A stretch of DNA of 62,086 nt, the filler included. It is 8 parts of 8 records of this genome, joined end to end, with 100 filler letters (N's around TTAATTAATTAA, not from the genome) between each part and the next. Parts side by side here need not be neighbours in the genome. Positions count along the whole stretch, not along the records: positions 44,879 to 50,293 come from SRR31156797_53234; 7 more parts are not named here. One strand, given 5' to 3'. The notes below the pieces were generated by a model. The model was given only the letters and a program-made list of their open reading frames with translations, was not told the DNA's origin and made no database searches. Positions 1-62,086 of the stretch are shown in pieces. Numbering within the stretch: the stretch's first letter is position 1; the number at the start of each line of letters is the position of its first letter. The translations under genes and the position numbers were made by a program.

Positions 1-10
1 TGCGGTAACC

Positions 11-1492
11 ATGATGGGCATGCCGTCCACCTACAAGGAAATAAACAACCGGGCCAATAAGTTTGCCCATGCCCTTATTGATTGGGGGATCAAGAAAGGG
101 GATCGCGTGGCCATGGTCATGGCCAATTCACCCACGTTTGTCGCCTGCCAGTTCGGTGCATTGAAAGCCGGGGCGACGGTGGTGCCGGTGAATCCTCTTT
201 ACACCGGGCGGGAGCTTTCGCACGTTCTGTCCGATTGCGGGGCCAGGCTGGCAGTGGTGTTGAGTCTTTTCGGACAAAATGTTGTGGATGTCCTGGATCA
301 GACTTCATTGGAAAAATTGATCGCTGTTCCCATTCCGGGCATGGAAATTCCTTTGCCCGAACAATATGTTTTGTTTGACGATTTTTCCGCCGGCGGCCCC
401 GAGAGCAATCCGGGTCTTGAAGTAGGCCTAAACGAGCCCGCCCTTAATCTTTATACAGGCGGCACCACGGGCCGGTCAAAGGGAGCGGTTTTGGCCCACC
501 GCACCCAGGTCTATGCATCCTGCATGCTAAAAAGTCTTGATCCCAACATGGAAGACCAGAAAGACTCCTTTATCCTGGTTAATCCCATGTTCCACATTAT
601 GGGCAACTGCATAATGACTTTTTGCATATATGCCGGTCTGCCCGTGCATCTTGTGCCCCAATACGATCCCGGCATGGTGTTGCAGATTCTGGACCAGGCC
701 AAACCGACCTGGTTTCCTGGCGTCCCGACCATGTTCATTGGCGTTATGAATCATCCCGATGTTAAAAATTACGATCTGACCAGCATCCGCTACTGTGTTT
801 CCGCGGCCGCGCCGTTCCCGGTCGAGGCCATGGAACAGTTTGAGGCGATAACAGGCTGCCGGGTGGTTGAAGCCTATGGCCTGACCGAAAGCGGTTCGCC
901 GATTACTTTCAATCCTTTTGTAGGAAAAAGGAAAGCCGGCAGCATTGGCATGCCGACCGCGGATGTGGATTTGAAATTAGTGGATCTGCTTGATGATCAA
1001 AAAGAACTTGGAATCGGCGAGGAAGGCGAGCTTTTGATTAAAGGACCTTCCATCATGGATTCTTATAGAAATATGCCCGATGAGACATTGGATGTTCTCA
1101 AGGACGGCTGGTTGCATACCGGGGATATCGCCAAAATGGATGAAGACGGCTATTTCTGGATAGTCGACAGAAAAAAGGACATGATTATAGCCGGCGGCTT
1201 CAATATTTATCCTCGCGAGATAGACGAAGTGCTGCACGAACATCCCAAGGTGCAACTGGCCTGTGCGGTTGGCGTTCCGGATCCGTACCGCGGGGAGACG
1301 GTCAAGGCTTTTATCGTGCCCATGCCCGGTGAAACAATAACCGAGGATGAAATAGTTTCCTTTTGCAAGGAGCGTCTCGCTGCTTACAAGGTTCCGAAAC
1401 TTGTGGAATTTAGAGACGCCCTGCCGACTTCCATTATCGGCAAGGTGCTAAGGAAAATTTTACGAGAGGAAGAGCAGGCCAGGCAGAAGTAA
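11..1492 (+). CDS. Long-chain fatty acid--CoA ligase (AMP-binding family); probably 5'-truncated at the window edge
   Basis: YTGGTTGRSKG P-loop, EAYGLTE, GWLHTGDI, DRKKD and the terminal GKVLR motifs of adenylate-forming enzymes. Confidence 0.9.
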   Translation: MMGMPSTYKEINNRANKFAHALIDWGIKKGDRVAMVMANSPTFVACQFGALKAGATVVPVNPLYTGRELSHVLSDCGARLAVVLSLFGQNVVDVLDQTSLEKLIAVPIPGMEIPLPEQYVLFDDFSAGGPESNPGLEVGLNEPALNLYTGGTTGRSKGAVLAHRTQVYASCMLKSLDPNMEDQKDSFILVNPMFHIMGNCIMTFCIYAGLPVHLVPQYDPGMVLQILDQAKPTWFPGVPTMFIGVMNHPDVKNYDLTSIRYCVSAAAPFPVEAMEQFEAITGCRVVEAYGLTESGSPITFNPFVGKRKAGSIGMPTADVDLKLVDLLDDQKELGIGEEGELLIKGPSIMDSYRNMPDETLDVLKDGWLHTGDIAKMDEDGYFWIVDRKKDMIIAGGFNIYPREIDEVLHEHPKVQLACAVGVPDPYRGETVKAFIVPMPGETITEDEIVSFCKERLAAYKVPKLVEFRDALPTSIIGKVLRKILREEEQARQK

Positions 1493-1515
1493 AACAGCTT
1501 ATATAATGGCTTATT

Positions 1516-1557
1516 AAAGCAACCGCCCGGTTTCCCGAAACAGGGCGGTTGCTTTTT
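1516..1557 (+). terminator. Rho-independent terminator
   Basis: AAAGCAACCGCCC...GGGCGGTTGCTTT stem with a T-tract, 24 nt after the ligase stop. Confidence 0.85.
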
Positions 1558-1628
1558 CGGACGAGGATTGGACGCCTCTTATTTGAGATTGTCTTGTTTT
1601 TATTAATTGCTGCTGATAATCTCGAGTC

Positions 1629-2057
1629 ATGATTCGAGCAGGTAATAAATATCATGCATTTGACTTGCGATTGACTCTTACGGGAATTATATGCAGCCTG
1701 ATTTTCGCGGGTGCCGCCTTCGGCGCGGGGCCGATGCTTAAATCAATTGAAACCAGGAGTGAAAGTAACGCTTTTATCCTGAAGGTTCTTGTCAGTGAAC
1801 GGACAACCCCGAAGGTTTTTTCTGCTAACCGTAAAAAAAGAAATATGTTGGTTATGGACTTCATCGGGGCTGTTTTGGATCATGGAGTTCCAAATTCCAC
1901 CAGACCGAATTACCCGGGAATCAAAAAAATCCGGGTTGGAGTGCACAAGGATAAAATTCGCGTGGTGATTGATCTGGACCCGGAAAAGTCATTCGACGCC
2001 GAGCAGTTTGTTTTCGACAACGCCTATGTTTTAAAGCTGATTTCTTCCGATTTATAG
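1629..2057 (+). CDS. Secreted AMIN-domain protein
   Basis: Signal-peptide-like N-terminus; LVMDF and IKKIRVGVHKDKIRVVIDL pattern typical of AMIN domains. Confidence 0.7.
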   Translation: MIRAGNKYHAFDLRLTLTGIICSLIFAGAAFGAGPMLKSIETRSESNAFILKVLVSERTTPKVFSANRKKRNMLVMDFIGAVLDHGVPNSTRPNYPGIKKIRVGVHKDKIRVVIDLDPEKSFDAEQFVFDNAYVLKLISSDL

Positions 2058-2315
2058 AAAGATAGTGAAACGTTCCGGCTGGTTGTGCTATGAATAATAA
2101 TGGAATTTTTATCGAGTGAAGGTTGAACGATAATTCGGGTCGGCCAGAAGCAGGAAATGCCGCCGACCGTTCGGGAAAAGATCCGGGGGAATAAGAACAG
2201 GTTGTTTATCCCGTCTTGCCCGATCAGCCGGCGCCGCGACCAGGTCGATGTTCACATGTATTCTTGCCTTATGGCCCTTTTGGTTTTCTGAGGCCAATAA
2301 TGGAGGAAGCCTCGC

Positions 2316-4394
2316 ATGTTCAGACTTGTTCGAATCGATAACGATCTAAGGCTGATAGACGAAAAGAACGCAGCCCGCCCTTCGGATCCCCGCTTGTTGA
2401 ATGAGATCCGCACTCCCGGAAATATTCCCGAGGCGCCTGCGGCGCCGTCAAAAGTGGAGGCCAAAGTCTGGGAGGATTTTGTCCGCACCGGTCGGGCCGA
2501 CGCCAGTGTTGTGCCCAAGTTCATTCTCGATTCGTGGAATAGGTGCCTTGAAGCCGAATTGCAGTTCTCCGGCGGACGGTGCCCGGACATTCTTTCATCC
2601 CGTGAATTGGAAAAACGGAAAAACCTGTTGGTGGAAGCGGCCGATCCGGTCATGGAAACGCTGTACCAGTGCGTAAGGGGAACGGACTTTGTAGTGGTTC
2701 TTATAGATGCGGATGGTTACATACTAAAAAGCATCGGCGATTTGAAGGCTTTGAGGAGGGCCGAAAATCTAAGCTTCGGACCAGGGTCCAATTGGTCGGA
2801 GATGTCGGTGGGCACCAATGCCATTGGTACATCCCTGGCCCTGGGCCGCCCCATAAAGGTGACCGGGCCGGAACATTATAATGACGGTCATCACTCCTGG
2901 ATGTGCGCGGCTTCGGTGATTCGCGATCCCAACGGAAAAGTAATCGGCTGCCTGGATTTGTCGGGCCCCAGGAGCAATGAAAAATTTAACAGCCTGGGTA
3001 TAGTGAGCGCTTCCATCCGAAACATAGAAGAACGTCTCAGGATGGAGCAGGCCCACTATTCATTACTGCGAGCCAACAGGTTTATGAACAATGCCATAAA
3101 CACTGTGTCGGAAGGCGTAATTTCGGTAACTTCGGAAGGAATGATCAACGGCGTCAACCGGGCCGCGGCCAGGCTTTTGGGCATGGTTCCAAGCGACATG
3201 GTGGGCAGAGACGCCGGTTCGGTCCTTAATTTGAATATCAACAAGGCCCAAATCGATAACTTTTCCGCACCCGGTGGAAAGAACCTGAAAATCAGCACGA
3301 GGTCGGGCAACGTTCACTGTCGTGCTTCGGTGAAGCCGTTTCGTAATGATGAAAAGGGTGAAGAAGGAGCTATCGTCACATTGAGCAGCCCCGGCCGGGC
3401 AAAAGAATCCAAACCGAGATTTGAGGGATTCAAGGCCCGGTATAGTTTCACCGATATTATCGGGAAGAGCGAGGCCATACAGGAAGCGGTGAACAGGGCG
3501 GTGCTGGCGGCGCGAAGTCCTTCAACAGTTCTGATTTTGGGCGAAAGCGGGACAGGCAAGGAAGTTTTCGCCCAGGCTGTTCACAACGCCGGAGAGCGCC
3601 GCGACGCCCCTTTTGTGTCCATCAATTGCGGAGCCATATCTCGCGAACTGGTTCAAAGTGAATTATTCGGTTATTCGGACGGGGCCTTTACCGGCGCCAG
3701 GAAAGGCGGACGCCTGGGTAAATTGGAAATTGCCGACGGCGGGACATTGTTCCTGGATGAAATAGCGGAAATGCCTTTGGAAATGCAGGTTAACCTCTTG
3801 AAAGTAATAGAAGATAAAGCCATACTGCCGGTTGGAGGAGATAAGGTCGTACCGGCGGACGTGAGGATTATTGCCGCGACCAATAAGAGTCTTTATCACG
3901 AAGTCAGGAACGGTAATTTCAGGGAAGATCTGTATTATCGCCTTAACGTGGTTTCCCTGGAAATTCCGCCTCTTCGGGAACGCGGAAACGATATCGACCT
4001 GCTCACGGAATATTATTTGGAGCGCTTGAGCGTGGTCATGAACAAGAATATTGAACGGGTGGACCCGCGATTTATGGACGCGGTCAGGTCATACGGCTGG
4101 CCGGGCAATGTCCGTGAACTGGTAAACGTATTGGAACAGGCCGTAAATTTCATGCAGGACGATGCATTGCGGCTAGAGCATCTGCCGGCCCGGATTAAGC
4201 CTGAGCGCTCGGCCCCGGCGTTTTTGGATCAGGACGATATTCTGCCTTTGGCGGTATTGGAAAAGGCGGCTATTGAACACGCCTTAAGCAAATGTCGGGG
4301 TAATATCAGCCGTGTGGCCAAGGCTTTGGGCATCGGGCGAAACACTTTGTATGACAAGATGAAAAGACACGGCATAGAAGTGCAGCGGGCCTGA
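2316..4394 (+). CDS. acoR: Sigma54-dependent Fis-family activator, AcoR type (GAF-PAS-AAA+-HTH)
   Basis: GTNAIGT GAF motif, GESGTGKE Walker A, GAFTGA, FLDEI, WPGNVREL, C-terminal HTH; sits upstream of E2/E3 genes. Confidence 0.85.
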   Translation: MFRLVRIDNDLRLIDEKNAARPSDPRLLNEIRTPGNIPEAPAAPSKVEAKVWEDFVRTGRADASVVPKFILDSWNRCLEAELQFSGGRCPDILSSRELEKRKNLLVEAADPVMETLYQCVRGTDFVVVLIDADGYILKSIGDLKALRRAENLSFGPGSNWSEMSVGTNAIGTSLALGRPIKVTGPEHYNDGHHSWMCAASVIRDPNGKVIGCLDLSGPRSNEKFNSLGIVSASIRNIEERLRMEQAHYSLLRANRFMNNAINTVSEGVISVTSEGMINGVNRAAARLLGMVPSDMVGRDAGSVLNLNINKAQIDNFSAPGGKNLKISTRSGNVHCRASVKPFRNDEKGEEGAIVTLSSPGRAKESKPRFEGFKARYSFTDIIGKSEAIQEAVNRAVLAARSPSTVLILGESGTGKEVFAQAVHNAGERRDAPFVSINCGAISRELVQSELFGYSDGAFTGARKGGRLGKLEIADGGTLFLDEIAEMPLEMQVNLLKVIEDKAILPVGGDKVVPADVRIIAATNKSLYHEVRNGNFREDLYYRLNVVSLEIPPLRERGNDIDLLTEYYLERLSVVMNKNIERVDPRFMDAVRSYGWPGNVRELVNVLEQAVNFMQDDALRLEHLPARIKPERSAPAFLDQDDILPLAVLEKAAIEHALSKCRGNISRVAKALGIGRNTLYDKMKRHGIEVQRA

Positions 4395-4509
4395 TCGTGC
4401 TCAAACCATCCCTAACATGATGTTTTGTTTCAATATGTTTCCGTCCTGATAGATTAATGTCGGACTACTTGCTACGGGCGTTTTGATCCGGGAAAAGCAA
4501 GAATATTTA

Positions 4510-4613
4510 TGTTCCGATTTCTAACACTGTTCGAAATCAGGACAAATTGCTTATCGGCTTTGATTGCGACTTAAAAATATTATATTGCATATTAGCTGTT
4601 CTAAAATCGAACA
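4510..4613. promoter_or_regulatory. Three TGT-N11-ACA palindromes, probable upstream activator sites
   Basis: TGTTCCGATTTCTAACA (4510-4526), TGTTCGAAATCAGGACA (4528-4544), TGTTCTAAAATCGAACA (4597-4613), 150-250 bp upstream of a -24/-12 promoter. Confidence 0.7.
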
Positions 4614-4761
4614 CATTCTGAAATTCAAAGAATTCTCACCGTATTAAGCGTTTAAGTAAATCAACCTGGCTACTCTTTAAAAAGTTAATCAATTTATGTA
4701 GTTAAGAGTCAATTCTGTTTTGATTCGTCTTCGTGCTTTAATTGTCCCAATTTTCAAAAAT

Positions 4762-4776
4762 TGGCACAGAGTTTGC
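4762..4776 (+). promoter_or_regulatory. Sigma54 -24/-12 promoter
   Basis: TGGCAC-AGAGT-TTGC, consensus motif and spacing. Confidence 0.88.
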
Positions 4777-4838
4777 CACTTGAATACAGCAAACAGGAAA
4801 ACGATTAATCATCTCTTTTGGGGAGGAGGTTTGTTCAA

Positions 4839-6170
4839 TTGAGCGAGAACATTGTAATGCCCAAATGGGGCTTGACCATGAAACAAGGCAAGCTGACCAA
4901 GTGGTTTAAACAAGAGGGCGATGCTATCGAGAAGGGCGAAGTCTTTTTCGAGGTGGAAACTGAAAAAATTACCAACACCGTTGAATCCACCGCCGGAGGC
5001 TTTGTATTTCAGATTGTCGTGCCCGAAGGGTCCACTGTCCCGGTTGGGACGGTGGTGGCTATTGTGGCGGCCGAAGGAGAACAGCCGGAGCGTATCGAGG
5101 GAATCCAGGCCGGAGAAGCAAAGGCGGAACAGCCCAAGGAAGCGGCCAAGGCCAAGACGGCCGAGCCCGCGGAAAAGAAATTTATACCTGCCACGCCTTC
5201 GGCGCGGCGGGTGGCCAAGGAACTGGGCGTCGACCTGGCGTCCGTACCCGGCACCGGTCCGGAAGGCAGGGTGACGGAAGGCGATGTCAAGAAATTCCAT
5301 GAAGAAGGACCTCCTCCGCCCAAGGCCACTCCTCTGGCCGCTGAAATGGCCCGCCAGTCCGGCATTAACCTGGCCGAGGTGCCTGGAACCGGAGAAGGCG
5401 GAAAGATTACCAAGGAAGATGTCGAACGGTTTATAAAGGGCGACCAGGCGGCCGGCGAGGCTGAAGCCCCGGCCGAGGCGGCGCCTTCCTCCATTCCTTT
5501 TTCCGGCATGCGAAGGGCTATTGCCGACAACATGCAGGCCAGCCTGGCCAATGCGGCTCAACTTACCGCTTTTGTCGAAATCGATGTCACGGAAACAACC
5601 CGCTTTCTGGACTTGGTGCGCGAAGAATACAAGAAGGACGACAAGGTCAGGGTTTCTTACAACGACATCATTATTTTAGCTGTTTCAAGAGCTCTGAAAA
5701 AGCATCCTATTATGAATTCCACGTTGGTGGAAGATGAGATCCTTTTACACGAATCCGTCAACATGGGCGTGGCCGTGGCTCTGCCCGAAGGTTTGATCGT
5801 GCCTGTACTCAGGGATGCGGATAAGATGGGGCTGTTGCAGATAGCTTCCGAAGCCAGGGGGCTGGCCGGCAGGGCCAGGGAAAACGCCTTGACAGTGGAT
5901 GAAGTAACCGGGGGCACCTTTACCATCACCAACACAAGCATGTTTGAAGTCGATGGATTCACGCCGATTCTCAAGGCGCCGGAAACAGGCATTCTGGGCG
6001 TCGGTCAAGTCAAGGAAAAACCGGCTGTGCATGAAGGCGAGATCAAGATTCGAAAAATAATGACCATCAGCCTGACATATGATCACCGTGTGGTGGACGG
6101 CGCTCCGGCCCATGCTTTTCTGCAGACTATCGGCCGTTACTTGAAGCAGCCGTACCTGATAATGACCTGA
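4839..6170 (+). CDS. acoC: Dihydrolipoamide acetyltransferase (E2), AcoC-like, with one lipoyl and two peripheral-subunit-binding domains
   Basis: GGAGGAGG RBS before TTG 4839; VETEKIT lipoyl lysine; two ATP..A....G.DL/NL..VPGTG repeats; DHRVVDG catalytic motif. Confidence 0.8.
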   Translation: MSENIVMPKWGLTMKQGKLTKWFKQEGDAIEKGEVFFEVETEKITNTVESTAGGFVFQIVVPEGSTVPVGTVVAIVAAEGEQPERIEGIQAGEAKAEQPKEAAKAKTAEPAEKKFIPATPSARRVAKELGVDLASVPGTGPEGRVTEGDVKKFHEEGPPPPKATPLAAEMARQSGINLAEVPGTGEGGKITKEDVERFIKGDQAAGEAEAPAEAAPSSIPFSGMRRAIADNMQASLANAAQLTAFVEIDVTETTRFLDLVREEYKKDDKVRVSYNDIIILAVSRALKKHPIMNSTLVEDEILLHESVNMGVAVALPEGLIVPVLRDADKMGLLQIASEARGLAGRARENALTVDEVTGGTFTITNTSMFEVDGFTPILKAPETGILGVGQVKEKPAVHEGEIKIRKIMTISLTYDHRVVDGAPAHAFLQTIGRYLKQPYLIMT

Positions 6171-6201
6171 GCAGACCCAAATAAGGAGGCGAGTAAAAAC
6201 T

Positions 6202-6618
6202 ATGTATGATGTCGTAATTATCGGCGGAGGCTCCGGTGGATATGCGGCTTCCATTCGCGCTTCCCAATTGGGGGGCAAGGTCGCGGTGGTGGAAGCGTCG
6301 GATATCGGAGGCGTGTGCGTCAACAGGGGCTGCATTCCCACAAAGATATGGCTGCGGGCCGCTTATTTGCTGCATTCCCTTAGAAACGGGAGCGAATACG
6401 GAATAACGGCGCCCATTGACAAGCCCGACCTGGCGGCTGTAGTAGCCAGGAAAAACGGCGTATCCGGGGACATCCGCATGGGCATGGAAGGTCTTCTGGC
6501 TAATAACCAGGTCGAAGTCATCCCGGGTAAAGCCGTGGTCAAAAGTCCGGGGTTGGTGGACGTGGAAGGAAAGTCGCTGGAGACGAAAAAGATTATCCTG
6601 GCTACGGGCAGCAGTCTT
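6202..6618 (+). CDS. lpdA: Dihydrolipoamide dehydrogenase (E3), 3'-truncated by contig end
   Basis: GGGSGG FAD motif, GGVCVNRGCIP redox disulfide, IILATGS. Confidence 0.88.
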
Positions 6619-6718
6619 NNNNNNNNNNNNNNNNNNNNNNNNNNNNNNNNNNNNNNNNNNNNTTAATTAATTAANNNNNNNNNNNNNNNNNNNNNNNNNN
6701 NNNNNNNNNNNNNNNNNN
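6619..6718. other. Artificial contig linker
   Basis: N44-TTAATTAATTAA-N44 with stops in all six frames; identical linkers at 12699-12798, 22100-22199, 30170-30269, 44779-44878, 50294-50393, 56166-56265. Confidence 0.98.
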
Positions 6719-7448
6719 TATTTTTTTTTGCAAGCCGTTTTTTGGCGGCTTCCCATACCGTATTGAACAGCAGGGAATAGAAATAAGAATTCTCGCCCAA
6801 CCATTTAATCATTGGAAGACTGTATATGAAATTTTGGATTGAAACCCCTGGAACGTGTTGATGCCTGTTAACGATTAACCTGTCGTCTTTAATCCGGAAC
6901 AGGTCGGCTTTAATGTTATCCTCAAAATCGTTTTTAAAAAAGCCGACAACAACGTAATCAGGCTTGTACCTGATTCCCTCCTGTTCCAGGAATACCAATT
7001 CTTCCGCCGTGCTGAATCCGGACACGCCTGCATTTAACACTTCCGCTTTAACGCCATGCTTTAGTAAAAATCGTTCAAGCACCTTTGAATATGTGAATTC
7101 CTGGCGAACTTCAAAACCCTGTGTGTGAGAATCTCCCAAAACAAGGATGCGTATCACCCCTGGCTTCTTCTCGTACGACCAATCATATTTGGCTCTGAAT
7201 CCCTGGCTATTGGTCGCAAATTCCCATGATCCATCCACACTTGTGTGATTAAAGGTAATGTTGGGCCGAAGGCGCCGGATTGTAAATTGTCCATAGGCGG
7301 CATCCGTGTGATAGCGTGGAAACAGGACCATATCGTCTTTATACAGGAGACGGACTCCTATTTCGGCGATTAAAAAACATACAAACAATGTAAAGCCAAT
7401 TAGTCCAAGATTGAGCAGCCAATTTTTTGTTCTGGATTGCTTTGCCAT
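6719..7448 (-). CDS. SGNH/GDSL hydrolase-family protein with N-terminal TM anchor (SxtL-like position), 3'-truncated
   Basis: NSQGFR, LGDSHT block I, VLNAGVSG block II, FFKND block III. Confidence 0.85.
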
Positions 7449-7553
7449 CCGTATGTCCTGCCAGGTTATTTACTTCAGAAAAAAGTTTTTATTTAATTTA
7501 TGATAACAGGTCTCCAACCTATTCAAAACAACCTATGGGGCGCCCTTAACAGA

Positions 7554-9416
7554 TCAATCCAACTCGTATATATCGCGCCAGTTTTCTTTTTCTTTCCAAT
7601 CCGGCTGCTCCTGCTTGGAAAAAAGGAAATCGCCCATGACCAGGTAGTCCATTTCAGTTCGCATGAAGCAGCGATATGCATCCTCGGGCGTGCAGACAAT
7701 GGGCTCCCCTCGAACATTGAAACTTGTGTTGACTACTAATCCGCAGCCGGTCTTTGCTCTAAACGCACTGATGAGTTTGTGATACCTGGGGTTTGTCTCC
7801 TTGTGCACGGATTGGATGCGCGCGGAGTAGTCCACGTGCGTAACCGCGGGGATATCGGAGCGCTGCAGATAGAGGCGCTCCCACATGTCCATTTCCTCGT
7901 ACCCCTTTGGGAGAGGATTGCGGCGGTTTTCCAAAACCGGCGCAACCAGGAGCATATAAGGCGAGGGGGCGCCGTTCAATCCGAAATAATTGCCGGCCTC
8001 CTCGGCCAGGACGGACGGGGCGAAAGGTCGAAATCCCTCGCGATACTTGATCTTGAGATTGAGCTTTTTCTGCATTTCAGGATCGCGGGGATCGCCGAGT
8101 ATGCTGCGGGCGCCCAGGGCGCGGGGACCCCATTCCATGCGGCCCTGGAACCAGCCAATAACGGCGCCATTGGCCAGGCGCCCGGCCGCAATGGAGCAGA
8201 GTTCATCAAAGTTATGGAATCTCTTGTAATTCGCCTTGTATCGTTTGGCAACGCGCAGAATGTAGTCGTCCCCGTACATAGGACCGAGGAATGCGCCTTG
8301 CATGCTGTCTGATCCGGCATTAATTATTCGGTCTCGCCCCAAAGTTATATGATGCGTGACAAGCGCGGCGCCTAAAGCGCCGCCGGCATCGCCGGCCGCG
8401 GGTTGTATCCATATGTCTTTGAAGGGCCCCTCACGAAGGAGCTTGCCGTTGGCAACGCAATTCAGGGCGACGCCCCCGGCCATGACCAGGTTTGTGCCGC
8501 CGGTAAGTTCCTGAGCGGTATTTGCCATGAGAAAGACTACTTCCTCGGTTACCTGCTGGATAGCCAGGGCCATGTTCATGTATGGCTGTGTGATTTCGCT
8601 CTCAGGCAGACGCCGTTCTATTTGGAATAGCTTTTGGAAGGCCCGGTCATTGCACATGGTCAACCCTGTGGCAAAATCAAAATACTTCATGTTCAATAGC
8701 AATGAACCATCATCGCGCAAGTCAACCAACTCTTCCAAGATGAGTTGTTTCCATCTCCTGGTCTGCTCGCTTTCAGGATTGCCGTAGGGCGCCAGGCCCA
8801 TGAGCTTGTACTCTCCGGAGTTGACCTTGAATCCGGTGTAATAAGTGAAAGCGGAATAAAGCAATCCCAGGGAATGCGGGAAGTCAAGCTGCCGCAGAAT
8901 CCGGATGTCCTTTCCCTCTCCCATGGCAATAGTGGAAGTGGCCCACTCCCCGACTCCGTCCAAAGAGAGGATAGCCGCTTTTTCAAAAGGAGAGGGGTAG
9001 AACGCACTGGCCGCGTGTGAAAGATGATGTTCCGGGAACAACAGGGCGGGGCGCCCCGGGCCGAGCCTGGCAAGCTCATCACGGATCATCTTTTTCATGA
9101 AAATTTTTTCTTTGATCCAGACCGGCATTGCCGCCAGAAAGCTGCGCAGCCCTCGAGGCGCAAAGGCGTGATAGGTCTCAAGGAGCCGTTCGAACTTAAG
9201 ATAGGGTTTTTCATAAAAAGATACAGCCGCAAGGTCCCCGGGTTCCAGGCCGGCCTCTTCAAGAACGTACCTGGCGGCATTGGCCGGAAAAGAGGCGTCG
9301 TGCTTTTTGCGGGTAAAGCGCTCCTCGTGGGCCGCGGCTATAATCTCCCCGTCCACGATCAATGCCGCGGCGCTGTCATGATAAAAGGCCGAAAGGCCCA
9401 GGATGGCTTCAGACAT
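7554..9416 (-). CDS. O-carbamoyltransferase, NodU/CmcH/SxtI family
   Basis: YHDSAAAL, EERFTR, HHLSHAAS, DGVGE, GEYKLMGLAPYG, GGVALNC, GPRALG, FRPFAP, NTSFN motifs. Confidence 0.95.
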   Translation of the reverse strand: MSEAILGLSAFYHDSAAALIVDGEIIAAAHEERFTRKKHDASFPANAARYVLEEAGLEPGDLAAVSFYEKPYLKFERLLETYHAFAPRGLRSFLAAMPVWIKEKIFMKKMIRDELARLGPGRPALLFPEHHLSHAASAFYPSPFEKAAILSLDGVGEWATSTIAMGEGKDIRILRQLDFPHSLGLLYSAFTYYTGFKVNSGEYKLMGLAPYGNPESEQTRRWKQLILEELVDLRDDGSLLLNMKYFDFATGLTMCNDRAFQKLFQIERRLPESEITQPYMNMALAIQQVTEEVVFLMANTAQELTGGTNLVMAGGVALNCVANGKLLREGPFKDIWIQPAAGDAGGALGAALVTHHITLGRDRIINAGSDSMQGAFLGPMYGDDYILRVAKRYKANYKRFHNFDELCSIAAGRLANGAVIGWFQGRMEWGPRALGARSILGDPRDPEMQKKLNLKIKYREGFRPFAPSVLAEEAGNYFGLNGAPSPYMLLVAPVLENRRNPLPKGYEEMDMWERLYLQRSDIPAVTHVDYSARIQSVHKETNPRYHKLISAFRAKTGCGLVVNTSFNVRGEPIVCTPEDAYRCFMRTEMDYLVMGDFLFSKQEQPDWKEKENWRDIYELD

Positions 9417-9426
9417 GCCTGCGGCC

Positions 9427-9576
9427 TTAGAATATTGTATAAATAAAAGGCGCCACGGCCGAGCCGCCGGTTAAGACAATCAATATGCCAAAAAGAAGCG
9501 ACGTAACAATAATCGGAAGAAGCCAAAACTTTTTACGCACTTTAAGATATTTCCATAGATCACTAAGAAAATCCAC
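9427..9576 (-). CDS. 49-aa small membrane protein, SxtK/DUF5989-like (absent from the ORF track)
   Basis: GTG start; MDFLSDLWKYLKVRKKFWLLPIIVTSLLFGILIVLTGGSAVAPFIYTIF with the RKKFWLLP and SAVAPFIY signatures. Confidence 0.9.
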   Translation of the reverse strand: MDFLSDLWKYLKVRKKFWLLPIIVTSLLFGILIVLTGGSAVAPFIYTIF

Positions 9577-9633
9577 TTTCACTTCCTCAATAAGAAATTA
9601 AGAACAAAAAAAGCTGTAGCCTGTAAGCGTTGT

Positions 9634-10038
9634 TCAAAACATCTGTTCGATGTCGTGCGAAACAACTGTTGAATCAAGTTCGCGAAAAACCGAGCCCTTG
9701 CCTGCTTTCCATTGCTTTAGTTTCAAAGGATCGGCGCCGCTTATCCTCCGGAGCAGACCGATAGGCGTGACAATAGTTGCGAAAAGGATGGTTAGAATTA
9801 TCCTGGACATCACGGCGCCCAAAAGCGTGGATAATCCAAACCATAAGGCGGCCCACGGTTTAAAAAGCCTGGGTTGAATCATGAGCAGTAGCGTTATAAT
9901 AATTAAAATTGGAACAATCTTGACATATCCGCCTATGTATAAAGCGAGCAACCCAATTAGAATCAGGGCTGCGCCTGCGTCCTTGCACTGATGAATATCA
10001 GGCCGCAGGAAGAAGCTCCCCTTTTTTTTATCAGTCAT
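9634..10038 (-). CDS. SxtJ-family membrane protein
   Basis: TM helices plus W..L...LG.V.SRIIL...F..IVTPIG...R..G.DPL and terminal EQMF pattern; next to sxtK/sxtI homologues. Confidence 0.85.
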   Translation of the reverse strand: MTDKKKGSFFLRPDIHQCKDAGAALILIGLLALYIGGYVKIVPILIIITLLLMIQPRLFKPWAALWFGLSTLLGAVMSRIILTILFATIVTPIGLLRRISGADPLKLKQWKAGKGSVFRELDSTVVSHDIEQMF

Positions 10039-10782
10039 GAATTTCTAATCCTTTTTTTCTTTCACGTTTGCGGTCTAATATTCAATAATCCACTATTCTG
10101 AAGTTACAATAACATCCCAAGGAACAAAGAGTCAGTCAATCATAAGTAATAAGCCAAATTAACAGGCTGCTACGGGCAAAGCCTTGTGGTTTACGGACAA
10201 TGGTTTATGAACGCAATTAATGGAATTATATATTTTTATTATTAATAGAGTTCCTCTATCAGGAATCACTATATATTAAATATCATTATAAATAAATCAG
10301 ACGCCGGTGTCTAACGTCAATTTCTTTTCCCGTTTTTAATCCATCATTTCTTAATGTATCGCCGAGTTGGACGTGTTGTCGCAAGCATAGCTCCGGCCCG
10401 TTCATAATGATTGTTATAATAGTGAATAGAGCCTTCATTTCCTCTCGTCTCTGTTGAATGTGTATGGCAACGTGAGTGCAGAAGCAGATATTAGGTCCAT
10501 TAATATGAACATCACCTTTGCAGCCGCCCTGCGGTATTGTGAAAAAAATCTGTTGCTAATTAATTCATCCTTGTGTTAGAAATTTATCGGTCCAATCTTA
10601 TTTGGCTTATTTATAGGGCCAAAGTAATCAACTAACTGAGCGGCCGCAAGCAAAGGGGATGTTTGCCGGCTGTCTCAAAGCAGTAATTTTCTTGGTTCCC
10701 TCGGGGGCGAGGGTAAACGGCATAAGTTTCCATAAGGGGAGAGTTTTATTGCAGAGGTTTCCTCAGGGGGTGAGGATCAACG

Positions 10783-11433
10783 ATGAATACGGATGTGGAT
10801 TTCAAAATACTAATAGTCGGGAATAACAGCTTCAACAATAGCATTCTACTGGATTTGCTGAAAAAAGAGACGGGTTTACATTGCAGGGCTTCCGAAAACC
10901 TTGATGAATTGAAAACACTTATCGAAATTGAGAATAACAGCGAAAGCACCCTGATTCTCTGGGACAACCAGACAAATGGTCTCAGTGAACTATGGCCTGT
11001 GCTGCGCGAACCCGGCGGGGAGCTTCCCGGGAATGTCAAGGTCGCTGTTTATAATACTCCCATGGATTCCGATATAGGCCTCTACCTTCTCCAGAATGGA
11101 GGTCACGGCATCTTTTATCAAAAGGATTCCCCCGGATTCCTGGTCAAGGGAATAAGCGCCATTCTCGAAGGAGAATTATGGGTCTCACGCAACGTCTTGC
11201 AGGGTTACATAAGCAAAGTCAGAAAAAAAGATGACAAAACAGGGGGCGACCTGCTGACCAACCGTGAAAGGGAAATAATTACCTGGCTGGTTTCGGGCAG
11301 GAGCAATGAAGAGATTGCCGAATCCCTTAATATAAGCCCGCACACTGTCCGAACCCACTTATCGAATATCTATAGCAAGCTCGAGGTCAACAACCGCTTT
11401 CAGGCCGCCCTCTGGGCCGCGGATAACCTATAG
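10783..11433 (+). CDS. LuxR-family regulator with atypical REC domain (CsgD/VpsT-like)
   Basis: LTNREREI...GRSNEEIA..LNIS.HTVRTH...IYSKL HTH; GELWVSR motif. Confidence 0.85.
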   Translation: MNTDVDFKILIVGNNSFNNSILLDLLKKETGLHCRASENLDELKTLIEIENNSESTLILWDNQTNGLSELWPVLREPGGELPGNVKVAVYNTPMDSDIGLYLLQNGGHGIFYQKDSPGFLVKGISAILEGELWVSRNVLQGYISKVRKKDDKTGGDLLTNREREIITWLVSGRSNEEIAESLNISPHTVRTHLSNIYSKLEVNNRFQAALWAADNL

Positions 11434-11564
11434 AGAATAAGGAGCCCAAAAAGACTAATCTGCAAAGACTATAAAAAATGGACCCATGACGGATAGCCGG
11501 ATCAATAATAATTGTTTATGATATCGTTTATCAATTAAACATGAAACTTGGTGGTGACCGACAG

Positions 11565-11906
11565 ATGAAACAACCTTCTCCCCATGAACGCCGCATACAG
11601 GAAAGGTTTGACATGGCTCTGCCTGCAAAAATCATCTGGCCGCCAGAAAGTATGGAAAATGACCTCATTCTCCAAACCTCCAACGTCTCGGCGGGCGGAG
11701 CTTTTTTTGAAACAGCACAACCGATTTTAACCGGGACAAAAGTCCTTATCAAGATGAGTCTTCCTCCAATAAAAATCGGAGACAACGGCTTTCAGAGCGG
11801 TCAGATCGATGTCAGCGGCCAGGTGCTCCGCGCCGGTTCACAGGGCATGGCCGTCTTTTTTTATGACAACTTCATCATATCATCCCGTAACATGGGCTTT
11901 AATTAA
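11565..11906 (+). CDS. Single-domain PilZ protein
   Basis: ERRIQERF (RxxxR) and NVSAGG (D/NxSxxG) motifs. Confidence 0.8.
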   Translation: MKQPSPHERRIQERFDMALPAKIIWPPESMENDLILQTSNVSAGGAFFETAQPILTGTKVLIKMSLPPIKIGDNGFQSGQIDVSGQVLRAGSQGMAVFFYDNFIISSRNMGFN

Positions 11907-11949
11907 CCCTCGGCCTTCCTGAGCAAATTAAAAATTGTCTTTTGCTCTT

Positions 11950-11995
11950 GTTCCCGGGTTCCGCCCGGGAACGCTCTGTCTTTGAGGCTCCGCCT
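11950..11995. repeat. REP-like palindromic element
   Basis: GTTCCCGGG-TTCCG-CCCGGGAAC perfect 9-bp stem followed by GAGGCTCCGCCT. Confidence 0.55.
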
Positions 11996-12025
11996 TATCT
12001 TCATGCCTTTTAGTGCAGGAACTAT

Positions 12026-12050
12026 GGGCGCCCGGGGAGCGCGCCCCTAC
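12026..12050 (-). repeat. GTAG-family REP-like element
   Basis: Minus strand reads GTAG-GGGCGC-GCTCCCCGG-GCGCCC (GTAG foot plus GC-rich hairpin). Confidence 0.55.
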
Positions 12051-12328
12051 ATATTATTCCTCAACTTCTCCCGCATTAACGGCGCCATTTCTGTATCCTT
12101 AAAAAACAATTACAATCACTCAATTGACTACGCCATCAGTCCAGAGTGCGCCTGCACACATCATCCATCGGGCTATATGAAACTGGTAATTAATATTTTC
12201 ACATGACCAGAAAAATGGACCGACGACGGATTTTAAAAAAAACCCCCCTGTTATATATTCCATACACTCAAGGGGAACTTTTTTCATATTTAACATTAAC
12301 CAAACCCATATTCTTGATGAGCAGGGAA

Positions 12329-12698
12329 ATGAAAAAACACTATCTACTATTTCTGATCTTCTGTTTTCTAATTATCGGCTGCAGCCACGTCACCGGCCCC
12401 GGACCGAATCCGGATGTCATGCCTGCGCCGCCCGTGCAAAAGGTCGCTCTCGGCCCCGGCGACGTCCTGGATATCAAGTTTCCCTTCTGGCCCGAACTCA
12501 ATGAAACCCAGACCGTTCGTCCCGACGGAAAAATATCTCTTCAACTCATAGACGACGTCAAGGTTACCGGACTCACCCCCCAGGAACTGGATGAAAAGCT
12601 AACCGAACTATACCAGGGCAAGATCAAGGAGCCCGTAATCACCGTGGTCGTGCGCGGCCTGGTCCAGCAGCGCATCTACGTGGGCGGGGAAGTCCTCA
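12329..12698 (+). CDS. Polysaccharide export lipoprotein (Wza/OPX family), 3'-truncated
   Basis: Lipobox IIGC; LGPGDVLDI, VRPDGKISL, VTGLTPQEL, IYVGGEV motifs. Confidence 0.88.
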
Positions 12699-12798
12699 NN
12701 NNNNNNNNNNNNNNNNNNNNNNNNNNNNNNNNNNNNNNNNNNTTAATTAATTAANNNNNNNNNNNNNNNNNNNNNNNNNNNNNNNNNNNNNNNNNNNN

Positions 12799-13219
12799 CG
12801 GCCGCCTCTCCATCGGCGCCATGGGGCTGGGGGGAGCGCAGGGGTGTTTGGACATGGCCCTGAGATACAGCAAAGAGCGTTCCCAGTTTGGAAAACCCAT
12901 CAGCAAATTTCAGGTGAACGCATTTAAACTGGCGGATATGGCGTTGGAAATTGAATGTGCCCGCCTGATTCTTTACAAGGCCTGTTGGCTCAGGGACCAG
13001 AAGAAACCCTTTTCCAAGGAAGCGGCCATGGCCAAACTTCACTGCTCGGAGGTCATGTATCGTTGCGCCAACCACGCGGTGCAGCTCCATGGCGGCTACG
13101 GGCTTATGAAAGAATATGATGTGGAACGGTTTTACCGGGACCAGAAGCTACTGGAAATCGGAGAGGGAACGTCGGAAGTGCAGCGGATTGTTATTTCGAG
13201 ATTGATCGGGGCGCTTTAA
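12799..13219 (+). CDS. Acyl-CoA dehydrogenase C-terminal part (5'-truncated)
   Basis: ERSQFGKPI, AVQLHGGYG, IGEGTSEVQR. Confidence 0.92.
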
Positions 13220-13248
13220 AGGAAAGTGACAAGGAACCTGGCAGCAAG

Positions 13249-13276
13249 AACCCAAAACCCAAAACCCAAAACCCAA
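13249..13276 (+). repeat. Heptamer tandem repeat (AACCCAA)x4
   Basis: Read directly; ends 4 nt before the ATG at 13281. Confidence 0.85.
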
Positions 13277-13280
13277 TAAC

Positions 13281-15101
13281 ATGTTAGATCGTATTCTCGG
13301 CAAAGAGATTGCCGCCTATGTAGCACGCCACCGGGGCATGGTCATAGTTGCCCTGGCCCTGATGATTGTGGCATCGCTGTTTCAGGTGGTGCCCGTTTAT
13401 CTGCTCCAACCCTTTGTGGATGAGGGCATGAAGACCGGAGCCGCACCGGTGGCCTGGAAAATCCCCTGGTTCGCTTTTGACGGTGATTCACTCTTTTCCA
13501 TCAAACGAATCGATGTGACGGTGGTGAAAAATATCTCACCCAACCGTCTTCTGGTTCTGTTGACCCTGGTGGCATTTGTATCCATCTTCATCAAATCCCT
13601 GACCACTTATCTTGCGGGTCTGGCGGCCGCCTCTTTTTCCAATAAGGCCGTGAAATCCGTCCGCATCGACCTCTTTAGAAAATTTATTTCCCTTCCCCAG
13701 GGGTTCCATCACAAAACAAAGGCAGGCGAACTGATCGCCCGATCCACCGCGGATTTGTCCGTATTGCAGGGCCTCATTGCGGAAATTCTTCTGGGGTTGA
13801 TCGAATACCCCCTGACCGCGCTGGTTTTCCTGATGTATCTTTTCGTCATGAACCTCAAGATGACCCTGCTGGTTTTTTTCATGGTCCCCCTGATCGCTCT
13901 TCTGATCCGGCTCTTCGGCCGAAAGGTGAAAAAGAACTCAACGCTGGTCCAGAACGCCACTGCGGATGTCACATCCACCTACCATGAAACCCTTCTCTGC
14001 CTTAAACTGGTGCAGGGATTTTTTATGGGCAAACGGGAGTCGGAACGTTTCAGTAATCTAGCGGAAAACCTGTATAAAAAAATCATGCGGTGGAATCGCT
14101 GGCATCTGGGGTTGGGACCTTTGATGGATACGGTGGTTTTTCTGGTGATGCCCGCCATATTGATCGTTGGGAAAGTCTATTTTCATCATACCCTGGGTGA
14201 GCTTCTGGCTATGGCCTATGCCTTTAGCCGCGTGTACCGGCCCATCAAACGGCTGGCCCTGGTCAACAACCACATCAAAACCCTCCAGGGCGCCACGGAC
14301 CGGGTATTCCAAATCATGAGGACCGTGCCTGATATCATGGACAAAACAGGCGCCAAAGCCCTCTCCCGGAAAAAGGGAACCATTGAATTTGATCATGTTC
14401 ACTTTGCCTATGCACCGGATGAACCGGTGTTGAGGGATGTCTCCTTTAAATTGAAGGAAGGCGAGATGGCGGCCTTCGTGGGGTCCACGGGCGCCGGAAA
14501 AAGCACCCTGCTGGATCTGATCCCCCGGTTTTACGATGTGACCGGAGGCGCCATTCTCATCGATGGAAACGATGTGCGCCATGTGACGCTGAAATCTCTT
14601 CGAAAACGCATCGGGATTGTCAATCAGGATATTCTGCTCTTTAACGAAACCATCCGGTACAATATCAGCTATGGCGATCCGGACAAAAGCACCAGCGAGA
14701 TCGAGGCGGCTGCAAAAGCGGCTTACGCCCATGACTTTATCATGGCACAGCACAAGGGGTATGGTACCGCTATCGGGGATATGGGAAGCCTTCTGTCCGG
14801 AGGTCAAAGACAGCGCATCGCCATTGCCAGGGCCATTTTAGTGGATCCCGCCATCCTGATGCTGGACGAGGCGGCTTCCGCCCTGGATGCCGAAAGTGAA
14901 GGGCATGTTCAGAGAGCCATTGAAGGTCTGAAGGGGACGCGAACCATTTTGACCGTGGCCCACCGGCTCAGCACCATTCGAAAAGCCGACCGTATTTTTG
15001 TTCTGGAAGCGGGCCGCATCGTTGAGTCGGGCACCCTGACCGAACTGATGCAATTGAACGGAAGATTCAAACAACTCCACGATATGCAGTTCAAGGATTG
15101 A
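13281..15101 (+). CDS. MsbA-like ABC exporter (fused TMD-NBD)
   Basis: TM domain, GSTGAGKST, LSGGQRQR, LMLDEA, VAHRL. Confidence 0.9.
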   Translation: MLDRILGKEIAAYVARHRGMVIVALALMIVASLFQVVPVYLLQPFVDEGMKTGAAPVAWKIPWFAFDGDSLFSIKRIDVTVVKNISPNRLLVLLTLVAFVSIFIKSLTTYLAGLAAASFSNKAVKSVRIDLFRKFISLPQGFHHKTKAGELIARSTADLSVLQGLIAEILLGLIEYPLTALVFLMYLFVMNLKMTLLVFFMVPLIALLIRLFGRKVKKNSTLVQNATADVTSTYHETLLCLKLVQGFFMGKRESERFSNLAENLYKKIMRWNRWHLGLGPLMDTVVFLVMPAILIVGKVYFHHTLGELLAMAYAFSRVYRPIKRLALVNNHIKTLQGATDRVFQIMRTVPDIMDKTGAKALSRKKGTIEFDHVHFAYAPDEPVLRDVSFKLKEGEMAAFVGSTGAGKSTLLDLIPRFYDVTGGAILIDGNDVRHVTLKSLRKRIGIVNQDILLFNETIRYNISYGDPDKSTSEIEAAAKAAYAHDFIMAQHKGYGTAIGDMGSLLSGGQRQRIAIARAILVDPAILMLDEAASALDAESEGHVQRAIEGLKGTRTILTVAHRLSTIRKADRIFVLEAGRIVESGTLTELMQLNGRFKQLHDMQFKD

Positions 15102-15477
15102 TGAGGTTATCACCCACGGTGTCCGGATTATTAGGGTCGTGGGCTACGGTGTTGAAAGCCGCCAGTATATGCGCCTCGGTTCCCGTGTTTTGTATGGCGT
15201 GGGATACGCCCGGCGGAAAGGTGAAAGCGTAGATTTCCTTTTCGTGGATTTCCACGTTATTAATCTCACCATCTTCTTTGATACGCACCAGCGCGGGGCC
15301 CGTGACCGCGATGATTTCCGTTCCCTGAAGGTGGTAGTGGTTCCCCCGAACCGCACCGGGGACGCTCACCACCACGTGCATGTTCTGCTGGTACGCCAGT
15401 TGATCCCCTTTCACGGGTTCAAAAACAAGCCCCCGGGCATCGAAATGGCCTTCTATGGGTTCAATTTTGACCGCCAT
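15091..15477 (-). CDS. Cupin, WxcM/FdtA-like nucleotide-sugar isomerase family
   Basis: DARG, VRGNHYH, PPGVSHA motifs. Confidence 0.7.
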   Translation of the reverse strand: MAVKIEPIEGHFDARGLVFEPVKGDQLAYQQNMHVVVSVPGAVRGNHYHLQGTEIIAVTGPALVRIKEDGEINNVEIHEKEIYAFTFPPGVSHAIQNTGTEAHILAAFNTVAHDPNNPDTVGDNLINP

Positions 15478-15645
15478 GATCCTCCTCGATTCTGTTTTAT
15501 TTCAATCAAAATCCGTGCAATTTCCGAACGCTCCCGCTCATATGAAAATGTTCGGATCATGTTGCACCTTCAAACCGTACTCCATTTTCGGATCACAATC
15601 AATATGCGAAGATAGAGGGTTTCCCTGTTCCCCGCGGGAAATGAC

Positions 15646-15674
15646 TTGACAACATTCCAGAAACTGACTAAAAC
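15646..15674 (+). promoter_or_regulatory. Sigma70-type promoter of the ABC importer operon
   Basis: TTGACA-N17-TAAAAC. Confidence 0.65.
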
Positions 15675-15680
15675 CGTTTC

Positions 15681-15837
15681 AATCCTCGGCAAGAAGCCGG
15701 TCTGTTTTTCGGTACAACATTTTACAACTAAAAACCCGGTTTCAGTGTAATCCAGCCATGAAGGCTTTTCCTCCCCGCAGGAGGTATCCCTTTGTGGTTT
15801 TTTTTTGCCGAGATTTTTTAAGTAAGGAGGTATCTAA
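15681..15837 (+). promoter_or_regulatory. Structured 5' leader with terminator-like hairpin and anti-SD (attenuator candidate)
   Basis: AGCCATGAAGG/CCTTTGTGGTT stem with inner CCTCC/GGAGG hairpin, followed by a T-tract; the leader's 5' and 3' ends are also complementary. Confidence 0.6.
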
Positions 15838-17442
15838 ATGAGAGATAAATCAAATCATTTCTTTCCGTTTTTCCATCTATGGATACTGATTCTGTTGGGC
15901 TTGTTTCTATTGCCGCCCGGCGTTGGGGCGAAAGATCAGGTGAAGGAGATCCGGATCGCCGACGGCAAGGGGGACTGGGGATATCCCAACCCTTACCATC
16001 ACTATCCCAGGGGACCCGGATACCTGCGTATGTCCATGGTTTTCGATACCCTGGTCTGGAAAGATGCCAAAGGGTATATCCCGGCACTGGCTACATCATG
16101 GCGGTATGACCCTGATTCCTTGAGTTATATATTCGAACTTCAGGAAGGGGTTTCGTGGCATGATGGAACGCCTTTTTCGGCGAAGGATGTGGTGTTCACC
16201 ATAGACTATTTTAAAAAACATCCCTACCAATGGGTGCCCCTCGACAAGGTGGCGGGCGCCAAGGCCCTGGGTCCCCGCACGGTATCCATCAACCTCAAGG
16301 AACCGTACGCCCCTTTCATGGCTTACGTGGGCGGGACCATGCCCATTATTCCCCGGCACATCTGGGAAAAGGTGGAAGATCCCAAAAAATATCAAGCCCC
16401 TGAGGCCTTTATGGGCTGCGGCCCATTTAAATTCGTGGATTTTGACAAAACCAAGGGGACCTACCTTTTTGAGGCCAACGGGGATTACTACCTGGGAAAA
16501 CCGACCGTTGATCGCGTCATCTACATCAAAGCCGGAAATCCCTTGATGACCCTTTTAAGCGGAAAAGCGGATCTGGTGAACATCAAACCGGATATGGCCG
16601 ATCACCTCAAAAAGAAAGGGATGGTGGTGTTGGAAAATCCCCGGGGCTGGAACAAGAAACTGATGATCAATCACAAAAAGCCGCCCTTGAACGACAAACG
16701 CTTTCGAAAGGCATTGGCCCATGCCATCAATCAGCAGGCGATCATCGACAAGGCCCATCGGGGGTTCGGCTCTCCGGCTTCATTCGGGTTGGTGTCCCCG
16801 GATCACCCCTTTTACAACCCTGAAACACCCCGGTATGCTCATGATCCGGAAAAGGCCCGGAAGATTCTCACGTCTTTGGGGTATGAGAAAAATGGGGCGG
16901 GACTTATGGAGAAAAACGGTACCCCCTTGAGATTGGAGGTGCTGGTCTCCAACATTTCGGTGGCCGGCGAGTCCATGGCCGATCGGGATGGGGAGGTTTT
17001 GAAAAAACAGTTGGAGGATGTGGGTATCTCGGTGGATCTGGTCAACCTGGAGCAGGCCACGGCCGATACAAAAGTCAGAAACTGGGAGTTTGATCTGGCA
17101 ATTTCAGGGCACGGGGGTCTTTTGGGGGATGCCATGATCCTTAACCGGATGATCAGCCCGAGGATGGCGGGAGCGGTCAATTCAGCCCGGTACGGCGCCA
17201 GCCGGGAACTCCTGGAACTGCTGGATGCGCAGATGACCGAAATGGACGTTCAGAAACGAAAAGCCATTGTTTTTAAAATACAGTCGGTTTATGCCGACGA
17301 ACTTCCGGCCATCTCACTCTACTATCCGGCTTCCATGACGGCCTACAATCCCGAAAAAGGGATTGGGTGGTATTACACCGAAGGCGGGATTTCCATCGGG
17401 ATTCCCATCGCACAAAACAAGATGTCGCTCATAAAGCGGTGA
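15838..17442 (+). CDS. ABC importer substrate-binding protein, family 5 (Opp/Dpp/Nik)
   Basis: Signal peptide; P.LATSW, WHDGTPFSAKDVVFT, GCGPF motifs. Confidence 0.9.
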   Translation: MRDKSNHFFPFFHLWILILLGLFLLPPGVGAKDQVKEIRIADGKGDWGYPNPYHHYPRGPGYLRMSMVFDTLVWKDAKGYIPALATSWRYDPDSLSYIFELQEGVSWHDGTPFSAKDVVFTIDYFKKHPYQWVPLDKVAGAKALGPRTVSINLKEPYAPFMAYVGGTMPIIPRHIWEKVEDPKKYQAPEAFMGCGPFKFVDFDKTKGTYLFEANGDYYLGKPTVDRVIYIKAGNPLMTLLSGKADLVNIKPDMADHLKKKGMVVLENPRGWNKKLMINHKKPPLNDKRFRKALAHAINQQAIIDKAHRGFGSPASFGLVSPDHPFYNPETPRYAHDPEKARKILTSLGYEKNGAGLMEKNGTPLRLEVLVSNISVAGESMADRDGEVLKKQLEDVGISVDLVNLEQATADTKVRNWEFDLAISGHGGLLGDAMILNRMISPRMAGAVNSARYGASRELLELLDAQMTEMDVQKRKAIVFKIQSVYADELPAISLYYPASMTAYNPEKGIGWYYTEGGISIGIPIAQNKMSLIKR

Positions 17443-17490
17443 TGGCTGATGGCTCATGGTTGTAGGGGGGTGTTGGTTTGAAGGGGATCA

Positions 17491-18474
17491 ATGGTCGGTA
17501 ACGCTGGGAAATTCACAAAAAAAGACACGGGGCTGTTGACTACCTTTTGTCTGGCCGCCCTGGTCATGACATGGCTCAGTTACAGCCTTCCGCGGTTTCT
17601 GCCCGGGGATTTCGTGACGGCCACCTACGGTGCATCCCAGGTCACCCTGACCGCCCAGCAGGAGGCGGCGTTAAGGGCCGGCCTGGGGCGGGAAGAGGGC
17701 TTTGGAACGTATCTGTCACGGCTGGTTCGATTTGAATGGGGTTATTCCTATGTGTTTCAAACGCCCGTGTCAGCCCTTTTTTTCAGTGCACTGCCGTGGA
17801 CCCTGTTGCTCATGGGATCGGCCCATGTGATATCCATGGTCATGGGGTTTGTGGCGGGGGTGGAAACGGCATGGCGCCGTAACAGCCGGCTTGAAAAGGG
17901 GGTGGTGGGCGGTATGACCGTGCTTGAGGGGATCCCGGAGATTTGTACGGGCGTGATTCTCCTTTTTGTTTTTGCCCTGCAACTCCAGTGGTTTCCCGCG
18001 GCGGGCGCGGAGACCGCCTACGGGGAAACGGATTTTATGTCCCATGTGGTGGATGTGGGCCATCATCTGGCACTCCCCTTATGCACGTTGGTGCTGGCCT
18101 ATTTCCCGGGCAATTTTCTGCTCACCCGGAACAGCATGATCATGGTGATCATGGCCGACTATATTAACACGGCGCGGGCCAAAGGGTTGCCGCCCATGCG
18201 AATCCGGTACGTGCATGCGGCGCGAAACGCCCTGCTTCCCGTGGTCACGCGGTTTGGAATGAGACTCGCTTTTATGATTACGGGTGCCCTGGTGGTGGAA
18301 AAAATCAATTCCTATCCGGGAGTGGGCACCCTTTTATACAATGCCATCGCGTCACGGGACCTGCCGGTGATTCAGGTGGTGGTGCTCATGAGTTCCCTGA
18401 TTATTCTGGCGATTTTCTTTGCCCTGGAATGGGCCTACCGGATCATTGATCCCAGGATTCGCCATGCACGTTAA
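17491..18474 (+). CDS. ABC importer permease (DppB/NikB-like)
   Basis: LPGD, YINTARAKGL EAA loop, HAARNALLP, RDLPVIQ, DPRIR. Confidence 0.9.
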   Translation: MVGNAGKFTKKDTGLLTTFCLAALVMTWLSYSLPRFLPGDFVTATYGASQVTLTAQQEAALRAGLGREEGFGTYLSRLVRFEWGYSYVFQTPVSALFFSALPWTLLLMGSAHVISMVMGFVAGVETAWRRNSRLEKGVVGGMTVLEGIPEICTGVILLFVFALQLQWFPAAGAETAYGETDFMSHVVDVGHHLALPLCTLVLAYFPGNFLLTRNSMIMVIMADYINTARAKGLPPMRIRYVHAARNALLPVVTRFGMRLAFMITGALVVEKINSYPGVGTLLYNAIASRDLPVIQVVVLMSSLIILAIFFALEWAYRIIDPRIRHAR

Positions 18475-19318
18475 CCTGCCCCATATGCTCCGCCGGGATC
18501 CCTGGTTTCTGACCGGTATGATTCTGATTGTCTTTTTTCTGATGGTCACTTTCCTGGGGCCCCTGCTGGCGCCCTTCAGCCCCTGGAATATGGATTTTGT
18601 GCCGCTTTCGCCCCCGTCGTCGACCCACCTCCTGGGCGTCAACGACGGGGGACAGGATATTTTTTCGGAATTGCTTTATGCGGTTCGCAATACCTTTGTT
18701 TTCGGCGTCATCAGTGCATCCACGGCCCTTCTTCTGGGGGTGCTGGCGGGGGCTCTTGCGGGATGGTTCGGGGGTGTGCTGGATCTGTTGCTCATGCGTC
18801 TGGCCGACGTGCTACTGGCCACACCTGCCATCATGATCCTGATCCTGGTGGCCGCGCTCTTTCGTCCGTCCCCCCATATCCTGGCCCTGATCCTGGCGGG
18901 ACTCATGTGGCCCACCATCGGTAAAACCATTCGCGCCCAGACCCTCACCCTCAAACAAAGCCTTCATGTTCGCGCCGCCAAACAGATGGGGGGTGGCAGC
19001 GGGTACATTATCATCAGGCATCTCATTCCGGAGATGTTTCCCTTGTATCTCATCGGGTTTGCCGCAAAGGCCCGCATGGCCATGTTCATGGAAGCGTCCC
19101 TCGCTTTTTTGGGCCTTTTGGATCCCAGCCGGAAATCCTTGGGAATGATGATCAGCTACGCCCTTCAATTCTACTATATGGATATCTGGTGGCATTGGCT
19201 CTTCCCCCCCATCGTCTGCTTGTCCCTGCTCATCATGATGGTCACATTCTTAGCCATCAGCCTGGAAAAGGTGGTGGACCCGCGTTTGAAGCTGAGTCTG
19301 CCCGGGAGGGTCTCATGA
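18464..19318 (+). CDS. ABC importer permease (DppC/NikC-like)
   Basis: HLLGVNDGGQDIFS, RHLIP, EASLAFLGL; ATG 18464 overlaps the upstream gene end. Confidence 0.9.
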   Translation: MHVNLPHMLRRDPWFLTGMILIVFFLMVTFLGPLLAPFSPWNMDFVPLSPPSSTHLLGVNDGGQDIFSELLYAVRNTFVFGVISASTALLLGVLAGALAGWFGGVLDLLLMRLADVLLATPAIMILILVAALFRPSPHILALILAGLMWPTIGKTIRAQTLTLKQSLHVRAAKQMGGGSGYIIIRHLIPEMFPLYLIGFAAKARMAMFMEASLAFLGLLDPSRKSLGMMISYALQFYYMDIWWHWLFPPIVCLSLLIMMVTFLAISLEKVVDPRLKLSLPGRVS

Positions 19319-21255
19319 CCCTGATGATCCAGGATTACAGTGTGGTATACCGGGATGGGGATCACAGCATCCAGGCCGTTGAGGAGACAACGCTTACGAT
19401 TAAAGGGGGGGAGTGCATTGCCCTGGTGGGGGAATCCGGCTCCGGCAAGACAACGCTGGGAAAGGCGTGCCTGGGGATGCTCCCTGAAAACGCTGAAACC
19501 GAGGGGCGGATCTTTTTAAATGATCGGAAAATTGATTTTGCAAATGAACAGGCCCTTAACCGGATGCGATGGCAGCATGTCTCAATGGTCTTTCAAAACG
19601 GTGCTGAGAGTCTCAATCCTGCCTACCGGATTATCGACCAGGTGGCCGAACCCGTCATGGTGAATGGTGGCGAAAATCGAAAAGCGGCCCTCAAACGGGC
19701 TTCCCGTGCTCTTTTTGATATGGGTCTGCCCGAAGCCTGCCATGTTCGGTATCCCCACCAACTGAGCGGCGGACAGGTCCAGCGGAGTCTTTTGGCCATG
19801 GCCATGATTCTGGATCCTCATATCCTGATCATGGATGAGCCCACCTCGGCCCTGGACGCCTTGACCAAAAGCTTTGTGGGCCAAATCATTAGAGATTACA
19901 AGAAACGGGGCAAAGGCATATTCCTGATTACCCACGATCTGGAATTTGCCGTGCGCCATGGGGATGAAATGGCCGTACTCTATCTGGGACAGGTGATGGA
20001 AACGTTGCCCGCAAAGGAAATGCTGTCGAATCCGCTTCACCCCTATACCCTGGCCCTGGGCCGGTCGTACCCCACCATGGGTACGGCCAGGGATCTGGGG
20101 GGCATTCGGGGCGATGCATTTTACCGCCTGGTGCATCAGCACGGCCGTCGGGACGAAGCCCAATATCACCATTCCCACATTCAAATCCCCGAATCCGCCC
20201 ATGCGGACGGACACGCGCCGCCAACCGGGTGCCTGTTTCAGGGGCGCTGTACCCAGGCCATCGGGCCTTGTGGAACGGGTACCATGATGCTGGAGGCGGT
20301 GGGGGATCATCAGGTCCGTTGCCTTCGCCACGGTATTGTCAACAAGATATCCATTAAAGGGGTGAGCAAGCGTTATGACGGCACTGTGGCCCTTAATCCC
20401 ACCGATCTGGTATTGAAGGCCGGAGAACTCCTCTCCCTGGTGGGTGAGACCGGATCGGGAAAGACCACCCTGGCCATGATTGCAGCGGGCGTCATTCAAC
20501 AGGACAATGGGTCCCGTACATTTGAAGACCGTGACATGGATAAATGGCTGAAAAAGGATGCCGGGTCCCTGTCAAAACGAATCGGCGTGGTCTATCAGAA
20601 TCCCGCCCAATCCATCAGCCACCGGTTTACCGTATATGATGCCGTGGCCGAACCCCTCAAGATACATGGCGTTGGAAAAGACAAAGACGAAAAACGGGAA
20701 ATGGTCAAATCCGTTCTGGCGGATGTGCACCTGTCCACGGATGAGGCGTTCTTAGGGCGCTATCCCCATGAGTTGAATATGGGGGCACTTCAGCGCATCT
20801 GCATTGCCCGGGCCCTGGTGCTTTCCCCGTCTCTTCTGATCGCCGATGAGCCCACCAGCGCACTGGACCCCAGTGTTCAGGCAAAAGTGCTGAAACTGCT
20901 TCTTGATCTACAGACCGATCGGGGCCTGACCATGCTGTTTGTGAGTCACGACATGGCCCTTGCCCGCAAGATCAGCGACCGTATGGGGATTATGCTGGCG
21001 GGCGCTCTGGTGGAGCTGGGCCGGGCCTCCCGAATCCTTTCCCGGCCCGCACACCCCTACACAAAAATGCTGCTGGAGAGTGCCGCCGGAGAGTGGCAGG
21101 AGAGCTGGAAAATCAAATCACAGAACGTGAAATCAGCGGGTTGTCCCTTTTTTTCCAGATGTTCAAACCGGCAGGATTTGTGTGAAAAGAGACCGCCTTC
21201 AATTCGTGAAATCGGACACGGACAGGTTTCCTGTCATTTCCCATTGATAAAATAG
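19315..21255 (+). CDS. Fused double ABC ATPase (DppD-DppF-like) with His-rich insertion
   Basis: Two Walker A motifs (GESGSGKT, GETGSGKT), two DEPTSALD, two Cys-rich C-terminal motifs; ATGA overlap with the permease stop. Confidence 0.9.
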   Translation: MTLMIQDYSVVYRDGDHSIQAVEETTLTIKGGECIALVGESGSGKTTLGKACLGMLPENAETEGRIFLNDRKIDFANEQALNRMRWQHVSMVFQNGAESLNPAYRIIDQVAEPVMVNGGENRKAALKRASRALFDMGLPEACHVRYPHQLSGGQVQRSLLAMAMILDPHILIMDEPTSALDALTKSFVGQIIRDYKKRGKGIFLITHDLEFAVRHGDEMAVLYLGQVMETLPAKEMLSNPLHPYTLALGRSYPTMGTARDLGGIRGDAFYRLVHQHGRRDEAQYHHSHIQIPESAHADGHAPPTGCLFQGRCTQAIGPCGTGTMMLEAVGDHQVRCLRHGIVNKISIKGVSKRYDGTVALNPTDLVLKAGELLSLVGETGSGKTTLAMIAAGVIQQDNGSRTFEDRDMDKWLKKDAGSLSKRIGVVYQNPAQSISHRFTVYDAVAEPLKIHGVGKDKDEKREMVKSVLADVHLSTDEAFLGRYPHELNMGALQRICIARALVLSPSLLIADEPTSALDPSVQAKVLKLLLDLQTDRGLTMLFVSHDMALARKISDRMGIMLAGALVELGRASRILSRPAHPYTKMLLESAAGEWQESWKIKSQNVKSAGCPFFSRCSNRQDLCEKRPPSIREIGHGQVSCHFPLIK

Positions 21256-21264
21256 TTGCACTCC

Positions 21265-21519
21265 CTACAGCTTTTCCATGACATATTCGGCGATCCGATT
21301 GATGGTCGTAAGACTTATGTAATCGTCTTCATCAATCCTGATGCCGTATTCATCCTGGAGGACCAGGGCCACCGTGGCCAGATCCATACTGTCGATGCCC
21401 ACCTCATCCACCAGATCAATTTCGGGGTCAAATGTTTCAGGGGTGACATCCTCAAGCTTAAGCTCGTCGATCATGATTTTCGCAATACGGACGGTGATGT
21501 CCTTCAAATCCTTTTTCAC
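21265..21519 (-). CDS. Acyl carrier protein
   Basis: 84 aa, acidic, GIDSMD phosphopantetheine site. Confidence 0.9.
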   Translation of the reverse strand: MKKDLKDITVRIAKIMIDELKLEDVTPETFDPEIDLVDEVGIDSMDLATVALVLQDEYGIRIDEDDYISLTTINRIAEYVMEKL

Positions 21520-21896
21520 GGTGTTTCCTCCTTCATATTTTCTGCGTCCGGATCCGTTACGAAAAGGACGCCATTACATGCCAGTTCATTTCCCACAAGA
21601 ATACGGAAGGCATAGGAACCTTCCTTCGATTTACTGGGTGTGGCAATAATTTTAAGTGCCTGGTTGGGCCGAATAATCCGTTTGAAACGAACTTTTCTAA
21701 ATCCCGTAACCGTCAAATTCCGTTTGCCGACCAGCCTGATCACATCAATGGCCATTTCCAGTTGTGCAATCCCCGGGAGTGTCGGGTCTTCGGGGAAATG
21801 GCCGTCAAACCAGGGGGAATCGGGTGGCACTAGAGCATTCAATATCATCTGCTCCGTATGAGAAATTGCCGGGCCTAATATGGAATACCATTTCAT
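21516..21896 (-). CDS. FabZ/FabA-like hot-dog dehydratase
   Basis: WFDGHFP..P.LPGIAQLE and VRF...IRP motifs; start at MKWY chosen after an AAGGAAGG RBS. Confidence 0.8.
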   Translation of the reverse strand: MKWYSILGPAISHTEQMILNALVPPDSPWFDGHFPEDPTLPGIAQLEMAIDVIRLVGKRNLTVTGFRKVRFKRIIRPNQALKIIATPSKSKEGSYAFRILVGNELACNGVLFVTDPDAENMKEETP

Positions 21897-21931
21897 TTCA
21901 CTGAAACCTTCCTTTAAGGTTCGTTTCCCTC

Positions 21932-22099
21932 TTATGGAATCAAATGCTCCCACAGCGGTCCCGAGTGTCCCCGTTCATACAACCGCGCTACAATCCCGGC
22001 TGTGGTATCTCCCCCGGAACCGACCACCCAGTTGGGGCGCTTTTTCGCATGTGTCTCAAGGCGCTCAAGGATGTCGTTTTGGGAGACCATTGGAGACGT
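21932..22099 (-). CDS. C-terminal 55 aa of a 5'-truncated gene, possibly a lipid-biosynthesis B12-binding radical SAM protein
   Basis: Open frame TSPMVSQNDILERLETHAKKRPNWVVGSGGDTTAGIVARLYERGHSGPLWEHLIP*; G.SGPLWE tail recalled from that family; fits the FabZ/ACP context. Confidence 0.45.
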   Translation of the reverse strand, partial: TSPMVSQNDILERLETHAKKRPNWVVGSGGDTTAGIVARLYERGHSGPLWEHLIP

Positions 22100-22199
22100 N
22101 NNNNNNNNNNNNNNNNNNNNNNNNNNNNNNNNNNNNNNNNNNNTTAATTAATTAANNNNNNNNNNNNNNNNNNNNNNNNNNNNNNNNNNNNNNNNNNNN

Positions 22200-22498
22200 C
22201 GGGCGGAGAGCAGCAGATGGTCGCCATCGGCCGGGGCCTGATGGCCATGCCCCATTTGCTCATGCTCGACGAACCCTCTTTGGGACTCGCGCCGATTTTG
22301 ATAAAGGATATTTTCGAAACCGTTCGCAAAATCGCCGATCAGGGAACCACCGTACTGATCGTGGAGCAGGATGTGAAACACTCCCTGAGCCTGAGTGATC
22401 GCGGTTATGTATTGGAACACGGACGTGTTGCCATGGAGGGAGATGCAAAGGATCTCATCGACGATCCCCACGTCAAAGAGGCTTATCTGGGCATGTAA
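22200..22498 (+). CDS. Branched-chain amino acid ABC ATPase (LivF-like), 5'-truncated
   Basis: GGEQQMVAIGR, LDEPSLGLAP, IVEQ, VKEAYLG. Confidence 0.9.
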
Positions 22499-22519
22499 CC
22501 ATTTCCTAGCGCACCAGCG

Positions 22520-22690
22520 ATACAAGTTGGTAAAAGAGATTGCCGGTGAAAATCAAGTCGAAGCACTCATTATGGATGACGGCACGAAGTTGTCCGCCTC
22601 CGGTGTCTTTATCGAACTGGGGCGAGGGCTGTGTGGCCGGCCTGAATGCGGCCGACTATGTAAAAAAGCGATTACGTTCAACAACAGGTA
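22520..22690 (+). pseudogene. Thioredoxin-reductase-like remnant with internal deletion
   Basis: VKEIAGENQVEALIMDDG...GVFIELG in one frame joined to GEGCVAGLNAADY in another; no start, central part missing. Confidence 0.6.
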
Positions 22691-22725
22691 GCGGGAATTG
22701 TTTTTGCGTGTCAGATCGGCCATCG

Positions 22726-23691
22726 TCATCCGCCTGTCTCTGCTTGCCGTAGGATGTAATCGACAAACCGCGGAACCGGATCGAACCCCACCACTTGCGT
22801 TGCGTTGGCGACAAAGTTGGACAGCGGATTGATATCATAAAAGTAAAGCTCGTCATCGGCACTGTTTACCAGGTATTCAACACCACCGATGTCAGCGCCG
22901 GCGGCGGCGACAGCCTGCCTCACTTTCTCGATCACGCCCGGATCCGGTTCGAATGCCGTAATGTTCAGTTCCTCCTGATCAGGCGTTTCCCCATGGGGTC
23001 CCCCCACCGGGCAAAAATCAAAGCGTTCGACGTTGCAGCCATCTGCCGGGCAATAGTTGAAATTCTCTTCCAGGATGGGCAGCCGGATGGCGTACAGGAA
23101 GGCATCGTCCAGAATTTCCACCCGATAGATGCAGCCGTCCTTGGGTTTAAGGTACTCCTGAATCAAGGCAACGGTGTCGATACCCAGATCGATCTCGCCG
23201 TCTTCGACCGACCGGGCCAGTTCCTCGCGGGTATTGAAAAGCGTGATGCCGGCACCGCTTCCGCCCACATTGGGCTTGATCAGCACCGGGAATTGCAGTT
23301 TGTCCGCAGCTTCGACGGCCTGCCCGGCGTGGTGGATCACGCGGCTTTTGGGGGACCGCATCCCCAGCTTGTGAAAAATGTGCATCTGCAGGGCCTTGGA
23401 GGTACCCACCTCATAGGACCACCTTCCATTGATGACCCGTGTACCAATGCTTTCAAGATAAGCCAGGTATTGTTTGACGTAGAGTACGACCCGGGGTTCG
23501 CTGGCCGTCGACGGATAGGCACTCACCCGGTTGACCACCAGAGCGTAGGGAGAAGAGTCCACACAAGGGTCGAACTGGTGACCGTTTACATGTTCCTTTT
23601 CATAGCCAACCCCCCTGTCGTCAAACTCGGCAAACAGGGGACGGAACCAATCCGGGTGTTCGTAAAATATTGAGATGGGTTTGTCCGGCAT
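22726..23691 (-). CDS. RimK/GshB-like ATP-grasp protein
   Basis: FPVLIKPNVGGSGAGI, LIQEY, GGVEY, YDIN..SNF; start chosen from AAAGGA RBS. Confidence 0.82.
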   Translation of the reverse strand: MPDKPISIFYEHPDWFRPLFAEFDDRGVGYEKEHVNGHQFDPCVDSSPYALVVNRVSAYPSTASEPRVVLYVKQYLAYLESIGTRVINGRWSYEVGTSKALQMHIFHKLGMRSPKSRVIHHAGQAVEAADKLQFPVLIKPNVGGSGAGITLFNTREELARSVEDGEIDLGIDTVALIQEYLKPKDGCIYRVEILDDAFLYAIRLPILEENFNYCPADGCNVERFDFCPVGGPHGETPDQEELNITAFEPDPGVIEKVRQAVAAAGADIGGVEYLVNSADDELYFYDINPLSNFVANATQVVGFDPVPRFVDYILRQAETGG

Positions 23692-23745
23692 GAGGGTCAT
23701 CCTTTGCAATCGATGTGGGTGTGATGAAGTACGTTTTCCTTAGGG

Positions 23746-24570
23746 TCAGGCAGCTGGCACCGGCAGATGCAATATCTGTCTGGCCTCATCCGGTGTGGCA
23801 ATTTCACGACCGAGAATCCCTGCCAGTTGAACCACCCGCTCCACGAGCTGGACGTTGGTGGCCAATTCGCCGCGTCGGTAGTATATGTTGTCCTCCAGCC
23901 CCACACGCACGTGACCGCCCATCAGGATGGCATGGGTGAGCATTGGCAACTGGGCTCTGCCGATGCCGGCAACCGTCCAGGTGGCATCGGCCGGAATGGT
24001 GTTGCGCAAATGGACCAGGTTCTCAACGGTGGCCGGAAGGGCCCCTTTGAGGCCCATGACGAAATCAAAATGCAGCGGTGCAGATACCAGCCCTTTGGCC
24101 AGCAGTGCGGTGGCATTGCTGACCATACTCACATCGAAAACCTCCATTTCCGGTTTGATGCTGTGCTGTTGCATATCCGCGGCCAGGGACTCGATCAAAT
24201 CGGGGCTGTTTGCATAGACCGAGTCGGGAAAGTTGACCGATCCGGTGGTCAGGCTGGCCATTTCCGGTTTCAGCTTCAATCTTTCGCTGCGTTGCTCATA
24301 GGCCATGCCGGCGCGACCACCGGTTGAGATTTGGGTAATGAGCCGGGTCCTGGATTGAATACCCCGACAGATCGATTCGAAAAGGGTAAAATCGGTGGCC
24401 GGCGATTCATCTTGGGGATTTCTGGCGTGCAGGTGAATCAGGGCAGCACCGGCGGCCTCGCAGGCAATGCCATCCCGGACGATCTCCTCAGGGGTGATGG
24501 GGACATGGGGCGTCACCCGTTTGGTGGGCAGTGATCCGGTGACGGCCACTGTAATGATAAGTTTGTCCAT
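23746..24570 (-). CDS. Beta-keto acid cleavage enzyme (BKACE/Kce, DUF849)
   Basis: IITVAVTG, VPITPEEI, IHLHAR, STGG, KPEME, HVRVGLED. Confidence 0.92.
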   Translation of the reverse strand: MDKLIITVAVTGSLPTKRVTPHVPITPEEIVRDGIACEAAGAALIHLHARNPQDESPATDFTLFESICRGIQSRTRLITQISTGGRAGMAYEQRSERLKLKPEMASLTTGSVNFPDSVYANSPDLIESLAADMQQHSIKPEMEVFDVSMVSNATALLAKGLVSAPLHFDFVMGLKGALPATVENLVHLRNTIPADATWTVAGIGRAQLPMLTHAILMGGHVRVGLEDNIYYRRGELATNVQLVERVVQLAGILGREIATPDEARQILHLPVPAA

Positions 24571-24720
24571 GCGAGACCTCTTTTCACGTATTGACCATTC
24601 GTAAGCGTTTACAGTTCAGCGTTTTTCAACATGTTGCTTATTTTACGCTGTGAATCAGTACGACGATTTTGTATAGGAGAGGCTACGGGTCTCTCTTCTA
24701 CCCGCTCTATTCTTGTCGGT

Positions 24721-26064
24721 TCAAAGGGTCAGCACGACCTCTATGGCTGCCCGAATTTTATCGGCAACAACCTCGAAATTCTTCCTGTCCATGATGAAGG
24801 GGGGCGCTACCATGATGGCGTCTCCATCGATTCCGGCAAGACCGGTTGACTTGTAAGTGATGATGCCGTTTTCAAAAAGCGTTTGCCAGATCCTCTCGGT
24901 GATTTGATGCTTTCGCGCAAAGGGTGTGTTGGTATCTCTATCCTGAACCAGTTCGATGCCCCACAAAAAACCGATGCCCCGTATATCCCCCACCCAGGCG
25001 ATATCACGGAGCCGGTGCTTGAGCGTGTTGCCCAAAACCTCTCCAAGTTCCGAGACCCTCTCCACCAGGCGCTCGCGCTCCAATAGTTGAACAAGCGCAA
25101 GACCGGCAGCCGCGGCAACGCCATGATGAGAAAAAGTGCCGCCATGTGTGAATCCGCCACCATTGGCACATACCGCATCAAAATGGACACCCTTGACCCC
25201 GACTGCGGAAAGCGGAACCGTGCCGCCGGCAAGGCCTTTGCCCAACGTGACCAGGTCCGGCACCACATCATCGTGCTGACAGGCAAACCAGCGTCCCGTG
25301 CGCCCCGTACCGCACATGACCTCGTCCAGGATCAGCAGGACATCATAGGCGTCGCAGATGTTGCGGATGGTCTCCAGATACCCGGCCGGCGGCGGATAGG
25401 CGGCCAGGGTACCACCGCTGACGGTTTCAGCCAGAAACGCGGACACCGTCTCTGGCCCCAGGTTCAACAGGGTCTCTTCCAGGGCCAGGGCGCAACGCAG
25501 CCGACAATCGGGAAAGGTGAGTCCATAGGAGCAGCGCAGACAATAAGGCGGTGGGATGTGAACCGCATCCGACAGCATGGGAGCATACGGTGTTCGAAAC
25601 GCGGTCCTGCCCATGGCCGAGAGTGCACCCAGGGTCAAGCCGTGGTAAGATTTCCAGCGGGAGATCAATCGGAACTTTTCCGGTCGCCGATTGGCCAGAT
25701 GAATCTGGCGGGCCAGTTTGATGGCCGCTTCCACCGCCTCGGCCCCGCCGGACAAAAAGTAGAACCGGTCGATACCCTCGGGTGCGTGTGCGGCCAGAGC
25801 CGTTGCCAGCGTTTCTGCCGCAGGTGTGGTAAACATGGTCGGATGAATGTAGTCATAGGAAAGGATCTGGTCGTAGACCGCTTGAGCAATTTCCTTTCTC
25901 CCGTGGCCGGCATTGACTACGATGGCGCCGCCACTGGCATCCAGGTACCGCTTGCCGTCCTGGTCCTCGATCCATACGCCGTCCGCTTTCACCGCCACCG
26001 GCAGGGATGGATCCAGTCGTCTGGGAAAGAGGTGTCCTTCACTCCGATTGCTTGCATCTACCAT
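24721..26064 (-). CDS. Class III PLP aminotransferase (omega/beta-amino acid type)
   Basis: YLDASGGA, SYHGLT, ILDEVMCG.GRTG, LGKGL, HGGTF; start MVDAS overlaps the upstream stop. Confidence 0.9.
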   Translation of the reverse strand: MVDASNRSEGHLFPRRLDPSLPVAVKADGVWIEDQDGKRYLDASGGAIVVNAGHGRKEIAQAVYDQILSYDYIHPTMFTTPAAETLATALAAHAPEGIDRFYFLSGGAEAVEAAIKLARQIHLANRRPEKFRLISRWKSYHGLTLGALSAMGRTAFRTPYAPMLSDAVHIPPPYCLRCSYGLTFPDCRLRCALALEETLLNLGPETVSAFLAETVSGGTLAAYPPPAGYLETIRNICDAYDVLLILDEVMCGTGRTGRWFACQHDDVVPDLVTLGKGLAGGTVPLSAVGVKGVHFDAVCANGGGFTHGGTFSHHGVAAAAGLALVQLLERERLVERVSELGEVLGNTLKHRLRDIAWVGDIRGIGFLWGIELVQDRDTNTPFARKHQITERIWQTLFENGIITYKSTGLAGIDGDAIMVAPPFIMDRKNFEVVADKIRAAIEVVLTL

Positions 26065-26594
26065 TCTTTTTTGTCCTTTCGCCCATTCTTGCTGCCATAG
26101 TGCCACAGAATCCACTCCAACAGACGCATTCGTTCCACATCGATATGAATCACACTGCCCGAGGCCAAACGCTCCACCGCTATGGCGGTTCCATCCACAG
26201 CCAGCCGGGTGGCATTGACGGCAGAGAGGAAGAAATCAAACCCCGGGACCGTTGCCAGCTCCTCGTCCACCACCAGCCATTGGCCCTCCCTCCGGGTTCT
26301 TGCCGTTTGGGTATTGGGAAGCCCGGTCCCCACCGAGGTCATGCGCGTCAGCTTGGCCTGAAGCACCGGCCCGGACCCGACAACGAAAACGCCTTCGACC
26401 CTGGTTTTTTCCACTGAGTGACGATACCGCAATACGACTTCACTCCCCGATGTCACGCGCACTGCCCCGAAAAGCCGGTTGTCCTCCCTGGGCAATCTCA
26501 CCGTCACTGCATCCACCCGAAAGAACAATGTCAGGCTCAGCAGCAATACCAGGCTGGCCACCGGAACCGCCAATCGCCTCTTTTCGCGGGACAA
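26058..26594 (-). CDS. DUF1850-like TAXI-TRAP accessory protein
   Basis: YRHSVEKT and S.GTGLP motifs; position next to TAXI-TRAP genes. Confidence 0.75.
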   Translation of the reverse strand: MSREKRRLAVPVASLVLLLSLTLFFRVDAVTVRLPREDNRLFGAVRVTSGSEVVLRYRHSVEKTRVEGVFVVGSGPVLQAKLTRMTSVGTGLPNTQTARTRREGQWLVVDEELATVPGFDFFLSAVNATRLAVDGTAIAVERLASGSVIHIDVERMRLLEWILWHYGSKNGRKDKKEW

Positions 26595-26603
26595 TCCGAT
26601 ATC

Positions 26604-28694
26604 CTATGCGCTTGCGGTGGCCAGGGCGCGATTGGCACGTGACCGCTGCCACAGGTAGATCAGGGCCACAGCGCAAATGGCCACGCCATTGACGAGGTGT
26701 TTGTTGATCAATACGCCACCGATGGACAGATGGTTCGGATTGACCAGTAAAAACGCCAACCCCAGAAAAAGCAGCCGCTCCCAAATCGGTGTTTTGACCT
26801 TCCAATGCCCCTGAATGAAGACAGACCAGCAGAACATCCCCAGAATGCACAACGGGATGAGGTAGAGGACCTCCATCACGGTGGTGTCGATCATTAGCAA
26901 TTTCGTATTGTAAATGAACATGAACGGCAGGGTGAAAGCAGCCAGATCCAATCGGAAACTCTTCCATCCCGTTTTGATGGGATCCGCACCGGCAATTCCG
27001 GCGGCCGCATAGGCGCAAAGGCCTACCGGCGGCGTGTCGTCTGCAACGATTCCATAGTAGAAAACAAACAGGTGAACGGCAACGACCGGCAACCCCAGGG
27101 CCAGGTCGGCACTAATGGTCATGATCGCCGGAGCCGTCATGGCTGCCATGATGATGTACGTGGCCGTAGTGGGCAGCCCCATGCCGAGTATGATCGAGGC
27201 AAATACGGAAAAAAAGAGGGTTAGAAACAGGTGGCCGCCAGCCGCCTCGGTAATCAACGTGGCCATTTTGAGGCCCAATCCGGTCAGGGTGACCACACCG
27301 ATGATGATGCCGCAGCAGGCACAGGCGGCGGCAATACCGGCCATGTTTCGGGCGCCGGTTTCAAGAGAGCCTAAAATCTCCGCCCGGCTTCTGTTAAAGG
27401 CGTACCCTCGGCTGTCTTGGAGGTAAGCGGCAAATGCCGGATCCTGAGTGCCACCGCCCTGCCTTACATAGCCGGGATAGAGTCGTCGATCACGGTAGAT
27501 ATTGTTGCCGATGGCCACTACGCAGGCGGCCAGGATGGACCAGGAGGCCGCCGTGGTCGGGGTCCACATGACCACCAGCAGCAGCCAGATCAGCAGAATC
27601 AGGGGAATGAGAAAATGCAGGCCCGACATCAGGGTTTTGATCATGGGCGGGCACTCCTCCGGAGTCAAGCCGCGGATGTTCTCCTTAACGGCCTCTAAAT
27701 GAACGATGGAGAAAATTGCCGTGTAGGAAAGGATCGCCGGGATAAAAGCGGCTTTGACGATTTCGATATAGGGCACGCCGATAATCTCGGCCATGATAAA
27801 CGCAGCGGCCCCCATTATGGGCGGCATGAGTTGGCCGTTGGTGGATGCGGCCACCTCGACAGCACCGGCCACATGATTTTTAAATCCGACCTTTTTCATC
27901 AGCGGGATTGTCATGGCGCCCGTGGTAACCGTGTTGGCAATGGACGAACCCGATATGGAACCCATGGCGCAGGAGGCCACCACGGCCGCTTTGGCCGGCC
28001 CCCCCCGGAACCTGCCCATCAGGGCAAAAGAGAGATTGATCAGGTACTCGCCGGCCCCGATCTTGTCCAGAAAGGCGCCGAATAGCACAAAGAGGTATAC
28101 AAAGGTGGCCGATACACGCAGCGGAACCCCCCACAGGCCCTCCCCGGTCATGAAGATATGGTCGATAATCCGTTTGACGCGAAATCCACGATGCCCCAGG
28201 TCGCCGGGGAGATAGGGGCCAAAGAAGGCATACAGCAAGAAGATGATCGTGATGATGGGCAGCATGGGCGATACGCTTCGGCGGGTGGCCTCCAGCACCA
28301 GTAGAATCAAAGCGCCGCCGATAATAAGATCATACAGGGCGGCATCGCCCACGGACGTGACCACATGGTCATAATTGAGGAACAGGTACAGTGCGCCTAC
28401 ACCGCCGAAGACGGCCAGTATGATGTCTGTTGTCGAGATGCGATCGCGCGGCGACTTTTTCGATCGTGGATTGCACAGGAAACAAAGGACCAGAGCAAAT
28501 GTCAGGTGGATGGAAAGCTGTTTGGAGCCGGGCAGTTCGCCGAAAAATCCTGTATAGACCTGAAACAGGGACATGCAGACGGCAATGCCAAAAACGATAT
28601 AGCCCGCCGAACCGCTAAGGACGCGCGCTCCCCCCTCCGATGCCTGGGCCATCTCCTTGCTGGCTTCAATGTCCGGGACTTCCTGTTTCACCAC
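26604..28694 (-). CDS. TRAP transporter fused permease (4TM/12TM)
   Basis: GGPAKAAV, SGSSIAN, GQLMPPIMGAAAF, GMGLPTT, TPPV; GTG 28694 after AAGGAGG. Confidence 0.92.
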   Translation of the reverse strand: MVKQEVPDIEASKEMAQASEGGARVLSGSAGYIVFGIAVCMSLFQVYTGFFGELPGSKQLSIHLTFALVLCFLCNPRSKKSPRDRISTTDIILAVFGGVGALYLFLNYDHVVTSVGDAALYDLIIGGALILLVLEATRRSVSPMLPIITIIFLLYAFFGPYLPGDLGHRGFRVKRIIDHIFMTGEGLWGVPLRVSATFVYLFVLFGAFLDKIGAGEYLINLSFALMGRFRGGPAKAAVVASCAMGSISGSSIANTVTTGAMTIPLMKKVGFKNHVAGAVEVAASTNGQLMPPIMGAAAFIMAEIIGVPYIEIVKAAFIPAILSYTAIFSIVHLEAVKENIRGLTPEECPPMIKTLMSGLHFLIPLILLIWLLLVVMWTPTTAASWSILAACVVAIGNNIYRDRRLYPGYVRQGGGTQDPAFAAYLQDSRGYAFNRSRAEILGSLETGARNMAGIAAACACCGIIIGVVTLTGLGLKMATLITEAAGGHLFLTLFFSVFASIILGMGLPTTATYIIMAAMTAPAIMTISADLALGLPVVAVHLFVFYYGIVADDTPPVGLCAYAAAGIAGADPIKTGWKSFRLDLAAFTLPFMFIYNTKLLMIDTTVMEVLYLIPLCILGMFCWSVFIQGHWKVKTPIWERLLFLGLAFLLVNPNHLSIGGVLINKHLVNGVAICAVALIYLWQRSRANRALATASA

Positions 28695-28824
28695 AACGAT
28701 ACCTCCTTGACTTCTCTCATCGTTCTGCAGACGAACGGCCCGCATACCCCAGTACCGTGAAATCCGCCGCGGGATGCTTGAAGCCACACCGCGGCGGTGA
28801 ACATTGACGAATTCGTAATTTAAA

Positions 28825-29802
28825 CTACTTGATACCCTTCTCCTTGAAGTACTTCTCAGCACCCGGATGCAGGGGAATGCCCATCCCGATCAAGCCTTTT
28901 TCCATCTCGATATCCTTGAACTTGTCATGGGCTTTTTTCAGCTGTGGCAGATCCGAGTATACGGCATTGATGATTTTATAGACGATCTCCGCTTCCAGGT
29001 CGGCCCGTGCACCCAGCATGGCCATCACCGATACGGTGGGAATCTCGCCGTCGTTTCCCTTGTAAGTTCCTGCCGGCACCATCTGTTTGGCATAGAAGGG
29101 ATAGCTCTTGATCAGTTTATCCACATTGTCTCCGCTGATCGGGACGATATTCACATCCACGATCAAGGAGGTGTCCATGATGACAGCGGCGCCCACCGCA
29201 ACGGTGAAAAATGCGGCATCGAGGCGTCCGTCCTTGATGTAGTCCGCCGACTGCGAAGCGGTTAACTGTTCCGCTTTTGCCAGATCTTTGACGTCCAGGC
29301 CCCAGCCTTCCAAGATCTGTTTTGCGTTTTCGGTCGTACCGGAACCGACTGGACCGATGGCAACTTTCTTCCCCTTGAGATCAGCAACGGATTTGATGTT
29401 GGAATCCTTGCGTGCCACCAGTTGGACGTGTTCGGGGAACAGGGTGCAAACACCCAGCAGGTTCTTGATGGGCTTGTCGAACATCCCCTCTTTGCCGTGA
29501 TGCGCATAGGAGGCGATATCGTTTTGCAAGATGGCGAAATCGGTATCCCCTGCACCGATCAGCTTGGCATTGGCAACGGATGCGCCTGACGATTCGGCGG
29601 TCACCTTGATCCCGTCATCTTTGAGATGTTTCCAGGCAATACGCGATATGGCTCCGGCCATGGGGAAATAGGCGCCGGTCACCCATCCGGCGGCAATGGA
29701 GACATAGCGTCGTTTAGCGGCATTGAGTGTGCCTGCCGGTAACGCCAGTGCTACAGCCAGTACGATCACCACGCTCCAGATCATCAAATGTCTTCTTCTC
29801 AT
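28825..29802 (-). CDS. TAXI-family TRAP substrate-binding protein
   Basis: Signal peptide; G..TGAYF, SGASVAN, GPVGSGT, IPLHPGAEKYF. Confidence 0.92.
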   Translation of the reverse strand: MRRRHLMIWSVVIVLAVALALPAGTLNAAKRRYVSIAAGWVTGAYFPMAGAISRIAWKHLKDDGIKVTAESSGASVANAKLIGAGDTDFAILQNDIASYAHHGKEGMFDKPIKNLLGVCTLFPEHVQLVARKDSNIKSVADLKGKKVAIGPVGSGTTENAKQILEGWGLDVKDLAKAEQLTASQSADYIKDGRLDAAFFTVAVGAAVIMDTSLIVDVNIVPISGDNVDKLIKSYPFYAKQMVPAGTYKGNDGEIPTVSVMAMLGARADLEAEIVYKIINAVYSDLPQLKKAHDKFKDIEMEKGLIGMGIPLHPGAEKYFKEKGIK

Positions 29803-29861
29803 CTCGAACCTCCTCCTTTTTATTAAGTGAATTGAGTGGATACTTTTACCGGGAGTTCTCA

Positions 29862-30169
29862 TCACCTCCTTGTTTCATGATCCGTTATCGTTGTTGACAA
29901 ATTCTCATCATGGAAAAACCCCATTGCCGATGAAATACGTTGCGCGCATTGAACCACCGCGGGAATCATGACTTGCCGCAGATAGTTCTCACCATGGCTG
30001 GCGGCATTGACTGCCATGTTCAGCGCCGCTACGGCTTCCCCCTCACGATTCAATACCGGCGCCGCGGCTGAACACAACTCCGGAGCGATTTCGCCGTAGT
30101 TCACCGCAAAACCCCTGCGGCGGACCGCTGCAAGGATCGACTCGAGTTCATCGATATCCGTTACCGTAC
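29862..30169 (-). CDS. IclR-family regulator C-terminal domain (5'-truncated)
   Basis: VRRRGFAVN.GE......SAAAPVLNREG.AVAALN effector-domain pattern. Confidence 0.8.
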
Positions 30170-30269
30170 NNNNNNNNNNNNNNNNNNNNNNNNNNNNNNN
30201 NNNNNNNNNNNNNTTAATTAATTAANNNNNNNNNNNNNNNNNNNNNNNNNNNNNNNNNNNNNNNNNNNN

Positions 30270-30495
30270 TGAATATGTGATGATTGAGTATGACGTGGAG
30301 AAAAAGAATCTCGAGAGCGCCTGTGTGGTGACTCCCGGTATTGAAGCCCCCACCGTGGCCCCCCTTCGGAAGGACAACTGGTATGCGGTGAAATCCATGA
30401 TCCGGAAAGAGGAGATTAACGGCATCATGGATGAGCTTGTGAAGCTGGGTGCAAAAGGCATCATTGCAACCTGTATTAAAACCTGCAGGATCTGA
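30270..30495 (+). CDS. hisG: ATP phosphoribosyltransferase C-terminal domain (5'-truncated)
   Basis: EYDV, TPGIEAPTVAPL, W.AV, LGAKGI, CRI end. Confidence 0.9.
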
Positions 30496-30581
30496 TGGGG
30501 CACATCTCCCAGGAATCGCTTTTGGCCTTTCACAAACGCTTCCAACCGGGCGGTCATGTGGGTGACCGCCCTTGCCAGGTT
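30495..30581 (-). pseudogene. Short relic of a HAMP-HisKA histidine kinase junction
   Basis: NLARAVTHMTARLEAFVKGQKRFLGDVPH resembles LA...N.M..RL......Q.RF..D..HEL. Confidence 0.55.
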
Positions 30582-30596
30582 ACGACTGCAAAAATA

Positions 30597-32126
30597 TCAA
30601 CCCGGCTTGCTTATTGGAAATTGAATACGGAATGTGCTTCCTTTTCCAAGCCGGCTTTCAACGTTTATCCGACCGCCATGGCTGTCAACGATATGCTTGC
30701 AGATGGCAAGGCCCAACCCGCTGCCGCCCTCGCTTCTTGACCGGGCCTTGTCGGCACGATAGAACCGTTCAAAGATAAAAGGCAATTGGTCTTCAGTGAT
30801 GCCGATGCCGGTATCGGAGACGGAGACCACAACTGCATCCTGTTTTTTTTGAAGGACAACGCCGATGGTGCCGTCATGATCAGTGTACCTTACGGCGTTG
30901 TTCAAAATATTATGCATCAGCCTTCTCAAGCTCTTTTTATCGCCGCGGATCCACAATTGCTCCGGTAAATCCAACTTCAACCCAAGCCCTTTCTCCTGGC
31001 ACAGAATGACCACATCAGAGCAGACATCCCTTATGAATTCAGCCAGCTCAATGGTCTCAAACGTGTATTTTTCTTTACCGGAGTCTGCCCGGGCAAGCTC
31101 CAGAAGCTGATTGGTCAGTGAGGCCATGTTATCCGCCTCGCTTGAAATCACTTCCAGGGCTTTCCGGTACTCCCGGGGCCGCCGTTCTTTCCGGAGGGCC
31201 AATGTGGCCTCCGCCTGTATAATGGAAAGGGGGGCGCGAAGTTCATGGGACGCATCGCCCGTGAACTCTGTCTGACGTTCAAAGGCTCTTTCAAGCCTTG
31301 CGATCATCCGGTTCAAGGTTGCCGCAAGGTTGCCCAGTTCGTCCTTTGTATCAACGTCAATCCGATGGCTCAGGTCGCTCTCTCCAATGCGGTTTGCCGT
31401 GTTGGTGATATCCTCCACGGGCTTGAATGCCCGGTGCGCCAGGAAAAGGCCGCCTGCTCCAGAGAATGCAAGGGTGAGCGGAACAGCGGCAAACAGAATA
31501 TGAAGAAGCCGCTGAAGGGTGACGTCGATATAGCCGGCAGGGCGTGCGATAACAAGGGCTGCATTCTGAATAACAATTCTCATGTCAGGCGAGGGATCTC
31601 GCCCCGGATCCCTTTCCGGCCTTCTGCCGTGCCGGGGTTTTCCAGGAGGTCTGCCCCCATTCCGTGGTTTGCGCGGGCGCCTCTCCTCCCGTCTTTCAAA
31701 CCGGTCGGGCCTGATTTCAGGGTTGTCCGGTGTAAACGGTGTTAGGTATACGCGAAAGGCCCCGAGGTTCGGCATCTCAACAGTTGTAAAGGAACGCTTC
31801 CCTAAGATCGCGCTTTCAATTAATTCCGGATTTACAACTGCTTTCGCACTCCTGTAGGATATATGCCGCAACCGTTCTTCAGAGTGGAAATAAAAGGATA
31901 TGAATTCCCCCTGCTCCCCCTCAAACGTGCCGCCGGCGACAATGGATATGATGTCTTTGTACCCGGAAAGCTGTTCAGCCCTCTTCCGGAGTGAATGATC
32001 AAGGTTATTGCGCAATACATTTGAAAGTGTGAGATAGATGCCGCAGCCCAGGCCGATCAGCAGGACACTGAGTATTGCCAGGTACCACAGGGTAAATCTG
32101 AACCTGATGGTGTGCAGGAAGTTCAT
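30597..32126 (-). CDS. Sensor histidine kinase (HAMP-HisKA-HATPase, CusS/ArlS-like)
   Basis: Two TM helices, [18 protein letters not shown]-box, NAVRY, DTGIGI, FERFYR, GSGLGL. Confidence 0.93.
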
Positions 32127-32800
32127 ATTGCTTTGATCCGGTACCCCGCCCCCCTGATGGTTGTGATAACGTGCTTGCCCTGTTCAGGGTCGATCTTCTG
32201 CCGTAACCGCCGGATATAAACATCCACCAGGTTGGACATGCTGTCAAAATCGTAATTCCAGGCATGCTCTTCAATCATTTTCCGGGTAACGACGGCGTTG
32301 GGATTACGCATCAAATACTCAAGAATAGAATATTCCTTGGTTGTGAGATCGATGTTTTTTTCCTTCCACCACACTTCACGGGTTGACGGGTCAAGGACAA
32401 GATCACCCACCTTTAATTTAGATGTTCTGGCTGCACCCTCCCGCCGAAGGATGGCCCTTACCCTTGCCAGCAGCTCACTGAATGCAAACGGCTTGACCAC
32501 GTAATCGTCCGCACCGGCGTCCAGCCCTTTTACCCGGTCCTCAATTTCATCTTTTGCCGTAAGCATGAGAATGGGTGTGTTTATCTGCCTGGCCCGAAGG
32601 TTGCGGCAAACCTCAATCCCGTCTTTATGGGGCATCATATAATCCAGTATGATGAGGTCATAGGGGGTGCTTTCCGCATAATACTGACCGTCCTCCCCAT
32701 CGTAAACACAATCCACCGCATAGGCTTCTTCTTCCAGGCCCCGTTGAATCACGTCACACAGTTTTTGATCATCATCAACAACTAAAATCCGCATATTCAC
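32123..32800 (-). CDS. OmpR-family response regulator
   Basis: VDDD, LDYMMP, LTAK, GADDY.VKPF, winged helix VDVYIRRLR..TIRGAGY. Confidence 0.95.
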   Translation of the reverse strand: MNMRILVVDDDQKLCDVIQRGLEEEAYAVDCVYDGEDGQYYAESTPYDLIILDYMMPHKDGIEVCRNLRARQINTPILMLTAKDEIEDRVKGLDAGADDYVVKPFAFSELLARVRAILRREGAARTSKLKVGDLVLDPSTREVWWKEKNIDLTTKEYSILEYLMRNPNAVVTRKMIEEHAWNYDFDSMSNLVDVYIRRLRQKIDPEQGKHVITTIRGAGYRIKAI

Positions 32801-32857
32801 CTTCCACTCTCTTATAAAAATCCCTTCAAGCTGAAGGCATCAGTAAAGCACACCAAC

Positions 32858-32909
32858 ATGAACCGGAAATGAATAAATAATTAATTTGAGTTCATCTGGG
32901 GTTCATCTG
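32858..32909. promoter_or_regulatory. Two oppositely oriented 11-bp-period direct repeats, probable OmpR-family boxes
   Basis: ATGAA-N6-ATGAA (32858-32873) and GTTCATCTG-N2-GTTCATCTG (32890-32909) between divergent genes. Confidence 0.65.
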
Positions 32910-32959
32910 CCTGAACTATAGTGAATATCAACATAAATGGATAGCAGAAAGGAGATCCA

Positions 32960-34531
32960 ATGAAAACGTTAAAAAAACATGAAGTCAGGTTTAAAACGAA
33001 AACCCGTATCACAGGATATCTGATGTTGATTCTCGGAATATCCTTTGGTCTTTCCTGCGGTATCTGCACCGCAACGGCGGCAAGTAACAAGGGTGGCAAT
33101 ATGTCCATCGAGCAGGCCATATCCGATGAAGCCCAGCAAAACACCATCGCATTCGACGGACTGGCTTTTCTTACCGGAGACGCCTGTTCCGATACCTTTC
33201 TTCCCCCCGGCAAGGTTGCCGATTTCTCCGGCTTTCAATACCTCAGGGACACCGACCCGACCAATCTGGGCCACAGCACAGACTTTGTAACCGTCATTGC
33301 CTTTAATATTCTTAACCTCCTGACAGACAGCCAGATTGAAGAGCTGGTTACACTGGCAAGGAACCAGATCAACATGATCGACCAGTACGGGTACAACCGG
33401 TTTCCCCTGATGAATGGGTTCCGGCGCCTTCTTGTGGGAGACGTACCCGACGGATGTGAAGGACTTTCGCTGGATGCGGTTAAGAATTATTCCGCGGAGC
33501 TGTACAGGCTGGACGGAGAGATCAGTTATGACAGGGCGAGTACCCTGGGGCGTATTCTGAGGAATTTATCCCCGGACCAGCAGACGGAATTGGATAATTT
33601 AAAAACGCTGAACGGGATAGGGAACTGGGAACAGGAACTCACGGATCCCCTCAGGACCCTTTATCCCTGGCTCAGCCATGGGGAACATGTGGCAGTGATG
33701 ACCTATGCCAGTGAGATGTACAGCTGGTATGCGGGATCGGTGGAGGCGGACACCTATTTCTGCCCGGAAAGACAGGGAACCTATTTCGGATCGTTCTACA
33801 TGAAGGATGCGCCGGCAATGGAGGCAAAGGATCGCTTCACCATCCCGGGCAATCTTACGGCTGACATGGGCCGCAGTTTTATCGGCACACTCACCCATAC
33901 CCAGGCGGCACTGGTTACCGGCCTGGTTGAGGTACAGAGGGATGCCCTGAACGAAATTGTAGAAACCAGGCGTCTTATTTCGACCCAGCTCCGCCGTTTT
34001 ATGTCTGAGGAATCCGTTGACAGGGAAACCGTTCTGACCCTGGCTGAGAGATACGGGGAACTGGACGGCATCATCGTATACAACTATGCAACGAATTTCG
34101 CAGCGTTGAAAAACACCTTGAGCAACAACCAGTATGAAACCCTTGTGAATCTTCGCCGGGAGTGGAATGAGATTCCGTGTTCAGGCGCCTATCTCTACTC
34201 GGCTAAAATCGATATGCCTGAAATAATGAATACGGATTTCCTGTTTGGCAACGGTTCACCCACGGATGGGTTGCAAGACACGGATGAGCTCCAGGAAACG
34301 GGTGGGGTGCTGGATAAAGTTGCTTCCATCCTTTCAAACTATGATCCGTCCAACCTCACGGCAGCAGATGCCAGAGCGATTAACGAGGCATTCAGGGAGG
34401 CAGGGGTTCGAAGGGGGCCGGCCCAGCAGGAAGCCATAACAGCGGCCGGTTTTGATCCCCATACAATCAGTTCCCTCGACCCTCCGCCGGATAAAATCGA
34501 TAAAAAAAGACGGCCTGGGATATCTGAATGA
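32960..34531 (+). CDS. Exported protein with two tandem Spy/CpxP-like (LTxxQ) modules
   Basis: Signal-like hydrophobic segment; LTDSQ/LSPDQ and LTHTQ/LSNNQ motif pairs; internal duplication. Confidence 0.6.
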   Translation: MKTLKKHEVRFKTKTRITGYLMLILGISFGLSCGICTATAASNKGGNMSIEQAISDEAQQNTIAFDGLAFLTGDACSDTFLPPGKVADFSGFQYLRDTDPTNLGHSTDFVTVIAFNILNLLTDSQIEELVTLARNQINMIDQYGYNRFPLMNGFRRLLVGDVPDGCEGLSLDAVKNYSAELYRLDGEISYDRASTLGRILRNLSPDQQTELDNLKTLNGIGNWEQELTDPLRTLYPWLSHGEHVAVMTYASEMYSWYAGSVEADTYFCPERQGTYFGSFYMKDAPAMEAKDRFTIPGNLTADMGRSFIGTLTHTQAALVTGLVEVQRDALNEIVETRRLISTQLRRFMSEESVDRETVLTLAERYGELDGIIVYNYATNFAALKNTLSNNQYETLVNLRREWNEIPCSGAYLYSAKIDMPEIMNTDFLFGNGSPTDGLQDTDELQETGGVLDKVASILSNYDPSNLTAADARAINEAFREAGVRRGPAQQEAITAAGFDPHTISSLDPPPDKIDKKRRPGISE

Positions 34532-34627
34532 TAACCATTGCAATTGAGGGTCTGACATTTTTAACAGGGGATCTGTGAGCAATTGATTTGCGGCGATGCA
34601 TGGTACGAATTCGAGTCTATCTATTAA

Positions 34628-34665
34628 GGCTCTTCAGTATCCAGGTGCCGGGATACTGAAGAGCC
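34628..34665. terminator. Perfect 15-bp hairpin between convergent genes
   Basis: GGCTCTTCAGTATCC-N8-GGATACTGAAGAGCC. Confidence 0.75.
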
Positions 34666-34671
34666 GATTCT

Positions 34672-37413
34672 TTAAAATGTCTGATGCAGATCGATCGTTA
34701 AGTCATAGGTGATCAAATCAAGGGATTTTTCAGAGGATTGGGTTTTATTTATTTCACAATTGCCAATGCCGGCAGTGAAATGCCAATTGGTAATAACGTC
34801 TTTTCCCAGGTTGGAGAGCGTAACCGCTGACCCACTGACCAGCTGGACTTCTCCAAGGGGATTTACGGTCATGATGAACGGCTGGTTGCGTCCATCCAGG
34901 GATCGGGTCCCGACCGCAGTCATCATTTTCCCGTCGTCTCTTTCACACAAGGCGTTCAATTGAATATTTTCATCCCTGTCACTCACCACCTTCGCAAAAG
35001 CAAAAACCCCGCTTTCAGAAAATTTAAGGATGTATGAATTGTATATATCCAAATAATCAGAGTTCTGCCTGAGACCTTTTGTGCCAACCGCGAACACGCC
35101 GCCATCGGAACCCACCGCCAGATTATTTATGATGAACTCACTGTTGTCAATAATCCTGAGCCAGAGCTCTTTCCCGTTTGCGTCAAACTTTGCGACAAAG
35201 GCATTGGCTTCTCCCATTCCGGCAATGTAAAAGTCGCCTGTTTCCGTGGCTGCAACGGCAGTAGGCTTGGCCAATACAACATTTTCATCCGTTGGCACAG
35301 GGATGCCGATATGCCTGCTCCAGAGGAGATTGTCGTTATTATCGTATTTGGCAATCATGCCCCGGTAGAAGAGACCGAAACTCGCCACAATAAAATAACC
35401 GTCCCCATAGCTTGCGGCACCGGCGATCTCAACAAACATGGATTCTTCCCCCGTATCCTGGGGATAAAGATCATACTTGAGTTTTCCGGAGCTCTGCACA
35501 ACGCCGTCCGAATTAAAAATGACATACTCGGAACCAATGTATGCAATGAACTTGTTCTCGCCCAGTTTTGCGATATCAGGGGTGCTCAGAGTTACTGACG
35601 CGGGAACGGTCTTTGTCCAGAGATCATGACCGCTTTTATCTACTCGACTGATAACCAGTCCGGACCCGCCAATCCCGGCAAGAATATAATCATCCTGGGC
35701 GGGTACGATGCCATAGGCGTGAAAAACAGGGGCCCCGGGATCATTTACCTTTAAAAGCGCATCCTTTTCAATTACACCGGCCTGATTGTATTCCAGGAGG
35801 GTGGAAAAGAAATACGGCTCGGAACCCACCGTTACAAACCCGTTATTGCCGTTGCTGACAACGCCTTTCAATGCATTGTGGTTGATCATGACATCTTCTG
35901 TCATTGTCTTGGGAATGGTATACTGCCTGGCCCATCCCTTTTCAACTTCGTTGTCGGGATCAAATTCCCCGGTGCCAAAGGCGTCCGCGCAGACAATGTT
36001 GCGTTCAAACAATGGAACGGTATAATCAAAGGCGTCCAGGCCCAGCCCATTGAATCCCAGAACGGATTCGATTCCGCCCTTGAGGCACCACCATGGATCG
36101 GCATTGATATCCGCCTCTCCCTTGAAATAGAGGAGAACCTTGCCATACCCAGCGGCAACCATATCCTGGTACAATGCGATCTTCAGCACGGCACCCGTAT
36201 AAACCTTGAACTGGGCATTGGCTTCCAGTTCCGGTTCGGAATAGTCAAAATCGTTATCAAAATTATTATGGCCGCCCCAGCCGTTCTCCGAAGTGTAGCC
36301 GGCCTTGACCCCGGCAACGGCCTGTTCGGATACGGCGCACCTGAATTTCCCTTCTATTTCACCGTTTGCGCCCACCACGAGATCCATGGAGGGAGTCAAA
36401 ACGATGGGGACCGTTCCAATTTGGAATGTAAAGGGCGCAAAAGCGTAGCTTGCCAGAACAATCTCTTTTCCCCAGCTTTCATCCAAATCGCCGCTCAGGA
36501 CAAGGTTGCCGGTAATATTGGTCTCAACCCCAAAGGTAAATTCCTCAATTTCAAACCAGTCGATATCAATGGTCAAATCAATCCCCGGATCAATGGTCAG
36601 CTCCCCGTTAACCTTGACCTGATCATCCGTCGTGGCGCCGTTGCCATCGGCATCGTAGATCACCGAATTGACGGTCAATACAAAATCCAGGTCGGTTTCA
36701 GCGGCATTGTAGGAACGGGTCCTCTGTTTTTTCAGGGAAATGCCGGAGTAATTTGACCTGACCGTCTCTAAATCCGATTGTTTCAAGTCCATGTGGCAGC
36801 TGACGCTTCCATTCTCGATAACATCCGTCAGCTCGGCGTCTTCCAGCGTTATGGCGATGTTATCGCCATTGGTATCGACGGCGGAGACTTTGCCCAGCAA
36901 TCCATGGGGGAAATGTTCCGATATGCCGGCGACAAGGACGTCGCCACCGCCATACCCGCCACCTTCAGCCGCCGTAAAAACGACCGTTTTTGCGGTTTTG
37001 TCATAGGAGACGATTCCGCCGAGCCGGTCATCCCCCAGGATCGTGCTGTTGGGGGCAAGGGTTACCTCGGGCGCGGTTGCGGTGATGGTGATTTCATTGC
37101 TCAATATATTGTTTGCATTGGCAACGACGACATATTGTCCTTCCTTATTGGTCGTAAAGGGGGATGTGATCTCTTTGCCATCGATCAGATACTTGACGCC
37201 TTCCACAGTCATCGCATTATCGTTCTGATCATAACCGGCGACAGACAAAACGGATGAATCAATACCGTTTCCTTCTATTGTCAACTTTTCCGCAGATAAT
37301 TCCAGGCGGGTCAGTACGGCCGGACCACTGTCAGAATCTCCGGAACTGCTTGAATTGCAGCCAGCCATGATGAAGAGCAATAACGCTACGAGTGGTAAAA
37401 AAAACTTTTTCAA
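34672..37413 (-). CDS. Large lipoprotein: Ig-like domain, beta-rich middle region, C-terminal beta-propeller-like repeats
   Basis: TTG after AAGGAGAAGG; lipobox MAGC plus Ser linker; repeated K.D..G..LW motifs. Confidence 0.7.
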   Translation of the reverse strand: MKKFFLPLVALLLFIMAGCNSSSSGDSDSGPAVLTRLELSAEKLTIEGNGIDSSVLSVAGYDQNDNAMTVEGVKYLIDGKEITSPFTTNKEGQYVVVANANNILSNEITITATAPEVTLAPNSTILGDDRLGGIVSYDKTAKTVVFTAAEGGGYGGGDVLVAGISEHFPHGLLGKVSAVDTNGDNIAITLEDAELTDVIENGSVSCHMDLKQSDLETVRSNYSGISLKKQRTRSYNAAETDLDFVLTVNSVIYDADGNGATTDDQVKVNGELTIDPGIDLTIDIDWFEIEEFTFGVETNITGNLVLSGDLDESWGKEIVLASYAFAPFTFQIGTVPIVLTPSMDLVVGANGEIEGKFRCAVSEQAVAGVKAGYTSENGWGGHNNFDNDFDYSEPELEANAQFKVYTGAVLKIALYQDMVAAGYGKVLLYFKGEADINADPWWCLKGGIESVLGFNGLGLDAFDYTVPLFERNIVCADAFGTGEFDPDNEVEKGWARQYTIPKTMTEDVMINHNALKGVVSNGNNGFVTVGSEPYFFSTLLEYNQAGVIEKDALLKVNDPGAPVFHAYGIVPAQDDYILAGIGGSGLVISRVDKSGHDLWTKTVPASVTLSTPDIAKLGENKFIAYIGSEYVIFNSDGVVQSSGKLKYDLYPQDTGEESMFVEIAGAASYGDGYFIVASFGLFYRGMIAKYDNNDNLLWSRHIGIPVPTDENVVLAKPTAVAATETGDFYIAGMGEANAFVAKFDANGKELWLRIIDNSEFIINNLAVGSDGGVFAVGTKGLRQNSDYLDIYNSYILKFSESGVFAFAKVVSDRDENIQLNALCERDDGKMMTAVGTRSLDGRNQPFIMTVNPLGEVQLVSGSAVTLSNLGKDVITNWHFTAGIGNCEINKTQSSEKSLDLITYDLTIDLHQTF

Positions 37414-37562
37414 ATTCCTTCTCCTTAGTCGGTTTTTGTCTGTTCCACATATCAAATCGCAAAATGCACGTTTTAAAATGTATTCAAAATGCGGACAATA
37501 AAGAACTCATGACAAGTAAAGTGGTTGAAATCAAAGCGCCTTTTATAAAAAAGGTTCTGTTT

Positions 37563-38408
37563 TTAATCGGATTGCCTGCCCCCTCCGAAAAGGCCCTGCA
37601 TCTGTTTCTGAAAATTCTCCATTCCGCCGCTCTGCTGCATCTGCTGAAAGGCCTCCATGGCGTCGGCCATTTCCCCCATGTTTTTTTCCTGTTGACTGAC
37701 AGGCCTTTGTCCCGCCAGCAGGGCCCGGAACATCATATTGATCTGCTCTCCCATGATTTTATCCGCCTCAAGCTCATGATGAATCCGTGCACCGGGCGGA
37801 AGCTGAAATTTTGACGGGTCAACGCTCTTTTTATCAATGGCTGTCGCTGTTTCCTGAACCGTGACCCCCATGAGGCTGCCCCATATCTTCATGGGAAAAT
37901 TCGTTCCCGTAAGGGTGTAGGAATCAATCCCCATGGCCGTAACCTTGTCGCACGGATACCCGAGAAGGTCTCCCGCCCCCTTTTCAACTGAACCGCAGAG
38001 CTCCCCGATCATGGCAACCCCCAGTTTTTCGCTGTTTTTCACCAGTTTTTTACGGTCACTTCTTGAAAGCCGGTTGAATTCCTCCGTAATGACTTTTTGG
38101 GGATTGACCTGTTTACTGCCCGTATTATCCGCCAGGTCAATGGTATAAACCCAGTCCGGCGTGGTCAATGTCAGTTCCCTGGACCCATCGGCCATGCCGA
38201 AGGCAGCCATGGATTCCGTTCGATAGGCCGCCATGGTTCTTCCGTAGTCTTTGACAAAAACGGTCTCTTTGCCTTTCATGGTGCCGGAAATGTCATAGGA
38301 CACGATCCCCTCCTTGAACGGCAATTCCCGGGTCCAGGGATTTTCAACACTGAATGCGGTGGAAGTAAAAAATAGGGTTAACACCAACGCAACAGCTGTT
38401 CTTTTCAT
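37563..38408 (-). CDS. Secreted hypothetical protein
   Basis: Signal peptide MKRTAVALVLTLFFTSTAFS after GGAG RBS; LLGYPCD and KFQLP motifs; Met/Gln-rich tail. Confidence 0.7.
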   Translation of the reverse strand: MKRTAVALVLTLFFTSTAFSVENPWTRELPFKEGIVSYDISGTMKGKETVFVKDYGRTMAAYRTESMAAFGMADGSRELTLTTPDWVYTIDLADNTGSKQVNPQKVITEEFNRLSRSDRKKLVKNSEKLGVAMIGELCGSVEKGAGDLLGYPCDKVTAMGIDSYTLTGTNFPMKIWGSLMGVTVQETATAIDKKSVDPSKFQLPPGARIHHELEADKIMGEQINMMFRALLAGQRPVSQQEKNMGEMADAMEAFQQMQQSGGMENFQKQMQGLFGGGRQSD

Positions 38409-38567
38409 ATAATCTCCTGTTCTGTATATTTCTTTATAATCCGAAGATCCCAATGCGGCGGTCCGCCGTTGGAAAACAGGAGCGATATTAGTAAAACAAG
38501 TCCAGTGGTGTCAATGGATTGCGGGTCACTATCCAAGGCCCGGAAGTCATTATTTTTCTTAAAGTCA

Positions 38568-38597
38568 ATGACCCGGGTCACCGGAGGGATGACCCGG
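38568..38597. promoter_or_regulatory. Candidate NarL/DesR-type operator
   Basis: TGAC-CCGG-GTCA palindrome; ATGACCCGG repeated with a 21-bp period (38568, 38589), upstream of the 37563-38408 gene. Confidence 0.5.
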
Positions 38598-38630
38598 AGG
38601 AAAGCTGCGTTCTGATCCCCGGGCCGGGGT

Positions 38631-40337
38631 TCAGGATTCCGGCAGTCTGGGGATAACCATACGGACCATGAAACCGTCACCGTCGGCAGGACTGAAGTGT
38701 ATCTTTCCGCCAAAGGCGCGGATTCGTTCCTCCATGCCCGAAAGGCCGTTGCCCTTTGCCGGGGTGGAAGGTTTTCCCTCCCCATCATCTACAGCCAGCA
38801 ATGCTATCCGGGTTTCTTTGATTTTCAGTGACAGGAACAGCCTGGACGCATGGGCGTGTTTCAGGCAGTTGGTGATCAGTTCCGTGCATACCCGGTCAAG
38901 TGCATGGAAGAGCCCATGATCCAGGATATAGATGATGCCCTGGAAATGAAAGGTCACTTCCAGGCCCGTGTGCCGGGTTGTTTCAATAATTGCCCGGATG
39001 TTCCTTTTCAAATCCTCGCCGGTCCGCACTGCCGGACTTCCCACTGCAACAGGAAGGCCCTTGATACCGGAAAGTCCTGTTTCAAGGGCCCTGGATGTAT
39101 CTTCAAGGGCCTTTCGACCAAGGGACGGATTTTTGGCCATGTAGATTTTGGAAACCTCCAGAAGCTTTACCGCCGTTACCAGTGAATGGCCGATGATGTC
39201 ATGGAGTTCCTGGGCCACATATTTGCGCGCGCTGTTTTTCGACAATCGTTTCAGCCGTTCAATGGTCTTCTGAAGGTCCTGGTTCTTCCGGGAAACCGCT
39301 TCTTTTTTTTCCAGGATATCCGCCTGGATCACCTTGTAGGCAGAGATATTTCTTATGCTGACAAGGTACTGCTTCCGGGACAGGCGCTTGATAGCCTTGC
39401 AGTAAATAAAAAAACTGTCTTTCCCCACGGTCTCCTCATAGCCGCCCCCCCCGCCGCTCGCGGCATGGGCCTGCAGTCGCCTCAGGATTGCTTCCATCAT
39501 GCCTTCCGGCTGCATCATGGTTTGAAAGGCATGGTTGGCATATCCCAGGCGGAATTTGTCATTGAATATACCAATGGCCAGATTGAGGTGGTGGGTAATC
39601 TCATGCCGCATAAGGGGCGTTGGGGTGAAAAAATCATGGTTAAAGGTTGCATACATGAACAACAGGGTCGACCAGGTAAAAACAATGGGGGTAATATCAA
39701 AGACCACCGGAATATTGGCAATGATTGTAAAACGATGGACCACCTTGGTGATATAAAGCAGATTCAGGACCAGGGGCGTGATAATGGCGGCGCTAATAAT
39801 ATGGGTCACCACTTTGTTTCTGCCTGCGAATTCCCGCTTGAACCGCTGCCGGCAAAAAAAGAACCCGGCGGAGATGAAGCCGTACTCAATGATCATGTGA
39901 ACATAGAACAAGGGCCCGAAACTGTCACCCCAGAAATCATAATGACTGTAAAACAAATAATGAAACGGGTTGGTCAGGATCCATGAAAATTGCATAGCCG
40001 GCAGCACATAGAGGAATCTTCTGACGCTGCCGGCAAGGGGGCGCCCCTTGGAATAGGCGTAGCCAAACTCAATAAAGGCCGCTTCAAGGACACAGGTACA
40101 TGCATAATATCCCAGGATAAAAAGCCATCGAACGTTCACCTCCGGGGAAACGGTCTTGAAAACCTTGAAGACCATCCAGAGAATCATGCACACCTGCATG
40201 GCGATAAAGGCATTGGCGGCATGGTCGTCCCTGCGGGTTTTCAGGAAAAACACCATCAGGCAAATCACCGACAGCACGATGGCGGCCATATGAATCATGC
40301 AGATGGCCGCAATTTCAAGTTTCAGCGCGGAAGACAA
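38631..40337 (-). CDS. 7TM-input histidine kinase, HisKA_3 class
   Basis: About seven TM helices with LTNPFH..F and FGPLFY; AQELHDIIGH H-box; ELITNCLKHA; DDGEG; GNGLSGMEER. Confidence 0.9.
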   Translation of the reverse strand: MSSALKLEIAAICMIHMAAIVLSVICLMVFFLKTRRDDHAANAFIAMQVCMILWMVFKVFKTVSPEVNVRWLFILGYYACTCVLEAAFIEFGYAYSKGRPLAGSVRRFLYVLPAMQFSWILTNPFHYLFYSHYDFWGDSFGPLFYVHMIIEYGFISAGFFFCRQRFKREFAGRNKVVTHIISAAIITPLVLNLLYITKVVHRFTIIANIPVVFDITPIVFTWSTLLFMYATFNHDFFTPTPLMRHEITHHLNLAIGIFNDKFRLGYANHAFQTMMQPEGMMEAILRRLQAHAASGGGGGYEETVGKDSFFIYCKAIKRLSRKQYLVSIRNISAYKVIQADILEKKEAVSRKNQDLQKTIERLKRLSKNSARKYVAQELHDIIGHSLVTAVKLLEVSKIYMAKNPSLGRKALEDTSRALETGLSGIKGLPVAVGSPAVRTGEDLKRNIRAIIETTRHTGLEVTFHFQGIIYILDHGLFHALDRVCTELITNCLKHAHASRLFLSLKIKETRIALLAVDDGEGKPSTPAKGNGLSGMEERIRAFGGKIHFSPADGDGFMVRMVIPRLPES

Positions 40338-40349
40338 AATTCCTGCCCG

Positions 40350-40994
40350 CTATTCAATGCCGTTTTCAACGGCATATACTGCCAGTTCAAGGCGGTTGGC
40401 GATACCCAGCTTCCCATAGATCCGGCTGACCTTGTTCTTGACGGTGCCTTCGCAGTAATACAGGGTCTCGCCGATGCTTTTATTGCTTTCTCCCATGACA
40501 ATGAGCCTGACGATGTTGATCTCCTCAAGGGATAAGAGGTCTGTGTACTTTTCCTTGGCCCCGCTCCGGTTTTTGAATTTCTCAATGATCACGGACTTGG
40601 CCCCGGGATGGATGACCGTCAGACCGAAGGCCACACATTTTATGGTGGCGATCAGTTTTTCATAACCGATATCCTTGGTGATATATCCGTCGGCATCCCC
40701 GAGAAAGGCCTCGGTGATATACTCCGGATTTTCAAAGGTCGTCAAAATCAACACCCGGATGCCGGGATGGGTCTTTTTGATAATTTTCAAGGCGGCAAGG
40801 CCGTCAATTTCAGGCATCTCCACATCCATGAGAACCAGGTCCGGCTGCTGCTCGTTGCATGATTTGACCAGCGCATCTCCGGTTCCCACCGAATCGATCA
40901 CAGAGATCTGCGGATCACTGTTGATAATCTGCTCCAGAGAATTCCTGAGCAGCAGCTGGTCATCGGCGATAACTACCTTAATTTCCTGTTCCAT
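40350..40994 (-). CDS. NarL/LuxR-family response regulator
   Basis: ADDQ, LMDVEMP, LTTF, GYITK; GESNKSI...EGTVKN.VS.IY.KL HTH. Confidence 0.93.
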   Translation of the reverse strand: MEQEIKVVIADDQLLLRNSLEQIINSDPQISVIDSVGTGDALVKSCNEQQPDLVLMDVEMPEIDGLAALKIIKKTHPGIRVLILTTFENPEYITEAFLGDADGYITKDIGYEKLIATIKCVAFGLTVIHPGAKSVIIEKFKNRSGAKEKYTDLLSLEEINIVRLIVMGESNKSIGETLYYCEGTVKNKVSRIYGKLGIANRLELAVYAVENGIE

Positions 40995-42240
40995 AAAACC
41001 TCCTGTATCTGGTCACGGTCTGCCGAATGCCAGAAAGATTTTCCTTTGCATCCCCAATGAGGATATCCACCCTGGAATTAAACCGGTCCTGATCATTGCA
41101 ACGGGACAGGTCTTTTATCTTTTCCTTGAATTGTTCCATGAATTGCTCCTGGGTCCGTGTAATGCCATCCAGGAGAGATGAGATTTCCTTTTCCTTTTCA
41201 AGATCAAACACAATATTTGAATAGTGATGGAGCTTTTGGTTTATCTTCTCCAGCCTGGCCTTTTGTTCCGCCTGAAGGTCCAACATTCGGATATGATCTG
41301 TAATGTCGGATAGAATCAGGGAACGGCCGGCCCGTTTACGCCCCTGCCAGATATTTTCAGTACGGCAGTCCATATAACGGTCCCTGTTCGTGGATGCAAA
41401 GGTGTGAATATTATATTTATAATGCCGGGCCATATTTTCATTAAACAGTGTTTCAGGATTTCCGTCGGTCAAGGATTCAATCCCCGGTTTAAAAAAGTCA
41501 GCCCCAAGGGCATGCCGATTCCGGTAAATAATATTATCCTGCGGGTCACAAATCAGAACGGCGTCCGTTATGAGATTGTTGATATTGGAAAAAACCTGGC
41601 CGCCGATACGATAGGCTTTCAGATCCGCTGACAAAATATTGACCCCGGCCAAACAGGCAGGATACAAAAACAGAAGGCCCATATCCCCGTAGGCACCGCT
41701 GATAAACAGGCCAGCCAGATGCCCTCCCAGAGGAAGAATAAAGAGAAAAAAGGATTCAATCCGTCGTTTTGAAAATAATACCGCTGTAACGGAATAAAGA
41801 AACCACCCACCGGCCATCCATAGGTAGCCGGCACCGAATCGGACAGTTGAAAAGGTATACGTTTGAATCAGCCATTCACGATGAAAAAGAGAGAGGACCA
41901 GAACCCATCCTGAAAAAAGGCATACGCCCCGGTAAATTCCGGAATTCAAGCGGGACATACGGTCAATGAGTCCTGCCATCGCCCAAAGGGAAAGCACCAT
42001 GCAGAAAACCTCCCCGCATTTTGCGATATGGGCCGTTTCCTGAGAAACAAACACCGTTTCTGAGAACCTCAGTGCCGCTCCCGCTCCCAGGAAAAAATGA
42101 ACGGCTGTAATCTGCCGCTTTTTCTGCCGGAACTCCTGATAAAAGCATAAGACACCACTGATGCATATGGAAATCAGGAAAATAGTAAGGAAAAAGATAA
42201 TGCAAAACTGGAACAAAGTATAATAACGACCGTCACCCAA
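40978..42240 (-). CDS. Multi-TM sensor-like protein with PAS-like and coiled-coil regions, no kinase ATPase domain
   Basis: About seven TM helices; DAVLICD...IIYRN PAS-like start; DIT motif, then helical tail without H-box or N/G boxes; TTG after AAAGGAG. Confidence 0.65.
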   Translation of the reverse strand: MGDGRYYTLFQFCIIFFLTIFLISICISGVLCFYQEFRQKKRQITAVHFFLGAGAALRFSETVFVSQETAHIAKCGEVFCMVLSLWAMAGLIDRMSRLNSGIYRGVCLFSGWVLVLSLFHREWLIQTYTFSTVRFGAGYLWMAGGWFLYSVTAVLFSKRRIESFFLFILPLGGHLAGLFISGAYGDMGLLFLYPACLAGVNILSADLKAYRIGGQVFSNINNLITDAVLICDPQDNIIYRNRHALGADFFKPGIESLTDGNPETLFNENMARHYKYNIHTFASTNRDRYMDCRTENIWQGRKRAGRSLILSDITDHIRMLDLQAEQKARLEKINQKLHHYSNIVFDLEKEKEISSLLDGITRTQEQFMEQFKEKIKDLSRCNDQDRFNSRVDILIGDAKENLSGIRQTVTRYRRFYGTGN

Positions 42241-42543
42241 ACCGTCTCCTTTAACTATCCCTGTGTCACTTCGAGCCCGGAGTTTCAAAAAGCCGACCCT
42301 TCAATGAAATCACCCAGAATCAAAAAATAATATTTTTAAAGCATGAAAGGCGTTTTTGTCAACAGGAGGCTGAATATTGACAGGACTGCCCGGAATAAAC
42401 CAATAAAGCGGCCGGTTTTGCTCCCCTGGGGAAAAACCGGGATGACAATTATTGAAGACCGTTTCCCCTTGCAGGGAGCAGGTTTAAATGGCATGCTTGT
42501 CAAAGGATGCCATTTAAACCGGGATAAAAATAAGGAGTGAAAA

Positions 42544-42840
42544 ATGAAAGTTATCATTGATCTGTGTATGGTGCCCCTGGGTGTGGGCCTGTCTATTTCC
42601 AAATATGTTGCCGCCTGTCAAGAAATCATCAATGCAGCCGGGCTGAAATCAGAACTCCATGCCAATGGCACCAATATCGAAGGGGAATGGGACCATGTGT
42701 TTCGCGTGGTAAAGGAATGCCACGAAAAAATCCATGAAATGGGTGCTCCCAGGATAACCACCACCATCAAGGCCGGCACCAGGACTGACCGGGACCAGAC
42801 CATGGCCGACAAGGTGGCCAGCGTCAGGGAAAAGTTATAG
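42544..42840 (+). CDS. MTH1187/YkoF thiamine-binding family protein
   Basis: VPLG...S.SKYVA, HANGTNIEGEWD, GAPRI, RTDR. Confidence 0.88.
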   Translation: MKVIIDLCMVPLGVGLSISKYVAACQEIINAAGLKSELHANGTNIEGEWDHVFRVVKECHEKIHEMGAPRITTTIKAGTRTDRDQTMADKVASVREKL

Positions 42841-42858
42841 ACGCAAAGGAGAAACAGC

Positions 42859-43989
42859 ATGCCAGACAAGAAAAAAGACCTGGCAGGACCGGGAATCGGA
42901 GATTACGGTCTTCTGGCAGAAGAGCTGCCCAAGGGCTACAAAGCCCTTCTTACGCCCATGGAAAGAATGAAGGCTGTCTTTGCAATTAAAAATTATATTG
43001 AGGCAAACCTTTGCAAGGAACTCAATCTGCAGATGGTCCAGGTTCCCCTTATCGTCGACAGGGACAGTGGTGTGAATGATTACCTGGATCGCGATGGGTC
43101 GAGGACACCCGTGGAATTCCCCTGTGGGCTTGGGCTCGATCCCCCCATACAGGCCCAGGTTGTCCAGGCTGCCACAAAATGGAAACGCATGGCCCTTGCC
43201 CAGTTCGGCTGCAAGATAGGGGAAGGCATCTGTACGGACATGAGGGCTGTGCGGAAGGACTACTTTCTGGATCATGACCACAGCGCATACGTGGATCAGT
43301 GGGACTGGGAACTAGTAATTAAAAATGAAGACCGGACACTCGGCTTTCTTAAAAATATTGTCACCGGAATATGGAAGGTGATCCGGGGTGCGGGGGACAT
43401 GGTACAGGAAATGTTTCCTCAACTCAAGACGTCCCAATACCCTGACATCCCCAAAGAACTCACTTTTTTCCATGCCGAAGAAATTCTTGACCTGTACCCG
43501 GACCTGCCCCGGAAAGAACGTGAGACACGGATTCTTTTGGAGAAATCTCAGGCGATCTTCATCATCGGCATTGGCTGGCCCCTGAAAGACGGCTACCCCC
43601 ACGAGCTGCGGGCCGCTGATTACGATGACTGGGCAGCCCGGAGTGTGGTAAAAAACGGTGACCAGTACCATGGGTTAAACGGCGATATCCTGGTCTGGAA
43701 TCCCGTGACAAACCGACGCCATGAGCTGACATCCATGGGCATACGGGTCACAAAAGAGACGCTCAAAATTCAGCTCAAAATGTCAGGCCAGGAGGATTTT
43801 CTTGATCTTCCCTATCACCAGGCCATTCTGAACGATCAAATTCCACTCAGCATCGGCGGCGGCATCGGACAGTCAAGGACCTTCATGTATCTTTTACGAA
43901 CGGCTCATATCGGGGAGGTTACCGTATCCGTATGGCCAAAGGAGCTCAAGGATATCTGTACGAAAAACAACATCCATGTGCTCGAATAA
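42859..43989 (+). CDS. asnA: Aspartate--ammonia ligase
   Basis: SGVND.L, KWKR, HSAYVDQWDWE, RAADYDDW, LNGDILVW, ELTSMGIRV, SIGGGIGQSR. Confidence 0.93.
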   Translation: MPDKKKDLAGPGIGDYGLLAEELPKGYKALLTPMERMKAVFAIKNYIEANLCKELNLQMVQVPLIVDRDSGVNDYLDRDGSRTPVEFPCGLGLDPPIQAQVVQAATKWKRMALAQFGCKIGEGICTDMRAVRKDYFLDHDHSAYVDQWDWELVIKNEDRTLGFLKNIVTGIWKVIRGAGDMVQEMFPQLKTSQYPDIPKELTFFHAEEILDLYPDLPRKERETRILLEKSQAIFIIGIGWPLKDGYPHELRAADYDDWAARSVVKNGDQYHGLNGDILVWNPVTNRRHELTSMGIRVTKETLKIQLKMSGQEDFLDLPYHQAILNDQIPLSIGGGIGQSRTFMYLLRTAHIGEVTVSVWPKELKDICTKNNIHVLE

Positions 43990-44176
43990 ACACCAATGGT
44001 GGTAAATCAATGTCATTAACTTAACACACGGGTTGGTAACAATAATGAAACCGTCCGCTCCGATTGTTAAAATTTATATAGGTAATTGAACAGTCCCTTC
44101 ATCACATAACCTGCAAAAGATCAAGGCCCCGCATTGAAATGATCCGAGCCAGTGCCGCCCTCCCGGGGCAGGCGTC

Positions 44177-44778
44177 TTAGACAAACCGTACAATCAACCA
44201 GAAAACGAATCCGCTAGTAAGAAAAAACGGAACCAGGCAGACCAGCAAAACCCTCCCAAGGGGGGTGGGTGCAATTCCGGCGGGAGAACCCGACAGTTTA
44301 ACGGGAAGGGAATCCATCAGTACCATGGTTTTGGGGCTCTTTTCAAGATAGAGCAGATACTCTTTTTCATCATCTTCAAGCGCCTGGGTAAACCGGGTCC
44401 GGGTCGACGCTTCAATCTCTTCTCCGGATTTGGTCCGGAACCGAAACGTCATCCGGTAAACCGTAGCATCATTCACCGACACATTTGTTTCATGTTTACC
44501 GATTAATTTTCCCTGGGTCAGGAGTCCATATTTGAGAAGCTTTATCGCCTTAAATGATTTTTTCAAGGGCACCGCAATAATACAAAGCCCTACCAAGGGA
44601 AAAATAGCGGTAAAAAGCACTCCGGGTCCGAACATTTTGCGTTTCATCCCTTTTATCCGGGAATACTGCGGTTTTCCTTCGGGATATTCCACCGTGACCG
44701 TGCTATCGGGATCATGGGCATATCCCAATGAATAGGACACACCCACATGGTAAAATCCATTTTCGGCGGTAAACATGT
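44177..44778 (-). CDS. Membrane protein, DUF3592-like, 5'-truncated
   Basis: TM helices flanking a beta-rich domain (TNVSVN...YRMTFRF, LLY). Confidence 0.55.
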
Positions 44779-44878
44779 NNNNNNNNNNNNNNNNNNNNNN
44801 NNNNNNNNNNNNNNNNNNNNNNTTAATTAATTAANNNNNNNNNNNNNNNNNNNNNNNNNNNNNNNNNNNNNNNNNNNN

Positions 44879-45006
44879 CATGTCCCAAATGTGGAAAGGG
44901 ACGTCTGATAAAGCTGTACGAACTGCTACCAGTATATGTCGATTATATTGTTCCAAACCGAAAGGAGCTTGTCTTGGATACCTCATTGACAAGGACCTTG
45001 AGCTGA
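44879..45006 (+). mobile_element. 3' end of a probable IS91-family (rolling-circle) transposase gene
   Basis: Frame from 44881 (absent from the ORF track) reads CPKCGKGRLIKLYELLPVYVDYIVPNRKELVLDTSLTRTLS*; a terminal CPxCGKG motif is recalled from IS91-family transposase C-termini. Confidence 0.55.
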
Positions 45007-45247
45007 AACAATTTGTGAAAACGAAAATGGTATCAGACCATAGCGGTGAGTTATGTCCCAAAATCGGCGACATGAAGTCTGGTCCTTCAGTTTCTTAAAA
45101 GGCAATAGAGATGCAACAAGAAAAGCTTAAAACTACAATCATGTTTCATGAGAATCACATCTATTTTTTCTTGCACACTCAAACAGTAAACGATATAAAT
45201 CACATAGTAAAAACATTCACATCCGGCCTTGATCAGCGGCATTGTTC
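45007..45247 (+). mobile_element. Putative right (oriIS) non-coding end of the IS91-like element
   Basis: Follows the tnp stop, contains AAATCACATAG and ends AGCGGCATT|GTTC; GTTC is a known IS91/IS1294 target tetranucleotide adjacent to oriIS. Confidence 0.45.
45171..45199 (+). promoter_or_regulatory. Sigma70-like promoter facing the cassette-like gene
   Basis: TTGCAC-N17-TATAAA. Confidence 0.4.
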
Positions 45248-45375
45248 AACAACGTTATTATCAATAATCCCGCTCGCCGGAGCAACAGCTTCAGCAGTAA
45301 CGAAGATTTTTGGTGAATCGAATGGTCTCTATCTTTTGGTAGGCGGGACTATTGATAAAACGCTTTTGGTTAGGA
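45244..45375 (+). other. attC-like integron recombination site
   Basis: GTTCAAC (RYYYAAC) ... GTTAGGA ends; arms CGTTATTATCAATAATCCCGC / GCGGGACTATTGATAAAACG pair with one extrahelical base and one mismatch; 132 bp. Confidence 0.65.
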
Positions 45376-45396
45376 TTAAATGATTGAAGGTATGCG

Positions 45397-46023
45397 ATGC
45401 CTTGGGAATATCTATTAGGAAGTGCGGCAACTGGTGCAGGTACTGTAATTGCGCTTGCTCTTGTGTTCTGGAAAAAGCTTGTTGACCGTACTGTGGACTC
45501 CGCTTTTGAGACGAGACTGGAAAAGCTTAGATCAGAGTTATCGGATAAGCTGGAAGTATCCAAGTCTGAATTGTCTGTTTGGGCTCAGCTTAGAAACGAC
45601 GTCTTGTCAGAAATATGGGCCGCACACCGAAAAATTACTTCTCAAATGTCAAACGTGATATTGAAGGCACAAGAGATCATTTCAAAACAAGTTGATCCTT
45701 ATGTAGAAGTGAATTATCCCCTGCAATCACTCGAACATGAATTCAAGCCTATAGTAGAGGAGTATCGTTATACGATACACAGTGAATATCACGTCATCAA
45801 CCCAATCGTCATTAATAACATCTGCCAGAAATTTCTACTCAAGTCCTATGAACTGTACACAAAAGATTCAGTAGATTATGAATTCATCCTTAAAGTTATA
45901 AATGACCTAAAAGGCATACGTAATGAATTTCAGAGATATTCAGTTAAGTATTTTGGCTTAGAGAAAATGATGCCTTGGATGGTATCAGATAACCCTAATG
46001 GCGAGCAGTCTCTCAACAAATGA
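45397..46023 (+). CDS. Hypothetical protein (N-terminal TM plus coiled coil), cassette-like
   Basis: 208-aa ORF starting 21 nt after the attC-like site, GAAGG RBS, lower GC than the neighbouring PTS genes. Confidence 0.7.
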   Translation: MPWEYLLGSAATGAGTVIALALVFWKKLVDRTVDSAFETRLEKLRSELSDKLEVSKSELSVWAQLRNDVLSEIWAAHRKITSQMSNVILKAQEIISKQVDPYVEVNYPLQSLEHEFKPIVEEYRYTIHSEYHVINPIVINNICQKFLLKSYELYTKDSVDYEFILKVINDLKGIRNEFQRYSVKYFGLEKMMPWMVSDNPNGEQSLNK

Positions 46024-46051
46024 AGGATTAGTAACCGTGCTGAGGCACGAG

Positions 46052-46120
46052 GTGCGACCGGCATAATTGTGAACTAGCTGGTGTAAGGCCAGCCATAGCC
46101 CCTGAAAGGAGGGAATGATA
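46052..46120 (+). mobile_element. 5' fragment of a group II (class C-like) intron
   Basis: Starts GTGCG (GUGYG): GTGCGACCGGCATAATTGTGAACTAGCTGGTGTAAGGCCAGCC, with a GCTGG-TGTAAGG-CCAGC hairpin; 2 nt after a CGTGC-TGAG-GCACG stem-loop; no RT ORF or domain V follows. Confidence 0.6.
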
Positions 46121-46414
46121 ATATAAAGAATTTTATTACAAATTCGTATTGGAAAAAAAGTAAGGGTAAACTCAAAAAATAAAAGCGGTTTGAATTCCTT
46201 TTTTTTTACTTGCCTTTACTCATTCGTCGTGATAGTAAAATAGTTAATATTTTCTGTTGCGACTTGGCACGAAAAATACTATTCGCAGAACATGAACTGA
46301 TAGCTTCAACTCAATATATTTTTATCCTGCACTTCCCTGAGTTATTTCCAATGTGACGTTGCTGGAAGCCAAATTTAGTATTCAATTACCTTCATTCATA
46401 AAAGGAATAGAAAC

Positions 46415-48940
46415 ATGGATAAAGTCATTGTCAAAGCCCCGCTTTCTGGCGTGATATATCCCATTGAGCAGGTTCCTGATCCCGTGTTCTCACAGAAAAT
46501 GGTTGGTGACGGAATCTCGATTGATCCTATCAATAATACCCTGGTGGCTCCCTTTGCCGGCAGGGTATCTCAATTGCACAGCGCCTGTCATGCGATTACC
46601 ATCACCCACGCTCTAGGTTTGGAGGTAATGATGCATATAGGCATTGATACAGTCGCATTGAAAGGCAAAGGTTTCACTGTTCATGTCGAGGAGGGGCAAG
46701 AAGTTGTCCTGGGTGATGAACTCATTTCATTTGACATTGATCTTATTTCGACAAGCGCCAAGAGTCTGTTGACTCAAGTGATCCTGACAAACGGCGAGCT
46801 CGTAGCTGGAGTTGATAAGACAACCGGGAAAGCAGAATTCGGTATAACCGATCTTATGACGGTCAACCTCCAGGCAGAGGCAAGTAATCTGAAAGAGGAG
46901 CCCGGCTTGGAGTTTATATCAGAGGCATTGGTCATTCCCAACACGACCGGTCTCCATGCTCGCCCTGCCGCAGTGCTTGCCGGTTTAGCGAAGAAGTTCG
47001 ATTCTAAAGTCCAGTTGATAAAAGGCGATGAAAGCGCGAATGCCAAGTCTGTCGTTGGCATCATGAAACTGAATGTCGCCCATCTCGACAAAATCCGTTT
47101 AAAGGCTGTGGGAAGCGATGCTGAAGCAGCAATAACAGAAATTTTGCCTCAGATAGCAAGTGGTCTCGGAGATGAGGGAACAACCCCGGTTTCAGCTCCG
47201 GCATCCATTGAAGTCAATGATGATCAGGCGTTGCTTTCAGGCCCGAAAAGTGGAGACCCGGATCTTCTACTCGGTATTGCTGCCGCACCTGGAATCGCCG
47301 TTGGCAAAGCAGTGCGGATTCGTGAAGAGGTTTTTGAATTTGAAGAGGAAGCAGGGGACGCTCATCGCGAGAACGTTCGACTTGACGAGGCAATAGAAGA
47401 GGCCAAGAATTATCTTGAGGCGCTGCAGATAAACTTGCACCAACAGTCGGATGCCGTCAAAGCAGCAATTTTTGCGGCCCACCGGGAGATATTGGATGAC
47501 CCGGATCTGCTTGATATCGCCAGAAGTCTGACGGCTAAAGGGAAAAGTGCAGAGTATGCTTGGCAGAACGCCTATGTTACCTATGCAGACCAATTGGCCG
47601 TTTTGCAAAATGAAATCCTTGCTGGACGGGCTAATGATCTACGCGATGTAGGAAAACGGGTTCTTAGAATACTGACCGGTAAGGAGCCAGGGGAATTGCA
47701 GCTGCCAGCTGAGACAATACTCATTTCAGAGGAACTTACGCCTTCGTTCACCGCCACCATAGATACGAAAAGGGTCAAGGGTTTCTGTACCACAACCGGC
47801 GGGGCGACGTCCCATGTGGCCATCCTTGCACGATCGTTGGATTTAGCCGCGGTTGCCGGGATCGAGGCTGCTGCGCTTGATATAGAAGATGGGACCCCGC
47901 TTATTATAGACGGAGACAAAGGCAAACTAAGAATTAATCCATCGAAAGAACGAATACGCAAAACTCTTGAAGAACAAGCGGCAATATTAGAGCAAAAGGA
48001 AAAGGACCTTGCTGCAGCGGGTGAACCTGCGGTAACCACCGACGGTAAAAAAATGGAAGTCGTCGCCAATATCGGAGGACTTAAAGAAGCCCAGGAATCA
48101 ATAAGATTAGGTGGTGAGGGGGTAGGCTTACTCCGCTCGGAATTCCTGTTTCTCAAAAGATTCGTCGCGCCAACCGAAGAAGAACAGTACCAGGTATACC
48201 GGGATATCCTTTTGGCACTTGAAGGACACCCATTGATTGTCAGAACTTTGGACGTAGGGGGTGACAAGCCGCTTTCCTATCTCCCTATGCCGGTTGAAGA
48301 CAACCCTTTTTTGGGCCAAAGAGGTATTCGTATTGGTCTGGAGCGGCCCGAAATATTCCGGGTTCAAGCCCGGGCAATCCTTCGTGCCGGGGCACATGGA
48401 AAGATTCGCATTATGTTTCCGATGATTGCAAAGATTCAGGAACTTCGCGATGCCTTGGCAATGCTTGAAAAAGAGAGAGAAAAACTTGGTGTCGAGCCGA
48501 TTGAAGTGGGGATCATGGTTGAGGTTCCTTCTACTGCCGTAATGGCAGAACAGTTTGCTAAAGAGGTTGATTTCTTCTCAGTTGGCACCAACGACCTGAC
48601 ACAGTATTGCCTCGCAATGGATCGGGGTCACCCTAAACTTGCAGCTAAAGTAGATGGAATGGATCCGGCGGTACTCAGGTTGATCCGGCATGCGGCTGAA
48701 GGAGCACACGATCAGGGCAAGTGGATAGGAATCTGCGGCGGTCTTGCTTCCGATCCCACCGCAGTACCGGTGCTTATAGGCCTTGGTGTCGATGAACTTT
48801 CGGTGTCTGTGCCGGTCCTGCCTTCCATCAAGGCAGAAGTTCGGAAATGGTCGGTAAAGGATTGTCAGAAATTGGCAGAAGATGTCCTGCATTGTGCCTC
48901 TAGTTCCGATGTTCGAGAATTGGTAGGAAAATTGAGGTAA
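46415..48940 (+). CDS. ptsP: Multiphosphoryl transfer protein, EIIA(Glc)-HPr-EI fusion
   Basis: VPDPVFS/HIGIDTV (EIIA), GLHARPA/NAKS (HPr), [32 protein letters not shown] (EI). Confidence 0.93.
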
Positions 48941-48944
48941 AGTC

Positions 48945-50293
48945 ATGGTAAACAAGATCTGGAGTCAAGGATTCGCATTTCTGCAAAAAATTGGAAAATC
49001 ACTTATGCTGCCGGTGGCCATTTTACCGGCAGCCGGTATTCTGCTTGGTGTCGGCAGCGCTAATTTTGCTATATTTCCTGATGTCGTCAATTCCATGATG
49101 GCTGCTGCCGGTGGTGCAATTTTCGGTAATCTTGCCCTTCTTTTTGCAATTGGTGTTGCCCTAGGATTGGCCAAAAATGACGGTGTATCTGCTTTGTCCG
49201 CTGCTGTGGGATATGCGGTGATGGTTGCGACAATGGGGGTAACTGCCAGTTTGCTGGGGCTTGAAACACGCTCTGTTATTGGAATAGACTCCATTGATAC
49301 CGGCGTGTTCGGCGGAATATTGGTCGGTGGTCTGGCAGCCTTCCTGTTTAATAAATATTATCGGATTTCTTTACCAACTTATCTCGGTTTTTTTGCAGGT
49401 AAGCGCTTTGTACCTATAGCCACGTCGTTCGGCGCAATAGTGCTTGGCATCATGCTCAGTTTCATCTGGCCACCAATCCAAAATGGTATTGACGCTTTTT
49501 CAGAATTTGCCTCAACCAGCAATACGACTCTGGCTGTAGGCATCTATGGATTTGTGGAAAGACTGCTGATTCCTTTCGGCCTGCATCACATATGGAATGT
49601 TCCTTTTTTCTTTGAGCTAGGTAGCTATACGACTGCTGATGGAGAGGTGGTGCGGGGAGTATTGAATCGTTTCTTTGCAGGAGATCGTCAGGCTGGAATT
49701 TTAGCGGGTGGCTTCGTATTCAAAATGTTCGGCCTGCCTGCTGCCGCTCTTGCCATTTATCACACGGCAAAACCTGAAAACAAAGTAAAAACGGCTAGCA
49801 TAATGCTTTCTGCGGCTCTTACGTCTTTTCTGACAGGTATTACTGAACCCCTAGAATTTACCTTTATGTTCCTGGCACCGCTACTCTATCTTTTCCATGC
49901 TGTTTTGGTATCTTTTGCATTTGTTGTCACTTATCTGTTGGATATACGAATGGGATATTCTTTTTCCCATGGGTTGATTGACTATCTCCTCTTTTATGCC
50001 ATCAACATCAAACCATGGATGATGTTAATCCTGGGACCGATTTTTGGCGTCGTCTACTATGGTGTATTCCGATTAGCAATTACCGGGATGGACTTAAAGA
50101 CACCTGGTAGGGAAGACACTGAGACTGATATGGATGAGGCACGAAATATAGTGGCGGATACCATGGCGAAACAGCTGGTGCTTGCCTTTGGCGGCCGGTC
50201 AAATATAGTAAGTCTGGATGCCTGTATTACCCGACTGCGTGTTGAGGTGAACGACATCTCCAAGGCCAGTCCCGAGAAATTAAAAGCTCTCGG
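48945..50293 (+). CDS. ptsG: PTS glucose-family EIICB, 3'-truncated
   Basis: [42 protein letters not shown] linker, LDACITRLR (EIIB Cys). Confidence 0.88.
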
Positions 50294-50393
50294 NNNNNNN
50301 NNNNNNNNNNNNNNNNNNNNNNNNNNNNNNNNNNNNNTTAATTAATTAANNNNNNNNNNNNNNNNNNNNNNNNNNNNNNNNNNNNNNNNNNNN

Positions 50394-50705
50394 TACCATT
50401 ACAAAGTTTTTAATTTGTGGAGCAATATTTTTTCCACTCATTGAGTTACTTTGCTGTTTTGGTGCAGCTGGTTTTTTTACAATTGTTTGAATAGTATCAA
50501 GTCCAAGAAGTTTTAACTCTTTTTCAATATCATTTTTTAAAGTCTCTTCTACTTCTGGGGCACTTGATGTGATCTCAAGATCAATAATTACATCATTTCC
50601 ATTTAATTCAATATTTTTAACAAATCCAAAATCAACAATTGATTTTGTAAATCCAGGGTAGGTTACAGATTTTAATTTGAGTTCTATATCAGTAACTGTT
50701 GCCAT
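50394..50705 (-). CDS. Mrp/ApbC Fe-S carrier ATPase, N-terminal part (3'-truncated)
   Basis: YPGFTKSIV.FGFVK domain and KNIAPQIKNFVMV immediately before the expected P-loop. Confidence 0.85.
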
Positions 50706-50810
50706 ATTTTATCCTTTTTATTAATTATAATGGGGATTCTAACTAATAAAGATAAATTTAGTCTTAATTAAAATTTGATTTCTAAAGTTTTAAGCAGGAG
50801 TGTTTAGAAT

Positions 50811-51878
50811 TTACTTTTTACAAGCTTTTCTTGGCTCAAAATCAAATACAAAACATGCTATAAGTGCATTGTTTTTATGCATATGACGAGCTGTGAAATA
50901 TGCTGAGATATAAATAGATGATATAGCTAGAAATGAAGCAAATGATAAGGTACTAAAGCCACTAAGACCTTGACCTACAGTACATCCAACTGCTAAGATA
51001 CCACCAATTCCCATACATGCTCCACCGATTAGTTTTTTAAACAGACTTGGTGGATTTTGTTGTGAGTTATCACACATCTGTTTTTTTGAGTATTGTTTAT
51101 TAAACTTTGAAGAGATAAATGATCCAGCGATCACTCCAAAGACTGTTACTACACCAAAATGAAGGTGAGAGAAGTGAAAAAAGCTAAAGATATATTCTCC
51201 AATTTTCCCTAAAGGATAGACAAATGAAAGACTTTGTGCTGAGATAGTTAAGAAAAAGTCATTAGCATATACTGTTGTAACATACCAAGTTACTGCTACT
51301 AAAAGTCCTATCATCACCCCATCTAAGACTTGAAAAAAGTTCATACAATTAATCAGAGCTTTATATAAAAGATAAAGCAATATCGGAGCTACAATATATA
51401 GAGGTATCTCAAAAACTTTTCCAGCCATAGTACTTTTTATAAGTTCATTAGAATAGATAGCATTATAGTTACTAGAGATAAAAGTATATGTAAGATAAGA
51501 AAATATCCCAAGTGCGGTGAGAATAAAAAATGAATCTTTTTCCCCTTGAGCAAACTTCACAAGATGACGTGAACTACATCCATCACTGATCATCATCCCA
51601 TATCCAAAAAGTGCACCACCAAGGATAATAAAGATATAGTTGATATTCATATAATATCGTGTGGTAGTGAAGTTTACATCGTAAAAATATCCAATAGCTT
51701 GAGTAGCAAAAAGTGCTGTAGTGATAGCTACGATAAGAGATGCTGTTCTTCTACTGTGTTTAAAAAGGATGAGATCTTTGATACTCCCACTAAAACAAAA
51801 CTGTTTTCTTTGTGCAATGTATCCGTAACTAAGACCTATAAGTAAAGCAATAAGAGAAAATAGGTTTGCTTCACTCAT
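50811..51878 (-). CDS. YeeE/YedE family sulfur-compound transporter
   Basis: Multi-TM; conserved FCF, GCSS and GCTVG cysteines. Confidence 0.88.
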   Translation of the reverse strand: MSEANLFSLIALLIGLSYGYIAQRKQFCFSGSIKDLILFKHSRRTASLIVAITTALFATQAIGYFYDVNFTTTRYYMNINYIFIILGGALFGYGMMISDGCSSRHLVKFAQGEKDSFFILTALGIFSYLTYTFISSNYNAIYSNELIKSTMAGKVFEIPLYIVAPILLYLLYKALINCMNFFQVLDGVMIGLLVAVTWYVTTVYANDFFLTISAQSLSFVYPLGKIGEYIFSFFHFSHLHFGVVTVFGVIAGSFISSKFNKQYSKKQMCDNSQQNPPSLFKKLIGGACMGIGGILAVGCTVGQGLSGFSTLSFASFLAISSIYISAYFTARHMHKNNALIACFVFDFEPRKACKK

Positions 51879-51908
51879 ATATAGGTCTCCTTAATTTTAT
51901 AATATATA

Positions 51909-53258
<1,350 letters not shown>

Positions 53259-53399
53259 TTACTCCACATAATAAACTATTTTACCATATATTTTAAATCG
53301 GATAAAAATTACCTGATTTAAATTTTTTTGATTATATCTAAGTTTTATTTACTTTTTCTTAGATGGTTTATTTACTCTATTTAGATAATAGATAGTATG

Positions 53400-53624
53400 T
53401 CAAATCTCTACACCATCCCAAAATTCATCAAAGTCTAGATTGGTCATACCATTATCTGTTTCTAGTTTTTGTGCTGCCATTAATTTTTCTTGTTCATTCT
53501 CAAAATACTGTTTTAGAGCTTCGTTTAAGATAGTGTTGGTATCTTTATTTAATAGGGCTGAGTAAGTATGTATATCTTCGATCATTTCTGAACTTAATTG
53601 AAACTGTAGATTATTTTCTTCCAT
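53400..53624 (-). CDS. Small hypothetical protein, possibly ribbon-helix-helix
   Basis: 74 aa; strand-helix-helix pattern with ILNEALKQYF; acidic FDEFWDG tail. Confidence 0.6.
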   Translation of the reverse strand: MEENNLQFQLSSEMIEDIHTYSALLNKDTNTILNEALKQYFENEQEKLMAAQKLETDNGMTNLDFDEFWDGVEI

Positions 53625-53670
53625 AAAAGCGATTATATCATATTAAGATTAATTGCTTATACTTCTTTCC

Positions 53671-54786
53671 ATGAGAGTTTATATATTTATGACCGTTTTT
53701 AGTCTAGTTTTTATTTTGCTTAATTTGTATATTTCAAAACGATTTATAGCAAAACTACATGTAAGTGAGAAGTTAAAAAACTATTTTAATATTTTTTTAG
53801 TGATCAATTTCTTTGGAATTTTGGGATATGTGTTTACAAGATACAATCCTGATATGCCAGAACTCCTTTATTTTTTATTTTCAATCCCTATTGGTATAGT
53901 ATTTTTACTTTTTTGTACAGCTCTTGTCTATGATATCTCAAGGATTGTTATAAATAAAGTGCCGCTACAACCTCAAAGAAGAGATTTTTTTAAAAAGAGT
54001 TTAGATTATGGTGCTTTAGGGGTAGGGTTTCTTTTAAGTGCGAGAGCTTTGTATGAAGCACGACATCTTGTAATAGAAGATGTGGATATAAAGCTTAAAA
54101 ATTTGAGCCGATCATATAATATTGTACAGCTTAGTGATATCCATATAGGTGGGCTTATAAATGAAACATATATAGCAAATATGGTTGAAAAAGTAAATGC
54201 TTTAAAGCCTGATCTTGTAGTGATCACGGGTGATCTTATCGATATAAAAATAGAAAATGCAAAAGGTGCATTAAATGAGCTTAAAAAACTCAATTCAACT
54301 TATGGAACCTATTTTATTGTTGGGAACCATGAATATTTTCACGGGCTTGAAGAGATCATAGATACAGTAAATGGTTTAGGGATACAAGTATTAGAGAATG
54401 AAAATCTTTATATAGGTGAAAAAGGGCAAGGGTTTAATTTAGCTGGAGTGTATGATTGGTTTGGATATAGAGCTGATAAGTTTAAGCCTGATATTGATAA
54501 GGCTCTTGAAAATAAAGATGAAAACTCACCTACTATTCTTTTAGCGCATCAGCCAAGATATATAGCTGAAGTAAAAAGTGGCGTTGATCTTATGCTTAGT
54601 GGTCATACTCATGGTGGGCAGTTGTATCCCTTTAGAGCTCTTGTAAAGTTAGTACAACCTTATATTAGTGGACTCCATCAACATAATGAGGAGTTGCAGA
54701 TCTATATCAATAGAGGCTCAGGGTTTTGGGGCCCACCTATGAGACTTGGAAGTATGGCCGAGATTACCAATATTACTATTAGTTAG
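53671..54786 (+). CDS. Membrane-anchored metallophosphoesterase (YkuE-like)
   Basis: SDIH, TGDLID, GNHE, AHQP, SGHTHGGQ motifs. Confidence 0.92.
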   Translation: MRVYIFMTVFSLVFILLNLYISKRFIAKLHVSEKLKNYFNIFLVINFFGILGYVFTRYNPDMPELLYFLFSIPIGIVFLLFCTALVYDISRIVINKVPLQPQRRDFFKKSLDYGALGVGFLLSARALYEARHLVIEDVDIKLKNLSRSYNIVQLSDIHIGGLINETYIANMVEKVNALKPDLVVITGDLIDIKIENAKGALNELKKLNSTYGTYFIVGNHEYFHGLEEIIDTVNGLGIQVLENENLYIGEKGQGFNLAGVYDWFGYRADKFKPDIDKALENKDENSPTILLAHQPRYIAEVKSGVDLMLSGHTHGGQLYPFRALVKLVQPYISGLHQHNEELQIYINRGSGFWGPPMRLGSMAEITNITIS

Positions 54787-55939
54787 GCTCTGAATAGCTT
54801 TTCATTATAAAAAATGAAATAAGTGAGAGTAGAGTTACACTTAGAGCAATTGGTAAAAAGGTATCATTATGAAAACTAAGAGCAAAAGATGAGATAATAG
54901 CTCCTAATCCAAACTGTAAAACCCCTGCAACACTAGAAGCTACTCCTGCATTTTTTGGAAAATACTCTAAGGCTAAAGTAAGACCATTTCCAAAGATAAA
55001 AGCCATCATACTCATATAACTTCCCATAATGATCATTGTAGTAATAATACCAAGATGTTCATAGTTTATGATAAATAAGACACCTGATAAGATCTGGATA
55101 ATAAGTGCAATTTGAATAAGAGCTACTGTAGTATATTTTTTTAAAAGTATGATATTGAGTCGTGTCATGATAATTAAAAGGATAAAGTTAAAGCCAAAGA
55201 AAAATGGAAAATAATCGGTAGAAATTTTAAAATATTCAATAAAGATAAATGAAGACTTTGCAATAAAGATAAAAAATCCTGAAAAACTAAGACTTAAAAC
55301 CAACATAGCTCGTACAGCCATTTTATTTGAAAGCACTAATTTAAAAGACTCTTTTATAGTTTGTTTTGAATAAGTAAAGCTTTCCTCTAATCCTTTATAT
55401 ACCCAAAAAGCCACAATTAGAGCATATAGAGTTAAAAAGATAAAAACTGCTTTCCATGAATAAAAATGGATGATAAATGCTCCAATCGCTGGAGCAGCCA
55501 TTGGAGCAATAGCTCTTATTGTTCCAAGAAGTGAAAATACTTTTGCCGCTTCTTGTCCATGAAATCTATCTCTTATAGCTGCTGTTGCATTAACAACTAC
55601 AATCCCTCCAAAAAAAGCCTCAATAAATCTATAGACCCAAAGTTCATAGATATGGTTGCTAAAAATAATTAAAAAACTAAAAAGAGCAAATCCTAAAAGT
55701 CCTAAGATGGAGCTTTTTCTTCTCCCTAGTTTATCTGAAAGAGGCCCACCAAAGATCTGTCCAATAGAAAATCCTATTAGAAAAATAGATAAAGAAAGCT
55801 CAACTTTTTCTATACTTACACCTAGATCAGTTGCAATATTTGGAATAGAGGGTAAATAGGTATCTATAGCCATAGGAGCCACAGAGGATAAAACAGCTAA
55901 GATAATTACTAAATAGATATGGTTTGTAGTTTTTTGCAT
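54779..55939 (-). CDS. MFS multidrug efflux transporter, Bcr/CflA family
   Basis: IDTYLPS, GPLSDKLGRR, APAIG; about 12 TM helices. Confidence 0.9.
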   Translation of the reverse strand: MQKTTNHIYLVIILAVLSSVAPMAIDTYLPSIPNIATDLGVSIEKVELSLSIFLIGFSIGQIFGGPLSDKLGRRKSSILGLLGFALFSFLIIFSNHIYELWVYRFIEAFFGGIVVVNATAAIRDRFHGQEAAKVFSLLGTIRAIAPMAAPAIGAFIIHFYSWKAVFIFLTLYALIVAFWVYKGLEESFTYSKQTIKESFKLVLSNKMAVRAMLVLSLSFSGFFIFIAKSSFIFIEYFKISTDYFPFFFGFNFILLIIMTRLNIILLKKYTTVALIQIALIIQILSGVLFIINYEHLGIITTMIIMGSYMSMMAFIFGNGLTLALEYFPKNAGVASSVAGVLQFGLGAIISSFALSFHNDTFLPIALSVTLLSLISFFIMKSYSEPN

Positions 55940-55997
55940 TGAAAATCGTTTTGTAAAATTGGTAAAGGTTATAGATAGAAGTAAAAGTATCTAAAAT

Positions 55998-56026
55998 AAA
56001 AAAAGATGTGGAAATTCCACATCTTT
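55998..56026 (-). terminator. Rho-independent terminator downstream of ahpC
   Basis: AAAGATGTGGA-AAT-TCCACATCTTT stem with a T-tract on the minus strand. Confidence 0.75.
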
Positions 56027-56058
56027 ATAAAAAATTTGACTAAATATTAAAATTTATA

Positions 56059-56165
56059 TTATAGTTTTTCAGCGTTTTTCTCTAAGTATGCAGCAACACC
56101 TTCAGTTGAAGCAGTCATACCCTCATCACCTTTAGTCCATCCTGCAGGACAAACTTCACCATGCT
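56059..56165 (-). CDS. ahpC: Peroxiredoxin C-terminus (5'-truncated; absent from the ORF track)
   Basis: HGEVCPAGWTKGDEGMTASTEGVAAYLEKNAEKL*. Confidence 0.9.
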
Positions 56166-56265
56166 NNNNNNNNNNNNNNNNNNNNNNNNNNNNNNNNNNN
56201 NNNNNNNNNTTAATTAATTAANNNNNNNNNNNNNNNNNNNNNNNNNNNNNNNNNNNNNNNNNNNN

Positions 56266-56818
56266 GATGGATTCTGTAACAAGATTTGCAATGGCACAAA
56301 GAGAGATAGGACTAAGCACTGGTGAACCACCAACACAAAGGGGATATCCCCCATCTGTTTTTGCACTTTTACCTCAATTAATGGAGCGAGCAGGTTCCAA
56401 TGAAAAAGGGACAATCACCGCATTTTTTACAGTATTAGTTGATGGAGATGATATGAGTGATCCAATTGCAGATCAAAGTAGATCGATTCTTGATGGGCAT
56501 ATAGTGTTAACAAGAAAATTAACAGAAGAGGGGTTTTATCCACCTATTGATTTATTGCAAAGTGCCTCAAGGGTAATTGATAAAGTTATACCAGTTGAAC
56601 AATATAATAGATTTTTAAAGTTAAAAAGGGTATTATCACTAATAAATGAAAATGAGGTACTTTTAAGAATTGGTGCGTACAAGAAAGGGATGGATCGAGA
56701 ACTTGATGATGCACTGCTCCGAAAAGATAAGATACGTAAGTTTCTCTCCCAAGGGGTCAATGAGATAAGTATGTATGATGAAACGGTCAAAAGGCTGATG
56801 GAGGTGACCAATGATTGA
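56266..56818 (+). CDS. fliI: Flagellar export ATPase C-terminal part
   Basis: MDSVTRFAMAQREIGL..GEPP..RGYPPSVF, TVLVDGDD, RSILDGHIVL. Confidence 0.93.
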
Positions 56819-58337
56819 TATGAGTAGTAATATGATGTACCATTTAGGTAATTTAAATAGTGAAAGTACACGAATAAGTTATCAAATGTCCACAGGAAAG
56901 AATCAGGAAAAAGGGAGTGAAGACTCATTACTTTACAATAATATACTTCAAATTGAAAATAAATTACGCGTTACAGAAAATCTAGAACTTCAACTTGCAA
57001 AATCAAATGTAATGAATGATGCAGCTGATACAAGTATGTCAGGTATGAAAGATGCTCTTGATGCAATCAAAGTTGATATAATGAAAGGTTTAAATGATGG
57101 AATGGATAGAAATGATCGTTTAGCTTTGGCAACTAACTTAGATGGAATTAGAGAAACAATGTTTGACTTAATGAATGTTGAGGTTGATGGAGAGTATGTA
57201 TTTGCTGGGTCTGATACAACTGTACAAACTATCTCAAAAGATTCAGATTATAAAGATAATGGTAAAATTGAATTCAATGGAGATGCATTTTTAAGAAAAA
57301 TTGCTGTACAACCTGGTAGTTATAGAGATAGAGGTGCAACAGGGTACGATATTGGTTTTTATACAGCAAGTTCTGCAAAAAGTACAGAAAGATTATATGT
57401 CTCCGATAATGAAAGAGTGATAGATAGTGAGGGTTATGAGTGGAAACTATCTGAAGATAGACTGAAACTTCAAAGGTATGATCATAATGGTGATATTTTT
57501 CATCCACCTGTAGAAATAGGAGTAAGAAATACAGAAGCAGAATCTTTTACAGTTGACCTTGGGGTTGGAAGTAATGTTGATGCCACTGGTGATTTTAGTG
57601 TAAATGTGGATGGAGTAAACTATACTTACACTGCAACAGGAGATGATGCAGCAACAATTTATGCAAGTTTACAAGCAGATTTAACCGCTGCTGGATATAC
57701 TGTTTCCTCTTTAACAGGTGATAATTTTACAATTTCTATGTTAAATACTGATATAGAGGTAAATGTAACAGATCAAAATCTTTCTACATCAACAATTGAT
57801 ACTAATACAAATTATAGTATGACTATTACTAATGAAGAAGAGGCTTCCGCTGAAGAACAAGCTATCCATGGAAGTGTTTATGCTACAATTCCAAATCAAA
57901 TAACAACATCTACAGGTGAAGTTATTGAGTTGACACATATGAGATTTGAATCTAAACATAATTATTTTGATGATATTAATATGATTATTAATGCTCTAGA
58001 AGGTTATTCAACAAAGCTAGATGGAACAAAAGGGTATGAGATGACTGATGATGCTGTCGATGAATCTTTACGAACAGGTTTAGGACAAACTTCAAGTCAA
58101 TTTGATGCAACGAATATAGGACATGGAGAACTTGGTGGAAGAAATAGTATCTTTGAGCAGTCATATGAAAAGATACAAGCTCAAATTACCCATTATGAGA
58201 TTTTAATGCAAGAAACAAATGGAGCTGATCTAGCAAAACTTGCTATGGAATCAAAAGCTTTAGAATTGACATATTCATCTTTATATTCAACAATTGCAAA
58301 GATGAATCAAATGTCTTTAGTTAATTATATTAATTAA
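56811..58337 (+). CDS. flgL: Flagellin-family hook-associated protein (FlgL-like)
   Basis: QMSTGK N-terminus, G.YVFAGS, C-terminal ADLAK...L..S......MSLVNY. Confidence 0.75.
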   Translation: MIDMSSNMMYHLGNLNSESTRISYQMSTGKNQEKGSEDSLLYNNILQIENKLRVTENLELQLAKSNVMNDAADTSMSGMKDALDAIKVDIMKGLNDGMDRNDRLALATNLDGIRETMFDLMNVEVDGEYVFAGSDTTVQTISKDSDYKDNGKIEFNGDAFLRKIAVQPGSYRDRGATGYDIGFYTASSAKSTERLYVSDNERVIDSEGYEWKLSEDRLKLQRYDHNGDIFHPPVEIGVRNTEAESFTVDLGVGSNVDATGDFSVNVDGVNYTYTATGDDAATIYASLQADLTAAGYTVSSLTGDNFTISMLNTDIEVNVTDQNLSTSTIDTNTNYSMTITNEEEASAEEQAIHGSVYATIPNQITTSTGEVIELTHMRFESKHNYFDDINMIINALEGYSTKLDGTKGYEMTDDAVDESLRTGLGQTSSQFDATNIGHGELGGRNSIFEQSYEKIQAQITHYEILMQETNGADLAKLAMESKALELTYSSLYSTIAKMNQMSLVNYIN

Positions 58338-58355
58338 AAGGTATTTTAAAATAAT

Positions 58356-60479
58356 ATGAATGTAAGAGAGCTGTTTTTTAAAAAAGAATATGTTCTTATT
58401 GCGTTCATATTTTCTATGCTTGCAATTATTGTTGTCCCTTTACCAAAAGGGATGTTGGATTTCTTTTTAATCCTTTCTTTAACATCAGCAATTTTAATTC
58501 TTTTAATTGCTTTATTTATCCAAAAACCAACAGATCTTTCAACTTTTCCAACTTTACTTTTGATCTTGGTACTCTTTAGACTTTCACTTAATATAGCTAC
58601 AACTCGATCTATTTTAAGTGAAGGTCATAATGGGCCAGATGCAGTAAGTTCTATTATTACTGCTTTTGGGGAGTTTGTTGTTGGTGGGAATATGGTAATT
58701 GGTGTGATCATCTTTATTATCCTAGTACTTATTAATTTTATGGTTGTAACTAAAGGGGCTGGAAGGGTTGCTGAGGTTCAAGCAAGGTTCTCCCTTGATT
58801 CATTACCAGGTAAGCAGATGGCAATTGATGCTGATTTGAATGCTGGATTTATTGATGATCAACAGGCGAAAAAAAGAAGAGAAGAACTTGCTAGTGAAGT
58901 GAGTTTTTACGGTACTATGGATGGTTCTGCAAAGTTTGTTAAAGGTGATGCTGTTGCTGGTATTATTATTACACTTGTAAACCTTATAGGTGGATTGATG
59001 ATAGGGATCTTTCAGCATGATTTAACCGCAGCTGAGAGTTCGGAGATATATACTATCTTAACTATTGGAGATGGACTAGTTGCTCAAATACCTGCTCTTA
59101 TTATTTCTACTGCAACAGCTATTATTATTACCCGTTCAAATACTGATGAAGAAAAGTTTGCTAGTGGTACTATTAGTCAATTAGTTAATGATAGTAAAAC
59201 ATTAATTATCACAGGAATAGCATTATTCCTTTTTGCTTTTGTTCCAGGATTTCCTACTGGAATTTTACTTTTTATGGGATTATTATTATCAGCAACTGGA
59301 TATATTGTTTATATGATTGATCAGGATCAAGACAATGCATTTACACGCTTTGTTAAAGGTGAAAAAGTTGTAGATAAGATAGCAGTTGAAAAACAAAAAA
59401 GAGATGAAGAAAGAGCAAAAAAACAACAAAATACAGCTTTAACAGAAGAGCAAACAATTGATAAAACGATGAAGCTTGAAGTACTTGAACTTAAACTTGG
59501 AGCTCAGCTTTTAAGACTTGTTCAAGATAATAATGAGCTTCTTGATAAAATTAAAGGGATTCGAAATAAGATTGCAGGGGAGCTTGGATTTGTTATCCCT
59601 CAAATTAGAATTAGTGATGATACAACTTTACAGATGAATGAATATAGTTTTAACCTTAAAAGAATTCCAATAGCTAAAGGAAATGTGGAACTTAGTAAAG
59701 TATTAGCTATGGGTGGAATTGCAGGAGCAAAGCTTAAAGGGAAAAAAGTAAAAGAACCTGTTTTTGGTCTTGAAGCTACATGGATTGATCCTGAGCAAAA
59801 AGATGAAGCACTCAATCGTGGATTTACAGTAGTTGATGCACCAACAATTATTTCTACTCATCTTTCTGAACTGATTAAAAAACACGCTGAAGATATTATT
59901 ACAAGACAAGACTTGGTGGATATTATTGATAGATTAAAAGAGGATTTCCCAATTATTATTGAAGAAGCTATGAAAGTAACGACTTATGGATCACTCCTTA
60001 AAGTGTGTAAAGATCTTTTACATGAAGGGATACCACTTGTTGATATGATCACAATATTAGAATCTGTATCAGATATTGCTGAACTTACAAAATCTCCTGA
60101 TATCCTTTTAGAACATGTCAGATCAAAGCTTTTTAGACTGATTACTAATAAATATACAGCAGCTGATGGAGCAATACATATTATCACCATACGATCAGAT
60201 CTTGAGCAAGACTTTATAGGAAAATTGCAAGAACAGCATGGTGTAAGTCAGTTAATGCTTAGTATTGGAGAGATCAATAATCTTGTAACTAAAACAAGAG
60301 ACCTTTTAAATCAAATTGAAGCCAAAGGGATTGCTCCAGTTGCTATGATCGTTGATCCAAGCCTTAGAAGAAGAGTATCAGAGATTTTTGAAAAATTTGG
60401 TTTACAGATTGCTGTTTTAAGTCATGCTGAACTTGATGCAAAAGCTGAATTTACTATAGAGGGTACATTAGAGTTTTAA
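58356..60479 (+). CDS. flhA: Flagellar export gate protein
   Basis: FRLSLNIATTR, VVTKGAGRVAEV.ARFSLD.LPGKQMAIDADL, FVKGDA, GDGLV.QIP. Confidence 0.97.
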   Translation: MNVRELFFKKEYVLIAFIFSMLAIIVVPLPKGMLDFFLILSLTSAILILLIALFIQKPTDLSTFPTLLLILVLFRLSLNIATTRSILSEGHNGPDAVSSIITAFGEFVVGGNMVIGVIIFIILVLINFMVVTKGAGRVAEVQARFSLDSLPGKQMAIDADLNAGFIDDQQAKKRREELASEVSFYGTMDGSAKFVKGDAVAGIIITLVNLIGGLMIGIFQHDLTAAESSEIYTILTIGDGLVAQIPALIISTATAIIITRSNTDEEKFASGTISQLVNDSKTLIITGIALFLFAFVPGFPTGILLFMGLLLSATGYIVYMIDQDQDNAFTRFVKGEKVVDKIAVEKQKRDEERAKKQQNTALTEEQTIDKTMKLEVLELKLGAQLLRLVQDNNELLDKIKGIRNKIAGELGFVIPQIRISDDTTLQMNEYSFNLKRIPIAKGNVELSKVLAMGGIAGAKLKGKKVKEPVFGLEATWIDPEQKDEALNRGFTVVDAPTIISTHLSELIKKHAEDIITRQDLVDIIDRLKEDFPIIIEEAMKVTTYGSLLKVCKDLLHEGIPLVDMITILESVSDIAELTKSPDILLEHVRSKLFRLITNKYTAADGAIHIITIRSDLEQDFIGKLQEQHGVSQLMLSIGEINNLVTKTRDLLNQIEAKGIAPVAMIVDPSLRRRVSEIFEKFGLQIAVLSHAELDAKAEFTIEGTLEF

Positions 60480-60525
60480 GTCCCCTTTGGATAAAATATC
60501 GAAATTTTAATCAAAAGGACTAAAT

Positions 60526-60792
60526 ATGAATGGTGACTTAATTGGATCTTTACTTCCACTTATTGTACTTTTTGCAATATTTTATTTTTTAATCATAAGA
60601 CCACAACAAAAACAACAAAAAGAGCACAAAGCGATGCTTGAAGCACTTGATAAAGGTGATAAGATCGTAACAAACGGTGGATTAATTGTTGAGATTACAA
60701 AAGTTGAGGGAAACTTTTTAACAGTAAAAAGTGTCGATGATTCAACACTTAGAGTTGCAAAAAACTATGTTGCAAGCAAATGGGAAGAGTAA
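60526..60792 (+). CDS. yajC: Preprotein translocase subunit
   Basis: FYFLIIRPQQK, L.KGDKIVT.GG. Confidence 0.95.
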   Translation: MNGDLIGSLLPLIVLFAIFYFLIIRPQQKQQKEHKAMLEALDKGDKIVTNGGLIVEITKVEGNFLTVKSVDDSTLRVAKNYVASKWEE

Positions 60793-60808
60793 TAGCTAAA
60801 GGAATACT

Positions 60809-62086
60809 TTGCATATTTTTAACTATAGACTAGTAATATTTTTACTAGTAACAGTTTTTGGGATAATCTTTTCTGTGCCATCTTTTTTACAAACTGAAGA
60901 TGGGAAAAAAATCTCTTTAGGACTTGACCTTCAAGGTGGACTTCATATGCTTTTAGGAGTAGAAACTCCAAAAGCAGTTGAAGGAAAAATCAAATCAATC
61001 GCAGCTACAATCAAATACTATACAGATAAAGAATCAATACTTATTGAAGATCTTCTTGTAAAAAAAGATCATGTGAGTTTTGTTCTTCTTGACCCTGATG
61101 AGCAACAAAAACTTGATACGATGATATCTGAAATCAAAGGGTTAAATATAAAAAAAGAGCACGAGCTTTCTTATTATATTGAATTAACTCAAGAAGAGAT
61201 AGAAGTTGTCAAAGATATGGCAGTAACACAAGCAGTTGAGACTATAAGAAATAGACTTGATCAGTTTGGTTTAGCTGAGCCTTCCGTTACAAGACAAGGT
61301 GAGACGGATATTGTTGTAGAACTTCCAGGAATTAAAACTCCAGAAGAGGAACAGCGCGCAAGATCATTGATTGCAAAGCCTGCAAACCTTGAACTTATGG
61401 CAGTAGATGAGACAAAATCTGATCAAGTATATGAGTTAACAAATGAGCAAGCTTTAGCTGGGGGTAATATTATCTTAGAAGAGTCAGGAAATCCTCAAGT
61501 TAAATATTTGGTAAAACAGATCCCTATTTTAACTGGATCAGAGGTAAGTGATGCAAGAGTAGCTTTTGATCAGCAAACGAATCAACCTGTGATCAATTTT
61601 ACTTTAAGTACTTTTGGTGCTAAAGTATTTGGTGACTTTACAGCAAAGAATATCGGTAAAAGATTAGCAGTTGTTTTAGATGGAAAAGTATTTTCTGCTC
61701 CATCAATACGGGAACGAATTGGTGGTGGAAGTGGACAGATTAGTGGAAACTTTAGTGTAGAAGAAGCTGGGAATGTTGCTATTGCCTTGCGTTCAGGAGC
61801 ACTCCCTGCACCAATTATTGTATTAGAAAAAAGAAGTGTGGGACCTAGTCTTGGAGCCGATAGTATCGAAGCTTCTATTATTGCCCTTGTTTCGGGGTTT
61901 GTTTTAGTTGTAATATTTATGATCGTTTATTATGGGATAGGTGGGATTGTTGCAAATATTGCACTTATTACTAATATCTTTATTATTATTGCTGTGATGG
62001 CTATGTTTGGAGCTACCTTAACACTTCCAGGTATGGCAGGTATAGTTCTAACTGTGGGTATGGCAGTTGATGCCAATGTAATTATT
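60809..62086 (+). CDS. secD: Protein translocase subunit SecD, 3'-truncated (absent from the ORF track)
   Basis: TTG start after AAAGGA; LGLDLQGG, IRNRLDQFGLAEP, VGPSLG, TLTLPGMAG, GMAVDANV. Confidence 0.95.
   Translation, partial: MHIFNYRLVIFLLVTVFGIIFSVPSFLQTEDGKKISLGLDLQGGLHMLLGVETPKAVEGKIKSIAATIKYYTDKESILIEDLLVKKDHVSFVLLDPDEQQKLDTMISEIKGLNIKKEHELSYYIELTQEEIEVVKDMAVTQAVETIRNRLDQFGLAEPSVTRQGETDIVVELPGIKTPEEEQRARSLIAKPANLELMAVDETKSDQVYELTNEQALAGGNIILEESGNPQVKYLVKQIPILTGSEVSDARVAFDQQTNQPVINFTLSTFGAKVFGDFTAKNIGKRLAVVLDGKVFSAPSIRERIGGGSGQISGNFSVEEAGNVAIALRSGALPAPIIVLEKRSVGPSLGADSIEASIIALVSGFVLVVIFMIVYYGIGGIVANIALITNIFIIIAVMAMFGATLTLPGMAGIVLTVGMAVDANVII

What the first reader, a model, noticed from the sequence alone, without database searches (positions are those of the whole stretch)
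44879..46120. Orphan cassette-like gene between two hairpin-associated mobile elements: IS91-like end, attC, gene, half attC, group IIC intron fragment
Seen, within 1.2 kb: a CPKCGKG-ending ORF tail, a 132-bp RYYYAAC...GTTAGGA imperfect palindrome, a 208-aa orphan gene with a 21-nt leader, a second AAC-initiated arm with an apical hairpin, and a GTGCG-starting intron-like segment. No integrase is visible. Known: attC sites fold as ssDNA hairpins, group IIC introns insert after stem-loops including attC, and IS91 transposases are HUH enzymes acting on ssDNA. Inference: this is an integrase-less cassette remnant in which both attC sites were hit by different elements. An IS91-like element using attC sites as targets could join or mobilise cassette arrays without IntI; I do not know of this as a well-described route.
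Basis: partly seen in the sequence, partly recalled or inferred. Interest (0 to 1): 0.8.

Follow-up and report, generated by a model that had tools for sequence, protein, structure and literature searches.

The report
Cassette gene between two IS91 ends
A small orphan gene of a kind carried by integrons sits between the hairpin ends of two different IS91-type jumping elements, one of which belongs to a family that inserts precisely into integron recombination sites, and that end was itself cut by a group II intron.

Summary

- **Contig:** it starts at 44879, after an artificial N linker.
- **Left end (44881-45368):** the 3' end of an IS91-family element, "IS-A". Relatives carry a tyrosine recombinase and an IS91 transposase.
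- **The 132-bp "attC":** this is IS-A's own subterminal palindrome at the replication-origin (ori) end. Both arms are conserved in dozens of copies, and flanks diverge right after ...GTT(N).
- **The gene (45397-46023):** its family is rare (9 relatives found). The Geothrix limicola relative lies between canonical attC sites.
- **The "half attC" (46018-46051):** a 34-nt stump of the ori palindrome of a second, inverted IS91-type element, "IS-B". In Desulfobacteraceae integron arrays, IS-B sits exactly after the AAC of the R'' box (the first conserved attC box) of diverse attC sites. One copy has an exact empty site.
- **Intron (46052-46116):** the first 65 nt of a multicopy group II intron.
- **Right boundary:** a 96%-identical relative lacks 44879-46200.

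This scan has noted such attC-homing IS91 elements before on other DNA. My paper searches found only a passing remark.

The parts
44779..44878 (.). Artificial contig linker (44 N + TTAATTAATTAA + 44 N). The finding's contig is 44879-50293.
   Evidence: seven identical linkers in the window.
44881..45006 (+). Last 41 codons and stop of the IS-A transposase (IS91 family), cut by the contig start.
   Evidence: translation.: 71% identity to P0012 (412 aa, PF14319 + PF04986).: P0012 scores 412.5 bits on NF033538, cut-off 125.
45007..45368 (+). IS-A non-coding right (ori) end.
   Evidence: homology to five other copies runs 44879-45371/2.: both arms conserved across loci, with flanks diverging after ...GTT(N).: fold z about -2.8.: IS91-family ori ends carry subterminal palindromes.
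45369..45372 (+). GTTA, the target-type tetranucleotide abutting the IS-A ori end. Homology to the IS-free relative L080 starts at 45372.
   Evidence: GTT followed by a variable base in the listed copies.: L080 homology covers 45372-45999.: IS91-family targets are GTTC, CTTG or GTCC next to the ori end.
45397..46023 (+). 208-aa orphan gene. The product has an N-terminal hydrophobic helix, then a helical bundle, and a conserved C-terminal FGLEKMMPWM. Likely a former integron cassette.
   Evidence: 9 relatives.: alignment.: the Geothrix relative lies between GCCTAAC...GTTAGGC attC sites.: model pLDDT 72.5, all helical.: no family or fold match.
46011..46017 (+). TCTCAAC, the R''-box-like heptamer. 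It is the only remnant of the cassette's own attC and is the insertion point of IS-B.
   Evidence: aligns with TCCTAAC of L080, where a different AAC...GTT palindrome follows.: IS-B copies sit directly after the AAC of attC sites.
46018..46051 (-). 34-nt stump of the ori-end palindrome of a second IS91-type element (IS-B), inverted relative to IS-A. The ORF's stop codon (46021-46023) lies inside it.
   Evidence: 34 of 151 genomes carry the motif, 0 for the reversed control.: alignment to intact copies.: IS91 transposase and tyrosine recombinase lie behind the palindrome in L123.: other contigs of run X1 continue into the right arm.
46052..46116 (+). First 65 nt of a group II intron (GTGCGACCGGCAT...), truncated.
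   Evidence: 88% identity to G002.: 15 of 151 genomes.: flanks diverge exactly 5' of GTGYG.: RVT_1 and GIIM ORFs in relatives.: RF02001 and RF00029 in relatives.: in run X4 the sequence continues as intron past 46116.
46117..46200 (.). 84 nt of A+T-rich sequence of unknown origin, between the intron fragment and the core genome.
   Evidence: no meaningful match in any fetched locus.: homology to G066 starts at 46201.
46201..48940 (+). Core genome: upstream region and fused PTS EIIA-HPr-EI gene (46415-48940). Not part of the mobile debris.
   Evidence: Pfam.: 96% identity to G066 over 46201-49300.

Best explanation
The region is layered mobile-element debris around one former integron cassette.

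**Shown**
1. 44881-45368 is the 3' part and ori end of an IS91-family element (IS-A). It belongs to the subgroup that carries a tyrosine-recombinase gene upstream of the HUH/Y2 rolling-circle transposase. Its 130-bp palindrome is the subterminal ori palindrome, and it abuts the tetranucleotide GTTA 24 nt upstream of the gene.
2. The 208-aa gene belongs to a rare family that in Geothrix limicola is a cassette between canonical attC sites.
3. Directly after the AAC of the gene's R''-like box lies the outermost 34 nt of the ori palindrome of a second IS91-type element (IS-B), antisense to the gene.
4. In Desulfobacteraceae integron arrays, IS-B copies sit at exactly this position in different attC sites.
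5. The IS-B palindrome is interrupted after ...GCACGAG by the first 65 nt of a group II intron.

**Inferred order of events**
- IS-B inserted into the cassette's attC. The insertion would lie 5' of the bottom-strand GTT of R'', as IS91-family elements insert next to a GTTN tetranucleotide.
- The intron then reverse-spliced into the loop of the IS-B hairpin.
- A deletion removed the rest of the intron, IS-B and the attC body.
- IS-A inserted independently upstream.

The block 44879-46200 is absent from a 96%-identical relative.
For: **IS-A**
- The tail matches a full IS91 transposase (NF033538 at 412.5 bits).
- Five relatives align with the window over 44879-45371/2, which includes the whole palindrome.
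- In the end alignment both arms recur in many loci, and flanks differ from the base after GTT.
- The left (ter) end GTTGAACAAAACCGC and a 292-aa recombinase ORF are defined in relatives.
- Passages of PMC13181058 describe subterminal ori palindromes and a target tetranucleotide without duplication for the family.

**Cassette**
- 9 relatives were found.
- The Geothrix relative lies between attC sites at L079 3125-3249 and 3959-4082, in an array of at least 10 such sites.
- L080 carries the gene at 90% identity without IS-A, with TCCTAAC followed by an AAC...GTT palindrome.

**IS-B**
- The motif occurs in 34 of 151 genomes, against 0 for the reversed control.
- It has a sharp outer boundary at AAC.
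- In L123 an IS91 transposase (361 aa, 356.5 bits) and a recombinase (291 aa) lie behind it.
- 20 distinct ter-side flanks start with AAC plus a body.
- Joined flanks of one copy match an uninterrupted paralogous site at 207 of 209 positions.
- In G075, 8 of 13 copies lie within 80 kb downstream of an IntI gene, in array orientation.

**Intron**
-.

**Right boundary**
-.
Against: - No attC body and no integron integrase is in the window, so the gene's cassette status here rests on relatives and on IS-B's target habit.
- Only 1 of 6 loci with relatives is an evident attC array. L080 has no attC upstream, and its downstream palindrome folds no better than shuffles (z = 0.05 and 0.10).
- My structure statistics for IS-B flanks are weak. 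7 of 20 reach p < 0.05 in an ungapped arm test, against 2 of 27 IS-A controls. The MFE closure test found 1 of 20.
- In the full-length intron copy L089, the palindrome's right arm was not found after the intron. Simple insertion into the hairpin is therefore not proven.
- The contig that bridges all junctions comes from a run that may be the assembly's own source, so it is not independent.
- IntegronFinder's attC model could not be run.
Confidence: 0.75

Rival explanations
1. Both palindromes are attC sites of an integrase-less cassette, the left one hit by an IS91-like element and the right one by a group IIC intron.
For: - AAC...GTT-bounded palindromes flank the gene.
- The gene family is cassette-borne elsewhere.
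Against: - The left palindrome is conserved together with the transposase gene in other genomes, and its flanks vary only beyond GTT(N).
- The right arm is followed in most other copies by a conserved block and an IS91 transposase gene.
- That right-hand palindrome is absent from the exact empty site.
Confidence: 0.04
2. The 59-nt palindrome is a true attC family of Desulfobacteraceae integrons, and the recombinase and transposase unit behind it is cargo (a cassette), not the owner of the palindrome.
For: - The palindrome is about 59 nt, bounded by AAC and GTT.
- It is enriched in arrays next to IntI in array orientation.
Against: - The empty-site comparison shows the palindrome is part of the 2398-nt insert.
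- The inner boundary varies (truncations after CCTT, GGTT or GCCGCGG), while the outer boundary is fixed at AAC.
- The same palindrome precedes different attC bodies.
Confidence: 0.05
3. The gene is not a former cassette. It is an orphan chromosomal gene that happened to be flanked by unrelated mobile debris, and the AAC before the IS-B stump is only the ordinary GTTN target of an IS91-type element.
For: - No attC body or IntI is in the window.
- 4 or 5 of 6 loci with relatives show no clear array.
- GTTN is a frequent tetranucleotide.
Against: - All IS-B copies whose far end was found have an AAC-initiated body there. Several body types recur uninterrupted in arrays.
- The aligned position in L080 begins an attC-like palindrome similar in sequence to an IS-B target (L131).
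- The Geothrix relative is inside an array.
Confidence: 0.15
4. An extension rather than an alternative. IS-A also landed on a cassette boundary, namely the R' box (G|TTAGGA) of the upstream attC, so both ends of one cassette were hit by IS91-type elements.
For: - GTTAGGA fits GTTRRRY at 6 of 7 positions.
- It lies 21 nt before the ATG, a typical cassette leader length.
- It is 5 of 7 complementary to the cassette's own TCTCAAC.
- Homology to L080 starts there.
Against: - IS-A's left flank is not in the window.
- The closest IS-A relatives have ter flanks without hairpin signal: z = -0.24, -0.07, 0.54, -2.4 and 2.62 for L001, L002, L004, L006 and L012.
- 2 of 27 reach p < 0.05 in the arm test, and one of those is a tandem IS.
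- L080 reads GCCAGGA at this place.
Confidence: 0.25

Closest known systems
IS91 family (IS91, IS801, IS1294, IS1294b): HUH/Y2 rolling-circle insertion sequences
   Same: - Transposase with Zn_Tnp_IS91 and Y2_Tnp domains, above the NCBIfam IS91 cut-off.
- Distinct ter and ori ends.
- Subterminal palindrome(s) at the ori end.
- A GTTN-type tetranucleotide next to the ori end, and no target duplication.
   Different: - An extra Xer/IntI-like tyrosine-recombinase gene lies upstream of the transposase.
- IS-A's palindrome is unusually long (about 130 bp).
- IS-B has a fixed target inside attC sites, which the IS91 paper passages I read do not describe.
ISShvi3 (IS91-like) in a Shewanella integron (PMC9229058; I read one passage)
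   Same: [quoted passage not shown]
   Different: - It is reported as a single case, and the authors state they found no IS interrupting attC sites.
- No target rule is given.
- Relatedness of ISShvi3 to IS-A or IS-B was not tested here.
Group IIC-attC introns (e.g. S.ma.I2; PMC3001079, abstract and passages read)
   Same: - A group II intron associated with an integron cassette end.
- It lies between the gene and the rest of its recombination site.
- Relatives insert right after hairpins (L096 and L098).
   Different: - Known IIC-attC introns insert in the bottom strand, opposite to cassette transcription.
- This fragment is in the cassette's sense orientation and sits in the hairpin of an IS91-type element, not in an attC.
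- Class C membership of the reverse transcriptase was not tested by phylogeny.
IS1111-attC group of the IS110 family (named in a passage of PMC9229058; details recalled, not read)
   Same: Insertion sequences that specifically invade attC sites of gene cassettes.
   Different: They use a different transposase family (DEDD), not HUH/Y2 with a tyrosine recombinase. The insertion position within attC was not compared here.
CALIN or single attC sites lacking an integrase (term seen in passages of PMC9229058 and PMC7923331 listings)
   Same: A cassette-type gene away from any visible integron integrase.
   Different: Here not even a complete attC remains, only its first box.

Membership tests
IS91 family insertion sequence (left element, IS-A) | HUH/Y2 transposase with an N-terminal zinc-binding domain | tested here: inconclusive
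   The window holds only the last 41 residues, which have no Pfam hit on their own. They are 71% identical to the end of P0012, which has PF14319 and PF04986 and scores 412.5 bits on NF033538.
IS91 family insertion sequence (left element, IS-A) | Ori end with subterminal palindrome, abutting a target tetranucleotide, no terminal inverted-repeat pair and no duplication | tested here: met
   (conserved palindrome, GTT+N, divergent flanks). (different ter end). Family description. Absence of duplication was shown only for IS-B.
IS91 family insertion sequence (right element, IS-B) | The same two features, in intact relatives of the 34-nt stump | tested here: met
   (Y2_Tnp 3e-55, Zn_Tnp_IS91 1.4e-25). 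(356.5 bits). (ends and exact empty site). In the window itself only 34 nt remain.
Integron attC site (for 45244-45375) | Belongs to the cassette, not to a neighbouring element; varies with the cassette | tested here: not met
   It is conserved with the IS91-type transposase gene in other genomes and is absent from the IS-free allele L080.
Integron attC site (for 45244-45375 and 46011-46051) | Hit by an attC covariance model (IntegronFinder) with R/L boxes and extrahelical bases | not testable with these tools
   Rfam scans listed no attC match. No attC model is available, and I did not build one.
Integron gene cassette (gene 45397-46023) | ORF followed by its own attC | tested here: inconclusive
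   Only TCTCAAC remains. The relatives L079 (clear) and L080 (weak fold, z about 0) have AAC...GTT palindromes there.
Integron gene cassette (gene 45397-46023) | Located in an array next to an integron integrase | tested here: not met
   No IntI-like sequence in the window. No whole genome is held. Met for the Geothrix relative's genome: IntI at 463.8 bits and arrays.
Group II intron | 5' GUGYG, domains I-VI ribozyme, intron-encoded reverse transcriptase/maturase | tested here: met
   Met for the family: RF02001 at 67-80 bits in 6 loci and RF00029 in 2 loci; RVT_1 and GIIM; sharp 5' boundary. The window has only nt 1-65, so no ribozyme core or ORF (one search found nothing).
Group IIC-attC intron lineage | Inserted in the bottom strand of an attC, opposite to the cassette gene | tested here: not met
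   The fragment is on the gene's strand and lies inside an IS91-type palindrome. Definition. Phylogeny of the reverse transcriptase was not done.

The most novel reading that the evidence does not exclude
This would be three-level nested parasitism on integrons.

1. IS91-type elements carrying an IntI-like recombinase home to the R'' box of attC sites. Their own ori end mimics an attC: AAC, stem, GTT. In circular form the IS-B junction would read CTTGAAC...GTTCAAG, a perfectly complementary box pair.
2. A group II intron lineage in turn homes into the loop of that mimic hairpin. 4 of 11 distinct intron sites examined lie in two different IS91-type palindromes, always after ...GAG.
3. The recombinase, rather than the HUH transposase, might carry out the attC-directed step.

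The window would be a fossil of all three layers.
Probability: 0.3. Interest if true: 0.8.

Novelty: new variant of a known kind. Interest (0 to 1): 0.55.

Why it matters
Integron attC sites are known to be parasitised by group IIC-attC introns and by IS1111-attC elements. An IS91-type family with a fixed insertion point in attC would add a rolling-circle element to that list.

- Such an element can carry neighbouring DNA by one-ended transposition, so it is a possible route for moving parts of cassette arrays without IntI.
- The case is a warning for annotation. The ori palindromes of these elements look like attC sites (AAC, stem, GTT, about 60-130 nt) and can be miscalled.
- The window itself holds only remnants. 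The value lies in the rule seen in the relatives, and in the intron's recurrence in the IS hairpin.

Tried and rejected
**Searches that found nothing useful**
- Rfam e-value scans of 44000-47000 and of the loci with gene relatives gave no intron, attC or riboswitch match. The window's intron piece ends before the region that RF02001 covers.
- PLSDB plasmids, distant mode: no match.
- The first genome scan with the single protein found nothing. The alignment-based scan found one locus.
- Pfam, NCBIfam and PADLOC gave nothing credible for the 208-aa protein.
- Foldseek against PDB gave only generic helical bundles, best E = 0.069.
- No part of the rest of IS-A lies elsewhere in the window.
- The 84 nt at 46117-46200 matched nothing.

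**Tests that were too crude**
- A naive RYYYAAC...GTTRRRY scan is noisy and strand-blind. It was useful only for Geothrix.
- The MFE test for AAC..GTT closure is unsuitable because a 3-bp closure is never in the MFE. It found 1 of 20.
- The ungapped arm test is weak because attC stems have bulges.

**Readings considered and dropped**
- I first read the 59-nt palindrome as a genuine Desulfobacteraceae attC (after). I dropped this.

**Left open**
- The right arm of the palindrome was searched for after the intron in L089, L095 and L085 and not found.
- Runs X2-X4 hold only small shares: the repeated palindromes, and short contigs over parts of the gene. I draw no habitat or strain conclusion.
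Full report
**1. Setting**

The window is not one molecule. Seven identical 100-nt linkers (44 N, TTAATTAATTAA, 44 N) join eight contigs, whose G+C runs from 0.33 to 0.56. The finding lies at the start of the contig 44879-50293. The "CPKCGKG-ending ORF tail" is therefore an ORF cut by a contig end. No whole genome is held for the window.

**2. The left element (IS-A)**

The frame from 44881 gives 41 residues and a stop. Alone it matches no Pfam family.

In a search for longer proteins it matched two. One is P0012, 412 aa, with Zn_Tnp_IS91 and Y2_Tnp, at 71% identity. P0012 scores 412.5 bits on NCBIfam's IS91 transposase model, cut-off 125.

A genome scan with P0012 gave 98 relatives, of which 78 loci were kept. 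By their record titles most are Desulfobacterales.

BLASTN of 44879-46400 against these loci aligned the window from 44879 to 45371/45372 with five copies, at 66-71% identity. The right arm 45342-45371 matched about twenty further loci at 82-93%.

Printing the ends in register shows two things:
The arms read TGTTCAACAACGTT..ATCAATAATCCCGC and GCGGGAC.ATTGATAAAACGCT.TT.GTT.
- The sequences become unrelated from the base after GTT.

The palindrome is therefore the subterminal ori palindrome of the element, and the element ends at 45368, followed by GTTA.

This fits the family as described in passages of PMC13181058. That paper describes one or two imperfect subterminal palindromes at the ori end, a target tetranucleotide (CTTG, GTTC or GTCC) next to it, and no duplication.

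Relatives define the other end, GTTGAACAAAACCGC with a small palindrome. They also carry a 292-aa tyrosine-recombinase gene upstream of the transposase. That recombinase scores 148 bits on the integron-integrase model, below its cut-off of 265.

**3. The gene**

The 208-aa product has only 9 relatives at E <= 0.01 in the near-length search of the 5.8-billion-protein collection. It has no Pfam, NCBIfam or credible PADLOC match.

The relatives share MPWEY at the start, a hydrophobic N-terminal helix and FGLEKMMPWM near the end. An AlphaFold model (pLDDT 72.5) is an all-helical bundle, and no solved structure matched at E <= 0.001.

Its function is unknown. My best guess is a membrane-anchored helical protein of accessory use, as is common for cassette genes.

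Context of the relatives:
- **Geothrix limicola (L079).** The gene lies between two GCCTAAC...GTTAGGC sites, in an array of at least ten such sites spaced 425-834 bp apart. The genome has an integron integrase scoring 463.8 bits.
- **Metagenome contig L080.** It carries the gene at 90% identity. Homology to the window runs 45372-45999 by BLAST. It therefore begins exactly where IS-A and its tetranucleotide end.
- **Alignment past the BLAST end.** The two align on to GTCTC(T/C)(C/T)AAC. After that L080 continues with AGTGCAAATCAAGCCGACGCC...GACGTTCAAC. This is an AAC...GTT palindrome of classical attC appearance, but it folds no better than shuffles.
- **The other four loci.** They show no clear array. 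One (L082) is flanked by direct copies of another palindromic repeat.

**4. The right element (IS-B)**

Window 46014-46052 matched a second place in a Desulfobacula genome.

A 23-nt pattern from it occurs in 34 of 151 sampled Desulfobacteraceae genomes. The reversed control occurs in none. Copies share a sharp outer boundary at ...AAC|AAAT, and the full palindrome is about 59 nt.

I first took these for attC sites, because copies cluster beside integron integrases in array orientation:
- In G075 the copies lie at 2366298-2435006 and at 3076041/3082466, to the right of IntI genes at 2358238 and 3035682.
- In G031 they lie at 852620-854312, to the left of IntI at 892586.

Three results overturned that reading:
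- In G075 (L123) the palindrome is followed by a conserved block. On the opposite strand lie a 361-aa IS91 transposase (356.5 bits) and a 291-aa tyrosine recombinase. This is the same gene pair as in IS-A, although the two transposases are only 34% identical.
- The inner boundary varies among decayed copies, while the outer one is fixed.
- Where the far (ter) end ..GCGGCTTACTTG was found, the next bases are AAC followed by a body. This held for 20 distinct flanks. The elements measured 2398 nt, or 84 to 1923 nt in shortened forms.

By my reading of the printed flanks, about 17 of the 20 bodies are palindromic and end GTT. They fall into several different types. One of the 20 (L135) is probably a false ter match.

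The decisive item is an empty site. The two flanks of the copy in L125, joined, match an uninterrupted site in L123 at 207 of 209 positions, with the junction right after CACAAC. The two commonest body types occur 12 and 16 times in the fetched loci. 5 and 3 of these, respectively, are preceded by the IS-B end.

These bodies lie behind small same-strand ORFs (HicA/HicB-like and others) next to IntI. I therefore take them as attC sites.

My statistical checks are only modest:
- Whole-flank fold z-scores have a median near -2 for IS-B flanks, against about -0.9 for IS-A flanks.
- The arm test gives 7 of 20 against 2 of 27 at p < 0.05.

In the window, the IS-B end begins at 46018, directly after TCTCAAC. 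It matches intact copies up to GGCACGAG. The ORF's TGA stop lies inside it.

Run X1 may be the assembly's own source. Other contigs in it carry the same 38 nt and continue CTCGGTGCTAATCCTTGGTTCAAGAAG, which is the right arm and interior of IS-B. Intact copies therefore probably exist in the same sample.

**5. The intron**

- Window 46049-46116 matches a Desulfobacula locus at 88% identity.
- The element's first 160 nt occur in 15 of 151 genomes, up to four times each.
- Aligned copies diverge exactly 5' of GTG(C/T)(G/A)ACCGGCATGG.
- Downstream, relatives have RF02001 (67-80 bits, 6 loci), RF00029 (2 loci), and RVT_1 and GIIM ORFs.
- The window keeps nt 1-65 only. In run X4 a contig continues as intron beyond 46116.
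- Two copies (L096, L098) sit right after perfect hairpins, the habit of class C introns. I did not place the reverse transcriptase in a tree.

Of 11 distinct sites with a flank, 4 lie in the loop of IS91-type ori palindromes, always after ...GAG:
- the window, in the IS-B type;
- L087/L085/L088, L089 and L095, in a second palindrome type whose intact form I recovered.

In the full-length copy L089, however, the missing right arm does not follow the intron. This remains unexplained.

Known IIC-attC introns lie in the bottom strand, opposite to the cassette gene (PMC3001079, abstract and passages). This fragment is on the gene's strand.

**6. Right boundary**

A 96%-identical genome (G066) aligns from 46201 onward and has unrelated sequence to the left. 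Nothing of 44879-46200 was found in it. The 84 nt at 46117-46200 match nothing fetched.

**7. Does IS-A also sit in an attC?**

This cannot be tested here, because its left flank is missing.

- For: GTTAGGA is a near-consensus R' box at cassette-leader distance.
- Against: the closest IS-A relatives have unstructured flanks, and none of the 78 loci holds the IS-B-type palindrome motif.

**8. Literature and the scan's own notes**

My searches were:
- IS91/oriIS/terIS/stem-loop
- IS91/attC/integron/rolling-circle
- group IIC-attC
- IS91/tyrosine recombinase/attC/cassette
- ISShvi3/ISSod25/ISAzo26/ISWz1

 None of the listings showed a description of an attC target rule for IS91-type elements. One passage notes ISShvi3 "adjacent to an attC site" in a Shewanella integron. 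Subscription journals and ISfinder/TnPedia were not searchable.

After I had reached this reading, the scan's notebook showed that earlier agents had reported the same kind of attC-homing IS91 element, with leftover ends, in other genomes. Those notes are unchecked and are not independent evidence. They do show the phenomenon is not confined to Desulfobacteraceae.

**9. Verdict**

The window holds fossils: one complete-looking ori end, one cassette gene, a 34-nt IS stump and a 65-nt intron stump. The interest lies in the target rule seen in the relatives, and in the intron's recurrence in the IS hairpin.

Noticed in passing
window 1-62086: The window is eight contigs joined by 100-nt linkers. 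G+C runs from 0.56 (22200-30169) down to 0.33 (50394-56165 and 56266-62086). The last two contigs may come from another replicon or organism.
   Followed up: no
L001 5593-5739 (Desulfobacter curvatus): The right arm of the IS-A-type ori palindrome is present three times in tandem (5593-5621, 5681-5709, 5714-5739), each ending GGTT.
   Followed up: no
L005 about 2664-2720; L058 2969-3060: An ori end is directly followed by a ter end (GTTGAAC...). This is either a head-to-tail tandem or the junction expected of a circular intermediate.
   Followed up: no
L120, L121, L132, L134, L144: Shortened IS-B derivatives of 84, 178, 260, 268, 520, 1126 and 1923 nt keep both ends but lack genes. They sit in attC-like sites like the full 2398-nt element.
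   Followed up: partly
L123 3849-5189, 5780-7120, 15097-16437, 18417-19757: Four copies of a 446-aa group II intron reverse transcriptase/maturase gene lie on the minus strand within 20 kb of the G075 integron integrase. This is a different intron invading the same array.
   Followed up: no
L082 about 4810-4890 and 5640-5720: A relative of the 208-aa gene is flanked by direct copies of a ~75-nt repeat with a perfect GTAGAGGCAC...GTGCCTCTAC hairpin. It is not of AAC...GTT type, and its nature is unknown.
   Followed up: no
window 45998-46023: Compared with L080, the ORF has lost its original stop. It reads through the R''-like box and stops at a TGA supplied by the first bases of the IS-B end, adding about 8 residues.
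   Followed up: partly
window 44879-45371 in run X1: A second IS-A variant with 30 differences appears at about one fifth of the depth. One contig carries a palindrome form lacking the central 70 nt (45281 joined to 45352). Depth at the palindrome arms is 10-17 times the flank, so many related ends exist in the sample.
   Followed up: no
window 45412-45806 in runs X2-X4: Short contigs (151-262 nt) from soil and plastisphere metagenomes cover parts of the gene with 1-4 differences. Near-identical copies of this rare gene therefore occur elsewhere.
   Followed up: no
L146-L157: A third IS91-type ori palindrome family has the form AAC|GAATAAGGATAGATCGTG..CACGATCTTATCC..GTTGAAC, with a sharp outer boundary. 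It occurs 2-7 times per genome in five genomes, and its coding partner was not identified.
   Followed up: partly
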